From a virus (lineage: Duplodnaviria > Heunggongvirae > Uroviricota > Caudoviricetes): DNA of 21,516 bases. The DNA is taken from the IMG/VR virus record IMGVR_UViG_2718218434_000002, positions 1 to 21,516 of that record, one strand, 5' to 3'. Positions 1 through 21,516 of this stretch are shown here, piece after piece; positions within the stretch are counted from its first letter, which is position 1; each line of letters begins with the position of its first letter. Made by a program: the position numbers and the translations under genes. Below the pieces are notes generated by a model. That model did no database searches. It saw only the letters and a list, made by a program, of their open reading frames with translations, and was not told where the DNA came from.

Positions 1-258
1 ATGCAAACCGTTATTTTTGGTCGTTCGGGTTGCCTTTACTGTGTGCGTGCAAAAGATCTGGCTGAGAAATTGAGCAATGAACGCGATGATTTTCAGTATC
101 AGTATGTAGATATTCGTGCGGAAGGGATCACTAAAGAAGATCTACAACAAAAGGCAGGTAAACCCGTAGAAACCGTGCCGCAGATTTTTGTCGATCAGCA
201 ACATATCGGCGGCTATACCGATTTTGCTGCATGGGTGAAAGAAAATCTGGACGCCTGA
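1..258 (+). CDS. grxA: Glutaredoxin 1 (85 aa); active-site motif reads C-L-Y-C instead of canonical C-P-Y-C
   Basis: Translation MQTVIFGRSGCLYCVRAKDLAEKL...AAWVKENLDA matches E. coli Grx1 from memory over its full length except at codon 12 (ctt, Leu) and a conservative I/V change. Size and neighbourhood (ybjM, ybjL) fit. Confidence 0.9.
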   Translation: MQTVIFGRSGCLYCVRAKDLAEKLSNERDDFQYQYVDIRAEGITKEDLQQKAGKPVETVPQIFVDQQHIGGYTDFAAWVKENLDA

Positions 259-267
259 TCGTCTGAC

Positions 268-300
268 AAGCCCTCGCGTTGAGGGCTTTACTGATTTTTT
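268..300 (+). terminator. Putative rho-independent terminator after grxA
   Basis: Inverted repeat aagccctc / gagggctt with a 5-nt loop, followed a few nt later by a run of six T. It lies between the convergent grxA and ybjM genes. Confidence 0.45.
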
Positions 301-665
301 CTGTGCTGTGGTTTAAACAAACTACTGATAAATAAGAAACACAGTGCCCCCAGCGCACACCAGAACACCGCGCTTAGTAACCATGCCAGCTCTTGCCAGA
401 ATGAGCGCGTCGGTGAAAAAAACAGCCGCATAATGAGCATCGAACAGGGTGCCGCCAGCATTGCGCCAAACAGAGGTTTCAGGACTTCTCTACGCTGTGA
501 AAAGAAGCTGGCGACTGCTCCAGGAAGAATGAAAAATAGCAAGCCGATTTCAGGATGCCCGGCAGCCCGAAAAGCGCCTTTCATGTGCGTCGCCAGAAAA
601 AGGCACACCACAATGAAGAGGACAAAACAGCAGATTGCCCCCGCCCAACGTTGTTTATGTTTCAC
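288..665 (-). CDS. ybjM: Inner membrane protein YbjM (125 aa)
   Basis: 125-aa very hydrophobic ORF (MKHKQRWAGAICCFVLFIVVCLFL...) between grxA and ybjL on the opposite strand, as in the E. coli grxA-ybjM-ybjL locus recalled from memory. Confidence 0.8.
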   Translation of the reverse strand: MKHKQRWAGAICCFVLFIVVCLFLATHMKGAFRAAGHPEIGLLFFILPGAVASFFSQRREVLKPLFGAMLAAPCSMLIMRLFFSPTRSFWQELAWLLSAVFWCALGALCFLFISSLFKPQHRKNQ

Positions 666-934
666 TCGTTCCTCCTGACACTGCGTCTATCGAACACATT
701 TTTCGCCAGTGTGGCGTTCAGTAAGATAAAGCCGCTTCGCATTCCATGCTAATATAGGCCAACGCAATTCATATAGCCGTTGATACCTAATGTGATTACA
801 CTAGTAAAATATATTGTTACTTTACTATCGTTTAGGTGCGCTGAATGAATCTGCGCCCTGAATTCTGGTAAAAAACATTATCGTAAATTACCATTTCTTT
901 CAACAGCTTACTAGTAAACAAGAAGTTAGCCTCC

Positions 935-2620
935 GTGAATATAAACGTCGCCGAATTGTTAAATGGGAATTACATTCTGTTATTATTTGTGGTCCTCGCG
1001 CTTGGGCTATGTCTCGGAAAGTTACGACTTGGTTCGATCCAACTGGGTAATTCCATTGGCGTTTTAGTCGTATCGCTGTTATTAGGCCAACAACATTTCA
1101 GCATTAACACCGATGCGCTTAATCTTGGCTTTATGCTGTTTATTTTCTGTGTTGGGGTTGAAGCCGGACCGAACTTTTTTTCCATTTTTTTTCGCGATGG
1201 GAAAAATTACCTAATGTTAGCACTGGTGATGGTTGGCAGTGCGCTGGTGATCGCCTTAGGGTTAGGTAAGCTGTTTGGCTGGGATATTGGCCTGACGGCC
1301 GGTATGTTAGCAGGCTCTATGACGTCGACACCGGTTCTGGTCGGTGCTGGCGATACACTGCGTCATTCCGGCATGGAAAGCAGGCAGCTCTCACTGGCAC
1401 TGGATAATCTGAGCCTCGGGTATGCCTTAACCTATTTAATCGGTCTGGTGAGTTTGATTGTTGGTGCGCGTTACTTGCCGAAATTGCAGCATCAGGACTT
1501 ACAGACCAGCGCCCAGCAAATCGCCCGCGAACGTGGCCTGGACACTGATGCCAACCGTAAGGTTTATTTACCGGTGATCCGCGCCTATCGCGTCGGCCCG
1601 GAACTGGTGGCCTGGACCGACGGCAAAAATCTGCGTGAACTGGGTATTTATCGACAAACCGGCTGCTACATTGAACGTATTCGACGTAACGGGATTCTGG
1701 CAAATCCAGACGGTGATGCCGTGCTACAAATGGGCGATGAAATAGCGTTGGTAGGCTATCCCGACGCCCATGCCCGACTCGATCCCAGCTTCCGTAACGG
1801 TAAAGAAGTTTTCGATCGTGACCTTCTCGACATGCGTATCGTCACTGAAGAAGTGGTCGTTAAAAACCATAACGCTGTAGGTAAACGTCTCGCACAACTG
1901 AAGTTGACCGATCACGGTTGCTTCCTTAACCGCGTCATTCGTAGCCAGATTGAGATGCCGATAGATGACAACGTCGTGCTTAACAAAGGTGACGTTTTAC
2001 AAGTCAGCGGCGATGCCCGCCGCGTAAAAACCATCGCCGATCGCATCGGCTTTATCTCGATTCACAGCCAGGTCACTGACCTGCTGGCATTCTGCGCCTT
2101 CTTTGTTATTGGGCTGATGATCGGGATGATCACCTTCCAGTTCAGCACATTCAGTTTCGGCATGGGGAACGCTGCCGGGTTGTTATTCGCCGGAATTATG
2201 CTGGGCTTTATGCGTGCTAACCACCCGACCTTCGGTTACATTCCGCAGGGTGCATTAAGCATGGTGAAAGAGTTCGGCTTGATGGTGTTTATGGCAGGCG
2301 TTGGTCTGAGCGCCGGTAGCGGTATTAATAACGGCCTGGGCGCGATTGGCGGTCAGATGTTGATTGCCGGATTGATTGTCAGTCTGGTGCCCGTGGTTAT
2401 CTGTTTCTTGTTCGGTGCTTATGTATTGCGAATGAACCGCGCGCTGTTGTTCGGCGCAATGATGGGCGCACGTACCTGCGCGCCGGCAATGGAGATCATC
2501 AGTGATACAGCTCGCAGTAACATCCCGGCGCTGGGCTATGCGGGCACCTATGCAATCGCCAACGTCCTGCTGACGCTGGCAGGGACAATCATCGTCATGG
2601 TATGGCCAGGATTAGGATAA
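935..2620 (+). CDS. ybjL: Putative AAE-family transporter YbjL (561 aa, GTG start)
   Basis: 561-aa polytopic membrane protein with a central soluble region (two TrkA-C-like segments) flanked by hydrophobic repeats. Sequence and length match E. coli YbjL from memory. GTG start at 935. Confidence 0.9.
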
Positions 2621-2732
2621 AACTGAAGTTGCCCTGAAAATGAAATTTTTTTGCACAACCGCAGAACTTTTCCGCAGGGCATCAGTCTTAATTAGTGCCA
2701 CTGCTTTTCTTTGATGTCCCCATTTTGTGGAG

Positions 2733-2779
2733 CCCATCAACCCCGCCATTTCGGTTCAAGGTTGATGGGTTTTTTGTTG
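2733..2779 (+). terminator. Hairpin plus T-tract, candidate ybjL terminator near the host/prophage boundary
   Basis: 10-bp perfect stem cccatcaacc (2733-2742) / ggttgatggg (2760-2769) followed directly by ttttttgttg. Confidence 0.5.
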
Positions 2780-2855
2780 CCTGAAATTTATGCCGTTTAA
2801 AATCATGACGTTAGAAGCACTGTTTTTTAACGATGGCGACAAAATGGCGGCAGCG

Positions 2856-3074
2856 TCAAAGAGAGAGCGCCACCTGTCCTGATTTCATTGGATGCGGCTG
2901 AACCGGATTTGACTCTTTTGGCGTTGCAATCGAACGAACAAAAGTTTCATGGGTTACAAAAGTATGGCTGCAGTTAATATTCTGGCACTGGTTGTAACGC
3001 TCTTTGGTCAATGAAGATACCTGAAAACTGCTGCGAGTATGGGCGGCACTTCCACACAGTGGGCAAATCATCAT
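2856..3074 (-). CDS. ogr: Late-gene transcriptional activator Ogr (zinc finger), 72 aa
   Basis: Translation MMICPLCGSAAHTRSSF...KERYNQCQNINCSHTF has the Ogr/Delta Cys-x2-Cys-x22-Cys-x4-Cys finger and resembles P2 Ogr. Start chosen at the internal ATG (3074) preceded by GGGGAGAA, giving the 72-aa length. The ORF track extends 11 codons further upstream. Confidence 0.85.
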   Translation of the reverse strand: MMICPLCGSAAHTRSSFQVSSLTKERYNQCQNINCSHTFVTHETFVRSIATPKESNPVQPHPMKSGQVALSL

Positions 3075-3164
3075 TTTTCGAGTTCTCCCCATTTTTGCTA
3101 AATTCACAATAATGATACCGCATTATTCCATTTTGCAAACTTAAAAGTTCTCCATTGCGAAGAA

Positions 3165-4265
3165 TCATTCCATTTCGAAATCATCAATCCTCACTTCAAG
3201 CTCCAGACTGGTCGTAAAACCGTTATCCGAGCTGACGGTATGTGTCAGAGTCGTAATGGTCCATTCCGCATCATCTATCGGCTGTTTAAAACCACTGACC
3301 TTCACAGGCATTTCCGTGTAGAGATCTGCCCGCCCTTCCGCCAGTTGTAGCGAGAATGACGCAACGCCGCGTTGCAGGCGTTCCCACTGCATTTTCGCTG
3401 CCCGTTCGGCGTTGCTCCGGTTGGCATAAGTGCGATTAAGTACCAGCACGTTTTCATCCGTACCCACCAGGTAATCGCCCTGCTTCGCTTCCGGCTCTTT
3501 CTTCTGCTTCTTAGTTCTGCGCTTACGCTTCACCGTGGTGCTTTCTTTCTTCGCAGGTTCGCGGGTATGCAACCAGCTGGCAATTACGCCCGTGTAAGCT
3601 CCGCGATCTGCCAGGGTAAATCGGTGACTGTCGCCGTCCTTGCGTGTGATAGTGATCACTGGCAGTGGTTTACCAGTGGCGCTTTTGCCCTGTCCCTGCC
3701 GAATGAATAACAGATTGCCATTTTTCACCGACGCAATAGCACCGTACTGGCGCGCCAGCCGCATCAGAAAACTGCCGTCACTCTCATTAGTCTGGTCTAT
3801 ATGTTCCACGGGCTTATCCGACAGGTCTTTACCCAGTGCCATCTTCAGCTTGTGACGCGCGGCTATTTCCTTCACCACTTCCCCAACTGTGGTCTTGTGC
3901 CACGATTTTTCACGGCGGGTATTCAGCGTTTCCCGAAAATCAGCACTTCGCGCCCGGATAGTCAGGCGGTCCGGTGCACCAGTGTGTTCAATTTCATCCA
4001 CCGTGAATGCCCCTTTCGGGAAAAGCGGCTGCCCCTTCCACCCCAGCGCCAGCATAATGACCGCACCACGGCGCGGCAGCACGATTTTTCCGTCGGCGTC
4101 GTCCAGCTCCAGATCAAGCTGGTCTGCTTCAAAGCCCCGATTGTCCGTCAGCGTAAGCCCCATCAGGCGGTTTTCCAGCACAGTGGTGATATCCTTGCCT
4201 TCAATGCTGATGCTGAATGCCGGAGTTTTGTTGCCTTTGTTAAGCAGTTCAGAGCTGAAATTCAC
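3165..4265 (-). CDS. D: Phage tail protein D (P2 gpD family), 366 aa
   Basis: Position directly upstream of ogr and downstream of U, size, and recalled similarity to P2 gpD. GTG start overlapping the U stop (GTGA). Confidence 0.85.
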   Translation of the reverse strand: MNFSSELLNKGNKTPAFSISIEGKDITTVLENRLMGLTLTDNRGFEADQLDLELDDADGKIVLPRRGAVIMLALGWKGQPLFPKGAFTVDEIEHTGAPDRLTIRARSADFRETLNTRREKSWHKTTVGEVVKEIAARHKLKMALGKDLSDKPVEHIDQTNESDGSFLMRLARQYGAIASVKNGNLLFIRQGQGKSATGKPLPVITITRKDGDSHRFTLADRGAYTGVIASWLHTREPAKKESTTVKRKRRTKKQKKEPEAKQGDYLVGTDENVLVLNRTYANRSNAERAAKMQWERLQRGVASFSLQLAEGRADLYTEMPVKVSGFKQPIDDAEWTITTLTHTVSSDNGFTTSLELEVRIDDFEME

Positions 4266-4747
4266 GACAGCAGCCCTCCCACCGTTTTACTGATATCGCT
4301 TAATGCAGATGTTGCCGTGTCCTGCAGATTATTCAGCTGCGCACTGAGATCACCGAACATATCGGACAGGGATTCATCCACTCGTTTGAGCGACAGGGTG
4401 AACTCAATCCGGCGCGGCATACCGTCGCGGAAAAACTCCGTTTTAGTCTGATTCAGTCCCTCAATCACATACATGCCGTAAATCGTGCCGCTGCCTTCAA
4501 TCAGGGGCCATGCTTTTCCCTGTTCTGCCATCTGCTCCAGTGCCAGCAACGACAGCCTGCCGCCTGTAATCTCCGGCATAAGAACGCCAGAAAGCGTCAG
4601 CATGTCGTTATCCGGTCCCAGAAACTGCGTTGACGGTCGTCGGTTAACCCGGCTGTTAGCCGCATGTCGCCAGCTGCGCTGATACTGCAGTTCCTGATAC
4701 GGCACGGTGCGCAGCATAAACACGTACAATCCCAGCACCATCATCAT
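4262..4747 (-). CDS. U: Phage tail protein U (P2 gpU family), 161 aa
   Basis: 161-aa ORF between T and D with 4-bp overlaps on both sides. Order T-U-D-ogr is diagnostic of P2-like tails. Confidence 0.85.
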   Translation of the reverse strand: MMMVLGLYVFMLRTVPYQELQYQRSWRHAANSRVNRRPSTQFLGPDNDMLTLSGVLMPEITGGRLSLLALEQMAEQGKAWPLIEGSGTIYGMYVIEGLNQTKTEFFRDGMPRRIEFTLSLKRVDESLSDMFGDLSAQLNNLQDTATSALSDISKTVGGLLS

Positions 4748-6558
4748 GCGTCGTATCCCCCCTGATCGCTGTAGTTACTCCTGGCTTTTGCCTTCAGCCT
4801 GCGTTCACGTTCATCAAGCTGGCGGGCCACCTCCCGCGCAATATCCTGCGCACTTTGTCCTGACTGCGTCTGGATGATGATCTGCGTCGGTGCCTCAATC
4901 CTGTAAACGGGCGGCACAGTGGCTGCGCGACTCACAATTGCTTCTCCACCTTTCGCGGGAAGTGCCAAAGGGTGCAACGGTGGAAGCTCTGCTGGCGCGG
5001 CAGCAACGCCCATCATTCCGGCAACAACGGCAGCCAGTGCAGCTGTATTTCTCCGGCTGGTCACATTTGCCGGGCCGTTGACAATTTCAGGCCCGTTTTC
5101 ACCGACGATGCCAAACTGCCCGCGCGGAATATAGCCGCCGCTGTCATACATCCCCGCAAAGCCATATCCCCATGACGGCAAACCACCCGATGGCATCATC
5201 ACTTTACCGTCTGCATTCACCGTCGCAGGTTGCTGACGCGTCACGCTTTCCGGTAGTTTTGCCTTTGCGGCCTCTTTACTGACAATGCCGAGTTTTTCCA
5301 GCAACCAGGAAACGCCGGATTTCAGGGAGTCCAGCGGATGCATGACCATATTCAGCCCTTCCGCCAGTGCCTCCCCGAATCGTCGCCCCATTGCCGCTGC
5401 GCTCTGCAGTTCGGCAGAGGTCGACTTAACAGGCGTCAGCAGATCAGTAAACCAGCCCCACAGCGCCTGCACTTTGTCGCCAATCCACTGAAACACAGGC
5501 TTAAGTGGTTCGAATGCAGCACTGATGGGACCTGCCGCCGCTTTGAATCCTTCCACCACTCCACCGAGAAATGCGGTGATGGGTTGCCAGTATTTCCAGA
5601 CAACCAGCGCCACGCCTGCCAGTGCAGTAACCACAAGACCTATCGGACTGAGCAGAGCACCTAACAGACCAGATATGGCATACAGGGCAACGCGCAGCAT
5701 CGCCAGTGGACCAGATGCCAGTACTCGCAGCACCGTACCTGCGGCGGTCAGTCCACCGCGCAGTACCGCCAGAGGATTCATAAACATCACAGCAACAGCA
5801 CGTAAACCGGATAATCCAGACCGCAATAGTGCAACCGGCGCACCTGCTACAGTTTTCAGGACATTCCCCGTCAGTGATGCCGTGCGACGCAAAGACGACA
5901 ACGGCGCAGTAAGTAAACCCGCTGCGTTGCCCGATGAAGCAAGCCCGCGTCGCAGCAGTGCCAGTGGTGCGCCAGCCAGCCAGGACAACGCGCTGCTGGT
6001 TCGTGTTACTGCTGCCGTAACGGAAGGTAACGTTTTGATACCCAGCACAGAGAATCCCAGACGGATCACTGCCAGCGGCCCCAGCACTGCAGCCAGCGCC
6101 ACCGCTAAGGTGCCGAGGCCTACGGTAACCGCAGCCACAATAGCGGCTACTTTCATCAGTGTGCCTGTCAGTTCCGGGTTAGCTTCCACCCAGCGGCGCA
6201 ACGCCCCCGTGATGCTTTTCACCGTGTACAGAATATTCATCAGCGGCTGGCGCAGCGTTTCGCCCAGGCTGCTGAAGGTGTTCTGCGCTCCGGTTTTGAC
6301 CAGCAACCACTGAGCAGAAAGTGAGTCTTTGTTGATGTCGGATTCTTTCTGCATGGAACCGAGCGCATCATTGCCCGCTGTCAGTTTTAGCTGGCGCTGT
6401 AGTTCCGGCAGGTTGTTTGCCAGTTTCGCCGCGTCATCGCCAAACTCTTTACCAAACAACATGGTCATGGCAGACAGACGCTTGTCCTGCGGCAGTGCGT
6501 TCACCTTGAGAAGCTGGAAGAAATCTTCCATTCCTCCATGTTCAACTACCAGCGCCAC
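4744..6558 (-). pseudogene. T: Tail tape-measure protein T, N-terminally truncated fragment (about 604 codons retained)
   Basis: Long Ala/Gly/Leu-rich repetitive protein typical of tape-measure proteins, directly upstream of U. The reading frame has no real start and runs head-on into the 5' end of the terminase fragment. P2 gpT is about 815 aa from memory. Confidence 0.8.
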
Positions 6559-7875
6559 TGGTGGGAAGCCGGAAAAACCAACCGCATCCGCAACCTGCTG
6601 AAGTCACGCCAGATCGGCGCGACCTTTTACTTTGCCCGTGAAGCCCTGATTGACGCCCTGCTTACCGGACGTAACCAGATTTTCCTTTCCGCCAGTAAGG
6701 CACAGGCGCACGTCTTTAAGCAGTACATCATCGACTTCGCCAAAGAAGTGGATGTGGAACTGAAAGGCGATCCGATGGTGCTTCCTAACGGGGCCACGCT
6801 TTACTTCCTCGGCACCAATGCCCGCACGGCCCAGAGTTATCACGGCAACCTGTATCTGGATGAATATTTCTGGATACCGAAATTTCAGGAGCTACGCAAA
6901 GTGGCTTCCGGTATGGCTATTCACAAGAAATGGCGGCAGACCTATTTTTCCACACCATCCAGCCTGACCCACAGTGCTTATCCGTTCTGGTCCGGTGCGC
7001 TGTTCAACCGTGGACGCAACAAAGCCGACAAGGTGGACATTGATCTGTCCCACAGTAATCTGGCCCCCGGCCTGCTGTGCGCTGACGGGCAATACCGCCA
7101 GATAGTCACCGTGGAAGATGCGGTGCGCGGTGGCTGTAACCTGTTCGACCTTGACCAGTTGCGCATGGAATACAGCCCGGACGAATACCAGAACCTGCTG
7201 ATGTGCGAGTTTGTGGACGATCTCGCGTCCGTGTTCCCGCTCAGCGAACTACAGGCGTGCATGGTGGACAGCTGGGAAGTCTGGACCGACTTTCATGCAC
7301 TGGCGCTGCGCCCGTTTGGCTGGCGCGAAGTGTGGATCGGTTATGACCCGGCAAAAGGTACGCAGAACGGCGACAGCGCCGGATGCGTGGTGGTGGCACC
7401 GCCAGCCGTGCCGGGCGGTAAGTTCCGCATTCTTGAGCGTCACCAGTGGCGCGGGATGGACTTCCGCGCCCAGGCTGACGCCATCAAAAAACTGACTGAA
7501 CAGTACAACGTGACATACATCGGTATCGACTCAACCGGCGTCGGTCACGGGGTTTACGAGAACGTGAAAGCGTTTTTTCCTGCCGTCCGGGAGTTTGTCT
7601 ACAACCCCAACGTTAAAAATGCCCTGGTACTCAAGGCCTACGACATTATCAGTCACCGCCGTCTGGAGTTTGACGCCGGACACACCGACATAGCGCAGTC
7701 ATTTATGGCAATCCGTCGCGCCACCACCGCCAGCGGCAACCGCCCGACCTATGAAGCCAGCCGCAGCGAAGAAGCCAGCCATGCCGATCTGGCGTGGGCA
7801 ACAATGCACGCACTGTTTAACGAACCGCTGCAGGGCGAGTCCGCCAATACCAGCAATATTGTGGAGATTTTTTGA
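6538..7875 (+). pseudogene. P: Terminase large (ATPase) subunit P, N-terminally truncated fragment (about 445 codons retained)
   Basis: Contains the P-loop-like LLKSRQIGATFYF segment and overlaps the Q start (TGATG), as in the P2 P-Q operon. No promoter or upstream sequence; the frame collides with the T fragment on the opposite strand. P2 gpP is about 590 aa from memory. Confidence 0.8.
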
Positions 7876-8903
7876 TGGGAAAGAGTAAGAAGAACCGCGC
7901 TGTGTCGACGAACCAGATTCAGCACAAAAGCCAGACTTCAGCCGAAGCATTCAGCTTTGGCGATCCCGTTCCTGTTCTGGACCGCCGCGAACTGCTGGAC
8001 TATGTAGAATGCGTACAGACAGATCGCTGGTATGAGCCGCCAGTGAGTTTTGACGGACTGGCGCGAACCTTCCGCGCTGCCGTGCATCACAGTTCACCAA
8101 TTGCGGTGAAATGCAACATTCTGACCAGTACCTACATCCCTCACCCGCTTCTCAGCCAGCAGGCTTTTTCACGTTTTGTGCAGGACTATCTGGTATTTGG
8201 TAACGCTTACCTGGAGAAACGCACGAACCGGTTCGGTGAAGTTATCGCCCTTGAGCCTGCTCTGGCAAAATACACCCGACGTGGGTTAGACCTGGATACC
8301 TACTGGTTTGTGCAATACGATATGACAACCCAGCCGTATCAGTTCACGAAAGGCAGCATTTTTCATCTGATGGAACCGGACATCAACCAGGAGATCTACG
8401 GCCTGCCCGGCTATCTTTCTGCCATTCCATCCGCCCTGCTCAACGAGTCCGCCACGCTGTTCCGCCGTAAGTATTACATCAACGGCAGCCATGCAGGCTT
8501 CATCATGTACATGACCGACGCCGCGCAGAATCAGGAGGATGTGAACAACCTCCGCAACGCGATGAAAAGTGCCAAAGGTCCAGGCAACTTCCGCAACCTG
8601 TTTATGTACTCGCCTAACGGCAAAAAAGACGGGCTTCAGATCATCCCATTGTCAGAAGTCGCGGCGAAGGATGAATTTCTTAACATCAAGAACGTAAGTC
8701 GGGATGACATGATGGCGGCGCATCGTGTGCCGCCGCAGATGATGGGGATAATGCCAAACAATGTTGGGGGGTTTGGGGATGTGGAGAAGGCTAGTAAGGT
8801 TTTTGTGATAAATGAATTAATTCCTTTGCAAAAACGATTTATGGAAATAAACGCATGGCTCGGGGAGAAACTTATAGAATTTTCTCCATATGAGCTTAAC
8901 TAA
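7875..8903 (+). CDS. Q: Portal protein Q (P2 gpQ family), about 342 aa
   Basis: Directly downstream of P with a 1-nt stop/start overlap. Size matches P2 gpQ (344 aa from memory). The ORF track starts one codon earlier at TTG. Confidence 0.85.
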   Translation: MGKSKKNRAVSTNQIQHKSQTSAEAFSFGDPVPVLDRRELLDYVECVQTDRWYEPPVSFDGLARTFRAAVHHSSPIAVKCNILTSTYIPHPLLSQQAFSRFVQDYLVFGNAYLEKRTNRFGEVIALEPALAKYTRRGLDLDTYWFVQYDMTTQPYQFTKGSIFHLMEPDINQEIYGLPGYLSAIPSALLNESATLFRRKYYINGSHAGFIMYMTDAAQNQEDVNNLRNAMKSAKGPGNFRNLFMYSPNGKKDGLQIIPLSEVAAKDEFLNIKNVSRDDMMAAHRVPPQMMGIMPNNVGGFGDVEKASKVFVINELIPLQKRFMEINAWLGEKLIEFSPYELN

Positions 8904-8911
8904 AATATTAG

Positions 8912-8941
8912 TTGCCAGTACCGTATTGTTGCTACTGGCAA
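8912..8941. terminator. Hairpin between convergent Q and the 778-aa cargo gene (possible bidirectional terminator)
   Basis: Inverted repeat ttgccagta (8912-8920) / tactggcaa (8933-8941) in the 49-bp gap between two convergent stop codons. No strong T-tract. Confidence 0.35.
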
Positions 8942-8952
8942 TTGCAATAAAA

Positions 8953-11289
8953 TTACAAATATGTATTGCTATGTAGAGATGTGTTTATTCCATCTTCTAT
9001 CTCAATTTTTGACGAAGCATACTCATCATTCGCACTATCATCAATATCAAACTCATCTTGTAGATGAAGTGACTCATTTAACGGTTTATAAAACTCACCC
9101 ATCATCATTTTGTAATGGGCAGTATGCTCACTACACTCAAATATCTTCTGAAAAACAATTAAATATTTTTGCACAGACTCCGTATCTAAATTCATATAAA
9201 GATCATCACCTGCAAAATGAGAACCATCATTAATCCATGACACTAAAGATTTAAATATGATTTTTTCATCACCATAAAAATGACACTCAAGCTTCCTAAT
9301 ATCCATCCCTCCTAATATCTTAAAGTAATTCTCCAAAATCCTTCGCATTGTATTTTGTATAGTATTATTATTAATATCTGTTCTTCTCAATTCGCACCAG
9401 AGCAAATCATAAGACGTTTTTATTGGGTTTGATTCGCACTTTTCAAGATATGAGACCTTCCCTTTTTTCCTTACAATCCAAAAAGTCTCCTCTTTCATTG
9501 CTTGATTACCGGATCTTTTAGTATTAAAAGTCAACTCTTTATGAAAATAAATATTATGCGTAAGGAATATAATTTGCTTAATATTTCCTTCATCCTTACG
9601 AACATCCTCCATTAAATCTTTAATCAACGAACTTACAATAAACAGAATATCACTATCTAAACTTGAAATTGGATCATCAAATACTACAACACGATCATCT
9701 AAAACACCTGATGCATTATCACTCCCTCTAACAAGACTATAAAAATACAAAAAAGTGATAAATGTCTTTTCTCCCTCGCTAAGAGTTGTACGAGCATTAT
9801 CTCCACTATCTCTCACTATCATATAATGCTTTTTATCTTCGGAGGGTTTTAAGTAAAAATTTTTGAAGCCATAAGAATCCAGAATCTTGTTAATTTTTGT
9901 AATAGTTGGAAGAGTACTGGTTTTATTAGACTCAATTGCCTCAATAGCCGAAGCATTTAACATTAACTTCTTTTTGTCTTCCTCTAACCCAGATTTAAGT
10001 CCTTGTAACCTCCTACTAAATTTATCAGATTCGCTACGGTAAGAAGTTATTTCAGACTTTAACTCCACCTTTACGATATATGCCCATATCTGATTAGAAA
10101 GATTACTAACCTCTACCTTTCTATTACTGTGTATTTTGTTATTATTATCTATCAATAGATTTGAATCATTCAAAAAAGAAATAAAATCATCAACAACTTC
10201 ACTTAAGTCACTAAAATGAACTGATTCACTTAAAAAATTGCGTTTGTTTTTTGCCAATTCAAAATTCTTGTTTAATTCAGATAATACTATCTTAGCCTTA
10301 TCCTCAAATACTTCATAATTTATGAATGGAGATTTAATCGCCCTTATATCATCTATCGCCTGCAAGATATTATTAAGTTGATGTTCATATTGTAAAACCA
10401 ATGCATCGATTTCTCTTTTTTTTAACTCGTATGTTTTATCAAAATATGATGATAGATTATCAAATATATTATCATTTACATCCTGTTGGCAGAATGGGCA
10501 CTTGGGATTAGATTTACTGAAATATGTTAAACCTTCCTTAACCCAATCACTGTTATTGAGCATTGTAATTAAGTCTGAAACACTAACGTCTTTTTTCCCT
10601 AGAATACGCTCACTCCAAATCTCCCTACTCAAAATATCATCTATCCCATTGAAGGATGGAATTGTAATTGATACATGTGATGTCAATTCAGTAGAAAAAA
10701 CAATTTTTGCTTTCTCAATTAGCTCTGCTATTGAGCAAACTTCTGATGTGTTATTTTCATACTCAGCCAACACTCTAGCTTTAAATTTTTCACTACTATT
10801 CCTTAATCCCTCAAAAGCCTTTGAGAACACATTATCATGTTTTATTTTTTGCTTCCAACATGAATCTTTAAAAGATTTTTCATGGTCTTCGATTTGTTTA
10901 ACAACGCCTAATATATTATCACCACCATCTATTAGCTTTTCCTTTGCTATAATAGATTCTATTAGCTTATTTTTTTCTTCTTCAAGAGATATTAGTTTCT
11001 CTTCATCCTCCTTAAGATCGCTACCAAGGGTAAATACACCTTTAATTTTATCTTGACTAAAATTTCTTTCAACAAAATCTTTATTATATACGTAGCTTAT
11101 TAAAGATATATTATTTTTCCATTTAATCGGACATGTTGGATATTGTTCAGGGTCATTAATAATTTTACTTATAGTTGTTTTACCTGCACCATTAGCTCCA
11201 TATAAATAGTTAAATTTAGAAAGCCCATGTAAAAGCTGAGTAGGGCCATTATATGAGCCTACTTTGTCAATAACTACCTCTTCAATCAT
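8953..11289 (-). CDS. Stand-alone ABC-type ATPase with coiled-coil CxxC hook and C-terminal nuclease-like domain (AAA_13 / RloC-PrrC-like candidate), 778 aa
   Basis: Motifs read from the translation: Walker A GANGAGKTT (aa 31-39, nt 11173-11199), CPFC near the middle of a long charged heptad-like insert (nt about 10486-10500), ABC signature LSEGEK, Walker B VVVFDDP, H-loop LTHN, then a roughly 200-aa tail containing RRILE and a later GSH. The gene is visibly AT-rich compared with flanking phage genes. Confidence 0.6.
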   Translation of the reverse strand: MIEEVVIDKVGSYNGPTQLLHGLSKFNYLYGANGAGKTTISKIINDPEQYPTCPIKWKNNISLISYVYNKDFVERNFSQDKIKGVFTLGSDLKEDEEKLISLEEEKNKLIESIIAKEKLIDGGDNILGVVKQIEDHEKSFKDSCWKQKIKHDNVFSKAFEGLRNSSEKFKARVLAEYENNTSEVCSIAELIEKAKIVFSTELTSHVSITIPSFNGIDDILSREIWSERILGKKDVSVSDLITMLNNSDWVKEGLTYFSKSNPKCPFCQQDVNDNIFDNLSSYFDKTYELKKREIDALVLQYEHQLNNILQAIDDIRAIKSPFINYEVFEDKAKIVLSELNKNFELAKNKRNFLSESVHFSDLSEVVDDFISFLNDSNLLIDNNNKIHSNRKVEVSNLSNQIWAYIVKVELKSEITSYRSESDKFSRRLQGLKSGLEEDKKKLMLNASAIEAIESNKTSTLPTITKINKILDSYGFKNFYLKPSEDKKHYMIVRDSGDNARTTLSEGEKTFITFLYFYSLVRGSDNASGVLDDRVVVFDDPISSLDSDILFIVSSLIKDLMEDVRKDEGNIKQIIFLTHNIYFHKELTFNTKRSGNQAMKEETFWIVRKKGKVSYLEKCESNPIKTSYDLLWCELRRTDINNNTIQNTMRRILENYFKILGGMDIRKLECHFYGDEKIIFKSLVSWINDGSHFAGDDLYMNLDTESVQKYLIVFQKIFECSEHTAHYKMMMGEFYKPLNESLHLQDEFDIDDSANDEYASSKIEIEDGINTSLHSNTYL

Positions 11290-11422
11290 CCTCTAATCCT
11301 CAAAAAACAGATTAATCCTATCAAATCAATGATAATAGAAGACATTACTTACCTAATTACAAGGTGATCATTTATACAGCTGTGAATAAATCAGGCTAAT
11401 CATCTATTTGTCATAACGCGCG

Positions 11423-11441
11423 CTCGTATCCCCGCCACGCC
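11423..11441 (-). other. cos-like cohesive-end sequence (P2/186 type)
   Basis: The minus strand reads GGCGTGGCGGGGATACGAG. The first 13 nt match the 186 cohesive end (GGCGTGGCGGGGAAAGCAT) as recalled. Orientation and position (Q side to the left, A side to the right) fit the P2 left end. Confidence 0.45.
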
Positions 11442-11712
11442 TGCCCGCTTTATATAGTGGTTTTCATGCACCTGCATGACATAAGCAAAAGCCCGCCATA
11501 CCTAGCAGGCCCCAACTAGAGCGATCCTTAAACGATCATGCGGATTCATGCAGTATAGACATGCAGTAGTTACGCCAAACCGTGTAGCGAGGCCACCTGC
11601 TAAAAATGTTCACGGAGTAACATTTGATCTCCACTGCAAAAAATGAAACTTTCGCTTTCACCAAATATAACAAGAGGTAATCTTTGGTGTTTTACACAGC
11701 AAACGGTGAGCC

Positions 11713-12294
11713 ATGAAAGTCAACATAAAACAGATTGTTGGAAATTGGGAATTAGGTCTTGCGATGGATAAACACAGCATCCGCAGCATTCCCATTGGTT
11801 ACGATGAGTGGGGACATATGCGGTTTGAGACGGAGCGTACTGAGGTAGGCGAATCTCTTTTCCAGCTTAAATACCGTGACGATTGGTCACAAGTTAAGCC
11901 TTTAGCCCAATGCCTAGCAGAGCATGCCTTTCCTCATTTCAGCAATGTCGGGTTTATCGTTCCAATGGCTGCATCTAATCAGCGTGCACGCCAGCCAGTG
12001 ACCGAAATAGCTCAGGAACTAGCCAAACTAGTTGGCAAACCATGCTTCGATGACCTCTTGTTGAAAGCCCCCGGCGGGGCATCGCTAAAGAACCTGAATA
12101 CAAAAGAAGAGAAAATCACGGCGCTGGGTAATTCGTTCTCTGTTAATGACAGTATTGAGAATAATGGCAACTGGAATGTCCTTATCATTGACGACCTCTA
12201 CCATACAGGCGCATCTATGGAGGCTGCTTGTGCTGTGCTAAACGATTATACTAAGGTTAGAAGCATTTATGTTGCAGCTTTGACTTGGAGATAG
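11713..12294 (+). CDS. Type I phosphoribosyltransferase-domain protein (PRTase), 193 aa
   Basis: PRPP-binding signature VLIIDDLYHTGASM (nt about 12178-12219) near the C-terminus. ATG preceded by GGTGAG. Its stop lies 2 nt before the next gene's ATG. Confidence 0.8.
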   Translation: MKVNIKQIVGNWELGLAMDKHSIRSIPIGYDEWGHMRFETERTEVGESLFQLKYRDDWSQVKPLAQCLAEHAFPHFSNVGFIVPMAASNQRARQPVTEIAQELAKLVGKPCFDDLLLKAPGGASLKNLNTKEEKITALGNSFSVNDSIENNGNWNVLIIDDLYHTGASMEAACAVLNDYTKVRSIYVAALTWR

Positions 12295-12296
12295 TG

Positions 12297-12854
12297 ATGA
12301 CTACGGTATTTGTTGCTGGTTCAATAACCATCAAAAACCTTGACACACTCATCGTGGATCGTCTGAAAAAAATTGTTAACTCGCGTTTTCGTATTGTAGT
12401 TGGTGATGCCAATGGTGTTGATTCATCTGTTCAACGCGTATTGCTAGAACTTGGATGTGAAAAAGCCACAGTATTCAGTAGCTCAGAAAAACCGCGCAAT
12501 AATCTTGGCTCATGGCCTGTACATGTAGTAAGTACTAGCCATGCAGCCGGCACTCGCGCGTTTTTCACTGCGAAAGATCTCAAAATGGCAGAAGAAGCCG
12601 ATTATGGATTAATGGTTTGGGATACGAAGAGCACGGGTACTCTGAGTAACGTGATTGAGCTTCTTAAACGTAAAAAATACTCTGTCGTTTTTGTTAATAA
12701 ATACAAAAAGTTCTTTATTATCAAATCTCCAGAGCACCTTGACGCTTTGATTAACTGCATGTCACCAGCCTCTTTGGAAAAAGCTGATGAAAAGATCAGA
12801 TTGCGCGAAAAAATCAACCAACTAAAAAACGAGCAAATCCAGATGTTTATGTGA
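12297..12854 (+). CDS. DprA/Smf-like (SLOG superfamily) Rossmann-fold protein, about 185 aa
   Basis: RIVVGDANGVDSSVQR resembles the DprA VSGLARGIDxxAH motif, and a later KSTGTLSNVIELLKRKK resembles the DprA SGS(L) region. ATG at 12297 with GGAG 7 nt upstream, so it is co-transcribed with the PRTase. The ORF track starts 4 codons earlier at TTG. Confidence 0.65.
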   Translation: MTTVFVAGSITIKNLDTLIVDRLKKIVNSRFRIVVGDANGVDSSVQRVLLELGCEKATVFSSSEKPRNNLGSWPVHVVSTSHAAGTRAFFTAKDLKMAEEADYGLMVWDTKSTGTLSNVIELLKRKKYSVVFVNKYKKFFIIKSPEHLDALINCMSPASLEKADEKIRLREKINQLKNEQIQMFM

Positions 12855-12943
12855 AATTCTTTGATGATAACACTAACGCCTCGCCCTGCTCGTTGTTCAA
12901 CCTTGCTGGCTTCAGAATCAAGTACTGATGCCAGCAACGTTTC

Positions 12944-13177
12944 TTAATGCAGCCAGCTGTCGTCTTCCCACACCTTCTGCATAATTTTCATCACTTGTTT
13001 TCTTTCTTCGTCCAGTTGCAGTCCGGTCAGTTCCACACCGTTAGAGCTACCTTTTCGGATACGAATTACCGTTTTGGGATACAGGGGGCGCAGATTGCGG
13101 TAAAGCTCGGATTCAAGGGCGTCCAGGGTAGACTGGCTAATCTTCTGCTCTTTATCGATCATTATTTCAATGCGCAT
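12944..13177 (-). CDS. DinI-family protein (77 aa), equivalent to the C-terminal part of 186 Tum
   Basis: MRIEIMIDKEQKISQSTLDALESEL...KVWEDDSWLH aligns by eye with E. coli DinI (MRIEVTIAK...). Internal ATG at 13177 with GAGGTGA upstream chosen as the start. The ORF track's longer frame overlaps the upstream gene. Confidence 0.8.
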   Translation of the reverse strand: MRIEIMIDKEQKISQSTLDALESELYRNLRPLYPKTVIRIRKGSSNGVELTGLQLDEERKQVMKIMQKVWEDDSWLH

Positions 13178-13187
13178 AAAAGTCACC

Positions 13188-13376
13188 TCAACTGATGACA
13201 TCCATTGAGCGGTTGTATTCGTGAGTTCTGATTTTTGCCATGAGTTCATCAGTCAATTCAGAAACCCACTGCAGGGCCAGCCCCTTCTCTTCATCACTAC
13301 ACTCACTAGCCGCTACAAGCTTAAGAAAAAAATCAATGCGCTGGAGCTTCAAAGACTCCAAAAAATAGTCCTGCAT
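13188..13376 (-). CDS. Small acidic protein (62 aa), candidate Tum-like antirepressor N-terminal module
   Basis: ATG with a strong AGGAGG RBS, immediately downstream of a LexA box and 10 nt upstream of the dinI-like gene. Function inferred from the arrangement only. Confidence 0.5.
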   Translation of the reverse strand: MQDYFLESLKLQRIDFFLKLVAASECSDEEKGLALQWVSELTDELMAKIRTHEYNRSMDVIS

Positions 13377-13418
13377 CTTTCCTCCTATGACACCAAAGCA
13401 ATACTGTATACATAACCA

Positions 13419-13434
13419 CTGTTTATATTTACAG
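13419..13434. promoter_or_regulatory. LexA (SOS) box CTGTTTATATTTACAG
   Basis: Perfect CTGT-N8-ACAG palindrome with an AT-rich spacer, about 45 bp upstream of the 62-aa ORF start on the minus strand. An overlapping partial site tactgtatac lies just to the left. Confidence 0.7.
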
Positions 13435-13528
13435 TATATAATAATCTTACTGATGTAAAACGTTTTTTTACGCTCATCAGCCTGATATGCCTGGTATTAT
13501 TAAGAGCACGAATTGTTAACCCGCGTAA

Positions 13529-15901
13529 TTAATACAGGTTTCGCCACTTATCATCTTCCTGCAAACGCTGGTTCCGATAGAAGATACGCAGGCCTGCTCC
13601 TGACGGAATACTGCCTCCGCGAAGCAGTAAATCGACCTCTTTCTCGCTGCCATCAAATCCCCTGGACTTCAGTTCATACACGAGCTGCAGTCGCTGATGG
13701 TCTGTAATTCGCTGTTTGTAGTCTTTACGCCGTTTCGGTTTCACCAGGCGTAACCTTGCTGCCAGTTCCCGGCGCTCTTTTTTGCTCATACTGTGCAGGT
13801 AATCGTGCAACTCCTTGTCATCCATGCGGGTGATATCCGTTCTGGTATCTCCATCAGCTGATTTGTCTTTCCCTTGTTGGTACAAATTTTCAGCAAGGGG
13901 ACAGTTATTGCCACGAGTCCAAGGGGCGCAAGCGCCCTGGCCGGCTGCCGCCTCCTGAACATCAACGGCCTTACGAACCATTTTCCACTTCACGGCATGA
14001 GTGCAGATCTTGCCCTCTGCAATAGGTGACCAGATGCCATAAATACGAATGCCGTGATCGCCATAGGCGGTCGGCTCTTCGTTGATTTCATAAGCGGTTC
14101 TGATGAGGTGATATTTGCGGGGAACCAGTACGCCGCCCTGCTTCATGATGTAGGTGGCAAAACAACCAGCATCAGCAGCAGCCAGGATGGCATCAAGGCG
14201 CGGGTTATCCAGTACCGGCGCACCTGCTTTTTTGTCCCCCTGTTGCCTTGCCGCCTGACCAGCCAGCAATCGCAGTTCACGGTAAGCCTGACGCCCCGGA
14301 ATGCCAAAGAAGCGGAATTGCTGAACACGATGCAGAGACGCCCAGGCATTAACGTATTCAGCATTATCACGCAGGGATTTCCCCGTTTCCTTGCTGATCT
14401 CGCCAGCCAGACCACGCCCGTCAATGTTCTTACTGATGTATTTCGCGATGTAGCTTGTTGGCGTACCTTTGCGCGGGTTAATCAACTCAGACTTAAAGCG
14501 CGGCCCAGTGTTATTGCCCAGTTCCTCGCGGTCTTCACGGATGGCAAACTTACGCAGTAATGCAGTGATGGCGCGGCGGTCTTTTTTGCGCATAAAACAC
14601 AACAGGTGCCAGTGAACTGTACCGTCATGATGCGGCTCAGCCACCCGCACGCCATACCACCGCAATCCGGCTTTGTGCATCGCCTTACGAAATGCAGCAA
14701 ACATGCCGACCAGATAATCACTGCTTTGTCTTACCGTCGCATTTGTCCAAGTTGGGTTGGGCCTGCCATTATTTAGCGTGGAATGGAAACGTGACGGACA
14801 GGTGATGGTGTAGAAAACGGCGCAGTCACCGCGCATTTCCGCGATAAGCTCCAGGCCTTTAACACAGGCCATCATCTCATTGCGGCGATGCGCAGGGTTG
14901 CTGCTGCTGGCGTTTACCACGTCTTCCATATCCAGCGTGTCGCCGTCTTCGTTCACCAGTTCATGAGAACGAAAAAACTCCAGCGACTTACGGCGCTGCT
15001 CACGTTTATGCATCACGGCTTCATAGCTGACATAGGGAGATGCTTTTTTGCTGACCAGGCAGACAGCACGCAACTGCTCTTCCCGCCATTCGCAACGCAT
15101 CTTCCATAATTTCCGGTACCACCAGTCAGCGCACAACATACGCGCCAGCGAACCCGGAATGAGTTCATAGGGCACGGGTTTACGGCGGTTTCTTTTCCGG
15201 CGGAGTTGCTCAAACGCAGGCGGGATGACATCCAGACGCAGGGTTTCCGCTGCCACCTTTTCCCATGTCTTGCGGATTTCTTCTGGCTTAACGTCATCGG
15301 TGACATACAAATCGCCACAAGCTGCATCAAGGCACATGCTCATATGCGCAGCTACCAGGGTGGACAGGCGTTTCACCTGATCCTGACTCATTTCAGGCAG
15401 GATCAGCAGGCCGTCCAGCCCTTCATGGCTTGCCATAAAGCGAAAAGAAGTGGATAGCTGACAGTCGCGTACATGCTCCAGCCGTTCCAGACATGGCTTA
15501 ATCGTCTCACGCAAATAGCGGGAATAAGCCTTTGGCCTGCCCAGGCTGCTGAAGTATTCAATACGTTGCATCAGCGGCTTGCTGATATGGGAAGGCTGGG
15601 CATTGACGTCCGCCAGAATGACCATATCTGGATTAAAACGCTGCTGCTCATGCGCCAGCTTTGCCCGACTAATGAGCTTATCCTGCTCCATTTCGCGCTG
15701 GACAGGATCACGGGATTCATTAAAGAAATAACGCTCCCAGACCTGATCACTCAGTGCCTCGCGGCGCAGCTGTTCCTGCTCGTTATCGGCAGCGTACAGA
15801 GCGATCAGGTTTGAAAGCGCAGAAACTGAAGATTGCTCTTCTGTCTCTACGTAAGGATTGATTGCTTTTTTCTCAGCATTCCAGGAATAGCTGTAGTTCA
15901 T
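13529..15901 (-). CDS. A: Replication initiation protein A (rolling-circle HUH endonuclease, P2 gpA family), about 790 aa
   Basis: HUH motif in [15 protein letters not shown] and the downstream [12 protein letters not shown] segment match P2 gpA from memory. Start set at the ATG that overlaps the stop of the upstream gene (TAATG). The ORF track extends 17 codons further. Confidence 0.9.
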
Positions 15902-16731
15902 TACGCAATCTCCAGTTCGAGCTGTGAAGGCTGCAAACCATTCGACAGCCAATCAGAAACTGAAGGTGGGCGAACAGCTTCAATTGCACCTTTTAAAATT
16001 GCGCAACGGTTTTTCAGAATGACAGCTTTCAGCTCCTTTTCCGTCAGATTGCGCGAATACTCAGCCTCCTGAATAGCCCGCGTCAGCTCAGGATATTTGC
16101 TATTAAATTTGGGGACATTGCAGGCAAGATTTGTACTGTCGGCAGTCGCCAGTGGGTAATTTCCCAACACACGACCGTCAAGCATGCGCAAACCATGAAC
16201 AGCTGTTTTGAAATTGTGTCGGCAATAAATTGCTTCAAAAGCGTCCTGCATACGACGATGCCAGTGCGCAGTTCTGATAGCCGCATATTCACCAGACGAT
16301 CCAAAGCAGACACGAGGCCATTCACGACATAGCTCGATAAGCCGATCGATTGACTCGTGCAGATGCCAGACGGGAGTTGCCTTCCCGTAGAACATTTTCG
16401 GAACTTCGTTTATCAGGGCATCATTGTCACGTTCACCTCCGTCCACAACATCAGGAATGACAAAAAAAGCGACCTTAGGATGGTGGTAATAGTTCAGGAG
16501 CCATTTATAAAAATCACTCCAGTTAATTTTTAGCCCACGCACCCATGCAGAAAATGCGCCGTTATCAATGCCGACGACCTGAGCGTGCTGAATGGACGCC
16601 GCAATCTGATCTGGTCGTACATAGGAGACGAAAGCGCCAGCTCCGCTCACCGCAATACGATGAACGTCGCCAGCACTTCCCCAGACAGGCGTCCCATGGA
16701 AATGATGAATTCCGTGGTGCATTTCTTTCAC
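15901..16731 (-). CDS. Hypothetical protein (276 aa) coupled to the Dam methylase; possible TIM-barrel TGT/DpdA-like DNA-modification enzyme
   Basis: Translationally coupled to dam upstream (GTGA overlap) and to A downstream. Motif order GIDNGAFS ... FFVIPDVV ... CFGSSGEY ... ATADSTN loosely parallels the tRNA-guanine transglycosylase motifs TDSGGFQ ... IFDEC ... LMGVG ... MFDCV. The fold assignment is tentative. Confidence 0.7.
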
Positions 16732-17582
16732 ACTTGCACCCCGAAAATAACAGTAGAGTCACGTCCCCTACTAAAATCGGCACTAAACCAATTAGCAGAT
16801 TTAGTGGCAATCATCTCTGTTGCAAATTTTCCCTCCCCCGCTGCAACGCCGATGCTGCGTTTCGCCCTGATGTAGTGGTGAGTGAAATTACGATAAAGGG
16901 ACCGGGTCAAAGACGTGTTACTGTTAGAAACAATGACCGGATGTCCTTCTGATGACCGATGTTCAAGAATGGATGCCAGGTGATACTGATCATCTTCAGT
17001 GAAACCATCAGTGTGATAGCCGGAAAACGTACCGTCATAAGGCGGATCGCAATACACCACATCCCCCACCTTCAACATCGCCAGCGTTTCATCAAAGCTG
17101 GCGCAGATAAACGTTGCCCGCTGGGCTTTCTCTGCAAATGCGCGAATTTCTTTTTCAGGGAAATACGGATTTTTATAATTACCGTAGGGAATGTTGAAAT
17201 GCCCGCTCTTGTTATAGCGACATAAACCACGGTAACCGTGACGATTGAGATACAGGAAATATACCGCTTTCATGAAATCAGTAATTTCAGTGGAGTAATT
17301 AAACTCCTGCCTTATGTTGTAATAAGCCACCTCCCTGTTTGCTTCCTCAAATAAAGCTCTGGCACGAGATATAAACGCCTCACAATCAGCAGCAACCTTT
17401 TTATAGAGGTTGATTAAATCAGGATTAATATCCGCAACAAGATAGCTGGGATAATCCGTCTCCATCATCACTGCACAGGAACCCGCGAAAGGTTCAACCA
17501 GTCGCGGGCCAGCAGGAAGATACTTTTTCAGTTCGGACATTATGGCGGTTTTATTTCCTGCCCATTTCAGGATGGTGCTCAT
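16728..17582 (-). CDS. dam: DNA adenine methyltransferase (Dam family, probably GATC-specific), 284 aa
   Basis: Motifs KWAGNK, EPFAGS (AdoMet binding) and CDPPY (catalytic). ATG at 17582 overlaps the stop of the upstream TraR-like gene (ATGA). The ORF track extends 20 codons upstream. Confidence 0.9.
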
Positions 17583-17806
17583 ACAGCACCTCCGTTGTAA
17601 TGTTTGCCTTTCAGCTCTGCGATTTCCTGACAGGTAATGCAAAGCTGCACACCCGGAATGGCACGGCGGCGTGCTGGCGGAATTGGCGCTTCACACTCAA
17701 CGCAAAGCACGCGGGACACGCCCGGCGTTTTGGCACGGGCAGCACGGATATGGCGTTGGCGTTCTTCTTCAACGCGCTGCTGTACGAGATCCATTGCATC
17801 AGCCAT
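17579..17806 (-). CDS. TraR/DksA-family C4 zinc-finger protein, 75 aa
   Basis: CVEC-x17-CITC finger. Small basic protein in the early operon, as with the P2 orf82 class from memory. Confidence 0.8.
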   Translation of the reverse strand: MADAMDLVQQRVEEERQRHIRAARAKTPGVSRVLCVECEAPIPPARRRAIPGVQLCITCQEIAELKGKHYNGGAV

Positions 17807-18039
17807 CAGTGGATCTCCTGCGCTTCGTTCTGGATTGCTTCAGCAGTCACACGCAGCAGTTCTGCCGCTTCGACGTGGTTTAGCTGGCGGGAGGTGATAT
17901 GACACGCCAGGCTATCGAGGCGAGCAGCCATTGCTTCAGCCCTTGCCCGGCGTTCTTCCAGACGAGCCTCTGTCAGTAAAAGATTAAGACCTGCATCATC
18001 CGGTCCGGTTTTGGTCGTGAGGGTTTCAATATTACGCAT
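17806..18039 (-). CDS. Hypothetical early protein (77 aa)
   Basis: ATG at 18039 with an AGGAGA RBS. Stop overlaps the TraR-like start (ATGA). No recognisable motif. Confidence 0.55.
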   Translation of the reverse strand: MRNIETLTTKTGPDDAGLNLLLTEARLEERRARAEAMAARLDSLACHITSRQLNHVEAAELLRVTAEAIQNEAQEIH

Positions 18040-18106
18040 AAGCAATTCTCCTGAATTTAGATAAAGGGATGCCCGGCGGGTTTACGCCATTAATTTCATT
18101 AGTTGG

Positions 18107-18448
18107 TTAATTCGGCATGGTTAGCCGTCTGGGAAATAAGCTCACCACTGCACGAAAATGATTCATTGCTTTAATCAACTCCCGCTTTTCGTCAGTGGTC
18201 AGCTCATTAATGCTGATGCTATGACGTTCAGCTGGAATTTTTGCCATAAAGAATATGGCAGCCAGTGCCCGTTTATTTTGTTCATTATTGATATCCCGAG
18301 GATCACGCATATCTTTAATAAACCGCTCAAGCTCTGACTCAATATTCAAACCAAAAACTTTCGCCCTTAACTCCGCAATATGATTAAGTCCATTCAGGCG
18401 TTCACCGGGTCTTAATGGAACAGTCGCCGCAGCGCCTTCAATAGCCAT
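18107..18448 (-). CDS. Hypothetical early protein (113 aa)
   Basis: ATG at 18448 preceded by GGGGGAA. In operon position between cII and the replication genes. Confidence 0.55.
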   Translation of the reverse strand: MAIEGAAATVPLRPGERLNGLNHIAELRAKVFGLNIESELERFIKDMRDPRDINNEQNKRALAAIFFMAKIPAERHSISINELTTDEKRELIKAMNHFRAVVSLFPRRLTMPN

Positions 18449-18612
18449 TTGTTCCCCCGTTTTTTCGTAGATAGTTCTGCCAGCAATTCATCTTGTGAAC
18501 GGCACGGATGCCAGCGTTTACCATCCTCACCCATGATCCAGCCGTGACCGTAGTGCATTGCCGGACTTTGTTTTACCAGCAGCGATGCAAATGATGGTTC
18601 TTTCGTCAGCAT
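18412..18612 (-). CDS. Hypothetical small early protein (66 aa)
   Basis: ATG at 18612 with a GAGGTG RBS, 7 nt after the cII stop. The ORF track's longer GTG-initiated frame would overlap cII. Confidence 0.45.
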   Translation of the reverse strand: MLTKEPSFASLLVKQSPAMHYGHGWIMGEDGKRWHPCRSQDELLAELSTKKRGNKWLLKALRRLFH

Positions 18613-18619
18613 AAGCACC

Positions 18620-19129
18620 TCACAGCAAACCGAATGAAGCACCGAGGCCAGTCACGGTATCAACTGCACTCGCCATCGCAGGATTAGCCTGTAAACGGGC
18701 CTGCAATGAAACAGCAGCCAGCGCCATCAGTCGTGTAACAGAGTTAATGCTGCTGATCGCATCACGACGGCCTGCACTGGTTTTTACATCGCCAGAAACC
18801 GCACCTGCCGCGACACGCCCTATCTCTGCAGTTGCACTCATGACGTAATGCGGCAGTTTCTCTTTTGCCACCTCATTAATCGGTACACATGGCAGGCAGT
18901 GAATCTGTGCCAGAAAGCCATCTACCAGCGTTGAATCTTCAGTCAGATCGGTAAGCAACCAGATTTCTGGTGCGGTTAATAAATGAGGTTGAGCTGGGTT
19001 CAGCTTGTTCCGCAGAATCTGCACATTCATGCCTGCACGTTCTGCCAGTTGCACTAGGTTGTGGCGCAATGCGAATGCACGACAGGCTTCATCAAAATGT
19101 GGATGTTTGGAAACTTGGTAATCAAACAT
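18620..19129 (-). CDS. cII: CII-type lysogeny-establishment activator (186 CII family), 169 aa
   Basis: [24 protein letters not shown]...GLGASFGLL closely resembles phage 186 CII as recalled, with the same 169-aa length when started at the ATG at 19129. Confidence 0.8.
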
Positions 19130-19161
19130 GGTCAATGCCTCTGATGTATTTCAGAATCGAA

Positions 19162-19383
19162 CTAATTAAGGTTTAGATTGCATTCTGAAAGCGCATCAAC
19201 GGTCATGGCTGCTATGTTGATCATCACTTTTTCACGTTTTTTATCTTTGCGCAGACGGTGACGGATAAGGCGTCCGTCAGCCAACATGTCATTGATGGTA
19301 TCGATGGACAGCCCTGTCAGCTCGCTATAGCGTTCAATAGTCACATGAGGCGTGGTAAGAGTGATTGAAATGTTAGGTCTCAT
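19162..19383 (-). CDS. apl: Apl/Cox-like excisionase and transcriptional regulator, 73 aa
   Basis: Small HTH protein ([23 protein letters not shown]) that is first in the lytic operon, divergent from cI, as for 186 apl or P2 cox. Confidence 0.65.
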
Positions 19384-19508
19384 GATGCAACATTCCTCGT
19401 TTAATGATGATTAATCAGGACGAATACGGATCGTTTGTATTTTGTGAACACCATAAACATACGATCGCACAGTGAAATCGTCAAGATAAAAGTTCACTTG
19501 GAGTGACC
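19384..19508. promoter_or_regulatory. Immunity switch region between apl and cI (promoters and operators)
   Basis: 125-bp AT-rich intergenic region between divergently oriented apl and cI. Individual operators were not resolved. Confidence 0.5.
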
Positions 19509-20078
19509 ATGAATTTGGAGAAAGGCGGACGAGGCGCTATAGAGCGCATGGTAGAAGCTTATGGATTCAAAACTCGACAGGCGTTGTGCGATCATTTAGG
19601 AATCTCTAAAAGTACACTCGCCACACGCTACATGCGTGACTCATTCCCAGCAGAATGGGTAATCCAGTGCGCCCTTGAAACGGGCACCTCGCTTAATTGG
19701 CTCACAACCGGACATGGTTCAAAGCAAACTTCAGGTAATACAAATACTATGGAAGTTGCTAAATATGTATTATCTGATGGTGCCTTGCGTGAAGACGGTT
19801 TTTATATTTTTGATAAGGGATTTCTACCCTCTACGTTTAAAAAACCTTTTGTCATCACAGATAACAATTCTGAATTTATTTGTGATAAAGAATTTGATGA
19901 TATACGTGACGGTAAATGGGTAATAAGTATTGATGGCGAAATAACAATCCGCGACATTACTCGTTTACCCGGTGGAAGAATCTTCGTTGAAGGTGGAAAC
20001 AGAGCCTTCGAGTGCAAGATAGAAGATGTTGAAATAATTGGGAAAATTATAAGTTTAACAATTAAGTACGTTAGGTAA
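19509..20078 (+). CDS. cI: CI immunity repressor (186 CI-like), about 189 aa
   Basis: N-terminal HTH (QALCDHLGISKSTLATRYMRD). Size and position upstream of int match the 186 cI-int lysogenic operon. ATG at 19509 with GGAG 6 nt upstream. Confidence 0.8.
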   Translation: MNLEKGGRGAIERMVEAYGFKTRQALCDHLGISKSTLATRYMRDSFPAEWVIQCALETGTSLNWLTTGHGSKQTSGNTNTMEVAKYVLSDGALREDGFYIFDKGFLPSTFKKPFVITDNNSEFICDKEFDDIRDGKWVISIDGEITIRDITRLPGGRIFVEGGNRAFECKIEDVEIIGKIISLTIKYVR

Positions 20079-20093
20079 TACCGGGAGGAAACT

Positions 20094-20285
20094 ATGCTTG
20101 GTAAGGTATTTTTTGTGGTTTTATCATGCTCTTTGTTATTAAACCCACTAACTACCTATGCTAAAAATTATCCTTGTTCTGGGAAAAAGGGAGGTGTCTC
20201 TCACTGTACCTCCGATGGAAAGTTCGTTTGCAATGATGGAACTATTAGTAAATCAAAAAAAATCTGTACTAAAAACTCGCGATAA
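20094..20285 (+). CDS. Small secreted Cys-rich basic peptide (63-aa precursor with predicted signal peptide)
   Basis: Strong RBS GGGAGGA 5 nt upstream. N-terminus [23 protein letters not shown] looks like an SPase I signal peptide. The predicted mature part (about 40 aa) has 4 Cys and many Lys. AT-rich insert between cI and int. Confidence 0.55.
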
Positions 20286-20463
20286 ATTTTGCTTTTATAT
20301 CTGCGCCTAATATAACAATGAGCCGCAGGCTAACCGCAAAAGTCACATAGCAAAAAATAGCCAACTTCATTATGGCTTCAGTGAGATGTATGGTCACAGG
20401 ATTTCATACATTGACACTGGTTATACATACAGTAAAAATGCTCTCTATTGGAGGGCATTTTTT

Positions 20464-21516
20464 ATGGCAGTACGAAAACTCACCACAGGAAAATGGCTTT
20501 GCGAATGTTACCCCGCCGGACGTAGTGGGCGTCGTGTGCGTAAACAATTCGCCACCAAAGGCGAAGCTCTGGCTTTTGAGCGCCATACGATGGAAGAAAC
20601 CGAAGCAAAGCCCTGGCTGGGAGAATCAGTGGATCGTCGAACACTGAAAGACGTGGTTGAGCTATGGTTCAAACTACATGGTAAATCTCTAACCGCTGGG
20701 CAGCATGTCTATGATAAATTGCTGTTGATGGTTGACGCTCTGGGCAATCCCCTTGCAACCGATCTCACCTCTAAAATGTTTGCCCACTATCGAGATAAAC
20801 GCCTGACAGGTGAGATCTACTTCAGCGAGAAATGGAAGAAAGGAGCAAGCCCGGTCACCATTAACCTGGAGCAAAGCTATCTAAGTAGTGTTTTTAGCGA
20901 ACTATCCCGCCTGGGCGAATGGTCGTATCCAAACCCACTGGAGAACATGCGAAAATTCACCATCGCAGAAAAAGAGATGGCATGGCTTACCCATGAGCAG
21001 ATTGTTGAACTGCTGGCTGATTGCAAACGTCAGGACCCAATTCTGGCACTGGTAGTCAAGATATGCTTAAGCACAGGCGCACGCTGGCGAGAAGCAATAA
21101 ACCTTACCCGATCACAGGTGACTAAATACCGAATTACCTTTGTAAGAACGAAGGGGAAGAAAAACAGAAGCATCCCTATCAGTAAAGAGCTTTATGAAGA
21201 GATCATGGCGCTTGATGGGTTCAATTTCTTCACAGACTGCTATTTTCAATTTTTATCCGTGATGGAAAAAACGTCAATCGTGCTCCCTCGCGGTCAACTG
21301 ACACACGTTCTGCGCCATACGTTTGCGGCGCATTTCATGATGTCGGGTGGAAATATCCTTGCTTTGCAAAAAATCCTCGGACATCACGATATAAAAATGA
21401 CTATGCGTTACGCTCATCTGGCACCGGATCATCTGGAAACGGCGCTCCGTTTCAATCCTCTGGCAACGCTGCCAAGTGGCGACAAAGTGGCGGCAGCGGT
21501 TGGCATTACCCCGTAA
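20464..21516 (+). CDS. int: Tyrosine integrase (P2/186 Int family), 350 aa
   Basis: C-terminal catalytic region with R...HxxR...Y context (LTHVLRHTFAAHFMMSGG...MTMRYAHL). Start at the ATG at 20464 preceded by GGAGGG. The ORF track starts 26 codons earlier. Confidence 0.9.
   Translation: MAVRKLTTGKWLCECYPAGRSGRRVRKQFATKGEALAFERHTMEETEAKPWLGESVDRRTLKDVVELWFKLHGKSLTAGQHVYDKLLLMVDALGNPLATDLTSKMFAHYRDKRLTGEIYFSEKWKKGASPVTINLEQSYLSSVFSELSRLGEWSYPNPLENMRKFTIAEKEMAWLTHEQIVELLADCKRQDPILALVVKICLSTGARWREAINLTRSQVTKYRITFVRTKGKKNRSIPISKELYEEIMALDGFNFFTDCYFQFLSVMEKTSIVLPRGQLTHVLRHTFAAHFMMSGGNILALQKILGHHDIKMTMRYAHLAPDHLETALRFNPLATLPSGDKVAAAVGITP

Follow-up and report, generated by a model that had tools for sequence, protein, structure and literature searches.

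A natural CLYC active-site allele of glutaredoxin 1 in a lineage of enterotoxigenic Escherichia coli

The stretch of DNA analysed in this study (21,516 nucleotides, hereafter called the window) begins with a grxA gene whose product, glutaredoxin 1 (Grx1), carries leucine at residue 12, between the two catalytic cysteines, and its active site reads CLYC. We judge it probable that this substitution (P12L) is a genuine, inherited variant that yields a folded but hypomorphic or kinetically altered Grx1, and that it is close to neutral and has spread by descent within a clade associated with enterotoxigenic E. coli (ETEC). The several parts of this account differ in strength, and each is graded below where its evidence is described.

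Grx1 is the textbook example of a dithiol glutaredoxin, and the proline of its CPYC site is regarded as near-invariant. A natural CLYC allele stably maintained in a lineage of pathogens represents a ready-made experiment on what this residue contributes, with its roles in setting redox potential, in glutathione turnover and in the exclusion of Fe-S clusters all being accessible to such study. The allele also bears on the dispensability of Grx1 in wild E. coli, and typing this one SNP could be a simple way to recognise the ETEC lineage related to ST1201. Regardless, the allele already has a RefSeq accession in the databases, with the plain annotation glutaredoxin 1, and it reveals no new system or mechanism. 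Its significance is modest unless a gained function is proved.

The grxA gene and its altered active site

The 85-amino-acid product of the first open reading frame in the window (Table 1) starts MQTVIFGRSGCLYCVRAK... and corresponds exactly, including the CLYC motif, to the database protein WP_001400157.1 (UPI0002C90359). Aligned end-to-end with E. coli Grx1 of known structure (PDB 1EGO/1EGR), 84 of its 85 residues are the same, and P12L is the sole difference. The protein passes both family models, with 161 bits for the NCBIfam GrxA equivalog NF008401 (cut-off 84) and 147.1 bits for TIGR02183 (cut-off 106.5). The corresponding scores of wild-type Grx1 are 164.3 and 148.3 bits, and thus the substitution costs just 3.3 and 1.2 bits, respectively.

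Both catalytic cysteines (C11 and C14) are in place, with the CxxC motif located at the N-terminus of helix 1. The elements of the glutathione site, namely the TVP loop, the GG motif (...HIGGYTDF...) and Tyr13, are also present, all as in 1EGO. On the basis of established structural knowledge of Grx1, we take TVP to be the cis-Pro loop of this site. Leu12 is the reason that the canonical C-P-[YF]-C motif does not match. Homology, genomic context and HMM score all identify the protein as a glutaredoxin 1, one that departs from the family consensus at this proline only.

The preliminary description, which was made from the letters of the window alone, had read codon 12 as ctt within a CLYC motif, attributed it to a single C-to-T transition and took the remainder of the protein to be essentially that of Grx1. 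These readings hold in full: position 35 is T, it is the only base among the first 1,149 of the window at which K-12 MG1655 has another letter (C35T), and the protein match to 1EGO is as given above. Positions 36-1149 are accordingly without differences from K-12, and the hairpin at 268-288 downstream of grxA is intact. In genome 510016, which carries the same allele, the intergenic region between ybjC and grxA (159 bp, including the promoter) is the same as in K-12. The genes ybjM and ybjL lie downstream of grxA in the window, and the order ybjC-grxA-ybjM-ybjL is found in the carriers of the allele as well as in K-12. No dcm (CCWGG) hotspot context is present at position 35 in the surrounding sequence ...TGCCCTTAC....

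Table 1. Features of the window that are discussed in the text.
Feature	Position	Strand	Evidence or remark
grxA coding sequence (glutaredoxin 1, 85 aa + stop), P12L allele	1..258	+	ORF; GrxA HMMs; identity to PDB 1EGO
Active-site CxxC, C11-L12-Y13-C14 (canonical CPYC)	31..42	+	tgc ctt tac tgt; 1EGO alignment
Single-nucleotide variant T (CCT Pro -> CTT Leu)	35	+	K-12 comparison; 41-mer test
T58-V59-P60, cis-Pro loop of glutathione site, unaltered	172..180	+	translation ...ETVPQIF..., same in 1EGO
Terminator-like hairpin and T-rich tail between convergent grxA and ybjM, same as K-12	268..298	+	consensus scan
P2-like prophage	2779..21516		inserted just after ybjL
Tape-measure remnant	4744..6558	-	abuts large terminase remnant
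Large terminase, N-truncated	6538..7875	+	445 aa
Cargo slot	8953..12854		between portal and gpA
AAA_13 ATPase, 778 aa	8953..11289	-	PDC-S06 match
Small ORF, first	11713..12294	+	weakly ShosT/PsyrT-like
Small ORF, second	12285..12854	+	
Integrase	20386 onward		runs past window end

Occurrence, carrier lineage and origins of the allele

Because chance-match statistics are inapplicable to a single-base variant, the relevant figure for P12L is its frequency. This was determined by searching complete E. coli genomes with a 41-mer centred on position 35, wherein every 28-base seed necessarily spans that base. T35 was found in three of 5,426 genomes (0.06%), which are 510016, Z22-6 and Z22-7, and position 35 is C in K-12 and in at least 5,416 other complete genomes. 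One complete RefSeq genome (510016) matches the window at 100% over 300 bp and has an annotated grxA in that segment, with thousands of others being one mismatch away.

The exact CLYC protein is also encoded on 213 contigs (NCBI, ENA and Logan), and 437 index blocks of public assemblies contain it. We retrieved ten NCBI assemblies deposited by unrelated groups, and in each of them the protein is encoded at its usual place, within the order ybjC-grxA-ybjM-ybjL. The first 2,700 bp of the window are the same as in about nine of the carriers that were fetched, whereas carrier L006 is one base off and carrier L004 is 16 bases off. Two of the carriers, 510016 and 503046 (CP025886, locus L010), are PacBio-finished ST1201 genomes, and this marks CLYC as an allele of a lineage. 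There is almost no doubt that P12L (C35T) is a genuine, vertically inherited missense allele and not an artefact.

The preliminary description had left the choice between an unusual natural variant, a sequencing error and a loss of function. Given that CLYC is shared by so many independent assemblies, produced by unrelated submitters on different platforms, among them the two PacBio-finished ST1201 ETEC chromosomes, error is refuted for the allele as such. A sequencing or assembly error confined to the genome that supplied the window is highly improbable because, although errors can produce single-base transitions such as this one, the error would need to recreate by coincidence an allele that is known from 213 contigs, and within a 2,700-bp segment that matches independently assembled carriers, PacBio-finished chromosomes included.

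The interpretation as an unusual natural variant is supported both by the frequency given above and by the conservation of the proline in the GrxA family (see below). The same description had proposed comparing grxA alleles across Escherichia, and had named frequent occurrence of CLYC within its lineage as grounds for refutation. The allele is rare in the species, but CLYC is indeed common within the lineage that carries it, and thus the variant is less singular than was first implied.

Published records (PMC6446980 and its supplement) describe 510016 and 503046 as phylogroup A ETEC isolates (O25:H42, ST1201; STh, CS6, CS4, CS21) collected in India in 2009-2012, and assign them to a lineage of ETEC that has no designation. 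Across 12.75 kb, the carriers exhibit at least four upstream haplotypes, comprising {L003, L011}, {L005, L007-L010, L012}, the mosaic L006 and the very divergent L004. Two downstream flank haplotypes occur among the carriers, and these are paired with the upstream ones in all combinations. Approximately 1.7 kb around grxA (-563 to +1150) is the same in all carrier haplotypes. The closest CPYC genomes to the main carrier group are 9-10 mismatches away over 12.75 kb.

At the site between ybjL and rcdA, some carriers have no prophage, and others have P2-like prophages that are 1.3-3% apart. For example, rcdA comes straight after ybjL in 510016, whereas the window has a P2-like prophage at that place. 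Derivation of the window from 510016, which the 300-bp match had suggested, was rejected for this reason. Given the mixed flank haplotypes and the differing prophages, the main carrier group is a diversified, recombining clade rather than one outbreak clone. P12L is a resident allele of this phylogroup A ETEC lineage, which includes O25:H42, ST1201 strains and relatives that have recombined flanks and different prophages.

Two strains do not belong to this background. Z22-6 (locus L013, NZ_CP159728.1, with grxA at 10487-10744) and Z22-7 are hospital isolates from Qingdao, and both have T35 together with C25, which encodes S9P, such that the active-site loop reads GRPGCLYC. S9P defines the second major grxA allele (at least 1000 contigs). 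The closest neighbours of Z22-6, strain 1943 and others, read S9P with CPYC and differ from it by a single mismatch in 12,750 bp, which is position 35. S9P and T35 are separated by only ten bases, which makes recombination an implausible source of the combination, and Z22-6 and Z22-7 thus represent a separate C-to-T event. On this evidence, P12L has arisen at least twice.

A single-clone origin of P12L was therefore rejected for Z22-6, on account of its S9P background and of CPYC neighbours one base away. We likewise rejected the idea that S9P and P12L in these two strains are a pair of fresh mutations in the active-site loop, since S9P is a major allele that occurs with CPYC in the neighbours. 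L004 is also one mismatch in 12,750 bp from many CPYC genomes, and it likely represents a third origin. Alternatively, L004 may have acquired the allele through a recombination patch of less than 1.7 kb rather than by new mutation, which is possible because the interval from -563 to +1150 is the same in all haplotypes.

Two features of the surrounding DNA deserve separate description. In the 503046 locus, an IS1 element (1500-2735) truncates ybjO (142 aa versus 162 aa) approximately 8 kb upstream of grxA, and 510016 also matches this interval in two pieces. In the window, colinearity with K-12 ends near position 2779, where a P2-like prophage begins (Table 1). This prophage has an internal deletion that brings a tape-measure remnant against a large terminase of reduced length, which is 588 aa in the intact relatives L018 and L024. 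These relatives match window positions 6506-21290 at 99.95%. In the protein collection, the 445-aa terminase remnant is found on short, unrelated contigs only, and the tape-measure remnant, considered with two alternative starts, has no entry. Genes for capsid, lysis, tail and baseplate are missing, and the prophage is therefore defective.

The cargo slot of the prophage encodes an AAA_13 ATPase that matches PDC-S06, a candidate defence family of PADLOC, at E 8e-266, and that is more weakly similar to LmuB/PrrC. Two small ORFs share the slot, the first with its faint ShosT/PsyrT-like similarity at E 1e-8. In related prophages, the neighbouring slot is occupied by a KAP NTPase or by DarT+Macro (DarTG). 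The prophages at 12.8-20.3 kb of loci L007, L009, L011 and L012, compared with the window at 2.8-6.5 kb, are 1.3-3% divergent and occupy the same ybjL-rcdA site. Prophages that differ or are absent at one site indicate repeated lysogenisation within the clade that carries the allele.

Conservation of the proline and the likely effect of its loss

Among GrxA-family cluster representatives with an intact motif, proline is present in 120 of 124 (97%), distributed as CPYC (96), CPFC (22), CPWC (1) and CPYS (1). The four exceptions are CAYC, CAFC, CSYC and the CLYC allele itself. Given that CSYC, CAYC and CAFC orthologues exist, C-P-[YF]-C is a consensus feature of GrxA and not an absolute requirement. 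The proline-free orthologues are P0077 (Mixta tenebrionis), P0035 and P0099. The M. tenebrionis protein is encoded on a 4.56-Mb genome contig, and its CSYC motif is that of the Fe-S-binding human GLRX2.

No native CLYC orthologue occurs among the 124 representatives besides the allele under study. A DNA scan of 185,579 species-representative genomes for G-C-L/F-Y-C-V-R/S-A-K likewise returned no CLYC GrxA, and its three matches were all out-of-frame or non-glutaredoxin chance matches. Thus, CLYC is fixed in no known GrxA orthologue. The retention of proline in 97% of representatives, together with the lack of a CLYC species representative, indicates long-term purifying selection on this residue, and for this reason P12L may be mildly deleterious rather than neutral.

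Other natural substitutions give a measure of how P12L should be viewed. With 444 and 845 distinct sequences in the two grxA clusters of the protein collection (P0135 and P0138), the majority of single substitutions will already have been sampled. In addition to P12L (213 contigs) and the S9P + P12L combination (4), these include C14Y (13), P12T (8), P12H (5), C11Y (5) and P12S (4), and P12A, P12R and Y13H are absent from these clusters. At this depth of sampling, recurrence of P12L is expected and is, alone, no evidence of selection. Its high contig count reflects the expansion of one lineage. The natural C11Y and C14Y alleles suggest that at least some lineages in the wild can do without Grx1 function.

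Experiments on other glutaredoxins are informative with regard to the role of this residue. The CPYC proline blocks Fe-S cluster ligation, and its replacement suffices for [2Fe-2S] binding in human GLRX1 and poplar GRXC4 (PMC8161271; PMC7138851). Where it is replaced (GLRX1 P23S, poplar GRXC4 and CrGRX2 P28G), activity falls and affinity for glutathionylated substrates rises, and kcat for ScGrx6, which has CSYS, is about 40-fold below that of ScGrx7, which has CPYS (PMC8161271; PMC7138851). Our literature search found no paper that pairs CLYC, CVYC or P12L with glutaredoxin or grxA.

The cysteines, Tyr13, the TVP loop and the GG motif are all kept and the promoter is as in K-12 (established for 510016), and for these reasons the P12L protein is most likely expressed and folded as a normal glutaredoxin. 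In the model we favour, Leu12 replaces a rigid proline without a backbone NH at the first turn of helix 1, and the outcome would be a Cys-aliphatic-Tyr-Cys site resembling that of T4 glutaredoxin. Such a site would probably still cycle between dithiol and disulfide, with glutathione-dependent turnover probably lowered and with redox potential and partner preference perhaps shifted somewhat.

The aliphatic residue of T4-type sites is compatible with glutaredoxin activity, and the Val/Ile precedent of the phage proteins is too distant for direct transfer to P12L. Together with the Pro-to-Ser/Gly precedents, the T4-type sites nevertheless argue for an activity that is altered or reduced and not abolished. 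We put the case for a hypomorph, as opposed to a null allele or a gain of function, at an even balance.

Grx1 is dispensable in E. coli, where thioredoxin 1, Grx2/3 and NrdH overlap with it. Coverage of Grx1 roles by these proteins would allow P12L to be tolerated, and the allele would persist because of this dispensability, with which the natural C11Y and C14Y alleles fit. A near-neutral P12L could then have become more frequent by hitch-hiking with a clone that was itself successful. Alternatively, selection may lie behind the two or three independent origins.

A null allele is an unlikely reading. It holds that P12L abolishes Grx1 because the protein misfolds, the thiolate has the wrong pKa or the interaction with glutathione or ribonucleotide reductase (RNR) is lost, which would leave an intact-looking pseudogene that is tolerated as thioredoxin and other glutaredoxins substitute. 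The strong conservation of proline and the lack of any species-level GrxA with CLYC are in keeping with such a loss, but both cysteines and every other residue of the protein are kept. Moreover, functional T4-type glutaredoxins and NrdH have an aliphatic residue at this place. Among other glutaredoxins, those without the proline have markedly lower activity, although the Pro-to-Ser/Gly mutants concerned retain partial activity (PMC8161271). Obvious nulls (C11Y and C14Y) survive in natural isolates, which signifies that Grx1 loss is tolerated. However, none of 13 carriers has acquired a frameshift or stop in grxA despite the diversification of flanks and prophages, which is a weak test over such short times.

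Less probable still is an altered or gained function under positive selection, which would explain both the recurrence of P12L and its clonal success. The new property might be a glutathione-bridged [2Fe-2S] cluster as in CSYC and CGYC glutaredoxins, reducibility by thioredoxin reductase as in T4 glutaredoxin and NrdH, or slower re-reduction of OxyR with a longer peroxide response. The first option is favoured by the Fe-S-blocking role of the proline and by the mutants of GLRX1 and GRXC4 (PMC8161271; PMC7138851), but those class I cluster binders that have been characterised carry a small residue (Ser or Gly) here, and leucine is bulky. The last option gains some plausibility from the membership of grxA in the OxyR regulon (PMC5574878).

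That P12L arose at least two or three times is also in line with selection, yet E. coli genomes have been sequenced in such numbers (hundreds of thousands) that any C-to-T transition is expected to recur. Similarly, P12L is far commoner than P12S, P12T and P12H, but its high count is explained by one expanded lineage, and it is present in a mere 0.06% of complete genomes. The specific proposal of a recurrently selected switch to a T4-like or Fe-S-competent redoxin we consider improbable. If it is true, the ETEC lineage related to ST1201 and the other independent carriers would gain from P12L a benefit in the gut connected with oxidative stress or iron. We retain as our preferred reading a folded, near-neutral Grx1 of altered kinetics.

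Comparison with known redoxins

The closest known system is E. coli Grx1 itself (PDB 1EGO/1EGR/1GRX/1QFN). The two share the cysteines, Tyr13, the TVP loop, the GG motif and the ybjC-grxA-ybjM-ybjL gene order, and they differ in the residue between the catalytic cysteines, which is proline in the reference protein and Leu12 in the window protein.

The T4-type glutaredoxin (NrdC; PDB 1AAZ) is alike in that an aliphatic residue follows the nucleophilic cysteine and is in turn followed by an aromatic one. Its motif is CVYC, and relatives in T4-like phages have CIYC, CVFC or CVHC. T4 glutaredoxin is reduced by both glutathione and thioredoxin reductase, and it serves as a hydrogen donor for RNR in the E. 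coli cytoplasm (Nikkola et al. 1993, as cited in PMC2757866). The T4 residue is Val or Ile, whereas leucine is not beta-branched, and the T4 site is native and co-adapted with its protein, whereas the CLYC site is a point mutation. In searches of the PDB, neither Grx1 nor T4 glutaredoxin retrieves the other at E<=1e-3, and the T4 query retrieves only Grx3, at 8e-4. The Grx1 of the window therefore resembles T4-type glutaredoxins in the type of active-site motif only, and not as a member of their family.

NrdH-redoxin (PDB 1H75; CVQC in E. coli) has a glutaredoxin-like fold and an aliphatic residue after its first cysteine. It is, however, from another family, lacks a glutathione site and depends on thioredoxin reductase, and the NrdH HMM gave no match for the window protein in a profile search. 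Finally, the class I glutaredoxins that bind Fe-S clusters, such as human GLRX2 (CSYC) and poplar GRXC1 (CGYC), share with the window protein a proline-free CxYC site. In these proteins, as in the GLRX1 P23S and GRXC4 Pro-to-Gly mutants, the position is occupied by a small serine or glycine, whereas the window protein has a bulky leucine.

Follow-up and report, generated by a model that had tools for sequence, protein, structure and literature searches.

A cryptic remnant of phage P2, ogrK-yegZ, is present in E. coli K-12, and it is far more eroded than the element described here. Defective P2-like elements in which near-identical defence genes have been retained were reported recently (NAR 2026, PMC13586616). 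Among deposited phage genomes, the closest to our element is that of Klebsiella phage 4LV2017 (NC_047818, Peduoviridae, Elveevirus), which is about 95% identical in P-Q and the early region but differs in having a complete 33.5-kb genome, retron St85 as cargo and another host genus. In this study, a stretch of 21,516 nucleotides (the window) was analyzed, in which a truncated tape-measure gene (T') and a truncated large terminase gene ('P) run into each other. With a probability of about 0.93, this site is the scar of a single 16,011-bp deletion of the late genes by illegitimate recombination at a 2-bp microhomology, which left a defective prophage of 18.8 kb.

The left 2.6 kb of the window correspond to E. 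coli grxA-ybjM-ybjL, followed by rybB and then by a P2/186-like (Peduoviridae) prophage, and the right end of the window is the stop codon of the integrase gene. A candidate 14-bp att core (ATGGGTTTTTTGTT) was found at 2765-2778, where it forms a direct repeat with positions 40084-40097 of the intact reference locus (L003, described below), and in prophage-free E. coli genomes the homology to the window stops at about 2791 (query position 312). The gene order is that of the prophage in E. coli DETEC-P829 and of phage 4LV2017, with the late genes in the Peduoviridae arrangement ogr-D-U-T ... P-Q and with T, U and D on the strand opposite to P and Q (Pfam). A GpA-type rolling-circle endonuclease, a 186-type CI/CII/Fil set and a tyrosine integrase are all present. 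The sequence thus places the prophage among the P2/186-like Peduoviridae, close to Elveevirus, at the 3' end of rybB between ybjL and rcdA. The first-pass annotation had called it P2-like, which holds for the family but not for the regulatory region, whose CI, CII and Fil are 186-like. The features of the window are as follows:

2700-2778, plus strand: rybB sRNA gene (Rfam RybB, 105 bits)
2700..2791, plus strand: left prophage boundary with rybB (rybB match, direct repeat and comparison with prophage-free genomes)
2856-3107 (ORF span; gene 2856-3074), minus strand: ogr (Pfam Ogr_Delta; protein identical to the intact copy)
3165-4265, minus strand: D, a retained late-control/tail gene (Pfam Phage_GPD; protein identical to the intact copy)
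4262-4747, minus strand: U, a retained tail gene (Pfam Phage_P2_GpU; protein identical to the intact copy)
4744..6507, minus strand: T', the 3' 1764 nt of the tape-measure gene (PHROG and alignment to DETEC-P829)
6506..6507, no strand: deletion junction (blastn against L003 and base-by-base three-way alignment)
6506..7875, plus strand: 'P, the 3' 1370 nt of the 1767-nt large terminase gene (Pfam and alignment)
7872-8903 (ORF; gene 7875..8903), plus strand: Q, portal, intact (Pfam Phage_portal)
8953..11289, minus strand: cargo gene 1, a 778-aa AAA_13 ATPase, intact (PADLOC candidate defence family PDC-S06, E = 8e-266)
11417..11565, no strand: candidate cos region, a 149-bp block conserved among relatives
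11713-12294, plus strand: ComF/PRTase-like cargo gene, intact, with weak ShosT/PsyrT matches
12297-12854, plus strand: GTP-binding-domain-like cargo gene, intact
12944..21516, no strand: early, replication, immunity and integration module, all open (DinI-like, A, Dam, TraR-like, Fil, CII, CI, int)
13529-15952 (ORF; gene to 15901): A, the GpA replication endonuclease (Phage_GPA, E = 6.5e-128)
19509-20078: CI, annotated in the 99.96%-identical reference and open in the window
20464-21516: int, the tyrosine integrase, annotated in the 99.96%-identical reference and open in the window

An intact counterpart of this prophage allowed the breakpoints to be mapped to the base. In E. coli DETEC-P829, the tape-measure gene is 99.9% identical to the T part of the window, and a terminase gene about 16 kb away on the same chromosome is 100% identical to its P part. 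Such near-identity to annotated genomes is sufficient to establish what the genes are. The DETEC-P829 locus (NZ_CP116106.1, 3131.2-3166.1 kb; L003) holds a complete 186/P2-like prophage between ybjL and rcdA, which carries all late genes, including a T of 3078 nt (1025 aa) and a P of 1767 nt (588 aa). Blastn of the window against L003 returned exactly two blocks, collinear and in one orientation. Window positions 1-6507 correspond to L003 2484-8990 (99.80%, ungapped) and positions 6506-21516 to L003 25000-40009 (99.96%), and the 16,011 bp of the intact prophage between them are absent (prophage size 34,836 bp in the intact copy and 18,825 bp in the window). The join, from the middle of T to codon 133 of P, reads ...GTTCACC-TT-GAGAAGC... 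in the three-way alignment, where TT is common to both parental flanks (2-bp microhomology) and where no filler DNA, insertion sequence, terminal repeat or recombinase site was found at 6506/6507. The flanks are therefore those of a simple deletion, being collinear with one reference in one orientation, free of filler and within the range of 0-5 bp of shared sequence.

The first-pass annotation had proposed an alignment to an intact relative with a search for microhomology, and it is this comparison that yielded the mapped breakpoints and the shared TT. It had placed the junction at 6530-6565; the junction itself was confirmed, but its true position is 6506/6507, about 25-30 bp leftward, and the interval first flagged is the overlap zone of two mechanical ORFs. 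The large internal deletion that it described was also found, with 16,011 bp lost relative to the intact sibling prophage and every head, lysis, baseplate, fibre, sheath and tube gene gone. Capsid, lysis, baseplate, fibre, sheath and tube genes do separate T from P, as it had stated, but not over about 18 kb, since the gene starts are 14.3 kb apart in this lineage.

Near the junction, two ORFs meet head to head with an overlap of 21 bp: a minus-strand ORF of 604 aa at 4744-6558 and a plus-strand ORF of 445 aa at 6538-7875. The former aligns with tape-measure PHROG profiles, roughly from their midpoints to their ends. T' retains the 3' 1764 of 3078 nt (587 codons and the stop), the 5' 1314 nt being deleted; its open frame reads on into antisense-P sequence as far as 6558/6603, and antisense P makes up the opening 51 nt (6508-6558) of the T-frame ORF. 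On the other side, 'P lacks the 5' 397 of 1767 nt, with the breakpoint at P nt 397/398. Its Terminase_6N and Terminase_6C domains are complete (Pfam), and the 133 amino acids that were lost hold Terminase_5 (PF06056), a gpP-like HTH domain. The first in-frame start of 'P is the ATG at 6538, which opens the 445-aa ORF and has no Shine-Dalgarno sequence. A scan of 5900-7100 for sigma-70 consensus sites found no sigma-70-like promoter upstream of either truncated ORF, in agreement with the earlier statement that the junction has none, and the sole promoter-like site in this region (6920-6948) lies within 'P. The relic genes T', U, D, 'P and Q are probably silent, and given that the promoter scan covered sigma-70 sites only, weak or read-through transcription of them may still occur.

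The truncation of the two genes is clear from their relatives. T is also 3078 nt long in Klebsiella phage 4LV2017, and the full-length members of the P cluster, among those listed, have 587-588 aa in E. coli, Salmonella, Klebsiella and Citrobacter. Because T and P are full-length in these relatives, the short genes of the window are not natural variants. The earlier reading that both genes are shortened at the N-terminus is thus borne out (1025 aa for full-length T, 587-588 aa for P), and full-length homologues starting naturally at these positions, which would have spoken against it, were not seen among the relatives listed.

According to the annotation of DETEC-P829, 25 genes lie wholly within the missing block. 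They comprise the late genes E/E', tube (FII), sheath (FI), H, I, J, W, V, S, R, X, L, M, N and O, the lysis genes (holin, lysozyme, lysA-like, lysB and lysC), and also a Din-type invertase with its invertible tail-fibre cassettes and the tail-fibre assembly genes; capsid, scaffold, small terminase and baseplate are among the functions lost. The window does not have the complete head, tail and lysis module of the family (O N M L X Y K lysA/B R S V W J I H G FI FII E T). With 25 genes absent and T and P truncated, the element is therefore a defective derivative and not a functional member of the Peduoviridae. Its gene content strongly indicates that it is incapable of capsid and tail assembly, DNA packaging and cell lysis. 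P2 has four late promoters, upstream of P, O, V and FI. By analogy with P2, all four should have been removed by the deletion, and Q, although intact, should have lost its late promoter.

The remaining part of the prophage has hardly changed. The 21 other retained prophage genes are all open and differ from the intact copy by two amino acids in total, which agrees with the first-pass description of intact regulatory, replication, integration and cargo modules, and the retained prophage DNA shows seven substitutions and one intergenic 1-nt indel relative to the intact copy. Since no secondary decay has accumulated (7 SNPs, 1 indel, retained genes open), the deletion is evidently recent. Judging from these genes, immunity and cargo expression should persist in the element, and excision and replication may remain possible.

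One spontaneous internal deletion of 16,011 bp in a 34.8-kb P2/186-like prophage most probably left this scar, and T and P, being divergently oriented, were joined head to head by it. With no more than the TT as a 2-bp microhomology, the join points to a RecA-independent illegitimate recombination, for example by end joining or replication slippage; this class is the best reading, and the sequence does not distinguish one pathway from another. Homologous or site-specific recombination is not indicated. The longest common substring of the breakpoint flanks is 6 nt, a length reached by about 50% of random prophage 60-mer pairs, and the flank comparison revealed no direct or inverted homology above chance at the breakpoints. 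That the deletion was made by a site-specific or transposition enzyme, either a Din-family invertase acting on quasi-sites or an IS-adjacent deletion, is hardly credible. The shared TT/AA is indeed the central crossover dinucleotide of the invertase sites in this prophage, and two of the related deletions (L002 and L005) share an identical breakpoint in P, which hints at recombination-prone positions in the 5' part of the gene. However, their breakpoint lies at about nt 309 of P and that of the window at nt 397/398, the join carries no IS sequence, terminal repeat or filler, and the breakpoint flanks fit invertase half-sites no better than random ones. The invertase sites that the prophage itself carries have the canonical form (TTCTCCCAAACC-AA-GG...) and score 24, while the two breakpoints score 7 and 8 of 24 and random AA/TT positions have a median of 7. 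With breakpoint scores at the random level, an origin from invertase quasi-sites was rejected.

The window junction is known from one assembly. Among 5426 complete E. coli genomes, no match spanned it (161-nt query), every match stopping or starting at 6506/6507; the exact 40-nt junction had no match in GTDB representative genomes and none in metagenome contigs; and the chimeric T' protein was absent from a collection of 15 billion proteins by exact lookup with 11 alternative starts (the first residue was set to M for the three longest GTG/TTG-start versions). The 445-aa 'P ORF does occur in the protein collection, but it comes from other events and gives the junction no support: from a complex M'-'P deletion (L004), a tail-fibre-assembly'-'P junction (L005), a 19-nt insertion in the 5' part of P (L006), and a contig whose start resembles a Nextera adapter (L007). 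That neither the exact junction nor the chimeric T' ORF turned up elsewhere in the public sequences searched would suit an assembly artefact, that is, a chimeric join or collapse in a genome that really holds the intact 34.8-kb prophage. Such an artefact is nevertheless very unlikely, given that there is no repeat on which to collapse (2 bp shared, flank similarity at chance), that both flanks belong to one prophage in the order and orientation of a simple deletion, and that comparable deletions are present in finished, independently assembled genomes. The probability is negligible that the window instead holds a natural compact element, such as a satellite or island in which these are the regular starts of the T-like and P-like genes. 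Its set of candidate cos, ogr, replication genes and integrase looks superficially like that of a helper-dependent element, but every retained base aligns with an intact prophage of the phage type (99.8-99.96% identity), both genes are interrupted within a domain at their 5' ends with the loss of Terminase_5, and the named terminase homologues listed have 587-588 aa. In addition, no satellite-specific marker (P4-like or PICI-like) was found among the Pfam, PHROG and PADLOC matches of the window, and, as its genes share 99.8-100% identity with their counterparts in an intact prophage of the phage type, it does not classify as a satellite.

The rybB attachment site is often occupied, as the ybjL/rybB-ogr junction is present in 1104 of the 5426 complete E. 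coli genomes. At this same site, E. coli GF31 carries a deletion that joins T' to the region upstream of P, and E. coli WCHEC020031 carries a D'-'P deletion. The breakpoints of both differ from those of the window, so the deletions in these relatives are independent events. The D'-'P junction of WCHEC020031 was detected in 106 of the 5426 complete genomes, and the allele of the window in the window only. The GF31 and D'-'P prophages have lost the same morphogenesis and lysis block and kept Q, cargo, early genes and ogr, but their cargo is unlike that of the window (retron St85; a P-loop NTPase with an HsdR-N-like protein). From the contigs of Logan run assemblies, the complex M'-'P deletion and the tail-fibre-assembly'-'P junction were added. 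All these deletion relatives keep Q, cargo, the 149-bp block and at least the start of the early region, while the cargo itself varies. At least five distinct junctions have been seen in this prophage family, and because the queries that retrieved the relatives were built around the 5' part of P, the clustering of breakpoints there is partly an ascertainment bias.

The 149-bp block at 11417-11565 separates the cargo loci, with cargo gene 1 lying between Q and the block and the ComF-like pair to its right, and conservation among relatives that differ in cargo is limited to it (84-88%). Read as the reverse complement, 11427-11441 is GGCGTGGCGGGGATA, which we take to resemble the cohesive-end sequence of P2/186, and we infer that the block is cos. 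A search with a 19-nt P2/186 cos consensus, allowing up to 3 mismatches, was negative for both the window and the intact reference, and GGCGTGGCGGGGATA is a diverged candidate. A cos-like 12-nt sequence upstream of P in the intact reference (GGCGGGGAAAGC) was discarded, its match being at chance level (23 of 100 shuffles).

It is possible to regard the 18.8-kb derivative as a helper-dependent, satellite-like and mobilisable defence island that is packaged by a Peduoviridae phage, the repeated loss of the late block then reflecting selection for domesticated defence cargo rather than neutral decay, but we consider this improbable. The idea draws on the retention of the candidate cos, ogr, the A replication system, the integrase and immunity, and on the at least five distinct junctions, one of them in 106 of the 1104 occupied sites; the helper would be either co-resident or superinfecting. 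A dimer of the derivative would measure about 37.7 kb, roughly 108% of the parental genome.

For annotation, a scar of this kind means that the prophage should be marked as defective, that T and P should be given as pseudogenes joined at 6506/6507, and that the 445-aa and 604-aa ORFs should not be called genes. The window represents ordinary prophage decay, a phenomenon already known, and its value is that of a clean, very young case of the first step in prophage domestication, in which one deletion strips the host-killing and particle genes and spares immunity, integration, replication, the candidate cos and two defence-type cargo loci. Together with the other deletion alleles at the rybB site, it could be used to study, at the population level, how P2-like prophages turn into fixed defence islands, the idea of such a transition having already been published (PMC13586616). 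Compared with the known systems, the element is nearest to the DETEC-P829 prophage, which shares its site, its cargo (AAA_13/PDC-S06 and the ComF-like pair) and its early and late genes at 99.8-99.96% over the retained DNA, but which differs in having the full 16,011-bp late block and full-length T and P. Compared with the defective P2-like elements already described (PMC13586616), it stands out as very young, having undergone one deletion and no decay beyond that.

The insertion site of the prophage is the 3' end of rybB, an sRNA gene (window 2700-2791; Rfam RybB, 105 bits), where a candidate 14-bp att core, ATGGGTTTTTTGTT, coincides with the RybB terminator tail and recurs at the right end of the prophage in L003, the intact sibling at the same site in E. 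coli DETEC-P829. The ybjL/rybB-ogr junction at the rybB site was found in 1104 of 5426 complete E. coli genomes. Comparison of the window with the DETEC-P829 locus revealed 11 differences in about 2780 positions of the chromosomal flank (window 1-2778; 0.4%), whereas the retained prophage (window 2779-21516) had only 7 differing positions and one indel over about 18.7 kb (0.04%). These differences suggest that each strain acquired this phage in a recent, independent event, or that the phage was exchanged between them, rather than being inherited from an old common ancestor.

The intact relative L003 also encodes a Din-family invertase, and canonical 26-bp crossover sites (L003 13249-13275 and 15098-15124) bracket a 1.8-kb invertible tail-fibre segment; both sites lie in the DNA deleted from the window. 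With this invertase and its sites around the tail-fibre segment, the parental phage could therefore switch host range.

Truncation of the large terminase gene P was also detected in other sequences. In two defective relatives, the WCHEC020031 prophage (L002, 7913-7931) and a Logan contig (L005, 636-638), the right breakpoint in P is the same to within one nucleotide and corresponds to L003 24911/24912, at about nucleotide 309 of P. The left partners differ, being D in L002 and a tail-fibre assembly gene in L005, and the P-Q regions of the two are about 3% diverged. The shared breakpoint could represent a hotspot, or it could reflect common ancestry followed by recombination, or the Logan contig could be chimeric. 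In three further sequences, a 445-aa ORF of 5'-truncated P identical to that of the window arises by different routes. L004 carries a complex deletion joining M to P (3300-3320) with about 20 nt unaligned at the join, and about 14 nt across this unaligned stretch match sequence upstream of P. In L006, P is split by a 19-nt insertion in its 5' region. The truncated end of P in L007 is a read-end artefact, since positions 1-23 at the start of this contig resemble Nextera adapter sequence.

The window also contains two cargo loci near the putative cos site and one further gene with a database match:

8953-11289, minus strand, cargo AAA_13 ATPase of 778 aa, between the portal gene Q and the putative cos
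11713-12854, plus strand, second cargo locus of two genes, right of the putative cos
15901-16722, minus strand, 273-aa protein flanked by the replication gene A and Dam

The 273-aa protein is annotated as hypothetical in RefSeq and had no match in a Pfam scan; it matches PHROG 887, annotated as queuine tRNA-ribosyltransferase (E = 2.4e-96). For the second cargo locus, the first product (193 aa) is ComF/phosphoribosyltransferase-like with weak matches to ShosT/PsyrT (E about 1e-8), and the second (185 aa) weakly matches a PHROG "GTP-binding domain" family. Neither protein had a match in a Pfam scan. Together the two genes may form an uncharacterised module of toxin or defence type. The 778-aa ATPase matches PDC-S06, a candidate single-gene defence family in PADLOC (E = 8e-266), and shows lesser similarity to LmuB, PrrC and AriA.

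Follow-up and report, generated by a model that had tools for sequence, protein, structure and literature searches.

A stand-alone gene of the RloC family as probable defence cargo next to the cos-like site of a P2/186-like Escherichia coli prophage

The 21,516-nucleotide stretch of viral DNA analysed here (IMG/VR virus record IMGVR_UViG_2718218434_000002, hereafter the window) contains, at 8953..11289 on the minus strand, a 778-aa gene with an ATG start. With a probability that we put at about 0.72, this stand-alone gene belongs to the RloC family and is accessory cargo for defence, lodged in the gpA-gpQ hotspot close to the cos of a P2/186-like prophage. Its product is WP_061357951.1 of E. 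coli D2, a protein named 'AAA family ATPase' in RefSeq. The gene is documented by its intact reading frame and translation, by profile matches and by a pN/pS of 0.13 against the allele of E. coli D7. A chance open reading frame is excluded for 8953-11289 by the match to Pfam AAA_13, by invariant motifs and by this pN/pS value. The gene is under purifying selection, and all 16 head-to-body amino-acid changes relative to D7 lie within aa 103-446, the head and the C-terminal domain being free of substitutions.

Considering profiles of whole domains, the protein matches AAA_13 (PF13166) with E 1.6e-163 over aa 10-718, that is model positions 2-713 of 713, and with a score of 546.5 bits for a gathering cut-off of 36. 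The best PADLOC model, PDLC04890 of PDC-S06, extends over aa 1-734 (E 8e-266), and PDC-S06 evidently overlaps with RloC. With the whole protein as query, the PADLOC PrrC model gives a match at aa 458-704 (E 4.3e-11), and no NCBIfam model gives one. The first-pass annotation, which had read an RloC-type layout from the letters of the sequence, had named a search against AAA_13 and RloC/PrrC profiles as its check, and these matches bear it out.

RloC orthologues have been recognised (Davidov & Kaufmann, PMC2610378) by ABC ATPase motifs, a CXXC motif and the pattern R-X3-E-X36-52-(S)H, published as Arg-X3-Glu-X36-52-His with the remark that 'Ser often precedes His'. All three features are present in the 778-aa protein, and every motif lies where the first-pass annotation had placed it. 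Conservation was scored over 61 homologues with 41-66% identity to the protein, and K37, C264, C267, S504, D538, D539, H578, R649, E653, S690 and H691 are each kept in 61/61 of them. The ABC ATPase motifs occupy aa 31-38, 503-508, 534-545 and 576-579, all encoded on the minus strand. They comprise a Walker A or P-loop GANGAGKT (aa 31-38, 11176..11199; G31, G36, K37 and T38 invariant), an ABC signature LSEGEK (aa 503-508, 9766..9783; L503 to E507 invariant), a Walker B VVVFDDP (aa 534-540, 9670..9690; D538 and D539 invariant) followed by the D-loop SSLD, and an H-loop or switch LTHN (aa 576-579, 9553..9564; T577, H578 and N579 invariant). ATP turnover may be slow because an Asp, and not the usual catalytic Glu, follows the Walker B Asp.

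Between Walker A and the signature, the head is split by a largely alpha-helical, coiled-coil-like insert with a central CXXC. It was delimited from the AF2 secondary structure at about aa 93-455 (9925..11013, minus strand), with helices 93-121 through 411-455 and pLDDT mostly 70-94. An insert of about 480 residues had been announced: the insert exists, but 480 is the motif-to-motif distance, and the helical insert of the AF2 model has about 365 aa. The CPFC motif (aa 264-267, 10489..10500, minus strand; C264, P265 and C267 invariant) lies near the midpoint of the insert, as noted at first reading, with AF2 helices on both sides (aa 93-259 and 273-455). It is a putative zinc hook that presumably binds zinc; C-P-F-C-Q is also present in the Shewanella RloC orthologue discussed below, and the equivalent in the RloC of G. 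kaustophilus (GkaRloC) is CAFC.

The C-terminal region includes a putative anticodon-nuclease domain (aa 588-739, 9073..9528, minus strand), defined from the AF2 model and a domain profile as a beta-hairpin plus helical bundle. It carries the invariant R649-R-I-L-E653 (9331..9345, minus strand), the Arg-X3-Glu portion of the triad seen in RloC/PrrC, and the invariant S690-H691 (9217..9222, minus strand), whose His, 37 residues past E653 and preceded by Ser, is the candidate catalytic one. The RRILE and later His picked out in the first-pass annotation thus form an R649-X3-E653-X37-S690-H691 pattern, found in 61/61 homologues, whose spacing fits the RloC motif. The protein ends in an acidic tail (aa 740-778, 8956..9072, minus strand) predicted to be disordered (pLDDT <40); aa 733-778 contain 11 D/E versus 2 K/R. 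Relatives at least 49% identical have an S-A-N-D motif in this tail in common, and in several close relatives the C-terminus is an acidic -PF tip resembling that of SSB.

The assignment to RloC is further supported by orthology. A Shewanella sp. ANA-3 plasmid protein of 746 aa is 36% identical to the 778-aa protein (E 5e-144, residues 1-732). This protein is entry #60 of the RloC orthologue Table S1 of Davidov & Kaufmann 2008 and, as Q369M3_9GAMM, was aligned with GkaRloC in Fig. S1 of the same authors (PMC2610378), who found that mutation of each triad residue of GkaRloC abolishes activity. The relation to the characterised GkaRloC is drawn via this Shewanella intermediate, and our scan of genome contigs returned no Geobacillus or Acinetobacter baylyi entry. 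Homologues at 42-45% identity bear the JGI name 'wobble nucleotide-excising tRNase', and a Streptococcus prophage homologue (26% identical) is annotated 'translation-disabling ACNase'.

The host element is a decayed E. coli prophage of the P2 type, in which the capsid and tail genes are lost and the RloC-like gene is intact. As proposed at first reading, the gene lies between the portal gene Q, which stops at 8903, and a cos-like site; its own stop codon is at 8953-8955. The cos-like cohesive-end sequence, GGCGTGGCGGGGATACGAG, was identified by sequence reading as 186 type; it occupies 11441-11423 (minus strand), and 134 bp separate it from the ATG downstream. In three E. coli loci its distance from the RloC-like gene is the same. 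A block of about 150 bp (11417-11568) that encloses it is conserved among 78 P2-like phage records, and with up to 3 mismatches allowed the P2 cos sequence, GGCGAGGCGGGGAAAGCAC, was unmatched. The upstream region (11290..11422, minus strand) has GAGGA as ribosome binding site, at 8 nt from the ATG, and only weak promoter-like hexamers, and a scan for a consensus sigma-70 promoter from cos to the ATG gave no site. A hairpin at 8912..8941, with a stem of 9-12 bp, separates the convergent Q and RloC-like genes and is a candidate bidirectional terminator (-16.6 and -16.4 kcal/mol, z -3.9 and -3.5, on the two strands).

The GC content of the gene is 0.306 versus 0.504 for Q, 0.567 for P and 0.527 for A. 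The composition is thus foreign relative to the flanks (about 0.5-0.57 GC), in agreement with the strong AT-richness reported earlier. The Q-cos interval had been described as a short spacer in P2, which is true of P2 itself, but other cargo is found there in Fels-2 and Escherichia phage 500465-1, so that this slot is not unique to the RloC-like gene. The literature already contains both the kind of gene and its location. An RloC of E. coli APEC O1, with flanks described as 'phage replication initiation, capsid', appears in the 2008 table (PMC2610378); WP_061357951 itself is placed in the P2 gpA-gpQ hotspot in Table S5A of Rousset et al. 2022; and system #5 'AAA_13' is annotated 'RloC-like' in their Table S5B. 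The RloC-like gene is ordinary, already catalogued prophage cargo, probably for defence.

Among 5426 complete E. coli genomes, 21-23 carry the RloC-like gene and about 1250 the flanking P2 backbone; a gene so rare relative to this backbone is dispensable for the phage. It is the sole cargo in TUM12355; in D7 its neighbour is a KAP NTPase, and in D2 a PRTase pair. No conserved partner gene was found among 80 homologous loci from many phyla. The commonest neighbour is a type I HsdS, upstream in 8/80 of these loci, which echoes the R-M linkage reported for RloC (8/72, PMC2610378). The window and the three E. coli contexts contain no R-M (hsd) genes, no Mre11/SbcD-type phosphoesterase partner was seen in any context inspected, and no LmuA- or LmuC-like neighbours were found. 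The RloC-like gene therefore needs no partner, occurring alone or beside unrelated cargo. Composition and the three different E. coli neighbourhoods likewise uphold the earlier view of a horizontally acquired gene without partner.

Assignments to Lamassu, PARIS, Septu or Old were rejected: similarity is weak and restricted to the head domain, and the effector partner is absent. The LmuB model gives a weak match (E 1.8e-13, aa 79-587), and Rad50/SbcC has a similar head fold with its cognate Mre11/SbcD nuclease partner absent here.

The neighbourhoods also bear on how such a nuclease would be controlled. The protein could work in the manner of PrrC, as an anticodon nuclease silenced in trans by a host type I R-M system and freed by a phage anti-restriction protein, with no internal DNA-end or zinc-hook switch. 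The PrrC model match over aa 458-704 (E 4.3e-11) fits this, as does the type I hsdS, or hsdS plus hsdM, found immediately upstream at about 10% of the homologous loci, and the RloC authors themselves left an R-M protein acting in trans possible (PMC3458546). However, the other 90% of loci have no R-M neighbour, the window and the three E. coli contexts lack R-M genes altogether, and the gene travels as single cargo. The protein itself is also built differently: the coiled-coil/CxxC insert is absent from PrrC, the catalytic His of E. coli PrrC is residue 356 whereas the protein described here has 778 aa, and its Walker A, GKTT, is not followed by the Arg described for PrrC. We consequently regard control of this kind as unlikely.

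The predicted structure informs mainly on the head. The AF2 model of the whole protein (pLDDT 80.5) has as best Foldseek PDB matches the Rad50 heads 7zr1 and 5da9 (E about 1e-7), followed by SMC, LmuB, AriA and PtuA, and its head fold resembles that of Rad50. The C-terminal domain modelled by itself (pLDDT 79.9) gave no fold match among solved structures, HEPN bundle included, and a PDB sequence search with the protein returned nothing relevant, the sole match being an unrelated protein at E 0.44. No RloC or PrrC structure was found in the PDB, and the absence of a fold match is therefore expected. A profile of the C-terminal domain recovers 1270 cluster representatives; its top matches are mostly proteins of 720-780 aa with the domain at about aa 590-740, and the shorter ones carry it C-terminally too. 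When the domain was the sole query, PADLOC and Pfam at lax thresholds yielded only PDC-S06 and the tail of AAA_13, with no PrrC or HEPN model; in particular the PrrC model gave no match to aa 588-745 at E<=1. The canonical HEPN Rx4-6H is absent, the residues being S-W-I-N-D-G-S before H691 and E-C-S-E-H-T-A before H725, with no Arg at -5 to -7. PrrC/RloC were placed among divergent HEPN by Anantharaman et al. 2013.

These results leave some room for an effector of the PDC-S06/AAA_13 kind with a C-terminal domain other than an RNase. In such a protein, the head would sense DNA, the tail would be a regulatory, oligomerisation or DNA/protein-binding module, and toxicity or defence would arise for example from DNA binding or clamping, ATP depletion or recruitment of a host nuclease. 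The lack of detectable similarity to solved RNase or HEPN folds, of a PrrC/HEPN profile match for the domain alone and of Rx4-6H would agree with it, as would the status of PDC-S06, only a candidate in PADLOC and merely predicted according to one paper that discusses it. On the other hand, homologues from different phyla all keep the R-X3-E-X37-S-H pattern, with the spacing by which RloC/PrrC nucleases are defined, the orthology is full-length to proteins that the discoverers of RloC grouped with a proven tRNase, and, with no RloC/PrrC structure in the PDB, the missing fold match carries little surprise. A non-RNase tail appears quite unlikely to us. It is hardly credible that the gene is not for defence at all, as a Rad50/SbcC-like ATPase for repair or maintenance, or an AAA_13 protein of conjugation type, aiding prophage replication or packaging near cos: the head fold is most like Rad50, the gene adjoins cos and the Pfam description of AAA_13 mentions conjugative-transfer proteins, but there is no Mre11/SbcD-type partner, the gene is in 21-23 of 5426 E. 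coli genomes against about 1250 with the P2 backbone, it is intact in a prophage lacking capsid and tail genes, and the same slot houses validated defence systems in other P2-like phages.

For the RloC-family reading that we favour, a mechanism can be proposed by analogy with GkaRloC (Klaiman et al. 2012, PMC3458546). The protein has a Rad50-like ABC head split by the helical insert of about 365 aa, with the Cys-Pro-Phe-Cys hook mid-insert, and the last 150 or so structured residues hold the triad pattern, Arg-X3-Glu...Ser-His, that the anticodon nucleases RloC and PrrC share. At rest, the nuclease would be silenced by the zinc-hook/coiled-coil region. Binding of DNA, especially of its ends, would switch on ATP hydrolysis; such ends could come from phage infection, phage nucleases or double-strand breaks. 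ATP hydrolysis would in turn release the C-terminal RNase, which would cleave tRNA anticodon loops and remove the wobble nucleotide, leaving phage tRNA-repair enzymes unable to reverse the damage. Translation would then halt and the infection abort, so that the lysogen population and the prophage would be protected. For the present protein we infer from this analogy that it binds zinc, has a DNA-dependent ATPase, cuts tRNA at the site named, responds to such a trigger in vivo and protects against phage. Published support for in vivo phage blocking by RloC is thin, its natural trigger and anti-phage phenotype never having been firmly shown, and RloC in Acinetobacter was not activated by double-strand breaks alone according to its authors in 2012 (PMC3458546).

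A very doubtful extension is that the cos-adjacent RloC subfamily is tuned to phage DNA ends (linear termini, or the terminase-cut cos of competing P2/P4-type elements) and not to generic breaks, with the clade-specific acidic tail acting as an autoinhibitory mimic of DNA or of the SSB tip. If true, this sensing of phage ends would supply the missing natural trigger of RloC and would explain the clustering of defence cargo at cos in both P2 and P4.

In practice, the RefSeq 'AAA family ATPase' can be re-annotated as an RloC-type anticodon nuclease (predicted). The E. coli allele in its native prophage, with lysogen D7 as an intact one and TUM12355 as a single-cargo remnant, offers a convenient model for the trigger and the anti-phage role of RloC. 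A structure of the C-terminal domain would be informative because the predicted domain is unlike any PDB entry and the RloC/PrrC nuclease domains are unsolved. Specialists are unlikely to be surprised, RloC in P2-like prophages having been tabulated in 2008 and the same protein listed in the 2022 hotspot catalogue.

Compared with known systems, the protein shares its layout with GkaRloC. Both are single polypeptides of about 750-800 aa with an ABC head split by a coiled-coil insert and a central CxxC, the triad and hook being R692/E696/H737 and C291 in GkaRloC and R649/E653/H691 and C264/C267 here. They differ in the hook (CAFC in GkaRloC, CPFC here) and in the extra acidic C-terminal tail of 39 aa. 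Like RloC, the present gene is single cargo on mobile elements, and linkage to type I R-M is rare. The RloC of E. coli APEC O1, Rousset system #5 and this gene are all of RloC-type AAA_13 and belong to the gpA-gpQ hotspot of E. coli P2-like prophages; the hook motif DWVK.G...CPFCQ is common to the protein and system #5, although identity with the printed system #5 sequence is 25% and limited to the N-terminal 400 aa. The Enterobacter phage ENT4 homologue (25% identical, 742 aa) is on the gpA side of cos, whereas the present gene is on the Q side. PDC-S06 is a single-gene bioinformatic candidate label that adds no mechanism.

PrrC of the E. coli prr locus shares with the protein the ABC-type NTPase motifs and the Arg-Glu-His triad pattern, and the same outcome, abortive infection via tRNA anticodon-loop cleavage, is proposed for both. 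PrrC is, however, compact (triad R320/E324/H356) and has no coiled-coil/zinc-hook insert. Its gene always lies within a type Ic hsd locus, which keeps it silent, whereas hsd genes are absent around the present gene. PrrC nicks tRNA without excision of the wobble base, a restriction that, by analogy with GkaRloC, would not apply here.

Finally, Rad50/SbcC, LmuB, AriA and PtuA share the predicted head fold (Foldseek E 1e-7 to 1e-3), and together with P2 Old they have in common with the protein an ABC ATPase sensor coupled to a nuclease effector, a putative one in the present case. In these systems the effector is TOPRIM, HNH or Cap4, separate or fused, or an Mre11 partner is used; here the RloC triad lies in a helical domain fused at the C-terminus, the putative effector. 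Old and PARIS are likewise cargo of P2/P4 hotspots and target tRNA.

Every motif that the first-pass annotation had proposed for the RloC-like gene (window 8953-11289, minus strand; RefSeq WP_061357951.1, 'AAA family ATPase') was found in place in its 778-aa ORF. From the N- to the C-terminus, these are a Walker A (GANGAGKT, aa 31-38), a CPFC pair (aa 264-267), an ABC signature (LSEGEK, aa 503-508), a Walker B (VVVFDDP, aa 534-540), an H-loop (LTHN, aa 576-579), the RRILE sequence (aa 649-653) and a Ser-His pair (S690-H691). In an alignment of 61 homologues, residues K37, C264, C267, S504, D538, D539, H578, R649, E653, S690 and H691 are invariant. The suggested insert of 480 aa holds as a distance from motif to motif, but not as the helical region that splits the ABC head, which the AF2 model places at about aa 93-455. 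The gene is indeed AT-rich, with a GC fraction of 0.306 versus 0.50-0.57 in the portal gene Q, P and the replication gene A. Within the Walker B (window 9670-9690), D538 is followed by D539 and not by the usual catalytic Glu of ABC ATPases; the invariance of D539 (61/61 homologues) suggests that the family may possess a slow, switch-like ATPase.

We assign WP_061357951.1 to the RloC family with a probability of about 0.9, a reading on which profiles, triad pattern and a link to a published orthologue all agree. The AAA_13 or PrrC match that had been sought was obtained with both models: Pfam AAA_13 covers the protein end to end (E 1.6e-163) and PADLOC's model for PrrC covers aa 458-704 (E 4.3e-11), alongside the PADLOC candidate system PDC-S06 (E 8e-266). 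A large protein database search retrieved 682 homologues, the best 120 of which share 42-67% identity, are mostly 730-780 aa long and include several labelled 'wobble nucleotide-excising tRNase' by JGI; invariance was scored on 61 of these homologues. Every triad residue is essential in the characterised Geobacillus kaustophilus enzyme, GkaRloC (PMC2610378). With the pattern R649-X3-E653-X37-S690-H691, the protein has all three RloC features, namely ABC ATPase motifs, CXXC and Arg-X3-Glu-X36-52-(Ser)His (PMC2610378). A tblastn search of plasmids also identified a 746-aa homologue in Shewanella sp. ANA-3, adjoining an IS200/IS605 transposase. This gene agrees with entry #60 of the RloC orthologue table, and its protein sequence is that of the Q369M3_9GAMM row in the published alignment with GkaRloC (PMC2610378). 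Residues 1-732 of the window's protein are 36% identical to it (E 5e-144), with the common blocks CPFCQQ, LSEGE, DDPISSLDS, LTHN, TIQNTMRRI(L/I)ENYFKILG, WINDGSH and HY.MMMGE.

The window is a 100% match to the chromosome of E. coli strain D2, a dog isolate (NZ_CP010137.1); the P2/186-like prophage that it contains lies between ybjL and rcdA. One flank carries ogr, D, U and a tape-measure gene lacking its N-terminus (4744-6558, minus strand), which directly abuts an N-terminally truncated terminase gene P (6538-7875, plus strand), both being pseudogenes in RefSeq. The junction implies that the capsid and lysis genes have been lost along with most tail genes, and the prophage is therefore a remnant. 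The hotspot follows, with Q and then the RloC-like gene; on the far side lie a small PRTase-like pair, a DinI-like gene, A and a Dam methylase gene, and then the CII/Fil/CI regulators and the integrase. The hotspot cargo is still intact despite these losses.

Q, which ends at 8903, and the RloC-like gene are convergent, with a stable hairpin between them (8912-8941, z about -3.7 on either strand). A 186-type cohesive-end sequence, GGCGTGGCGGGGATACGAG (11441-11423, minus strand), lies 134 bp upstream of the RloC-like ATG, within a block of about 150 bp (11417-11568) that is conserved across 78 records of P2-like phages. A sequence search of the window found no exact copy of the P2 cos. The gene therefore sits between Q and cos, as had been proposed, and its start is 141 bp from the GGCGTGGCGGGG motif in the E. 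coli strains D2, D7 and TUM12355 alike. The block is asymmetric, conservation on the Q side ending about 6 bp past the cohesive-end sequence. The Q-cos interval encodes a 565-aa hypothetical protein in Fels-2 (L086 1734-3431) and a TIR protein in Escherichia phage 500465-1 (L087 2125-3427), whereas an RloC-like homologue of Enterobacter phage ENT4 (L004 4670-7226; 742 aa, 25% identity) lies on the gpA side of cos and not on the Q side. Cargo therefore enters both sides of cos, and the Q-side slot is part of a known hotspot, not a peculiarity.

Across cos, a two-gene module (11713-12854, plus strand) encodes a 193-aa ComF/PRTase-like protein (PADLOC ShosT E 1.3e-8, Pfam Pribosyltran just E 0.01) and, overlapping it, a 189-aa protein whose sole DprA match is sub-threshold (E 0.21). 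The module appears to be distantly related to the validated DprA-PRTase / ShosTA systems; Table S5A of Rousset et al. 2022 records its two genes (WP_024219116 + WP_024219117) as 'hypothetical + hypothetical', next to a variety of other systems. The DinI-like gene (Pfam E 1.3e-22) and the small conserved ORF WP_001154434 (12944-13376, minus strand, gpA-side flank) are present in most hotspot arrangements of that table and therefore behave as backbone, not cargo.

Among 5426 complete E. coli genomes, 21-23 carry the RloC-like gene, always on the chromosome, and about 1250 match the flanking P2 backbone. It is the sole cargo between Q and DinI in TUM12355, is joined by a KAP-family NTPase across cos in D7, whose prophage is apparently intact, and accompanies the PRTase pair in D2. 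These three settings, together with the lack of any conserved neighbour in 80 homologous loci from many bacterial phyla and an archaeon, bear out the claim that it has no partner gene. The D2 and D7 alleles give a pN/pS of 0.13, and 16 of their 17 amino-acid changes fall in the helical insert, the other in the tail; the gene is thus stand-alone cargo under selection. The commonest neighbours in the 80 loci, immediately upstream, are type I HsdS (8/80) and HsdM (5/80), a low R-M linkage like that published for RloC (8/72, PMC2610378). Silencing in the manner of PrrC, by an R-M enzyme acting in trans, is less well supported than self-contained silencing. The hsdM/hsdS arrangements, in about 10% of loci, belong to other phyla (e.g. 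L023 2479-6004, L006 1762-5943). DUF2130, SNF2 helicase, N6/N4 methylase and integrase genes also recur, and such neighbourhoods look like defence islands.

In the full-length AF2 model (mean pLDDT 80.5), the head deserves its description as Rad50-like: the nearest PDB structures are the Rad50 heads 7zr1 and 5da9 (E about 1e-7), followed by SMC heads, Lamassu LmuB, PARIS AriA and retron/Septu PtuA. The RloC/PrrC nuclease has been classed as a divergent HEPN domain (PMC3710099). Structure comparison gave no fold match for the C-terminal domain and did not confirm this class, which is unsurprising, since neither the PDB nor the papers searched contain a structure of RloC or PrrC. Searching 1.84 billion proteins with a profile of this domain gave 1270 cluster representatives. 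The top matches mostly span 720-780 aa and carry the domain at about aa 590-740; in the shorter ones it is likewise C-terminal. Judging from these proteins, it is a fixed part of the RloC-like architecture. A non-nuclease role for the tail end of the protein is less well supported than an anticodon nuclease. The last residues (aa 740-778, window 8956-9072) form an acidic tail, predicted to be disordered, confined to a clade with at least 49% identity and bearing a conserved S-A-N-D motif. Several close relatives (P0002, P0004, P0007, P0008 and P0011) terminate in -PF after an acidic stretch, recalling the SSB C-terminal tip; the window's protein ends in ...SNTYL, not -PF.

What the analysis shows for this protein is its architecture and conservation, its homology and head fold, and its autonomy and selection; its mode of action may be proposed by analogy with GkaRloC (PMC3458546). 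The nuclease would be silenced by the putative zinc hook and coiled coil, and the ATPase would be stimulated by DNA, above all by DNA ends. ATP hydrolysis would then unleash the anticodon nuclease, whose excision of the wobble nucleotide would leave a lesion beyond phage tRNA repair, so that translation would halt and the infection abort. We consider it fairly probable that this full mechanism applies here. A non-defence role is less well supported, and it is very unlikely that a cos-adjacent RloC subfamily with an acidic tail specifically senses phage genome ends.

An RloC in a P2-like prophage of E. coli had been reported before. The 2008 table has the E. coli APEC O1 RloC as its entry #51, with the flanks 'phage replication initiation, capsid' (PMC2610378), and Anantharaman et al. 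described ABC-HEPN proteins on prophages with an APEC O1 protein as prototype (PMC3710099). It was Rousset et al. 2022 who defined the cos-proximal gpA-gpQ hotspot in P2-like phages; their Table S5A lists WP_061357951 itself as 'AAA_13', and their Table S5B annotates AAA_13 system #5 (420 occurrences) as 'RloC-like'. The window's allele shares only 25% identity with the printed system #5 sequence. Family and hotspot are both known already, and the gene adds a new, uncharacterised member.

What the first reader, a model, noticed from the sequence alone, without database searches (positions are those of the whole stretch)
11713..12854. Two-gene operon: phosphoribosyltransferase plus DprA/SLOG-like protein in the P2 cargo hotspot
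The two ORFs are separated by 2 nt and share one promoter region. The first has the canonical type I PRTase PRPP loop (VLIIDDLYHTGASM). The second has a DprA-like Rossmann signature (VVGDANGVDSSVQR) of the SLOG superfamily, which is associated with nucleotide binding and processing. Neither is a normal P2/186 gene, and the pair occupies the old/tin position between cos and gene A, a known anti-phage cargo hotspot in P2-like phages. As I recall, a DprA plus PRTase pair has been reported from such hotspots with no known mechanism. This looks like a nucleotide-based defence module and is the best candidate here for a poorly characterised system.
Basis: partly seen in the sequence, partly recalled or inferred. 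Interest (0 to 1): 0.78.

Follow-up and report, generated by a model that had tools for sequence, protein, structure and literature searches.

The report
Compact PRTase–SLOG toxin–antitoxin-like phage cargo
A defective P2-like prophage of E. coli carries, in its known defence-gene hotspot, a tightly coupled two-gene module (a small ComF-like phosphoribosyltransferase plus a small DprA-like SLOG protein) that looks like a stripped-down, untested relative of the ShosTA/PsyrTA toxin–antitoxin anti-phage systems.

Summary

This is not the DprA+PRTase system validated by Rousset et al. 2022, which is ShosTA with proteins of 424 and about 327 aa. It is their untested catalogue entry "system #98" (33 occurrences).

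The pair travels as a unit across phyla on prophages, plasmids and chromosomal islets. ORF1 never occurs without ORF2 (92 of 92 loci). ORF2 often survives loss of ORF1 (18 of 80 loci). PRTase–SLOG fusions exist.

Best reading: a minimal ShosTA/PsyrTA-class toxin (PRTase) and antitoxin (SLOG) module, probably acting in abortive infection. This is a new variant of a known kind, and its function is untested.

The parts
11423..11441 (-). cos-like 19-mer (GGCGTGGCGGGGATACGAG on the minus strand). It marks the phage-end side of the cargo slot.
   Evidence: Matches the reverse complement of P2 cos at 14 of 19 positions and is the best match in the window. The flanking sequence resembles the cos region in Rousset's cloned P2 hotspot fragment.
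11442..11712 (+). Upstream non-coding region of the operon. A promoter is presumed here but was not identified.
   Evidence: This is the intergenic space before ORF1. The simple scan found no sigma-70 consensus.
11713..12294 (+). ORF1: 193-aa ComF-like type I phosphoribosyltransferase (PGAP 'ComF family protein', WP_024219116.1). Putative toxin or effector.
   Evidence: PADLOC ShosT 1.3e-8 and PsyrT 1.5e-7. NCBIfam comF 23.8 bits, far below the 233.55 cutoff. AF2 pLDDT 91. Foldseek top hit is H. pylori ComF 7p0h, followed by APRTs and ShosT 8zvd/8zvb.
12178..12219 (+). PRPP-binding loop VLIIDDLYHTGASM (residues 156-169). D160 is invariant and D161 nearly invariant; these two correspond to ShosT D331/D332.
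   Evidence: Alignment A2: D160, T165 and G166 invariant, D161 at least 90% conserved. hhalign places this stretch on ShosT KILVIDDFCTEGN. The ShosT D331A/D332A mutant loses toxicity (PMC11961720).
12287..12291 (+). GGAGA Shine-Dalgarno sequence for ORF2, inside the 3' end of ORF1 (translational coupling).
   Evidence: Read directly from the sequence.
12297..12854 (+). ORF2: 185-aa SLOG-fold, DprA-like protein with a C-terminal helical tail (hypothetical protein WP_024219117.1). Putative antitoxin or sensor.
12402..12422 (+). SLOG/DprA-type motif GDAxGxD (residues 36-42).
   Evidence: G36, D37, A38, G40 and D42 are invariant. They remain nearly invariant in 87 diverse relatives. The motif aligns to ShosA GLAYGID.
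12618..12641 (+). Motif WDxKSxGT (residues 108-115), equivalent to DprA 'KSG[ST]' and LOG 'PGGxGT'. The LOG catalytic Glu positions are S117 and N118 here.
   Evidence: Invariant columns W108, D109, S112, G114 and T115. Aligns to ShosA WGLKSGT.
8953..11289 (-). Neighbouring, independent cargo gene on the other side of cos: a 778-aa AAA_13 ATPase (PADLOC candidate PDC-S06). It is not part of the pair.
   Evidence: Pfam AAA_13 1.6e-163 and PADLOC PDC-S06 8e-266. GC 30% against 40-47% for the pair. Rousset system #5, 420 occurrences.

Best explanation
ORF1 and ORF2 form a self-contained, horizontally mobile two-gene module of the ShosTA / PsyrTA(RqlHI) class, reduced to the two core domains.

ORF1 is a ComF-like PRTase. 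It binds PRPP through its intact DD loop and transfers phosphoribose to an unknown acceptor: a purine-like base or nucleotide, or possibly DNA. This damages nucleotide pools or DNA and is toxic. This step is inferred from homology to the ShosT and RqlH PRTase domains.

ORF2 is a minimal DprA-like SLOG protein, translationally coupled downstream, that keeps ORF1 harmless. It could bind ssDNA or support repair as ShosA does, bind ORF1 directly as RqlI binds RqlH, or bind or hydrolyse the phosphoribosylated product. This step is inferred, and the mode is not resolved.

When an infecting phage shuts off host gene expression or floods the cell with ssDNA, the protective ORF2 activity is lost. The PRTase then stops growth before the phage completes its cycle (abortive infection), which protects the lysogen population and the prophage. 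The same addiction logic would stabilise plasmids that carry the pair.

Shown here: the anatomy, the folds, the motif conservation, the strict co-occurrence and asymmetric loss, and the residence on mobile elements and in hotspots. Inferred: toxicity, neutralisation, the trigger and phage protection.
For: 1. Folds and motifs.
- ORF1 is a PRTase closest to ComF and ShosT, with D160, T165 and G166 invariant and D161 nearly invariant.
- ORF2 is a SLOG protein whose best Foldseek hit is ShosA, and its motifs align to ShosA/DprA motifs.

2. Gene order.
- The order PRTase then SLOG, with a 2-nt gap, matches rqlH then rqlI (PMC4670107).

3. The pair is one unit.
- Of 80 genome loci seeded with ORF2, from 364 matching species spanning Gamma-, Beta-, Delta- and Alphaproteobacteria, Acidobacteria and a Peptococcaceae MAG, 62 have an intact ORF1 immediately upstream.
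- The pairwise-identity matrices of the two proteins correlate at r=0.92.
- No third gene is conserved across genera.

4. Loss is asymmetric, as in toxin-antitoxin pairs.
- All 19 viral and 73 metagenomic loci seeded with ORF1 that have room downstream carry a full ORF2.
- In 18 of the 80 ORF2-seeded loci ORF1 is truncated (11 loci, at six distinct endpoints among the Pseudomonas loci) or absent (7 loci), while ORF2 stays intact. Fisher p=3e-7.

5. A fusion exists.
- P0390 is a single protein with an N-terminal PRTase (ShosT 9e-12, Pribosyltran above its gathering score) and a C-terminal ORF2-like SLOG domain.
- Other relatives fuse the SLOG domain to Abi_alpha, HEPN_AbiU2, NADAR or DUF4326.

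6. Context.
- The pair sits in the P2 cos/old-tin hotspot here.
- A second E. coli allele lies between gpD and ogr of another P2-like element.
- Other copies lie at a prophage end next to an integrase and an R-M island in Providencia, and next to repA on conjugative IncF Klebsiella plasmids.
- In Pseudomonas and Vogesella the neighbours are AbiL and McrBC-like genes.

7. Prior listing and precedents.
- The pair is catalogued as P2-hotspot system #98 by Rousset et al..
- ShosTA defends against T7 and lambda, its toxicity needs the PRPP-loop DD, and its antitoxin is unstable (PMC9122126, PMC11961720, PMC12961424).
- RqlH toxicity needs its PRTase domain.
Against: - No experiment exists for this pair. 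It was listed but not tested by Rousset et al.
- Sequence links to the named systems are weak. The ShosT hit is 33 bits over part of the profile. ORF2 does not hit ShosA and hits PsyrA at only E=0.018. hhalign against the ShosA and ShosT sequences gives E=0.03 and 0.013, with probabilities of 1.6% and 3.3%.
- ORF1 lacks the accessory domains of both known toxins (ShosT's PPase domain, RqlH's helicase). [quoted passage not shown]
- ORF2 lacks DprA's SAM and C-terminal domains. In this clade it also lacks the Arg of the DprA 'GSR' motif (it reads GSI), so ShosA-style ssDNA/RecA action cannot be assumed.
- The asymmetry statistic is inflated by relatedness: 11 of the 18 decayed loci are one syntenic Pseudomonas site.
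- No homolog was found in 50,697 deposited phage genomes.
- The host prophage here is defective, and no promoter was identified.
Confidence: 0.6

Rival explanations
1. The pair is a pure addiction or stabilisation toxin-antitoxin module for mobile elements (prophage, plasmid, islet). It has no role in phage defence, and its hotspot location reflects only where cargo is tolerated.
For: The pair lies directly downstream of repA on conjugative IncFIB/IncFII Klebsiella plasmids and occurs as isolated two-gene islets between housekeeping genes in Neisseria. It persists in a defective prophage. The asymmetric loss pattern fits any toxin-antitoxin pair.
Against: It occupies two different P2 variable slots that are rich in validated defence systems. 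Its closest characterised relatives (ShosTA, PsyrTA) are both toxin-antitoxin pairs and defence systems. Decayed copies sit beside AbiL and McrBC-like genes. Relatives of the SLOG domain are fused to Abi_alpha and HEPN_AbiU2 abortive-infection effectors.
Confidence: 0.17
2. The pair is an enzymatic writer/eraser couple rather than a classical toxin-antitoxin pair. ORF1 phosphoribosylates a base, free or in ssDNA/DNA. ORF2 is a catalytically active SLOG hydrolase that removes or degrades that adduct, by analogy with DarT/DarG or with the phosphoribohydrolase activity of LOG. Defence would arise when phage DNA is modified faster than it is repaired, or when the eraser is lost.
Against: The positions of the LOG catalytic Glu in PGGxGTxxE are S117 and N118 in ORF2 (KSTGTLSN). 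At motif level ORF2 is nearest to DprA/ShosA, which bind DNA and are not enzymes. No acceptor is known even for ShosT. ShosT toxicity was linked to purine metabolism, not to DNA adducts.
Confidence: 0.13
3. The pair is a housekeeping or competence function: a genuine ComF/DprA-type DNA-uptake pair or a nucleotide-salvage enzyme pair, mis-read as cargo.
For: PGAP names ORF1 'ComF family protein'. The best Foldseek hit is H. pylori ComF. ComFC and DprA both act in natural transformation (PMC9005727 abstract; PMC5512222).
Against: The TIGR00201 score is 23.8 against a cutoff of 233.55. ORF1 has no Cys before residue 67, so it lacks the ComF N-terminal zinc finger. The pair is present in only 16 of 5426 complete E. 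coli genomes and in 364 of 185,579 species, always on mobile or variable loci. Its GC differs from its surroundings. ORF2 does not pass PF02481.
Confidence: 0.02
4. The pair is a counter-defence cargo that benefits the phage. The SLOG protein would sequester an immune signalling nucleotide (as ThsA SLOG binds gcADPR), and the PRTase would rebuild a depleted nucleotide pool.
Against: The pair also lives on plasmids and chromosomal islets without any phage. The loss of ORF1 but never ORF2 is not expected for a two-enzyme salvage or sponge pair. ORF1 groups with the toxic ShosT/PsyrT PRTases. No homolog was found in 50,697 phage isolate genomes.
Confidence: 0.04

Closest known systems
ShosTA (the DprA+PRTase system of Rousset et al. 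2022; E. coli APEC O1/KTE181; PDB 8zva, 8zvb, 8zvd)
   Same: It is a two-gene PRTase plus DprA-like SLOG pair in the same P2 cos-proximal hotspot. ORF1 hits the PADLOC ShosT profile at 1.3e-8 and shares the DD PRPP loop. ShosA is ORF2's best Foldseek hit, and the GxAxGxD, P(K/R)N and KSxGT motifs align.
   Different: ShosT is 424 aa with an N-terminal HAD-like pyrophosphatase domain, whereas ORF1 is 193 aa with only a small beta-hairpin N-terminus. ShosA is about 327 aa, is a clear PF02481 member (HHpred 100%), binds ssDNA and RecA, and forms a dimer. ORF2 is 185 aa, hits neither PF02481 nor the ShosA profile, has GSI in place of the GSR-type motif, and has a different helical tail. Rousset lists the two as separate systems (#9 and #98).
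PsyrTA / RqlHI
   Same: The toxin gene precedes the antitoxin gene in a tight operon. Toxicity depends on a ComF-like PRTase domain, and the antitoxin has a DprA-like region. ORF1 hits PsyrT positions 538-681 (1.5e-7), and ORF2's only PADLOC hit is PsyrA (0.018).
   Different: PsyrT/RqlH is about 690 aa with a RecQ-like helicase domain that is needed together with the PRTase domain. RqlI is 400 aa. Here both proteins are reduced to single domains.
ComFC and DprA of natural transformation
   Same: H. pylori ComF is the best structural match for ORF1. ORF2 shares the DprA Rossmann/SLOG core. The two families are functionally linked on ssDNA (PMC5512222).
   Different: ORF1 has no zinc finger, there is no competence synteny, the pair is mobile and patchily distributed, and scores fall far below family cutoffs.
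SLOG superfamily families YpsA, Moco-carrier/TM1055-like and LOG
   Different: No Pfam model of these families is hit at E<=1 by ORF2 itself. The LOG catalytic Glu is absent. ORF2 belongs to a distinct family with no Pfam model and at least 1310 clusters at 50% identity.
PRTase effectors of type III retrons and Ophion (OpnC)
   Same: These are defence-associated PRTases, reported to belong to one clade with ShosT and PsyrT (bioRxiv 10.1101/2025.09.30.679545).
   Different: Their partner genes differ (reverse transcriptase/msDNA, or rSAM plus PHP), and they have no SLOG partner.

Membership tests
Type I phosphoribosyltransferase superfamily (Pfam PF00156) | PRPP-binding loop: hydrophobic run, two acidic residues, then T/S-G | tested here: met
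   VLIIDDLYHTGAS at residues 156-168. D160, T165 and G166 are invariant and D161 is at least 90% conserved in 38 homologs.
Type I phosphoribosyltransferase superfamily (Pfam PF00156) | PRTase core fold | tested here: met
   AF2 pLDDT 91. Foldseek gives 131 PDB hits at E<=1e-3; the 50 best listed are PRTase-fold proteins, including ComF, APRT, OPRT, HGPRT, PyrR, PurR and ShosT.
Type I phosphoribosyltransferase superfamily (Pfam PF00156) | Pfam gathering score | tested here: not met
   15.6 bits against 26.3, with only residues 153-179 aligned.
ComF family (TIGR00201) | Curated score cutoff | tested here: not met
   23.8 bits against 233.55.
ComF family (TIGR00201) | N-terminal Cys4 zinc finger and competence-gene context | tested here: not met
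   There is no Cys in ORF1 residues 1-66. The contexts are prophage, plasmid or islet.
ShosTA | ShosT: two-domain toxin (N-terminal HAD-like PPase plus C-terminal PRTase, 424 aa) | tested here: not met
   ORF1 is 193 aa. The PADLOC ShosT match covers only profile positions 81-208 of 237. The architecture is from PMC11961720.
ShosTA | ShosA: DprA family (PF02481) antitoxin | tested here: not met
ShosTA | Toxin neutralised by antitoxin; protection against phage (T7, lambda) | not testable with these tools
   This needs expression and plaque assays. Indirect support comes from the asymmetric loss of ORF1 against ORF2.
PsyrTA / RqlHI | RecQ-like helicase fused to the PRTase in the toxin | tested here: not met
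   ORF1 has no helicase domain. Only the PsyrT C-terminal positions 538-681 are matched.
PsyrTA / RqlHI | Toxin gene upstream of a DprA-like antitoxin gene in one operon | tested here: met
   ORF1 precedes ORF2 with a 2-nt gap. The rqlH-rqlI order is from PMC4670107.
PsyrTA / RqlHI | PsyrA profile match | tested here: inconclusive
   E=0.018, 12.1 bits.
SLOG superfamily | Rossmannoid SLOG fold with a Gly-rich loop after strand 1 and GxD and GT motifs | tested here: met
DprA/Smf family proper | PF02481 match, the G-S/T-R ssDNA-binding motif, and flanking SAM and DML1/winged-helix domains | tested here: not met
   No Pfam hit. The motif reads GSI here, although it is GSR in the consensus of the wider family. 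The protein is 185 aa with only a helical tail.
LOG phosphoribohydrolases | PGGxGTxxE catalytic motif with a conserved Glu | tested here: not met
   The equivalent stretch is KSTGTLSN (G114, T115 and N118 invariant, S117 variable), with no Glu at the LOG positions. The motif definition is from established knowledge of the LOG family.

The most novel reading that the evidence does not exclude
ORF2 is not a passive DprA-like DNA binder. It is an active SLOG enzyme or product-binding protein that reverses or captures the phosphoribosyl adduct made by ORF1. That would make the pair a minimal writer/eraser system for a new base modification (phosphoribosylation of a nucleobase, nucleotide or DNA). 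It would also be the simplest handle for identifying the still-unknown acceptor substrate of the whole ShosT/PsyrT/retron-PRTase effector clade.
Probability: 0.15. Interest if true: 0.8.

Novelty: new variant of a known kind. Interest (0 to 1): 0.5.

Why it matters
Defence-associated PRTases (ShosT, PsyrT/RqlH, type III retron effectors, Ophion OpnC) form a growing effector class, and the acceptor substrate of this class is still unknown.

This pair strips the system down to two single-domain proteins of about 190 aa each. It is widespread: 364 species have a copy, and the SLOG partner family has at least 1310 clusters at 50% identity. It has no Pfam model and no dedicated PADLOC model, so current defence annotation probably misses it.

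If it is toxic and protective, it would be the minimal model for working out what these PRTases modify and how SLOG/DprA-like partners neutralise them. If it is neither, that would show that the accessory domains of ShosT and RqlH are essential.

Tried and rejected
1. Sequence searches of both proteins against PDB chains found nothing significant, and neither ShosT nor ShosA was hit. A profile built from 87 diverse ORF2 relatives also found nothing. Only fold comparison linked them.
2. hhalign of the family alignments against the ShosA and ShosT sequences gave only motif-level matches, with E=0.03 and 0.013 and probabilities of 1.6% and 3.3%. Homology to ShosTA therefore rests on fold and motifs, not on significant profile scores.
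3. The promoter and terminator scan found no credible promoter upstream of ORF1 and no terminator after ORF2.
4. A search for a conserved third gene near the pair found only Pseudomonas-specific synteny, so a three-component system was rejected.
5. The AAA_13 neighbour was considered as a partner and rejected. It is on the opposite strand, on the other side of cos, has 30% GC, and is absent from other contexts of the pair.
6. Searches of deposited phage genomes for the operon or for ORF2 homologs found no match beyond the flanking cos and DinI sequences.
7. Literature searches for the protein accessions and for SLOG plus PRTase defence systems found no paper on this pair apart from the Rousset supplementary table.
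8. The housekeeping ComF/salvage reading was rejected on scores, missing zinc finger and distribution.
9. The contig look-up for P0083 (Comamonas) returned only a 1-kb contig and was uninformative.
Full report
**1. Observation**

The window is an E. coli chromosomal segment, 100% identical to strain D2 (NZ_CP010137). It carries a P2-like prophage inserted between ybjL and rcdA.

ORF1 runs from 11713 to 12294 (193 aa). ORF2 starts at the ATG at 12297 and runs to 12854 (185 aa). The ORF1 stop codon TAG (12292-12294) is 2 nt from the ORF2 start. A GGAGA ribosome-binding site for ORF2 lies inside the end of ORF1.

Both ORFs have hundreds of homologs with invariant motif columns, so they are real genes.

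A cos-like 19-mer sits at 11423-11441. The DinI-like gene (12944-13249, minus strand) and the gene A replication endonuclease (13529-15952, minus strand) follow ORF2. The pair therefore occupies the old/tin slot.

Its GC content (40-47%) differs from the phage core (about 53%) and from the neighbouring AAA_13 gene (about 30%). A promoter could not be identified by a simple consensus scan.

**2. What the proteins are**

Curated HMMs do not place either protein.
- ORF1 scores 15.6 bits on Pribosyltran, below the 26.3 gathering score. It scores 23.8 bits on TIGR00201 comF, against a cutoff of 233.55, even though PGAP names it 'ComF family protein'.
- ORF2 has no Pfam or NCBIfam hit at E<=1.
- In PADLOC, ORF1 hits ShosT (1.3e-8) and the C-terminal PRTase part of PsyrT (1.5e-7). 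ORF2 hits only PsyrA, at E=0.018.
- PDB sequence searches were empty.

AlphaFold2 models built on alignments of 38-39 homologs are confident, with pLDDT 91 for ORF1 and 94 for ORF2.
- ORF1 has a type I PRTase fold. Its best match is H. pylori ComF (7p0h), and ShosT (8zvd, 8zvb) is among the hits.
- ORF1 has an N-terminal four-stranded beta unit in place of ComF's zinc finger.
- In the PRPP loop, D160, T165 and G166 are invariant and D161 is at least 90% conserved.
- ORF2 is a SLOG domain with a C-terminal helical tail. Foldseek ranks ShosA (8zva) first, then H. pylori DprA.
- At motif level ORF2 lines up with ShosA/DprA: GDAxGxD with GLAYGID, PRNN with YPKN, and WDTKSTGT with WGLKSGT.
- ORF2 lacks the Arg of the DprA GSR motif in this clade, and it lacks the LOG catalytic Glu.
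- Among 87 diverse relatives, only a few weakly touch DNA_processg_A, Nuc_deoxyrib_tr or YAcAr. ORF2 therefore belongs to a distinct SLOG family with no Pfam model and at least 1310 clusters at 50% identity.

**3. The pair is a mobile unit with toxin-antitoxin-like asymmetry**

An ORF2-seeded scan of one genome per species found relatives in 364 species. Among the 80 best loci, the pair spans Gamma-, Beta-, Delta- and Alphaproteobacteria, Acidobacteria and a Peptococcaceae MAG at 53-74% identity.
- In 62 of the 80 loci an intact ORF1 lies immediately upstream. In 11 it is truncated, and in 7 it is absent. ORF2 remains intact in all of them.
- Conversely, all 19 viral and all 73 metagenomic ORF1-seeded loci with enough room carry a full ORF2 directly downstream.
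- Fisher's exact test gives p=3e-7. Eleven of the 18 decayed cases are one syntenic Pseudomonas site, so the events are fewer than the counts suggest. The Pseudomonas truncations nevertheless end at six distinct points (query residues 126, 133, 138, 145 (two loci) and 148), which argues for several independent events.
- The pairwise-identity matrices of the two proteins correlate at r=0.92.
- No third gene is conserved across genera.
- A single-polypeptide PRTase-SLOG fusion exists (P0390). Other relatives fuse the SLOG domain to Abi_alpha, HEPN_AbiU2, NADAR, DUF4326 or an antidote domain.

The contexts are mobile or variable.
- This P2 hotspot.
- A second E. coli allele (63% identical) between gpD and ogr of another P2-like element.
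- A prophage end beside an integrase and a SinI R-M island in Providencia.
- A two-gene islet in Neisseria dentiae.
- The position just downstream of repA on conjugative IncF Klebsiella plasmids, with 38 plasmid records in all.
- Some decayed copies lie next to AbiL or McrBC-like genes.

**4. Relation to what is known**

Rousset et al. 2022 validated a 'DprA + PRTase' system from the P2 hotspot of E. coli APEC O1 against T7 and lambda. That system is ShosTA.
- ShosT is 424 aa, with an N-terminal HAD-like pyrophosphatase domain and a C-terminal PRTase domain.
- ShosA is an approximately 327-aa genuine DprA family member.
- Its mechanism is partly known. PRPP binding and the DD pair are required for toxicity, purine metabolism is disturbed, and cells filament and accumulate DNA duplications. 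ShosA binds ssDNA and RecA and is intrinsically unstable. T7 Gp0.7-mediated shutoff triggers the system.

[quoted passage not shown] The listed ORF1 sequence is identical to the window's and the ORF2 sequence differs by one residue. It was not among the systems tested. I found no later paper on it.

RqlHI/PsyrTA is the other relative. It pairs a RecQ-like helicase-PRTase toxin with a downstream 400-aa DprA-like antitoxin, in the same gene order as here.

**5. Mechanism**

Most likely (confidence about 0.6) this is a minimal ShosTA/PsyrTA-class module.
- ORF1 is a PRPP-dependent toxic PRTase.
- ORF2 is its translationally coupled SLOG antitoxin.
- Phage-induced loss or titration of ORF2 would release the toxin and cause abortive infection.
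- The same logic gives plasmid or prophage addiction.

How ORF2 neutralises ORF1 is open. It could act through DNA and repair as ShosA does, bind ORF1 directly as RqlI binds RqlH, or bind or hydrolyse the product.

The dense set of invariant polar residues in ORF2 and the NADAR/DUF4326 fusions keep an enzymatic 'eraser' model alive (about 0.13-0.15), although the LOG catalytic Glu is missing. The hydrophobic C-termini of ORF2 homologs (MFA, LFA, LSF, ALI) might act as a degron, by analogy with ShosA's C-terminal instability. That is speculation.

Housekeeping ComF or salvage readings are rejected, and a counter-defence reading is unlikely.

**6. Verdict**

The pair is not the published validated system, and the 'no known mechanism' statement is out of date for that relative.

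This is a new variant of a known kind. It has been catalogued but is unnamed and untested, and it has no Pfam model and no dedicated PADLOC model. Interest is moderate (0.5). Its value is as the minimal, widespread representative of the defence PRTase-SLOG class, whose acceptor substrate is still unknown.

Noticed in passing
window 8953-11289 (-): A 778-aa AAA_13 ATPase (Pfam 1.6e-163; PADLOC candidate PDC-S06, 8e-266), with a weaker PrrC match at residues 458-704 (4.3e-11) and a LmuB match (1.8e-13, two stretches spanning residues 79-587). GC is only about 30%. It lies between the portal gene and cos, so it is a second, independent cargo gene of the hotspot (Rousset system #5, 420 occurrences).
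   Followed up: partly
window 4744-7875: The prophage is defective. The tail tape-measure gene (4744-6513, minus strand) and the large terminase gene (6505-7875, plus strand) are both truncated pseudogenes that abut each other. This implies a large internal deletion that removed most head, lysis, baseplate and tail genes. The hotspot cargo and the immunity/replication region are retained.
   Followed up: partly
L082 7411-8558 (and L083-L087): A second E. coli allele of the same pair (ORF2 63% identical) sits in a different variable slot, between gpD and ogr of a P2-like element next to ihfA/pheST. It is listed in 1119 blocks of the assembly index but is found in only 8 of 5426 complete genomes.
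   Followed up: partly
L040-L081 (Pseudomonas fluorescens-group loci; e.g. L065 5594-8558, L074 5643-8558): About 25 Pseudomonas species carry the pair at one syntenic chromosomal site. ORF1 has been truncated there at several different points or lost, while ORF2 stays intact. In L065 and L074 an AbiLi/AbiLii pair (PADLOC 1.7e-78 and 5.2e-21) occupies the place of the ORF1 5' part.
   Followed up: partly
proteins P0390, P0326, P0310, P0300, P0368, P0288 (relatives of ORF2): Domain fusions of the ORF2-type SLOG domain were found: PRTase-SLOG (P0390), NADAR-SLOG (P0326), DUF4326-SLOG (P0310), SLOG-Abi_alpha (P0300), SLOG-HEPN_AbiU2 (P0368, a sub-threshold Pfam hit) and SLOG-antidote HI1420 (P0288). 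Together they suggest a ligand-sensing or ligand-processing role in several conflict systems.
   Followed up: partly
L192 6001-7139 (Klebsiella pneumoniae plasmid NZ_CP041094): The pair (about 67% nucleotide identity) lies just downstream of repA on conjugative IncFIB/IncFII plasmids. There are 38 plasmid records, mostly Klebsiella. This is consistent with a maintenance or addiction role.
   Followed up: partly
window 12944-13249 (-): The DinI-like ORF is 101 aa from its first ATG, but PGAP annotates only 77 aa (12944-13177). The Pfam DinI domain covers residues 38-100, so the true start is uncertain.
   Followed up: no
window 12297-12851 (ORF2), PHROG hit: ORF2 matches positions 22-169 of phrog_289, which is annotated 'GTP-binding domain' (E=6.7e-10). 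The phage protein family may contain an unrecognised SLOG domain, and its label may be misleading.
   Followed up: no

Follow-up and report, generated by a model that had tools for sequence, protein, structure and literature searches.

The window, that is, the whole stretch of 21,516 nucleotides analyzed here, contains replication gene A of a prophage and, directly downstream of it on the same strand, a tum module of two small genes with its promoter and LexA box at 13404-13459. The whole feature is very probably the SOS operon of a 186/Fels-2-like (P2 family) prophage, present in the usual two-gene form tumA-tumB. An earlier note on this DNA had described a LexA box at 13419-13434, an acidic 62-aa minus-strand ORF with an AGGAGG ribosome-binding site, and a DinI-like gene 10 nt further downstream in another frame. 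All three were found as placed. The features are, in the direction of transcription and followed by the CI repressor gene:

13529-15952, minus strand: replication gene A (807 aa), ending at 13529, after which the tum operon follows
13454..13459, minus strand: -35 hexamer TTTACA of the SOS promoter (p95 equivalent), read from the sequence
13431..13438, minus strand: -10 region TATACTGT, in which the hexamer is TATACT or TACTGT and which LexA box 1 overlaps, assigned by analogy with 186 p95, whose annotated -10 element is located within its LexA site
13419..13434, minus strand: LexA box 1, CTGTAAATATAAACAG, of the form CTGT-N8-ACAG, the sole copy in the window
13404..13419, minus strand: putative LexA box 2, GTGGTTATGTATACAG, predicted, with one base in common with box 1
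13381..13386, minus strand: AGGAGG, ribosome-binding site of the tumA-like gene, 4 nt before the ATG at 13376
13188..13376, minus strand: tumA-like gene (ORF62), 62 aa, acidic, the presumed antirepressor of the prophage CI
13178-13187: gap of 10 nt between tumA and tumB
13186..13189, minus strand: GAGG, the tumB ribosome-binding site, which shares bases with the stop codon of tumA (TGA, 13188-13190), read from the sequence
12944..13177, minus strand: tumB, DinI-like, 77 aa, in the +1 frame relative to ORF62
12899..12941, minus strand: RNA hairpin directly 3' of the tumB stop codon, from RNAalifold conservation
19503..20078, plus strand: gene of the 186-type CI repressor (191 aa), on which the tumA-like protein presumably acts

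The window contains a 186/Fels-2-like Escherichia coli prophage adjoining a host permease gene and the RybB sRNA. It carries int, the gene of the 186-type CI, a 171-aa ORF in the cII position, replication genes, the tail genes D and U and part of T, part of the terminase gene P, and the portal gene Q. BLAST against Fels-2 revealed a junction at 6507/6508, where tail gene T (Fels-2 position 3498) is joined to terminase gene P (20146), and about 16.6 kb of Fels-2 comprising tail, lysis, and head genes are missing. The prophage is defective, as the earlier note had assumed. With this loss of head, tail, and lysis genes, induction would lead at most to the activity of early genes, excision, and replication, and the prophage would not form particles alone. 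The CI ORF at 19503-20078 matched the Pfam models Phage_CI_repr (E = 2.8e-33) and Phage_CI_C (E = 2e-28), and a self-cleavage domain was not among its Pfam matches. A 186-type CI of this kind, showing no self-cleavage domain, needs an antirepressor-type factor.

The LexA box reads CTGTTTATATTTACAG on the plus strand. Boxes of this type have the consensus TACTGTATATATATACAGTA, with which box 1 and its flanks agree at 17 of 20 positions. By itself, box 1 says little, as its occurrence is not statistically unusual: chance would give 0.31 copies of CTGT-N8-ACAG in the window, where one was observed, and at least one copy turned up in 25 of 100 shuffled windows. We accept the box as real because of its position and its conservation in six phages of the Fels-2 group. 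In these phages, the -35 hexamer, the CTGT and ACAG halves of box 1, a second box-like element, and the AGGAGG are invariant, and the intergenic DNA around them has diverged. Beside box 1, all six keep GTGGTTAT.T.TACAG. The hexamer TTTACA lies 17 nt upstream of TACTGT, which resembles the annotated p95 promoter of 186 (TTCACA, 18 nt, TACTGT). A generic sigma-70 promoter scan did not call the SOS promoter, because its -10 element is TACTGT or TATACT.

The second element deserves attention. The 36-nt operator ACTGTAAATATAAACAGTGGTTATGTATACAGTATT aligned without gaps and with four mismatches to the paired SOS boxes in front of cna, the colicin N gene, and the same gapless alignment with four mismatches was obtained with the promoter region of a cloacin gene on small Col-type plasmids. 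Box 1 aligns with the distal SOS box of both promoters. Boxes 1 and 2 (13404-13419) are two 16-nt boxes that overlap by one base, which is the colicin-type geometry; the left half of box 2, GTGG, deviates from CTGT. Considering the alignment to the colicin N and cloacin promoters and the conservation in six phages, the Fels-2-type tum operator is probably a colicin-type double LexA box rather than a single box. 186 and PSP3 show one box-like site each, that of 186 being annotated as a putative LexA site. Overlapping double SOS-box operators of the colicin type are bound by two LexA dimers (PMC2994835), and by analogy LexA might occupy both boxes of the tum operator.

The close spacing of the two genes, with the GAGG of tumB overlapping the stop codon of tumA, suggests that they are probably translationally coupled. 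TumB matched the Pfam DinI family PF06183 with E = 6.6e-23 and 81.3 bits (cut-off, 24.2), whereas its score against NF007893, the NCBIfam equivalog of the host DinI, was 42.7 bits and below the cut-off of 111. It is therefore a phage DinI-like paralogue and not the chromosomal DinI. Its identity amounts to 78% with PSP3 TumB and 41% with residues 71-145 of 186 Tum, the DinI part of that protein. TumB presumably modulates RecA. Deletion of the dinI homologues in Gifsy prophages had no significant effect on induction (PMC3121763).

Downstream of tumB, RNAalifold applied to five phages predicted a hairpin at 12899..12941 with 18 pairs, 6 of which carry compensatory changes. This hairpin is a possible 3' end of the operon or a partial terminator, comparable to 186 t95a; its role as a terminator is uncertain because it is not followed by a U tract. 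A different minus-strand "terminator" at 13182-13199, the only one reported by the scan, was discarded: it covers both the stop codon of tumA and the ribosome-binding site of tumB and is not conserved in the SopEPhi group. Rfam at gathering thresholds detected no RNA family in the operon.

The protein encoded by ORF62 has a pI of 4.6 and was modeled by AlphaFold2 as a two-helix hairpin (helices 2-23 and 28-61; pLDDT, 88.8). A Foldseek search of the PDB with this model returned generic helical hairpins alone, at E > 1, and was uninformative. No match was obtained in a PDB sequence search with the ORF62 family profile, and no Pfam or NCBIfam model matched ORF62. BLASTP gave no alignment between ORF62 and 186 Tum, between ORF62 and PSP3 TumA, or between PSP3 TumA and 186 Tum. 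Because these proteins are short and fast-evolving, a BLASTP null is uninformative here and profiles are needed.

Profile comparisons did reveal a relationship. ORF62 belongs to phrog_698 (E = 3.6e-38) and matched phrog_8554 (2.4e-8) and phrog_1993 (2.2e-3) as well. The N-terminal 69 aa of 186 Tum matched the same three families in the reverse order of strength, namely, phrog_1993 (1.9e-23), phrog_8554 (3.2e-12), and phrog_698 (6.4e-6), the last of these in register, positions 7-44 against 7-44. Local hhalign of the two families gave an ungapped alignment of columns 5-43 against 5-43 (P = 0.0014), and in a MAFFT alignment, also without internal gaps, E7, L20, A34, and E40 were invariant and R13 and C26 nearly so. 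A joint profile of both families retrieved 158 proteins at E <= 0.001 from 1.84 billion representatives, many of them intermediates such as MQDFLFESLALQRIELVARLVADSECGDADKELAINWIAELT. An iterative HMM search seeded with ORF62-type sequences only, with sequences bearing the 186-type motif kept out of the profile, reached full-length 186 Tum in its second round (E = 3.5e-4) and scored it at 2e-7 in the third (Z = 1.8e9). PSP3 TumA, which is a member of phrog_1993 (2.7e-32) and the one stand-alone protein with reported antirepressor activity, was never reached by this search. It is thus well supported at the profile level that ORF62 is a remote homologue of the N-terminal region of 186 Tum, with which it shares about 20% identity. 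A weak link connects ORF62 to PSP3 TumA, consisting solely of the phrog_1993 cross-match. The earlier note had made its interpretation depend on similarity of the 62-aa product to the Tum N-terminus. This similarity is present, and, as it is seen by profiles only, a refutation based on BLASTP would misfire. In 186, the ORF62-like region is the part of Tum that is missing from the DinI-only product.

The two-ORF arrangement had been interpreted by the earlier note either as a natural two-protein form of tum or as a frameshifted tum. The former was corroborated by the profile homology of ORF62 and by the identity of TumB to the Tum C-terminus; the latter is contradicted by dN/dS, by the separate ribosome-binding site, and by variation of the reading frames. 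In a sample comprising the window, Fels-2, RE-2010, SopEPhi, SEN8, Klebsiella phi4.1, and Cartapus, dN/dS was 0.06-0.12 for ORF62 in its own frame, at dS of about 0.8-1.15, and 0.02-0.09 for tumB. Both genes are under strong purifying selection. Among the best 120 of 493 related clusters, 62 aa is by far the commonest length, and these 120 clusters stem from Escherichia, Salmonella, Raoultella, Enterobacter, Citrobacter, Kosakonia, Pectobacterium, and Lonsdalea, to which phage records add Klebsiella. The best 150 of the 158 family representatives retrieved by the joint profile are mostly of about 50-75 aa, and 2 of them contain a DinI domain (P0256, 146 aa, and P0244, 157 aa), implying that a split tum is the usual condition and a fused one, as in 186, the exception. 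Close relatives of the 186 Tum N-terminus, too, include many stand-alone proteins (63-67 aa), and NCBI gives several of these the name "Tum protein." The relation between the two frames differs from phage to phage: tumB is in +1 after a 10-nt gap in one subgroup, to which the window and Fels-2 belong, in +2 after an 11-nt gap and with 14 open codons in SopEPhi, SEN8, and Klebsiella phi4.1, and in frame, separated by a single stop codon and a 3-nt gap, in PSP3. Such variation argues both against a recent frameshift and against a conserved programmed frameshift. Altogether, these comparisons support tum in the window as a natural two-gene split.

That the two ORFs might nevertheless be a single tum recently broken by a frameshift or stop, and now decaying as a pseudogene, was suggested by their sizes, which sum to nearly that of Tum as the earlier note had remarked (62 + 77 = 139 aa versus 146 aa), and by the DinI frame, which extends upstream for 25 open codons and reaches into the end of ORF62. 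Truly frameshifted or truncated variants do occur among 186-type tum genes (for instance, P0146 and P0259), and the prophage harboring the genes is itself degraded. A decaying gene would be hard to reconcile with the dN/dS of ORF62 in its own frame at dS of about 1, with its own invariant ribosome-binding site, with the prevalence of the 62-aa length among the best 120 of 493 relatives from many genera, with the presence of the module in 1124 E. coli genomes, or with the rarity of the DinI fusion in the best 150 representatives. Furthermore, the same arrangement exists in intact plaque-forming phages, such as Fels-2, RE-2010, SopEPhi, and Cartapus, and gaps and frames vary between relatives. 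We therefore rejected the frameshifted pseudogene on the strength of dN/dS and of the stand-alone form as the norm, and regard it as the least credible of the explanations considered. Hardly more probable is programmed +1 frameshifting near the end of ORF62, by which TumA, TumB, and a TumA-TumB fusion would all be produced. It would exploit the open tumB frame just mentioned, whose overlap with ORF62 measures 65 nt in the window as well as in Fels-2, RE-2010, and Cartapus, and it has a precedent in 186, where one gene gives rise to full-length Tum and a DinI-only product. This fusion product was rejected as well, because the frame relation is not conserved (+1, +2, or in frame with a stop); the peptide encoded by the overlap also differs between subgroups.

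Taking tumA and tumB as two natural genes, we propose the following mechanism. In the undamaged cell, LexA would sit at the promoter just downstream of gene A, on an operator that extends into the -10 region and probably consists, like those of colicin genes, of two overlapping boxes. DNA damage would activate RecA, LexA would cleave itself, and tumA-tumB would be transcribed. The 62-aa TumA-like hairpin protein would then bind the 186-type CI and keep it off its operators, so that the early lytic promoter would be derepressed, and TumB, probably coupled to TumA, would act on RecA filaments and tune the SOS signal. Binding of CI by TumA in the element described here is proposed by analogy with 186, the induction of which involves sequestration of CI by the LexA-controlled Tum (PMC7708051, where this is traced to Shearwin et al. 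1998).

Conservation of TumA and CI adds a further aspect to this model. Within the Fels-2 group, TumA is 82-100% identical, whereas whole CI is 41-58% identical. The variation in CI is uneven: across the group, N-terminal domains are 62-79% and C-terminal domains 25-59% identical, and the window CI shares 62-70% of its N-terminal and 25-31% of its C-terminal domain with the CIs of the group. On a wider scale, three TumA sequence types pair with three CI classes, those of 186, of PSP3 and RCIP0057 (CI of 280-286 aa), and of the Fels-2 group. An antirepressor that is far more conserved than the repressor does not show the pattern of a tightly coevolving specific pair. This suggests that TumA may target the N-terminal domain of CI, possibly including that of heteroimmune repressors. 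One might go further and speculate that the Fels-2-type TumA is a broad-specificity antirepressor recognizing the relatively conserved N-terminal DNA-binding domain of CI, an idea that we offer tentatively and would sooner doubt than endorse. If it were true, a defective prophage such as this one may, upon DNA damage, induce heteroimmune 186/Fels-2-like prophages in trans in the same cell, and the double LexA operator would set a high and late threshold for such trans-induction. In that case, the "prophage crosstalk" of the Gifsy type would reach a very common class of E. coli prophages, those of the P2 family.

The same conservation can be read in another way. ORF62 might not be an antirepressor at all, and the operon might be SOS-modulating cargo, in which a DinI-like protein and its small partner act on RecA, LexA, or another host target, to the advantage of host or phage and with no control over the CI switch. 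A conserved host target would fit the observation that ORF62 varies much less than CI among heteroimmune phages, and PHROG, Pfam, and NCBIfam assign no function to ORF62. On the other hand, the N-terminal domain of CI is sufficiently conserved (62-79%) that it could explain a conserved TumA without any host target. The homology of ORF62, detected with profiles, is to the very part of Tum that the DinI-only product lacks, position and regulation are as in 186 and PSP3, and the upstream gene of PSP3 has been reported as the antirepressor (PMC3121763). Moreover, the CI in the window, being of the 186 type and showing no self-cleavage domain, calls for such a factor. We consequently find the cargo explanation unlikely, if clearly less so than a broken tum or a programmed frameshift, and retain the antirepressor as the presumed function of ORF62.

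The tumA/tumB module is already described for the 186-like phages Fels-2 and PSP3, and it is very common and ordinary. Of 5426 complete E. coli genomes, 1124 (about 21%) contain the 641-bp module, and the tum module was found in 67 phage records in addition. Nevertheless, PGAP names the genes of this region in E. coli "DinI-like family protein," "hypothetical protein," and "replication endonuclease," and the ORF62 gene is labeled "hypothetical protein" in RefSeq and "unknown function" in PHROG. What this work adds to the known picture is small, namely, an apparent double LexA operator and a TumA that is much more conserved than its presumed target CI. Two points were missed by the earlier note: the prior publication and annotation of the arrangement in Fels-2 and PSP3, and the apparent doubling of the LexA box in the operator. 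The value of the analysis lies chiefly in annotation, as it concerns a 62-aa gene of about one-fifth of the complete E. coli genomes and of many Salmonella, Klebsiella, and Enterobacter prophages. If the gene were named TumA-like, it would flag such prophages, or what remains of them, as inducible by the SOS response via an antirepressor. Beyond annotation, an antirepressor far more conserved than its repressor hints at cross-induction between heteroimmune prophages.

Among the known systems, Fels-2 is closest. Lemire et al. 2011 describe tum as split in two in Fels-2 (PMC3121763, citing Bunny et al. 2002) and in PSP3, where the upstream gene is the antirepressor (PMC3121763); in that article, the split is based on Bunny et al. 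2002 and a personal communication of G. E. Christie (PMC3121763). The Fels-2 product STM2728 is identical to ORF62 in 61 of 62 aa, and STM2726.1 is identical to TumB in all 77. The gene order after gene A, the 10-nt gap, the +1 frame, the promoter, and the double-box operator are shared as well. The two prophages differ in CI, the window protein being 63% identical to Fels-2 CI in its N-terminal domain and 25% in its C-terminal domain, and in the approximately 16.6 kb of structural and lysis genes that are retained in Fels-2. They also differ in the cargo downstream of tumB and in the conserved 3' hairpin of the window, which is absent in Fels-2.

In PSP3 (GenBank AY135486), gene A is likewise followed by a LexA box-like sequence and then by separate tumA and tumB genes. 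Its TumA (60 aa) is annotated as "similar to 5' end 186 tum; UV induction of prophage" and its TumB (77 aa, 78% identical to TumB of the window) as "similar to dinI and 3' end of 186 tum." In contrast to the window, the PSP3 genes share one frame, with a stop codon and a 3-nt gap between them, and follow one box-like site; TumA shows no pairwise similarity to ORF62, only the weak phrog_1993 match (E = 2.2e-3), and the CI of 286 aa has a duplicated helix-turn-helix region. In 186, the LexA-repressed p95 also lies directly after gene A, and both parts of the module have their counterparts in Tum, the N-terminal part being similar to ORF62 at the profile level and the C-terminal DinI part 41% identical to TumB. 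Here, however, both parts reside in one polypeptide of 146 aa, and internal starts additionally give the DinI-only product. Further differences are the low identity of the Tum N-terminal part to ORF62 (about 20%, and nothing by BLASTP), the single annotated LexA site, and orf97 after tum, which is not present in the window.

More distant parallels are found outside the P2 family. The dinI-gfoA and dinI-gftA operons of the Gifsy prophages (Lemire et al. 2011, PMC3121763) are LexA-controlled and, like the operon in the window, combine a DinI homologue with a small antirepressor directed against an uncleaved repressor. Their order is reversed, with dinI first, and they belong to lambdoid phages with another repressor family. 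The colicin and cloacin promoters share with the window the overlapping SOS boxes that align to its 36-nt operator. They differ in the -35 region and in the spacing to the start codon, and these boxes control a bacteriocin there and a prophage antirepressor, as we presume, in the window.

Among the matches listed, database versions of ORF62, the 62-aa tumA-like gene of the prophage, are often 87 to 96 aa long in the protein clusters, because gene callers moved the start upstream, across the region of the promoter and the LexA box. In the sequences examined, ORF62 starts at a conserved MQDY after the AGGAGG site. The features within and directly after the operon that ORF62 forms with tumB, the 77-aa DinI-like gene, are as follows.

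13385-13477, minus strand: upstream extension region of ORF62, with promoter and LexA box region
13182-13199, minus strand: small hairpin (GTCATC...GGTGAC) covering the stop codon of tumA together with the ribosome-binding site of tumB
12899-12941, minus strand: conserved 18-bp hairpin directly 3' of the tumB stop codon

The small hairpin at the tumA/tumB junction was scored as terminator-like by the scan, and it could couple translation of tumB to that of tumA. Its sequence is not conserved in the SopEPhi/SEN8/Kp phi4.1 subgroup. The hairpin 3' of tumB is supported by six compensatory pairs among the five phages compared and is directly followed by the conserved sequence GGTTGAACAA; no U tract was found at this hairpin. 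It is absent from Fels-2, the sequence of which diverges immediately past the tumB stop codon. This hairpin may represent the 3' end of the operon or mark the boundary of a cargo hotspot.

In the 186-type tum family, the linker that leads from the N-terminal domain to the DinI domain appears to carry a frameshift or a truncation in four proteins (P0146, P0147, P0177, and P0259). The same family also includes clean stand-alone forms of 63 to 67 aa and fused forms. Because broken-looking variants coexist with both, gene fission and fusion seem to have a hotspot in this linker.

Outside the operon, we located host, junction, cargo, and repressor features.

935-2620: host permease gene
2700-2778, plus strand: RybB sRNA (Rfam RF00110, 105 bits)
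6507/6508: deletion junction between tail gene T and terminase gene P (Fels-2 positions 3498 and 20146, respectively)
8953-11289, minus strand: AAA_13 ATPase of 778 aa, a cargo gene in the interval from portal gene Q to tumB
11713-12294, plus strand: ComF/ShosT/PsyrT-like phosphoribosyltransferase (PADLOC ShosT, 1.3e-8; PsyrT, 1.5e-7)
12285-12854, plus strand: 189-aa ORF, without a match in the family search
19503-20078, plus strand: CI repressor, mosaic

RybB is flanked by the permease gene on one side and by the prophage's ogr/D end on the other, so that the prophage adjoins rybB. Comparison with Fels-2 revealed that about 16.6 kb, comprising tail, lysis, and head genes, is absent at the deletion junction, leaving truncated ORFs of 604 aa (T) and 445 aa (P).

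In PADLOC, the ATPase hits PDC-S06, a candidate defence family, at E=8e-266; its matches to LmuB and PrrC are weaker. The phosphoribosyltransferase gene and the 189-aa ORF overlap by 10 nt, are convergent with tumB, and may form, within the P2 cargo hotspot, a toxin-antitoxin or defence pair resembling Shosta/PsyrTA.

Judged by its sequence, the CI repressor is a mosaic. Its N-terminal domain is 62 to 70% identical to those of Fels-2-group CIs, whereas its C-terminal domain shares only 25 to 31% identity with theirs. In the Fels-2-group phage RE-2010 (L005), the GenBank "repressor" CDS is a truncated call of 74 aa; the full ORF (2438-3070, minus strand) encodes 210 aa and is identical to Cartapus CI. 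Unlike such 210-aa CIs, the prophage repressor lacks a linker insertion of about 19 aa, and its C-terminal domain is as distant from the Fels-2-group CIs as that of 186 CI.

What the first reader, a model, noticed from the sequence alone, without database searches (positions are those of the whole stretch)
15901..17582. Dam methyltransferase translationally coupled to an unassigned 276-aa protein with possible TGT/DpdA-like motifs
The early operon reads TraR-like, Dam, 276-aa protein, A, with ATGA, GTGA and TAATG overlaps, so the four genes are expressed as one unit with the replication initiator. Dam has clear KWAGNK, EPFAGS and DPPY motifs. The 276-aa protein has no obvious motif, but its conserved-looking segments ([26 protein letters not shown]) follow the order of tRNA-guanine transglycosylase motifs. 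It could therefore be a short DpdA-type DNA transglycosylase installing 7-deazaguanine from host preQ0, or another DNA-modifying enzyme. Two DNA-modification functions tied to replication would amount to an anti-restriction module.
Basis: inference. Interest (0 to 1): 0.6.

Follow-up and report, generated by a model that had tools for sequence, protein, structure and literature searches.

The report
Prophage DpdA gene coupled to Dam

Summary
On the minus strand, TraR-like (17806-17579), Dam (17582-16728), a 276-aa ORF (16731-15901) and gpA (15901-13529) are chained by ATGA, GTGA and TAATG overlaps.

The 276-aa protein has no Pfam, NCBIfam, PADLOC or PDB sequence hit, and RefSeq calls it hypothetical. 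It nevertheless belongs to the phage DpdA family:
- It matches PHROG 887 at 2e-96, the same family as the experimentally validated phage 9g DpdA.
- A profile comparison with 9g DpdA gives 98.4% probability.
- Its 75%-identical orthologue in Salmonella phage SEN1 is listed as a "DpdA-only" phage by Hutinet 2019.
- A 55%-identical relative is in Pantoea phage MED16, whose DNA contains dADG.
- The AlphaFold model (pLDDT 87) is a TIM barrel whose best PDB matches are Cap10, bacterial DpdA and tRNA-guanine transglycosylases.
- Six residues invariant in 83 diverse relatives lie at the ends of consecutive barrel strands.

The prophage has no preQ0 genes, so the host must supply the base.

Not found in the papers read: relatives are repeatedly adjacent or fused to adenine methylases, once fused to QueD, and often follow a YhhQ-type transporter gene.

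Activity and an anti-restriction role remain inferred.

The parts
15901..16731 (-). dpdA: 276-aa singleton phage DpdA, a DNA-guanine transglycosylase of the TGT superfamily. GTG start at 16731, with an alternative ATG at 16722. Invariant residues: D56 (16566-16564), D94 (16452-16450), H123 (16365-16363), H179 (16197-16195) and D198-S199 (16140-16135).
16728..17582 (-). dam: 284-aa D12-class N6-adenine DNA methyltransferase, probably GATC-specific. Its stop overlaps the dpdA start (GTGA).
   Evidence: PF02086 at 1e-75 and TIGR00571 at 2e-94. E. coli Dam 2G1P at 3e-72 along the full length, with the LNRxGYxGLCRYN loop conserved. PADLOC orphan MTase model at 4.5e-109.
17579..17806 (-). TraR/DksA-type C4 zinc-finger protein, 75 aa. 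Its stop overlaps the dam ATG (ATGA).
   Evidence: PF01258 at 4e-11, TIGR02419 at 1.5e-18 and PHROG 54.
13529..15901 (-). gpA replication-initiator nickase, 790 aa. Its ATG shares one base with the dpdA stop (TAATG).
   Evidence: PF05840 at 6e-128. The same stop/start overlap between dpdA and a gpA-type ORF is present in 84 of 90 related loci.
15827..16806 (.). A 980-bp mosaic segment holding the last ~26 codons of dam, all of dpdA and the first ~25 codons of gpA. It replaces a 195-bp segment in Klebsiella phage 4LV2017, where dam is coupled directly to gpA.
   Evidence: blastn of the window against L095 shows flanks 97% and 96% identical with no homology between them. Annotation of 4LV2017. 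Klebsiella P2-like phages share dam and traR but not dpdA.
17806..19383 (-). Upstream genes of the same early lytic operon, which has 186-type regulation: Apl-like 19383-19162, CII 19135-18620, Fil 18642-18412, DUF5347 18448-18107 and DUF2732 18045-17806.
   Evidence: ORFs. RefSeq annotation of the identical region in ATCC 8739 and DETEC-P829.
19456..19484 (-). Candidate early promoter (TTGACG, 17-nt spacer, TATGTT) facing the divergent CI repressor gene. This is a consensus match only.
   Evidence: The region shows no excess of terminator-like sites between here and gpA (8 found against 7.1 expected).

Best explanation
The 276-aa gene encodes a compact DpdA that lacks the zinc subdomain. DpdA is a DNA-guanine transglycosylase of the tRNA-guanine transglycosylase superfamily. 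This one belongs to the gamma-proteobacterial "singleton" group, meaning phages that carry dpdA but no preQ0 synthesis genes.

Shown here:
- Family membership.
- A TIM-barrel fold.
- A conserved set of acidic and histidine residues at the barrel mouth.
- Purifying selection.
- Translational chaining to Dam upstream and to the gpA nickase downstream, inside the CI-repressed early operon.

Inferred mechanism:
1. On induction or infection, the operon is transcribed as one unit.
2. gpA starts rolling-circle replication, and Dam methylates GATC adenines.
3. DpdA uses D198 as nucleophile and D56 as general acid/base to excise guanine at a limited set of sites in newly made phage DNA.
4. It replaces the guanine with a 7-deazaguanine made by the host FolE-QueD-QueE-QueC pathway. 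The base is preQ0, possibly ending up as dADG as in the relatives MED16 and 7-11.

The likely benefit is evasion of a subset of host nucleases. The density expected from relatives is low, tens of sites per genome or fewer, so this would be a sparse, site-specific mark and not bulk substitution.
For: Homology:
- PHROG 887 is hit by this protein (2.4e-96) and by the validated 9g DpdA (2e-98), and also by 7-11, HK106, MED16 and SEN1.
- hhalign of an 83-sequence profile against 9g DpdA gives probability 98.4%, E = 9.9e-15 and 159 aligned columns. It pairs DNGAFS with DSGAFS, PVWHxHE with PCFHAGE, HGLRM with HGFG and ADST with CDSS.

Literature:
- SEN1 YP_009217891, 75% identical, is listed among DpdA-only phages (PMC6884629 supplementary data).
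- 9g DpdA expressed alone in E. coli puts dPreQ0 into plasmid DNA using host preQ0 (PMC6884629).
- MED16, 55% identical, has 354 dADG per 10^6 nt. The authors' HHpred gave 99.18% to TGT 2ASH (PMC8306585).
- Phage 7-11 has 50 dADG per 10^6 nt.

Structure:
- The AF2 model has pLDDT 87.3 and pTM 0.85 and shows an alternating beta/alpha pattern.
- Foldseek against PDB puts Cap10 on top at 4e-5.
- BFVD gives 31 hits at E<=1e-3; the named ones are almost all phage "queuine tRNA-ribosyltransferase", the rest being uncharacterised phage proteins.
- D56, D94, H123, H179, D198 and S199 are invariant in 83 sequences that go down to 26% identity. Each lies at or just past the C-terminal end of a consecutive predicted strand.

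Links of the family to the 7-deazaguanine pathway:
- A QueD(PTPS)-DpdA fusion, P0204.
- A YhhQ/Vut_1 transporter gene directly upstream of dpdA in 4 clusters.

Links to DNA as substrate and to Dam:
- GTGA-coupled Dam in several lineages.
- Natural DpdA-D12 Dam fusions, L011 and P0272, and a DpdA-MT-A70 fusion, P0274.

Host supply: queC, tgt and queA are present in ATCC 8739, which carries this prophage.
Against: - No activity was measured for this protein or for any P2-like orthologue.
- There is no hit to Pfam TGT (PF01702), NCBIfam, PADLOC or any PDB sequence, even with profiles.
- hhalign against the single E. coli Tgt sequence failed, with probability 1.6%.
- Residue equivalence to TGT/DpdA catalytic aspartates rests on motif order and strand position. 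No superposition was done.
- Singleton DpdA phages show very low modification (7-11, MED16) or none (Orion).
- dADG in MED16 did not protect against the enzymes tested.
- The source of dADG, as opposed to dPreQ0, is unexplained, because no DpdC-like gene is present.
Confidence: 0.72

Rival explanations
1. The protein is a real transglycosylase, but its role is not general anti-restriction. It works together with the adenine methylase as a dual-mark module. The two marks would sit at the same or neighbouring sites and serve replication or packaging control, or evasion of one specific defence such as a Dpd-type or methylation-dependent system.
For: - Three independent fusions exist between this DpdA family and adenine methylases of two different folds: D12 in L011 and P0272, and MT-A70 in P0274.
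- The GTGA coupling to Dam is conserved in lineages with 67-74% Dam identity.
- MED16 carries both m6dA and dADG at similar low densities, and its dADG gave no protection against the enzymes tested.
- The stop/start overlap with the gpA nickase gene is nearly universal, at 84 of 90 loci.
Against: - Many close relatives have no methylase nearby. Their upstream neighbour is DUF5405 or TraR, and the HK106-type cluster has none.
- The one numerical test I could make failed. MED16 has 244 GATC sites against about 58 m6dA and about 33 dADG per genome.
- The sampling of loci is biased towards relatives of my queries.
Confidence: 0.25
2. The protein acts on RNA, like canonical tRNA-guanine transglycosylases. 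It would alter host or phage tRNA and leave DNA unmodified.
For: - The fold and the conserved acidic residues are shared with tRNA enzymes.
- Singleton-DpdA phages have little DNA modification or none.
Against: - There is no match to the TGT Pfam model.
- There is no CxCxxC...H zinc motif in the sequence. The Cap10 paper describes the zinc site as stabilising QTRT1-nucleic acid interaction.
- Fusions and couplings are to DNA methylases and a replication nickase.
- dADG was found in DNA of MED16 and 7-11.
- The validated homologue, 9g DpdA, modifies DNA.
Confidence: 0.05
3. The protein is a Cap10-like enzyme that handles a protein-linked 7-amido-7-deazaguanine, as in type IV CBASS, or otherwise acts in defence and not in phage DNA modification.
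For: - Cap10 also lacks the zinc site and uses an Asp/His pair, D248/H226. This is comparable with D198/H179 here.
Against: - Neither a QueC-like Cap9 nor a CD-NTase partner is among the ORFs of the window or of the intact prophage.
- There is no PADLOC hit.
- The gene lies in the repressed lytic operon, not in a cargo hotspot.
- Sequence-profile homology is to phage DpdA.
- The resemblance to Cap10 is probably due to both being trimmed barrels.
Confidence: 0.03
4. The protein is catalytically dead, or is an unrelated TIM-barrel enzyme, and is kept only as a spacer for translational coupling to gpA.
For: - No curated family model recognises it.
Against: - Six invariant polar residues lie at the barrel mouth in sequences down to 26% identity.
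- dN/dS is <= 0.07.
- There are 904 family representatives at 50% clustering.
- Pathway-specific fusions and neighbours exist, namely QueD and YhhQ.
Confidence: 0.03

Closest known systems
Singleton phage DpdA of gamma-proteobacterial phages: Salmonella phage SEN1 gp38 (YP_009217891), SW9 gp39, Pantoea phage MED16 gp38, Salmonella phage 7-11 gp032 and phage HK106 gp29 (Hutinet et al. 2019, PMC6884629; PMC8306585).
   Same: - Same PHROG (887).
- Identity of 75% (SEN1, SW9), 55% (MED16), 38% (HK106) and 34% (7-11).
- Same length class and no preQ0 genes in the phage.
- In SEN1 the gene has the same position, with its stop overlapping gpA.
   Different: - Here the upstream partner is Dam with a GTGA overlap. 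SEN1 has DUF5405 instead and no Dam.
- This E. coli allele is unannotated in RefSeq.
- No modification data exist for any P2-like member.
Enterobacteria phage 9g DpdA (DpdA1), the experimentally validated preQ0 DNA transglycosylase.
   Same: - Same PHROG.
- hhalign probability 98.4%.
- Shared D-x-G-A-F-S, H-x-x-E, H-G and D-S-S/T motifs.
- Neither protein has a CxCxxC zinc motif.
   Different: - Only 21% identity.
- 9g encodes FolE, QueD, QueE and Gat-QueC next to dpdA and replaces a large share of G with dG+.
- The prophage encodes none of these.
- The second conserved Asp (D94) does not align cleanly with 9g.
Bacterial DpdA of the Dpd restriction-modification system (Salmonella Montevideo, PDB 7UI4).
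   Different: - bDpdA is 413 aa with a zinc site and a large Ins8 insertion.
- It needs the DpdB ATPase and sits in an 11-gene dpd island.
- None of this is present here.
- There is no sequence-level hit.
Cap10 of type IV CBASS (PDB 9NTN).
   Different: Cap10 binds a deazaguanylated CD-NTase N-terminus and requires Cap9. Neither partner is present here. Identity is 10%.
E. coli Dam (PDB 2G1P), as comparator for the neighbouring methylase.
   Same: Full-length alignment at E = 3e-72, with conserved FxGxG, DPPY and LNRxGYxGLCRYN segments.
   Different: The score is below the NCBIfam cut-off for the chromosomal Dam equivalog (286 bits against 441). It is therefore a phage-borne orphan Dam subfamily member.

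Membership tests
Phage DpdA (DNA-guanine transglycosylase, TGT superfamily) | Detectable homology to an experimentally validated DpdA | tested here: met
   hhalign of the 83-sequence profile against 9g DpdA gives probability 98.4% and E = 9.9e-15. Both proteins hit PHROG 887 at about 1e-96.
Phage DpdA (DNA-guanine transglycosylase, TGT superfamily) | TGT-like (beta/alpha)8 barrel fold | tested here: met
Phage DpdA (DNA-guanine transglycosylase, TGT superfamily) | Conserved catalytic and base-binding aspartates: nucleophile, general acid/base and Watson-Crick-edge Asp | tested here: inconclusive
   D56, D94 and D198 (plus H123, H179 and S199) are invariant in 83 sequences and sit at strand C-termini. 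D56 and D198 align with D-S-G and D-S-S of 9g. Equivalence to bDpdA D95/D130/D256 was not checked by superposition, because no coordinates were available to me.
Phage DpdA (DNA-guanine transglycosylase, TGT superfamily) | Genomic or gene-fusion link to 7-deazaguanine supply | tested here: met
   The link is met for the family, not for this prophage. There is a QueD-DpdA fusion, P0204. A YhhQ/Vut_1 gene lies directly upstream in 4 clusters. The prophage itself has none, and host queC is present.
Phage DpdA (DNA-guanine transglycosylase, TGT superfamily) | 7-deazaguanine nucleosides in DNA that depend on the gene | not testable with these tools
   This needs LC-MS/MS. Published data exist only for the relatives MED16 and 7-11.
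Canonical tRNA-guanine transglycosylase (Pfam PF01702) | Match to the curated TGT model, and the zinc-binding CxCxxC...H subdomain | tested here: not met
   There is no PF01702 hit for the protein or for any of 83 relatives. hhalign against E. coli Tgt gives probability 1.6%. The sequence has no CxCxxC motif.
Bacterial Dpd system DpdA | DpdB ATPase partner and the dpd gene island | tested here: not met
   All neighbours are P2/186-type phage genes. There is no PADLOC hit for the protein.
Type IV CBASS Cap10 | Operon with QueC-like Cap9 and a CD-NTase carrying the N-terminal Gly-rich tag | tested here: not met
   No such genes are in the window or in the intact prophages. The similarity is structural only.
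D12-class Dam methyltransferase (neighbouring gene) | PF02086/TIGR00571 match with the FxGxG and DPPY motifs | tested here: met
   PF02086 at 1e-75, TIGR00571 at 316 bits against a cut-off of 115, and 2G1P at 3e-72.

The most novel reading that the evidence does not exclude
Singleton DpdA enzymes and N6-adenine methylases may form a previously undescribed two-base modification unit.

The basis is that the pairing has arisen repeatedly:
- GTGA-coupled Dam-DpdA in several P2-like lineages.
- DpdA-D12 fusions in a Rosenbergiella contig (whose Dam half resembles Dam-Dcm methylases found on ~90-kb E. coli contigs) and in a lambdoid-type prophage.
- A DpdA-MT-A70 fusion.

Under this reading the methylase domain, or its mark, directs the transglycosylase to a small set of sites. 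Phage DNA would then carry a combined m6A plus 7-deazaguanine signature laid down at the moment gpA starts replication.
Probability: 0.2. Interest if true: 0.6.

Novelty: new member of a known kind. Interest (0 to 1): 0.35.

Why it matters
- The gene is labelled hypothetical in RefSeq, and no Pfam or NCBIfam model covers it. It is nevertheless present at >=99% identity in 102 of 5426 complete E. coli genomes.
- One carrier is the common laboratory strain ATCC 8739, where the prophage carries a full set of P2-type head, tail and lysis genes.
- That gives a genetically easy system for an open question from the 2019-2023 DpdA papers: are "DpdA-only" phages really modified with host-derived 7-deazaguanine, at which sites, with which base (dPreQ0 or dADG), and to what benefit?
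- The recurrent coupling and fusion with adenine methylases, and the near-universal overlap with the replication nickase gene, are testable leads on how sparse deazaguanine marks are targeted.
- In practice, annotation pipelines could label this family.

Tried and rejected
Searches that found nothing:
- Pfam, NCBIfam and PADLOC scans of the protein and its relatives, and single-sequence and two profile searches of PDB sequences, gave no meaningful hit. GCN4 coiled coils were the best chance matches.
- hhalign of the family profile against the single E. coli Tgt sequence failed, with probability 1.6%. A diverse TGT profile could not be assembled with the tools.
- The 83-sequence alignment was too diverse for the search for related loci.

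An idea tested and rejected: that dADG in MED16 sits at GATC sites. MED16 has 244 GATC sites against about 58 m6dA and about 33 dADG per genome.

Three apparent fusions were rejected as natural architectures:
- P0011 is Dam fused in frame to DpdA with both ends missing. It comes from one contig.
- P0273 is a read-through of dpdA into gpA.
- P0125 is DpdA joined to tail protein D. All three look like deletion or frameshift derivatives.

Other points:
- A terminator-like hairpin at 16773-16751, inside the 3' end of dam, was not pursued. Such sites are no more frequent here than in shuffled sequence.
- The Cap10-type and tRNA-type readings were considered and given low weight for lack of partner genes and of the zinc domain.
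Full report
**What is in the sequence.** The window is an E. coli P2/186-like prophage next to ybjL.
- A 4.3-kb stretch around the finding is 100% identical to strain DETEC-P829 and 99.5% identical to ATCC 8739.
- On the minus strand, the CI-repressed early operon runs Apl-like, CII, Fil, DUF5347, DUF2732, TraR-like, Dam, a 276-aa ORF and gpA.
- Dam (PF02086 1e-75, TIGR00571), TraR (PF01258) and gpA (PF05840) are unambiguous.
- The only qualification is the start of the 276-aa ORF. PGAP starts it at the ATG three codons downstream, leaving a 5-nt gap after Dam. The GTG has the better Shine-Dalgarno spacing, and the GTGA overlap is kept in lineages whose Dam is only 67-74% identical.

**Identity of the 276-aa protein.** Curated libraries are blind to it.
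- There is no Pfam, NCBIfam or PADLOC hit and no PDB sequence hit, even with 58- and 83-sequence profiles. RefSeq calls it hypothetical.
- PHROGs places it in family 887, "queuine tRNA-ribosyltransferase", at 2.4e-96. The same family is hit at 2e-98 by the DpdA of phage 9g. That enzyme, expressed alone in E. coli, inserts dPreQ0 into plasmid DNA from the host's preQ0 pool (PMC6884629).
- A profile-profile comparison of 83 diverse relatives with 9g DpdA gives 98.4% probability and E = 1e-14 over 159 columns.
- tblastn against phage genomes finds 75%-identical orthologues in the P2-like Salmonella phages SEN1, SW9 and SI22, at the same position just upstream of gpA. It also finds 55% identity in Pantoea phage MED16, 38% in HK106 and 34% in Salmonella phage 7-11.
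- SEN1 YP_009217891, HK106 and 7-11 are listed in Supplementary Data 1 of Hutinet et al. [quoted passage not shown]
- MED16 DNA contains 354 dADG per 10^6 nt, and its DpdA hit TGT 2ASH at 99.18% in the authors' HHpred run (PMC8306585). Phage 7-11 has 50 dADG per 10^6 nt.

**Structure and active site.**
- An AlphaFold2 model built on 58 homologues has mean pLDDT 87.3 and pTM 0.85, with an alternating strand/helix pattern.
- Foldseek also puts Cap10 first at 4e-5, with arcTGT and DpdA further down.
- Against predicted viral structures there are 31 hits at E<=1e-3. The named ones are almost all phage "queuine tRNA-ribosyltransferase" proteins, the rest being uncharacterised, and one unnamed hit is from Vibrio phage nt-1.
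- In an alignment of 83 relatives down to 26% identity, only D56, D94, H123, H179, D198 and S199 are invariant. In the model, each lies at or just past the C-terminal end of a consecutive strand (52-56, 87-91, 121-123, 177-180 and 196-198), which is where TIM-barrel active sites sit.
- This pattern matches the three invariant aspartates of TGT and DpdA enzymes (general acid/base, base-recognition Asp, nucleophile; PMC10164549). It also matches the Asp/His pair of Cap10. I could not superpose coordinates, so the one-to-one equivalence is inference.
- The protein has no CxCxxC...H zinc motif. Neither does the 9g DpdA sequence, and Cap10 also lacks the zinc site.
- The gene is under strong purifying selection. 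Against ungapped orthologues, pN is 0.10-0.19 and pS is 0.72-0.83, giving dN/dS <= 0.07 where it can be calculated.

**Where the base comes from.** Neither the window nor the intact prophages in ATCC 8739 and DETEC-P829 encode FolE, QueD, QueE, QueC or an amidotransferase. ATCC 8739 has queC, tgt and queA. Two observations link this sequence family to the pathway independently of homology:
- One representative, P0204, is a QueD(PTPS)-DpdA fusion.
- In four 90%-identity clusters of lambdoid-type relatives, the gene directly upstream is a Vut_1/YhhQ-family transporter. By established knowledge this is the preQ0 transporter family, as Hutinet 2019 also notes.

**Context and the Dam link.** I analysed 90 related loci from genomes and IMG/VR.
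- In 84 of them the dpdA stop overlaps the ATG of a gpA-type ORF by 1 or 4 nt, even where gpA is only 30-35% identical.
- The upstream neighbour varies. It is Dam with a 4-nt overlap in 49 loci, spread over several DpdA/Dam lineages. It is DUF5405 in 26 loci and TraR in 9.
- Klebsiella P2-like phages share dam and traR at 95% DNA identity but lack dpdA, and there dam is coupled directly to gpA.
- The difference is a 980-bp mosaic segment (15827-16806) that carries the dam 3' end, dpdA and the gpA 5' end. It replaces a 195-bp segment.
- The family is also fused to adenine methylases at least three times: DpdA-D12 Dam in Rosenbergiella (L011, 572 aa), DpdA-D12 Dam in P0272 (575 aa, HK106-like DpdA) and DpdA-MT-A70 in P0274 (483 aa).
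- In MED16, an adenine methylase gene lies 1.2 kb upstream of dpdA.
- Across 26 clusters sampled, about nine have an adenine methylase adjacent or fused. The sampling is biased towards my queries, so this is a lead and not a frequency estimate.
- I did not find this association mentioned in the DpdA papers I read or in a text search.
- The phage Dam aligns over its full length with E. coli Dam (2G1P, 3e-72), including the LNRxGYxGLCRYN loop, so GATC specificity is likely.

**Most likely mechanism.** On derepression the early operon is translated as a chain. gpA nicks the origin and starts rolling-circle replication, Dam methylates the new DNA, and DpdA exchanges guanine for host-made preQ0 (or a derivative) at a limited set of sites before packaging.
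- From the published densities, relatives carry about 33 (MED16) and about 9 (7-11) modified bases per genome (my arithmetic). The mark is therefore sparse and presumably motif-specific.
- Shown: family membership, fold, conserved site and operon architecture.
- Inferred: substrate, DNA target, timing and benefit.
- An anti-restriction role is plausible. In HK106 the gene sits in the early-left operon beside Abc2. However, dADG in MED16 did not block the enzymes tested.

**Rivals.** A tRNA-directed enzyme, a Cap10-like protein-nucleobase transferase and a dead or unrelated barrel were each considered. Each is disfavoured by the missing partner genes or domains, by the DNA-enzyme fusions and by the conserved site. 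A more interesting variant is that DpdA and the methylase act as one two-base marking unit. My single numerical test of it, GATC counts in MED16, did not support a GATC target.

**Verdict.** The gene is a new, unannotated member of the known singleton DpdA group. Interest is moderate, at 0.35. It rests on the tractable E. coli host (102 of 5426 complete genomes, including ATCC 8739) and on the recurrent methylase and nickase coupling.

Noticed in passing
window 4744-7875 (junction near 6506-6558): The prophage in this window is internally deleted. A 604-aa tape-measure-like ORF (minus strand) abuts a 5'-truncated terminase gene of 445 aa, against 588 aa in intact prophages. All head, lysis, baseplate and tail-fibre genes found in ATCC 8739 and DETEC-P829 are missing. 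The early operon with dam-dpdA-gpA is intact.
   Followed up: partly
window 8953-11289 (-), 11713-12294 (+), 12285-12854 (+): This is cargo between the portal gene and the DinI/gpA region. It holds a 778-aa AAA_13 ATPase that matches the PADLOC candidate defence family PDC-S06 (8e-266) and shows weak PrrC/LmuB similarity. It also holds a 193-aa ComF/ShosT-like phosphoribosyltransferase-type protein (1e-8) and a 189-aa protein with no hit. ATCC 8739 carries different genes at this spot.
   Followed up: partly
L011 5992-7710; P0272 (L101/L102 6001-7728); P0274 (L103 721-2172): These are natural single-ORF fusions of this DpdA family with adenine methylases. Two are to D12-class Dam (Rosenbergiella metrosideri and a lambdoid-type prophage) and one is to MT-A70. 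In L101-L103 a YhhQ/Vut_1 transporter gene overlaps the start of the fusion gene, and in L101/L102 a C5-methylase-like gene follows.
   Followed up: partly
P0204 (L100 2840-3847): In a 24-kb metagenomic contig, a QueD (6-carboxytetrahydropterin synthase, PF01242) domain is fused to a DpdA-like domain. The fusion replaces the first strand region of the barrel.
   Followed up: partly
P0011, P0273, P0125: These are chimeric proteins in single assemblies: an in-frame Dam-DpdA deletion fusion, a DpdA read-through into gpA, and a DpdA N-terminal half joined to tail protein D. They probably reflect decay of this prophage in some strains, or assembly errors.
   Followed up: no
window 16751-16773 (-): A weak terminator-like hairpin followed by TTATTTT lies inside the 3' end of dam, about 20 nt upstream of the dpdA start and within the mosaic segment. 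Such sites are no more frequent here than in shuffled sequence.
   Followed up: no
window 20094-20285 (+): A 63-aa ORF between the CI repressor and integrase genes has a signal-peptide-like N-terminus and six cysteines. RefSeq annotates the same position in ATCC 8739 as hypothetical. It may be a lysogen-expressed secreted or lipoprotein moron.
   Followed up: no
L099 (phage HK106) 2992-3792: In lambdoid phage HK106, the DpdA homologue lies in the early-left operon between the recombination and anti-RecBCD genes (Erf, Abc2) and xis-int. This is a different early-gene context from the P2-like phages.
   Followed up: no

What the first reader, a model, noticed from the sequence alone, without database searches (positions are those of the whole stretch)
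20094..20285. Small secreted Cys-rich peptide gene between cI and int (candidate lysogenic-conversion moron)
An AT-rich 63-codon ORF with a strong RBS sits 16 nt after cI and before int, so it should be co-expressed in the lysogen from the cI promoter. It has a typical signal peptide (n-region MLGK, hydrophobic core, TYA cleavage motif) and a lysine-rich mature part with 4 cysteines, enough for two disulfides. P2/186 backbones normally have no gene here. A periplasmic or exported peptide expressed during lysogeny could act in superinfection exclusion, as a toxin or as an immunity function.
Basis: partly seen in the sequence, partly recalled or inferred. Interest (0 to 1): 0.5.

Follow-up and report, generated by a model that had tools for sequence, protein, structure and literature searches.

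The report
Prophage-borne exported YdcA-family mini-protein
A real, strongly conserved 63-codon gene for a small exported, disulfide-rich, basic protein of the already-annotated YdcA family sits as cargo directly behind the repressor gene of a P2/186-like E. coli prophage; it is common (about 12% of complete E. coli genomes, including BL21) and its function is still unknown.

Summary
ORF 20094-20285 (+) is a genuine gene with a GGGAGG ribosome-binding site 15 nt after the cI stop. It encodes a Sec-type signal peptide and a 40-residue basic mature part with 4 invariant Cys. Between diverged alleles dN/dS is about 0.05.

It is not new. It passes the curated cutoff of NCBIfam NF007463, and RefSeq names it "YdcA family protein". 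It matches phrog_6000. The gene is present in 627 of 5,426 complete E. coli genomes.

The cI-int junction is empty in P2 and 186 but is a variable cargo slot in relatives. KP12 and 813R9 carry SNIPE/PD-lambda-1 there, HP1 has four small ORFs, and 4LV2017 has an unknown gene. The same cI - YdcA-like - int order recurs in Yersinia, Pectobacterium, Buttiauxella and Haemophilus (HP2/S2, where it is unannotated).

New leads: the module is homologous to each lobe of Legionella Dis2, a disulfide-pinned subunit of the Dot/Icm outer-membrane cap. It is also fused, after a signal peptide, to three unrelated secreted nuclease folds. This suggests a periplasmic module that binds a polyanion, possibly DNA.

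A superinfection-exclusion or defence role is plausible but untested; the gene has no PADLOC match.

The parts
20083..20088 (+). Shine-Dalgarno GGGAGG of the small ORF, 5 nt before its ATG
   Evidence: Read from the sequence.
20094..20285 (+). YdcA-family gene: 63 codons plus stop
   Evidence: ORF list. NCBIfam NF007463 at 116 bits against a cutoff of 93. phrog_6000 at 4.6e-34. dN/dS about 0.05. The exact protein is in public databases on at least 1000 contigs.
20094..20162 (+). Predicted Sec signal peptide (residues 1-23, MLGK / hydrophobic core / TYA), with cleavage predicted after Ala23
   Evidence: Hydrophobicity profile. Family-wide conservation of the n-h-c layout, with Ala at -1 in 41/41 members. 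In the nuclease fusion proteins the module directly follows a signal peptide. SignalP was not run.
20163..20282 (+). Mature 40-residue basic 4-Cys module (YdcA / Dis2-lobe fold)
   Evidence: Invariant P, C, S, K, GG, C, F, C, G, S, S, K, C columns. AF2 pLDDT of 85-92 over the core. Sequence and fold match to Dis2, chain 7muc_AN.
19509..20078 (+). 186-type CI repressor gene, immediately upstream and presumably in the same transcript
   Evidence: Pfam Phage_CI_repr at 2.8e-33 plus Phage_CI_C at 2e-28. RefSeq annotation of the same DNA.
20079..20385 (+). Approximate extent of the cargo cassette (ORF plus AT-rich spacer) between the cI stop and the start of the conserved int module
   Evidence: Homology to the int regions of other P2-like phages and prophages that carry different cargo begins at window 20386-20406. 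GC of the cassette is 37%.
20434..20462 (+). 13-bp hairpin (loop 20447-20449) that pairs the int Shine-Dalgarno GGAGGG (20450-20455) and ends in a U-run just before the int ATG. It looks like an attenuator or terminator and belongs to the int module.
   Evidence: RNA folds (z = -4.4 for 20270-20470, -17.2 kcal/mol locally). Identical in the diverged allele L166. Function is inferred only.
20464..21516 (+). P2-type tyrosine integrase, the last prophage gene
   Evidence: Pfam Int_N plus Phage_integrase. RefSeq annotation, with host gene rcdA following in the best-matching genome.

Best explanation
Identity (about 0.9 confident): this is an accessory 'moron' gene of a P2/186-like prophage. It encodes a YdcA-family mini-protein.

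Expression (inferred): it is transcribed with cI from the lysogenic promoter.

Localisation and maturation: the protein is inferred to be exported by Sec and cleaved after Ala23, based on sequence features conserved across the family. It is then oxidised to a roughly 4.3-kDa, basic, two-disulfide module. The disulfides are inferred by homology to the disulfide-pinned lobes of Dis2.

Mechanism (about 0.3 confident, inference only): the module is a compact binding domain for a polyanionic ligand in the periplasm or at the inner face of the outer membrane. DNA is the best guess for the ligand. In the lysogen it would act at the envelope on incoming foreign DNA or its entry machinery. That would be a minimal superinfection-exclusion or defence-like function, analogous in position and timing to the SNIPE/PD-lambda-1 gene that sibling prophages carry in the same slot.
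For: Gene reality and family.

Export signal. In the fusion proteins the module always follows a signal peptide.

Operon placement: a 15-nt gap after cI, a strong RBS, and no + strand terminator between cI and the ORF. In HP2 and several other loci the start codon overlaps the upstream stop, which suggests translational coupling.

Cargo status: the junction is empty in 186 and P2 and holds different genes in relatives. Those include PD-Lambda-1 at 3e-120 in 813R9; KP12 carries a gene of identical size and annotation. PD-lambda-1 is SNIPE, which cuts phage DNA during injection (PMC13190303). The integrase-primase interval is a minor P2 defence hotspot (PMC13586616).

Recurrent context: a CI repressor upstream (8/73) and a P2-type integrase downstream (6/70) are the only neighbour families that recur across genera.

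Ligand hint: the module is fused N-terminally to Endonuclease_NS (four proteins), to SNase and to a PLD-like nuclease. Tandem 2-3x repeats exist with Ser/Lys linkers. The mature part has pI 9.6, with invariant Lys, Ser and Gly-Gly positions. HP2's next gene is an exported OB-fold protein (tRNA_anti-like).

Envelope location and disulfides: there is homology to Dis2 (phmmer 3.1e-5; profile 5.1e-5; Foldseek top and only hit, probability 0.98/0.77, TM 0.62). Dis2 was seen by cryo-EM next to the outer membrane with five disulfides (PMC8486379).
Against: No experiment bears on this protein's function.

It has no PADLOC match.

Nuclease fusions are equally explained by an envelope-anchoring module, and Dis2 is not known to bind DNA.

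Deleting dis2 has only subtle effects (PMC12716638).

The only phenotype for the chromosomal paralogue ydcA is acid/3-HP sensitivity, which points to envelope physiology rather than phage exclusion.

About 85-90% of species-level occurrences of the family are not next to a repressor or an integrase.

Phage DNA crossing the periplasm is usually shielded by tail or tape-measure conduits, so a soluble periplasmic DNA binder may not reach it.

Signal-peptide cleavage and disulfide pairing are predicted, not shown.

Confidence: 0.4

Rival explanations
1. Envelope-physiology factor. The module binds an outer-membrane or periplasmic component (LPS or phospholipid head groups, peptidoglycan, or an outer-membrane protein complex, as Dis2 does in the Dot/Icm cap). 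It would benefit the lysogen by altering envelope robustness or stress tolerance, not by acting on incoming phage or DNA.
For: Dis2 sits against the outer membrane as a peripheral structural subunit. The chromosomal paralogue ydcA is linked only to acid/3-HP tolerance and YdcI control. Most family members are in non-phage chromosomal contexts. A basic, Lys-rich surface also suits anionic lipids or LPS. As an anchoring module it would also explain the fusions to secreted nucleases.
Against: It does not explain why three unrelated nuclease folds are the only recognised fusion partners. It also does not explain why the gene recurs specifically in the immunity operon slot, which elsewhere holds a defence gene.
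Confidence: 0.3
2. Secreted antimicrobial, toxin-like peptide or periplasmic protease inhibitor. A defensin- or knottin-like basic disulfide peptide would act on competitors or on a protease.
For: It is small, basic and has four Cys. There are weak, non-significant sequence hits to potato type-II proteinase inhibitors at E 0.09-0.3.
Against: The hits are below significance. There is no adjacent immunity or export gene. E. coli has no route to release a Sec-exported periplasmic peptide. The family's strong conservation across Proteobacteria, with chromosomal copies, is unlike bacteriocins.
Confidence: 0.05
3. Lipoprotein. Cys12 in VVLS-C would be lipid-modified, tethering the whole remaining sequence to a membrane.
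For: L-S-C resembles a lipobox. One UniRef entry for a Yersinia homologue is named 'Lipoprotein'.
Against: The Cys is at position 12, with only about 7 hydrophobic residues before it; known lipoprotein signals place the Cys at about 15-35 (established PROSITE PS51257 rule). Most homologues lack a Cys there or have F/I/V at -1. All homologues keep an Ala-ended cleavage site 3-5 residues before the conserved domain.
Confidence: 0.03
4. Spurious ORF in an AT-rich spacer, or a decaying remnant without function.
For: It is short and AT-rich. Some genomes carry a frameshifted or truncated allele that PGAP calls as 50 aa.
Against: It passes a curated HMM cutoff. dN/dS is about 0.05, with zero replacements in the domain. 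There are 460 clusters of homologues with invariant Cys.
Confidence: 0.01

Closest known systems
YdcA family (E. coli K-12 YdcA, b1419; NCBIfam PRK10040 series NF007462/NF007463/NF007464; precomputed Pfam PF27300; phrog_6000)
   Same: Same size, same layout of signal peptide followed by a conserved module ([12 protein letters not shown]...FVCNDGxxSKSKKxC), and the same four Cys. It passes the curated cutoff of subfamily NF007463, and RefSeq already labels identical genes 'YdcA family protein'.
   Different: It is the prophage-borne subfamily (NF007463), not the K-12 chromosomal equivalog: NF007462 scores 68 bits against a cutoff of 118, and DNA similarity to ydcA is only about 76% over 45% of the gene. 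The family has no established function.
Legionella pneumophila Dis2 (Lpg0823), outer-membrane-cap subunit of the Dot/Icm type IVB secretion system (PDB 7MUC/7MUD)
   Same: Each Dis2 lobe aligns with the mature module, including all four Cys and the K-x-GG and VCN(D/N)G motifs. Dis2 is the only structural match. It is periplasmic and disulfide-bonded.
   Different: Dis2 is a two-lobe, 124-aa protein with extra Cys and five disulfides. It is built into a secretion machine. The window has a single lobe and no T4SS genes.
Unannotated 60-codon ORF of Haemophilus phages HP2 and S2, between cI and orf1(S)
   Same: Same family, at 73.5% identity over the aligned module (residues 27-60). Same position directly after a 186/HP1-type cI in the pL operon and upstream of int.
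   Different: Its ATG overlaps the cI stop codon. It is followed by an exported OB-fold gene before int. The host belongs to a different order. It is not annotated in the records.
SNIPE / PD-lambda-1 (DUF4041 plus GIY-YIG nuclease), carried in the cI-int slot of phage vB_EcoM-813R9; KP12 carries a gene of the same size and annotation
   Same: Same genomic slot and presumably the same lysogenic expression. It acts at the envelope on incoming DNA.
   Different: There is no sequence or domain relationship. SNIPE is a 558-aa inner-membrane-anchored cytoplasmic nuclease with a demonstrated phenotype; the ORF is a 40-residue periplasmic module with none.
Classical P2 lysogenic-conversion genes (old, tin, fun/Z) and periplasmic or membrane superinfection-exclusion proteins such as T4 Imm/Sp (from general knowledge)
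   Same: Non-essential genes in variable slots, expressed from the prophage, with envelope-level or entry-level action proposed.
   Different: Different slots and unrelated proteins. No exclusion phenotype is known for any YdcA-family member.

Membership tests
YdcA family, subfamily NCBIfam NF007463 (PRK10040.1-2) | Whole-protein HMM score above the curated cutoff | tested here: met
   116.1 bits against a cutoff of 93, residues 5-63 on profile positions 1-58. phrog_6000 at 4.6e-34. Homologues carry precomputed PF27300.
YdcA family, subfamily NCBIfam NF007463 (PRK10040.1-2) | Four conserved Cys and the [12 protein letters not shown] ... F-V-C-N-D-G-x-x-S-K-S-K-K-x-C motif in a protein of about 55-65 aa | tested here: met
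   All invariant columns are present in the window protein.
YdcA family, subfamily NCBIfam NF007463 (PRK10040.1-2) | N-terminal Sec-type signal peptide cleaved 3-5 residues before the first Cys | tested here: inconclusive
   The sequence features fit and are family-wide. No dedicated predictor (SignalP) or experiment was available.
E. coli K-12 YdcA equivalog (NF007462) | Score above the equivalog cutoff | tested here: not met
   68 bits against a cutoff of 118. It is a paralogous subfamily, not the chromosomal ydcA.
Dis2-type T4SS outer-membrane-cap subunit | Significant sequence and fold similarity to Dis2 lobes | tested here: met
Dis2-type T4SS outer-membrane-cap subunit | Two tandem lobes and association with a type IV secretion system | tested here: not met
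   Single lobe of 40 residues. The surrounding genes are P2/186-like phage genes only.
Prophage anti-phage defence or superinfection-exclusion cargo | Located in a variable accessory slot of the prophage and placed for expression in the lysogen | tested here: met
   The slot is empty in P2 and 186 and holds unrelated genes in relatives. The ORF lies 15 nt after cI with no terminator between. Expression itself was not measured.
Prophage anti-phage defence or superinfection-exclusion cargo | Match to a known or candidate defence-system model | tested here: not met
   No PADLOC hit at E <= 0.01.
Prophage anti-phage defence or superinfection-exclusion cargo | Reduces infection by other phages | not testable with these tools
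   This needs plating assays with deletion and expression strains.
Bacterial lipoprotein | Lipobox with the Cys at about position 15-35, after an adequate hydrophobic region | tested here: not met
   The Cys is at position 12. Homologues lack a conserved lipobox.

The most novel reading that the evidence does not exclude
The YdcA/Dis2-lobe module is a previously unrecognised 40-residue periplasmic DNA-binding (polyanion-binding) domain. P2-like prophages of Escherichia, Yersinia, Pectobacterium and Haemophilus express it from the immunity operon as a minimal entry-level barrier against incoming phage, transforming or conjugative DNA. The same module would recruit secreted nucleases to DNA and decorate the Dot/Icm secretion channel.
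Probability: 0.15. Interest if true: 0.7.

Novelty: already known. Interest (0 to 1): 0.3.

Why it matters
The gene itself is ordinary: it is annotated, widespread and of unknown function.

It is worth a modest follow-up for three reasons:
- It is made, presumably constitutively, with the repressor in about one in eight complete E. coli genomes, including the laboratory workhorse BL21/E. coli B.
- It occupies a slot that in sibling prophages holds a proven entry-level defence gene (SNIPE).
- This analysis ties it to two things not linked in the literature I could read: the 'species-specific' Dis2 subunit of the Legionella Dot/Icm machine, and an N-terminal module on three unrelated families of secreted nucleases.

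A simple binding and phage-panel experiment could assign a first function to a whole family (PF27300 / PRK10040 / phrog_6000).

Tried and rejected
- The literature on 'ydcA' in F-like plasmids and the gonococcal genetic island refers to an unrelated leading-region methylase. It is a name collision and was discarded.
- Pfam (local copy) gave no family for the ORF.
- PADLOC gave no hit for the ORF.
- Rfam found nothing in 19000-21516 apart from a chance CRISPR-DR hit at E 0.6.
- The afdb50 library was unavailable.
- Weak PDB sequence hits to plant proteinase inhibitors, lectins and the LDL receptor (E 0.09 to above 1) were treated as Cys-composition noise.
- I tested whether tightly coupled upstream neighbours in Betaproteobacteria are lambda-type repressors. 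Only one of ten had Peptidase_S24, so no general claim is made.
- The simple terminator scan found no + strand terminator between cI and int but missed the hairpin at 20434-20462, which RNA folding later found.
- My own error: the window integrase query started at 20465 instead of 20464. It was out of frame and matched only near-identical DNA. This was corrected, and the conclusions (which rested on the HP2 integrase query) are unchanged. The 'int GC3' value is invalid and is replaced by 0.49.

Full report
**1. The observation**

The window's right end is the immunity/integration region of a P2/186-like prophage. On the minus strand lie cII (18620-19135, Pfam Phage_CP76) and an apl/cox-like gene (19162-19383). 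On the plus strand lie a 186-type cI (19509-20078, Phage_CI_repr plus Phage_CI_C) and a P2-type integrase (20464-21516, Int_N plus Phage_integrase).

Between cI and int is the reported ORF, 20094-20285, of 63 codons. GGGAGG lies 5 nt before its ATG, and the gap after the cI stop is 15 nt.

The ORF has 34.9% GC against 47.6% for the window. The AT-rich block also covers the cI C-terminal half (33.9%) and the 178-nt spacer (37.1%), and it ends at int (48.3%).

The protein has K4, a hydrophobic core and T-Y-A23. The remaining 40 residues hold 9 basic residues, 2 acidic residues and 4 Cys, with pI 9.6.

**2. It is a real gene**

It scores 116 bits on NCBIfam NF007463 (curated cutoff 93) and 4.6e-34 on phrog_6000.

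Compared with a 93%-identical E. coli allele, 11 of 13 nucleotide differences are synonymous third-position changes. The two replacements are T20A and K24R, which flank the predicted cleavage site. Residues 25-63 have no replacements. This gives dN/dS of about 0.05.

An exhaustive profile search finds 460 clusters (at 50% identity) of homologues, 253 of them at E <= 1e-10. The Cys, Gly-Gly, Lys, Ser and Phe columns are invariant.

The N-terminal 20-25 residues are not conserved in sequence. All 41 members examined nonetheless keep the charged / hydrophobic / small-x-Ala layout, with Ala at -1 in 41/41 and S/A/T at -3 in 34/41. This is the signature of a Sec signal peptide. I could not run SignalP, so cleavage is an inference.

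**3. It is already known as a family, and common**

RefSeq annotates the same DNA as 'phage repressor protein CI | YdcA family protein (or hypothetical protein) | integrase'.
- The 1.2-kb cI-ORF-int block is at least 80% covered in 590 of 5,426 complete E. coli genomes.
- The ORF alone is present in 627 (11.6%), including BL21/E. coli B and ATCC 8739.
- The exact protein is in public collections on at least 1000 contigs. Its names are 'hypothetical protein', 'YdcA family protein' and, in UniRef, an unverified 'Conjugal transfer protein'.
- Homologues carry the precomputed Pfam accession PF27300.

The K-12 chromosomal ydcA is a distinct paralogue: NF007462 scores 68 bits against a cutoff of 118, and DNA identity is about 76% over part of the gene. 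That paralogue is itself of unknown function. The only reports are sensitivity of a deletion to 300 mM 3-hydroxypropionate and YdcI/acid regulation (PMC7642389). 'ydcA' in the plasmid and gonococcal-island papers is an unrelated methylase.

**4. The genomic slot**

In phage 186, cI and int abut. In P2, C and int are 115 bp apart with nothing annotated between them. In relatives, however, the junction is a cargo slot:

| Phage | Content of the cI-int junction |
|---|---|
| 186 | nothing; cI and int abut |
| P2 | nothing; 115-bp gap |
| vB_EcoM-813R9 | 558-aa DUF4041 + T5orf172 gene, matching PADLOC PD-Lambda-1 at 3e-120 |
| KP12 | gene of the same size (1,677 nt) and the same 'chromosome segregation ATPase' annotation; not scanned itself |
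| Klebsiella 4LV2017 | 349-aa unknown gene |
| HP1 | four small ORFs |
| HP2 and S2 | unannotated 60-codon YdcA-like ORF whose ATG overlaps the cI stop, then an exported OB-fold gene, orf1(S) |

PD-lambda-1 is now SNIPE, an inner-membrane nuclease that cleaves phage DNA during injection (PMC13190303). [quoted passage not shown]

Homology of this window to int regions of phages with other cargo starts at 20386-20406. That bounds the cassette at roughly 20079-20385.

**5. Recurrence of the arrangement**

In one genome per species I found 78 loci across Gamma-, Beta- and Alphaproteobacteria. I clustered the nearest neighbours.
- The only families that recur across genera are the CI repressor upstream (8 of 73; Pfam counts 7) and the P2-type integrase downstream (6 of 70).
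- These cases come from Escherichia, Yersinia (three species), Pectobacterium and Pasteurellaceae. A Buttiauxella case has one more ORF in between.
- The flanking repressors are only 32-38% identical to this one.
- All other neighbour clusters are within-genus synteny.

So the family is mostly chromosomal or in heterogeneous contexts, and its one recurrent mobile context is exactly this slot. It also occurs as a small cargo gene in Moraxella, Acinetobacter and Pseudomonas phages at other positions.

**6. Structure and relatives**

The only PDB relative by sequence is chain AN of 7MUC/7MUD (phmmer 3.1e-5; family profile 5.1e-5). Both of its lobes align to the module, and all four Cys are matched.

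The homology gives experimental backing for a periplasmic, disulfide-bonded module. It appears not to be noted in those papers.

**7. Functional hints**

Among the longer family members the module sits directly after a signal peptide. The only recognisable C-terminal partners are nucleases of three unrelated folds:
- Endonuclease_NS: L116, L154, P0153, P0194
- Staphylococcal nuclease: P0104
- A PLD-like domain: P0206

Other members are 2-3 tandem modules joined by Ser/Lys-rich linkers. Still others carry a second Cys-rich lobe that marginally matches the PBCV basic adaptor domain.

Tandem repeats, invariant Lys/Ser/Gly-Gly positions and a basic pI are typical of a module that binds a polymeric anion. 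The nuclease partners make DNA the first candidate. An envelope-anchoring role (LPS, lipid, peptidoglycan or an outer-membrane complex, as in Dis2) explains the same data.

**8. Operon logic**

No terminator separates cI from the ORF, so the ORF should be made whenever cI is. This is an inference.

Downstream, the spacer folds better than shuffled controls (z = -4.4). A 13-bp hairpin at 20434-20462 pairs the int Shine-Dalgarno and ends in a U-run immediately before the int ATG. A TTGACA-17-AAAAAT promoter-like site lies just upstream at 20411-20439. This element lies in the int module and is identical in a diverged allele. It suggests that int expression is throttled after the cI-ORF unit. I did not test this further.

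**9. Verdict**

- It is not novel as an entity, and its function remains open.
- My best mechanistic guess is an envelope-level binding module for a polyanion, possibly DNA, used as a minimal exclusion or defence-like factor. I give that about 0.3. An envelope-physiology role is about equally likely.
- Lipoprotein, toxin/inhibitor and spurious-ORF readings are unlikely.

Noticed in passing
window 20411-20466: A 13-bp hairpin (20434-20462, -17 kcal/mol) pairs the int Shine-Dalgarno GGAGGG (20450-20455) and ends in a U-run right before the int ATG (20464). A TTGACA-17-AAAAAT promoter-like site lies at 20411-20439. It looks like an attenuator or translational throttle for int. The simple terminator scan missed it.
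   Followed up: partly
window 8953-11289 (-): A 778-aa AAA-family ATPase in the classical P2 hotspot between portal and replication genes matches the PADLOC candidate defence system PDC-S06 at 1e-264.
   Followed up: partly
window 11713-12294 (+) and 12285-12854 (+): A ComF-family phosphoribosyltransferase-like gene (weak ShosT/PsyrT matches, about 1e-8) plus an adjacent hypothetical gene in the same hotspot. This may be a two-gene defence or toxin-antitoxin-like pair.
   Followed up: partly
L001 (Haemophilus phage HP2, NC_003315) 2920-3102 (+ in locus); same in phage S2: An unannotated 60-codon YdcA-family gene whose ATG overlaps the cI stop. The next gene, orf1(S), has a signal-peptide-like N-terminus and a tRNA_anti-like OB fold (2.8e-13). 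A similar OB-fold ORF follows the YdcA-like gene in Moraxella caviae (L119 4224-4667).
   Followed up: partly
L116 3986-4933, L154 3926-4861; proteins P0104, P0153, P0194, P0206: The YdcA-like module is fused, after a signal peptide, to three unrelated secreted nuclease folds (Endonuclease_NS, SNase, PLD-like). Tandem 2-3x module proteins also exist (P0065, P0066, P0067).
   Followed up: partly
L121, L123, L126, L137, L139-L141, L144, L145, L149, L159, L162 (about 4001-4350 in each): Two-lobe forms of 105-120 aa in Comamonas, Herbaspirillum, Stenotrophomonas and pseudomonads. Their C-terminal lobe (C.C.SG..CTGPRGG.YC...G.KSY.RR) just passes the Pfam PBCV_basic_adap cutoff (21-22 bits against 20.4).
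   Followed up: no
PDB 7MUC chain AN (Dis2, Lpg0823): Dis2 is described in the literature as Legionellales-specific with no homologues or fold relatives. Both of its lobes align with the widespread YdcA family at E of about 3e-5.
   Followed up: partly
L165 (NZ_CP116106.1) 20733-20885, equivalent to window about 20133-20285: In the genome most similar to the window (99.9%), a 1-nt indel makes PGAP call a 50-aa CDS (WP_250221206.1) that starts at the TTG of Leu14. In that allele the protein would lack the N-terminal part of the signal peptide and may be an inactivated copy.
   Followed up: no
window 19731-20385: The AT-rich block (34-37% GC) is not confined to the small ORF. It starts in the C-terminal domain of cI and runs to the edge of the int module. 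The cI C-terminal domain and the cargo may therefore share a history distinct from the rest of the prophage (47.6% GC).
   Followed up: no
L164 (Methylotenera MAG) 3153-4141: A truncated or frameshifted YdcA-like ORF lies 14 nt after a Peptidase_S24 (LexA/lambda-CI-type) gene. This is one isolated case of the repressor-adjacent arrangement outside P2-like phages.
   Followed up: no
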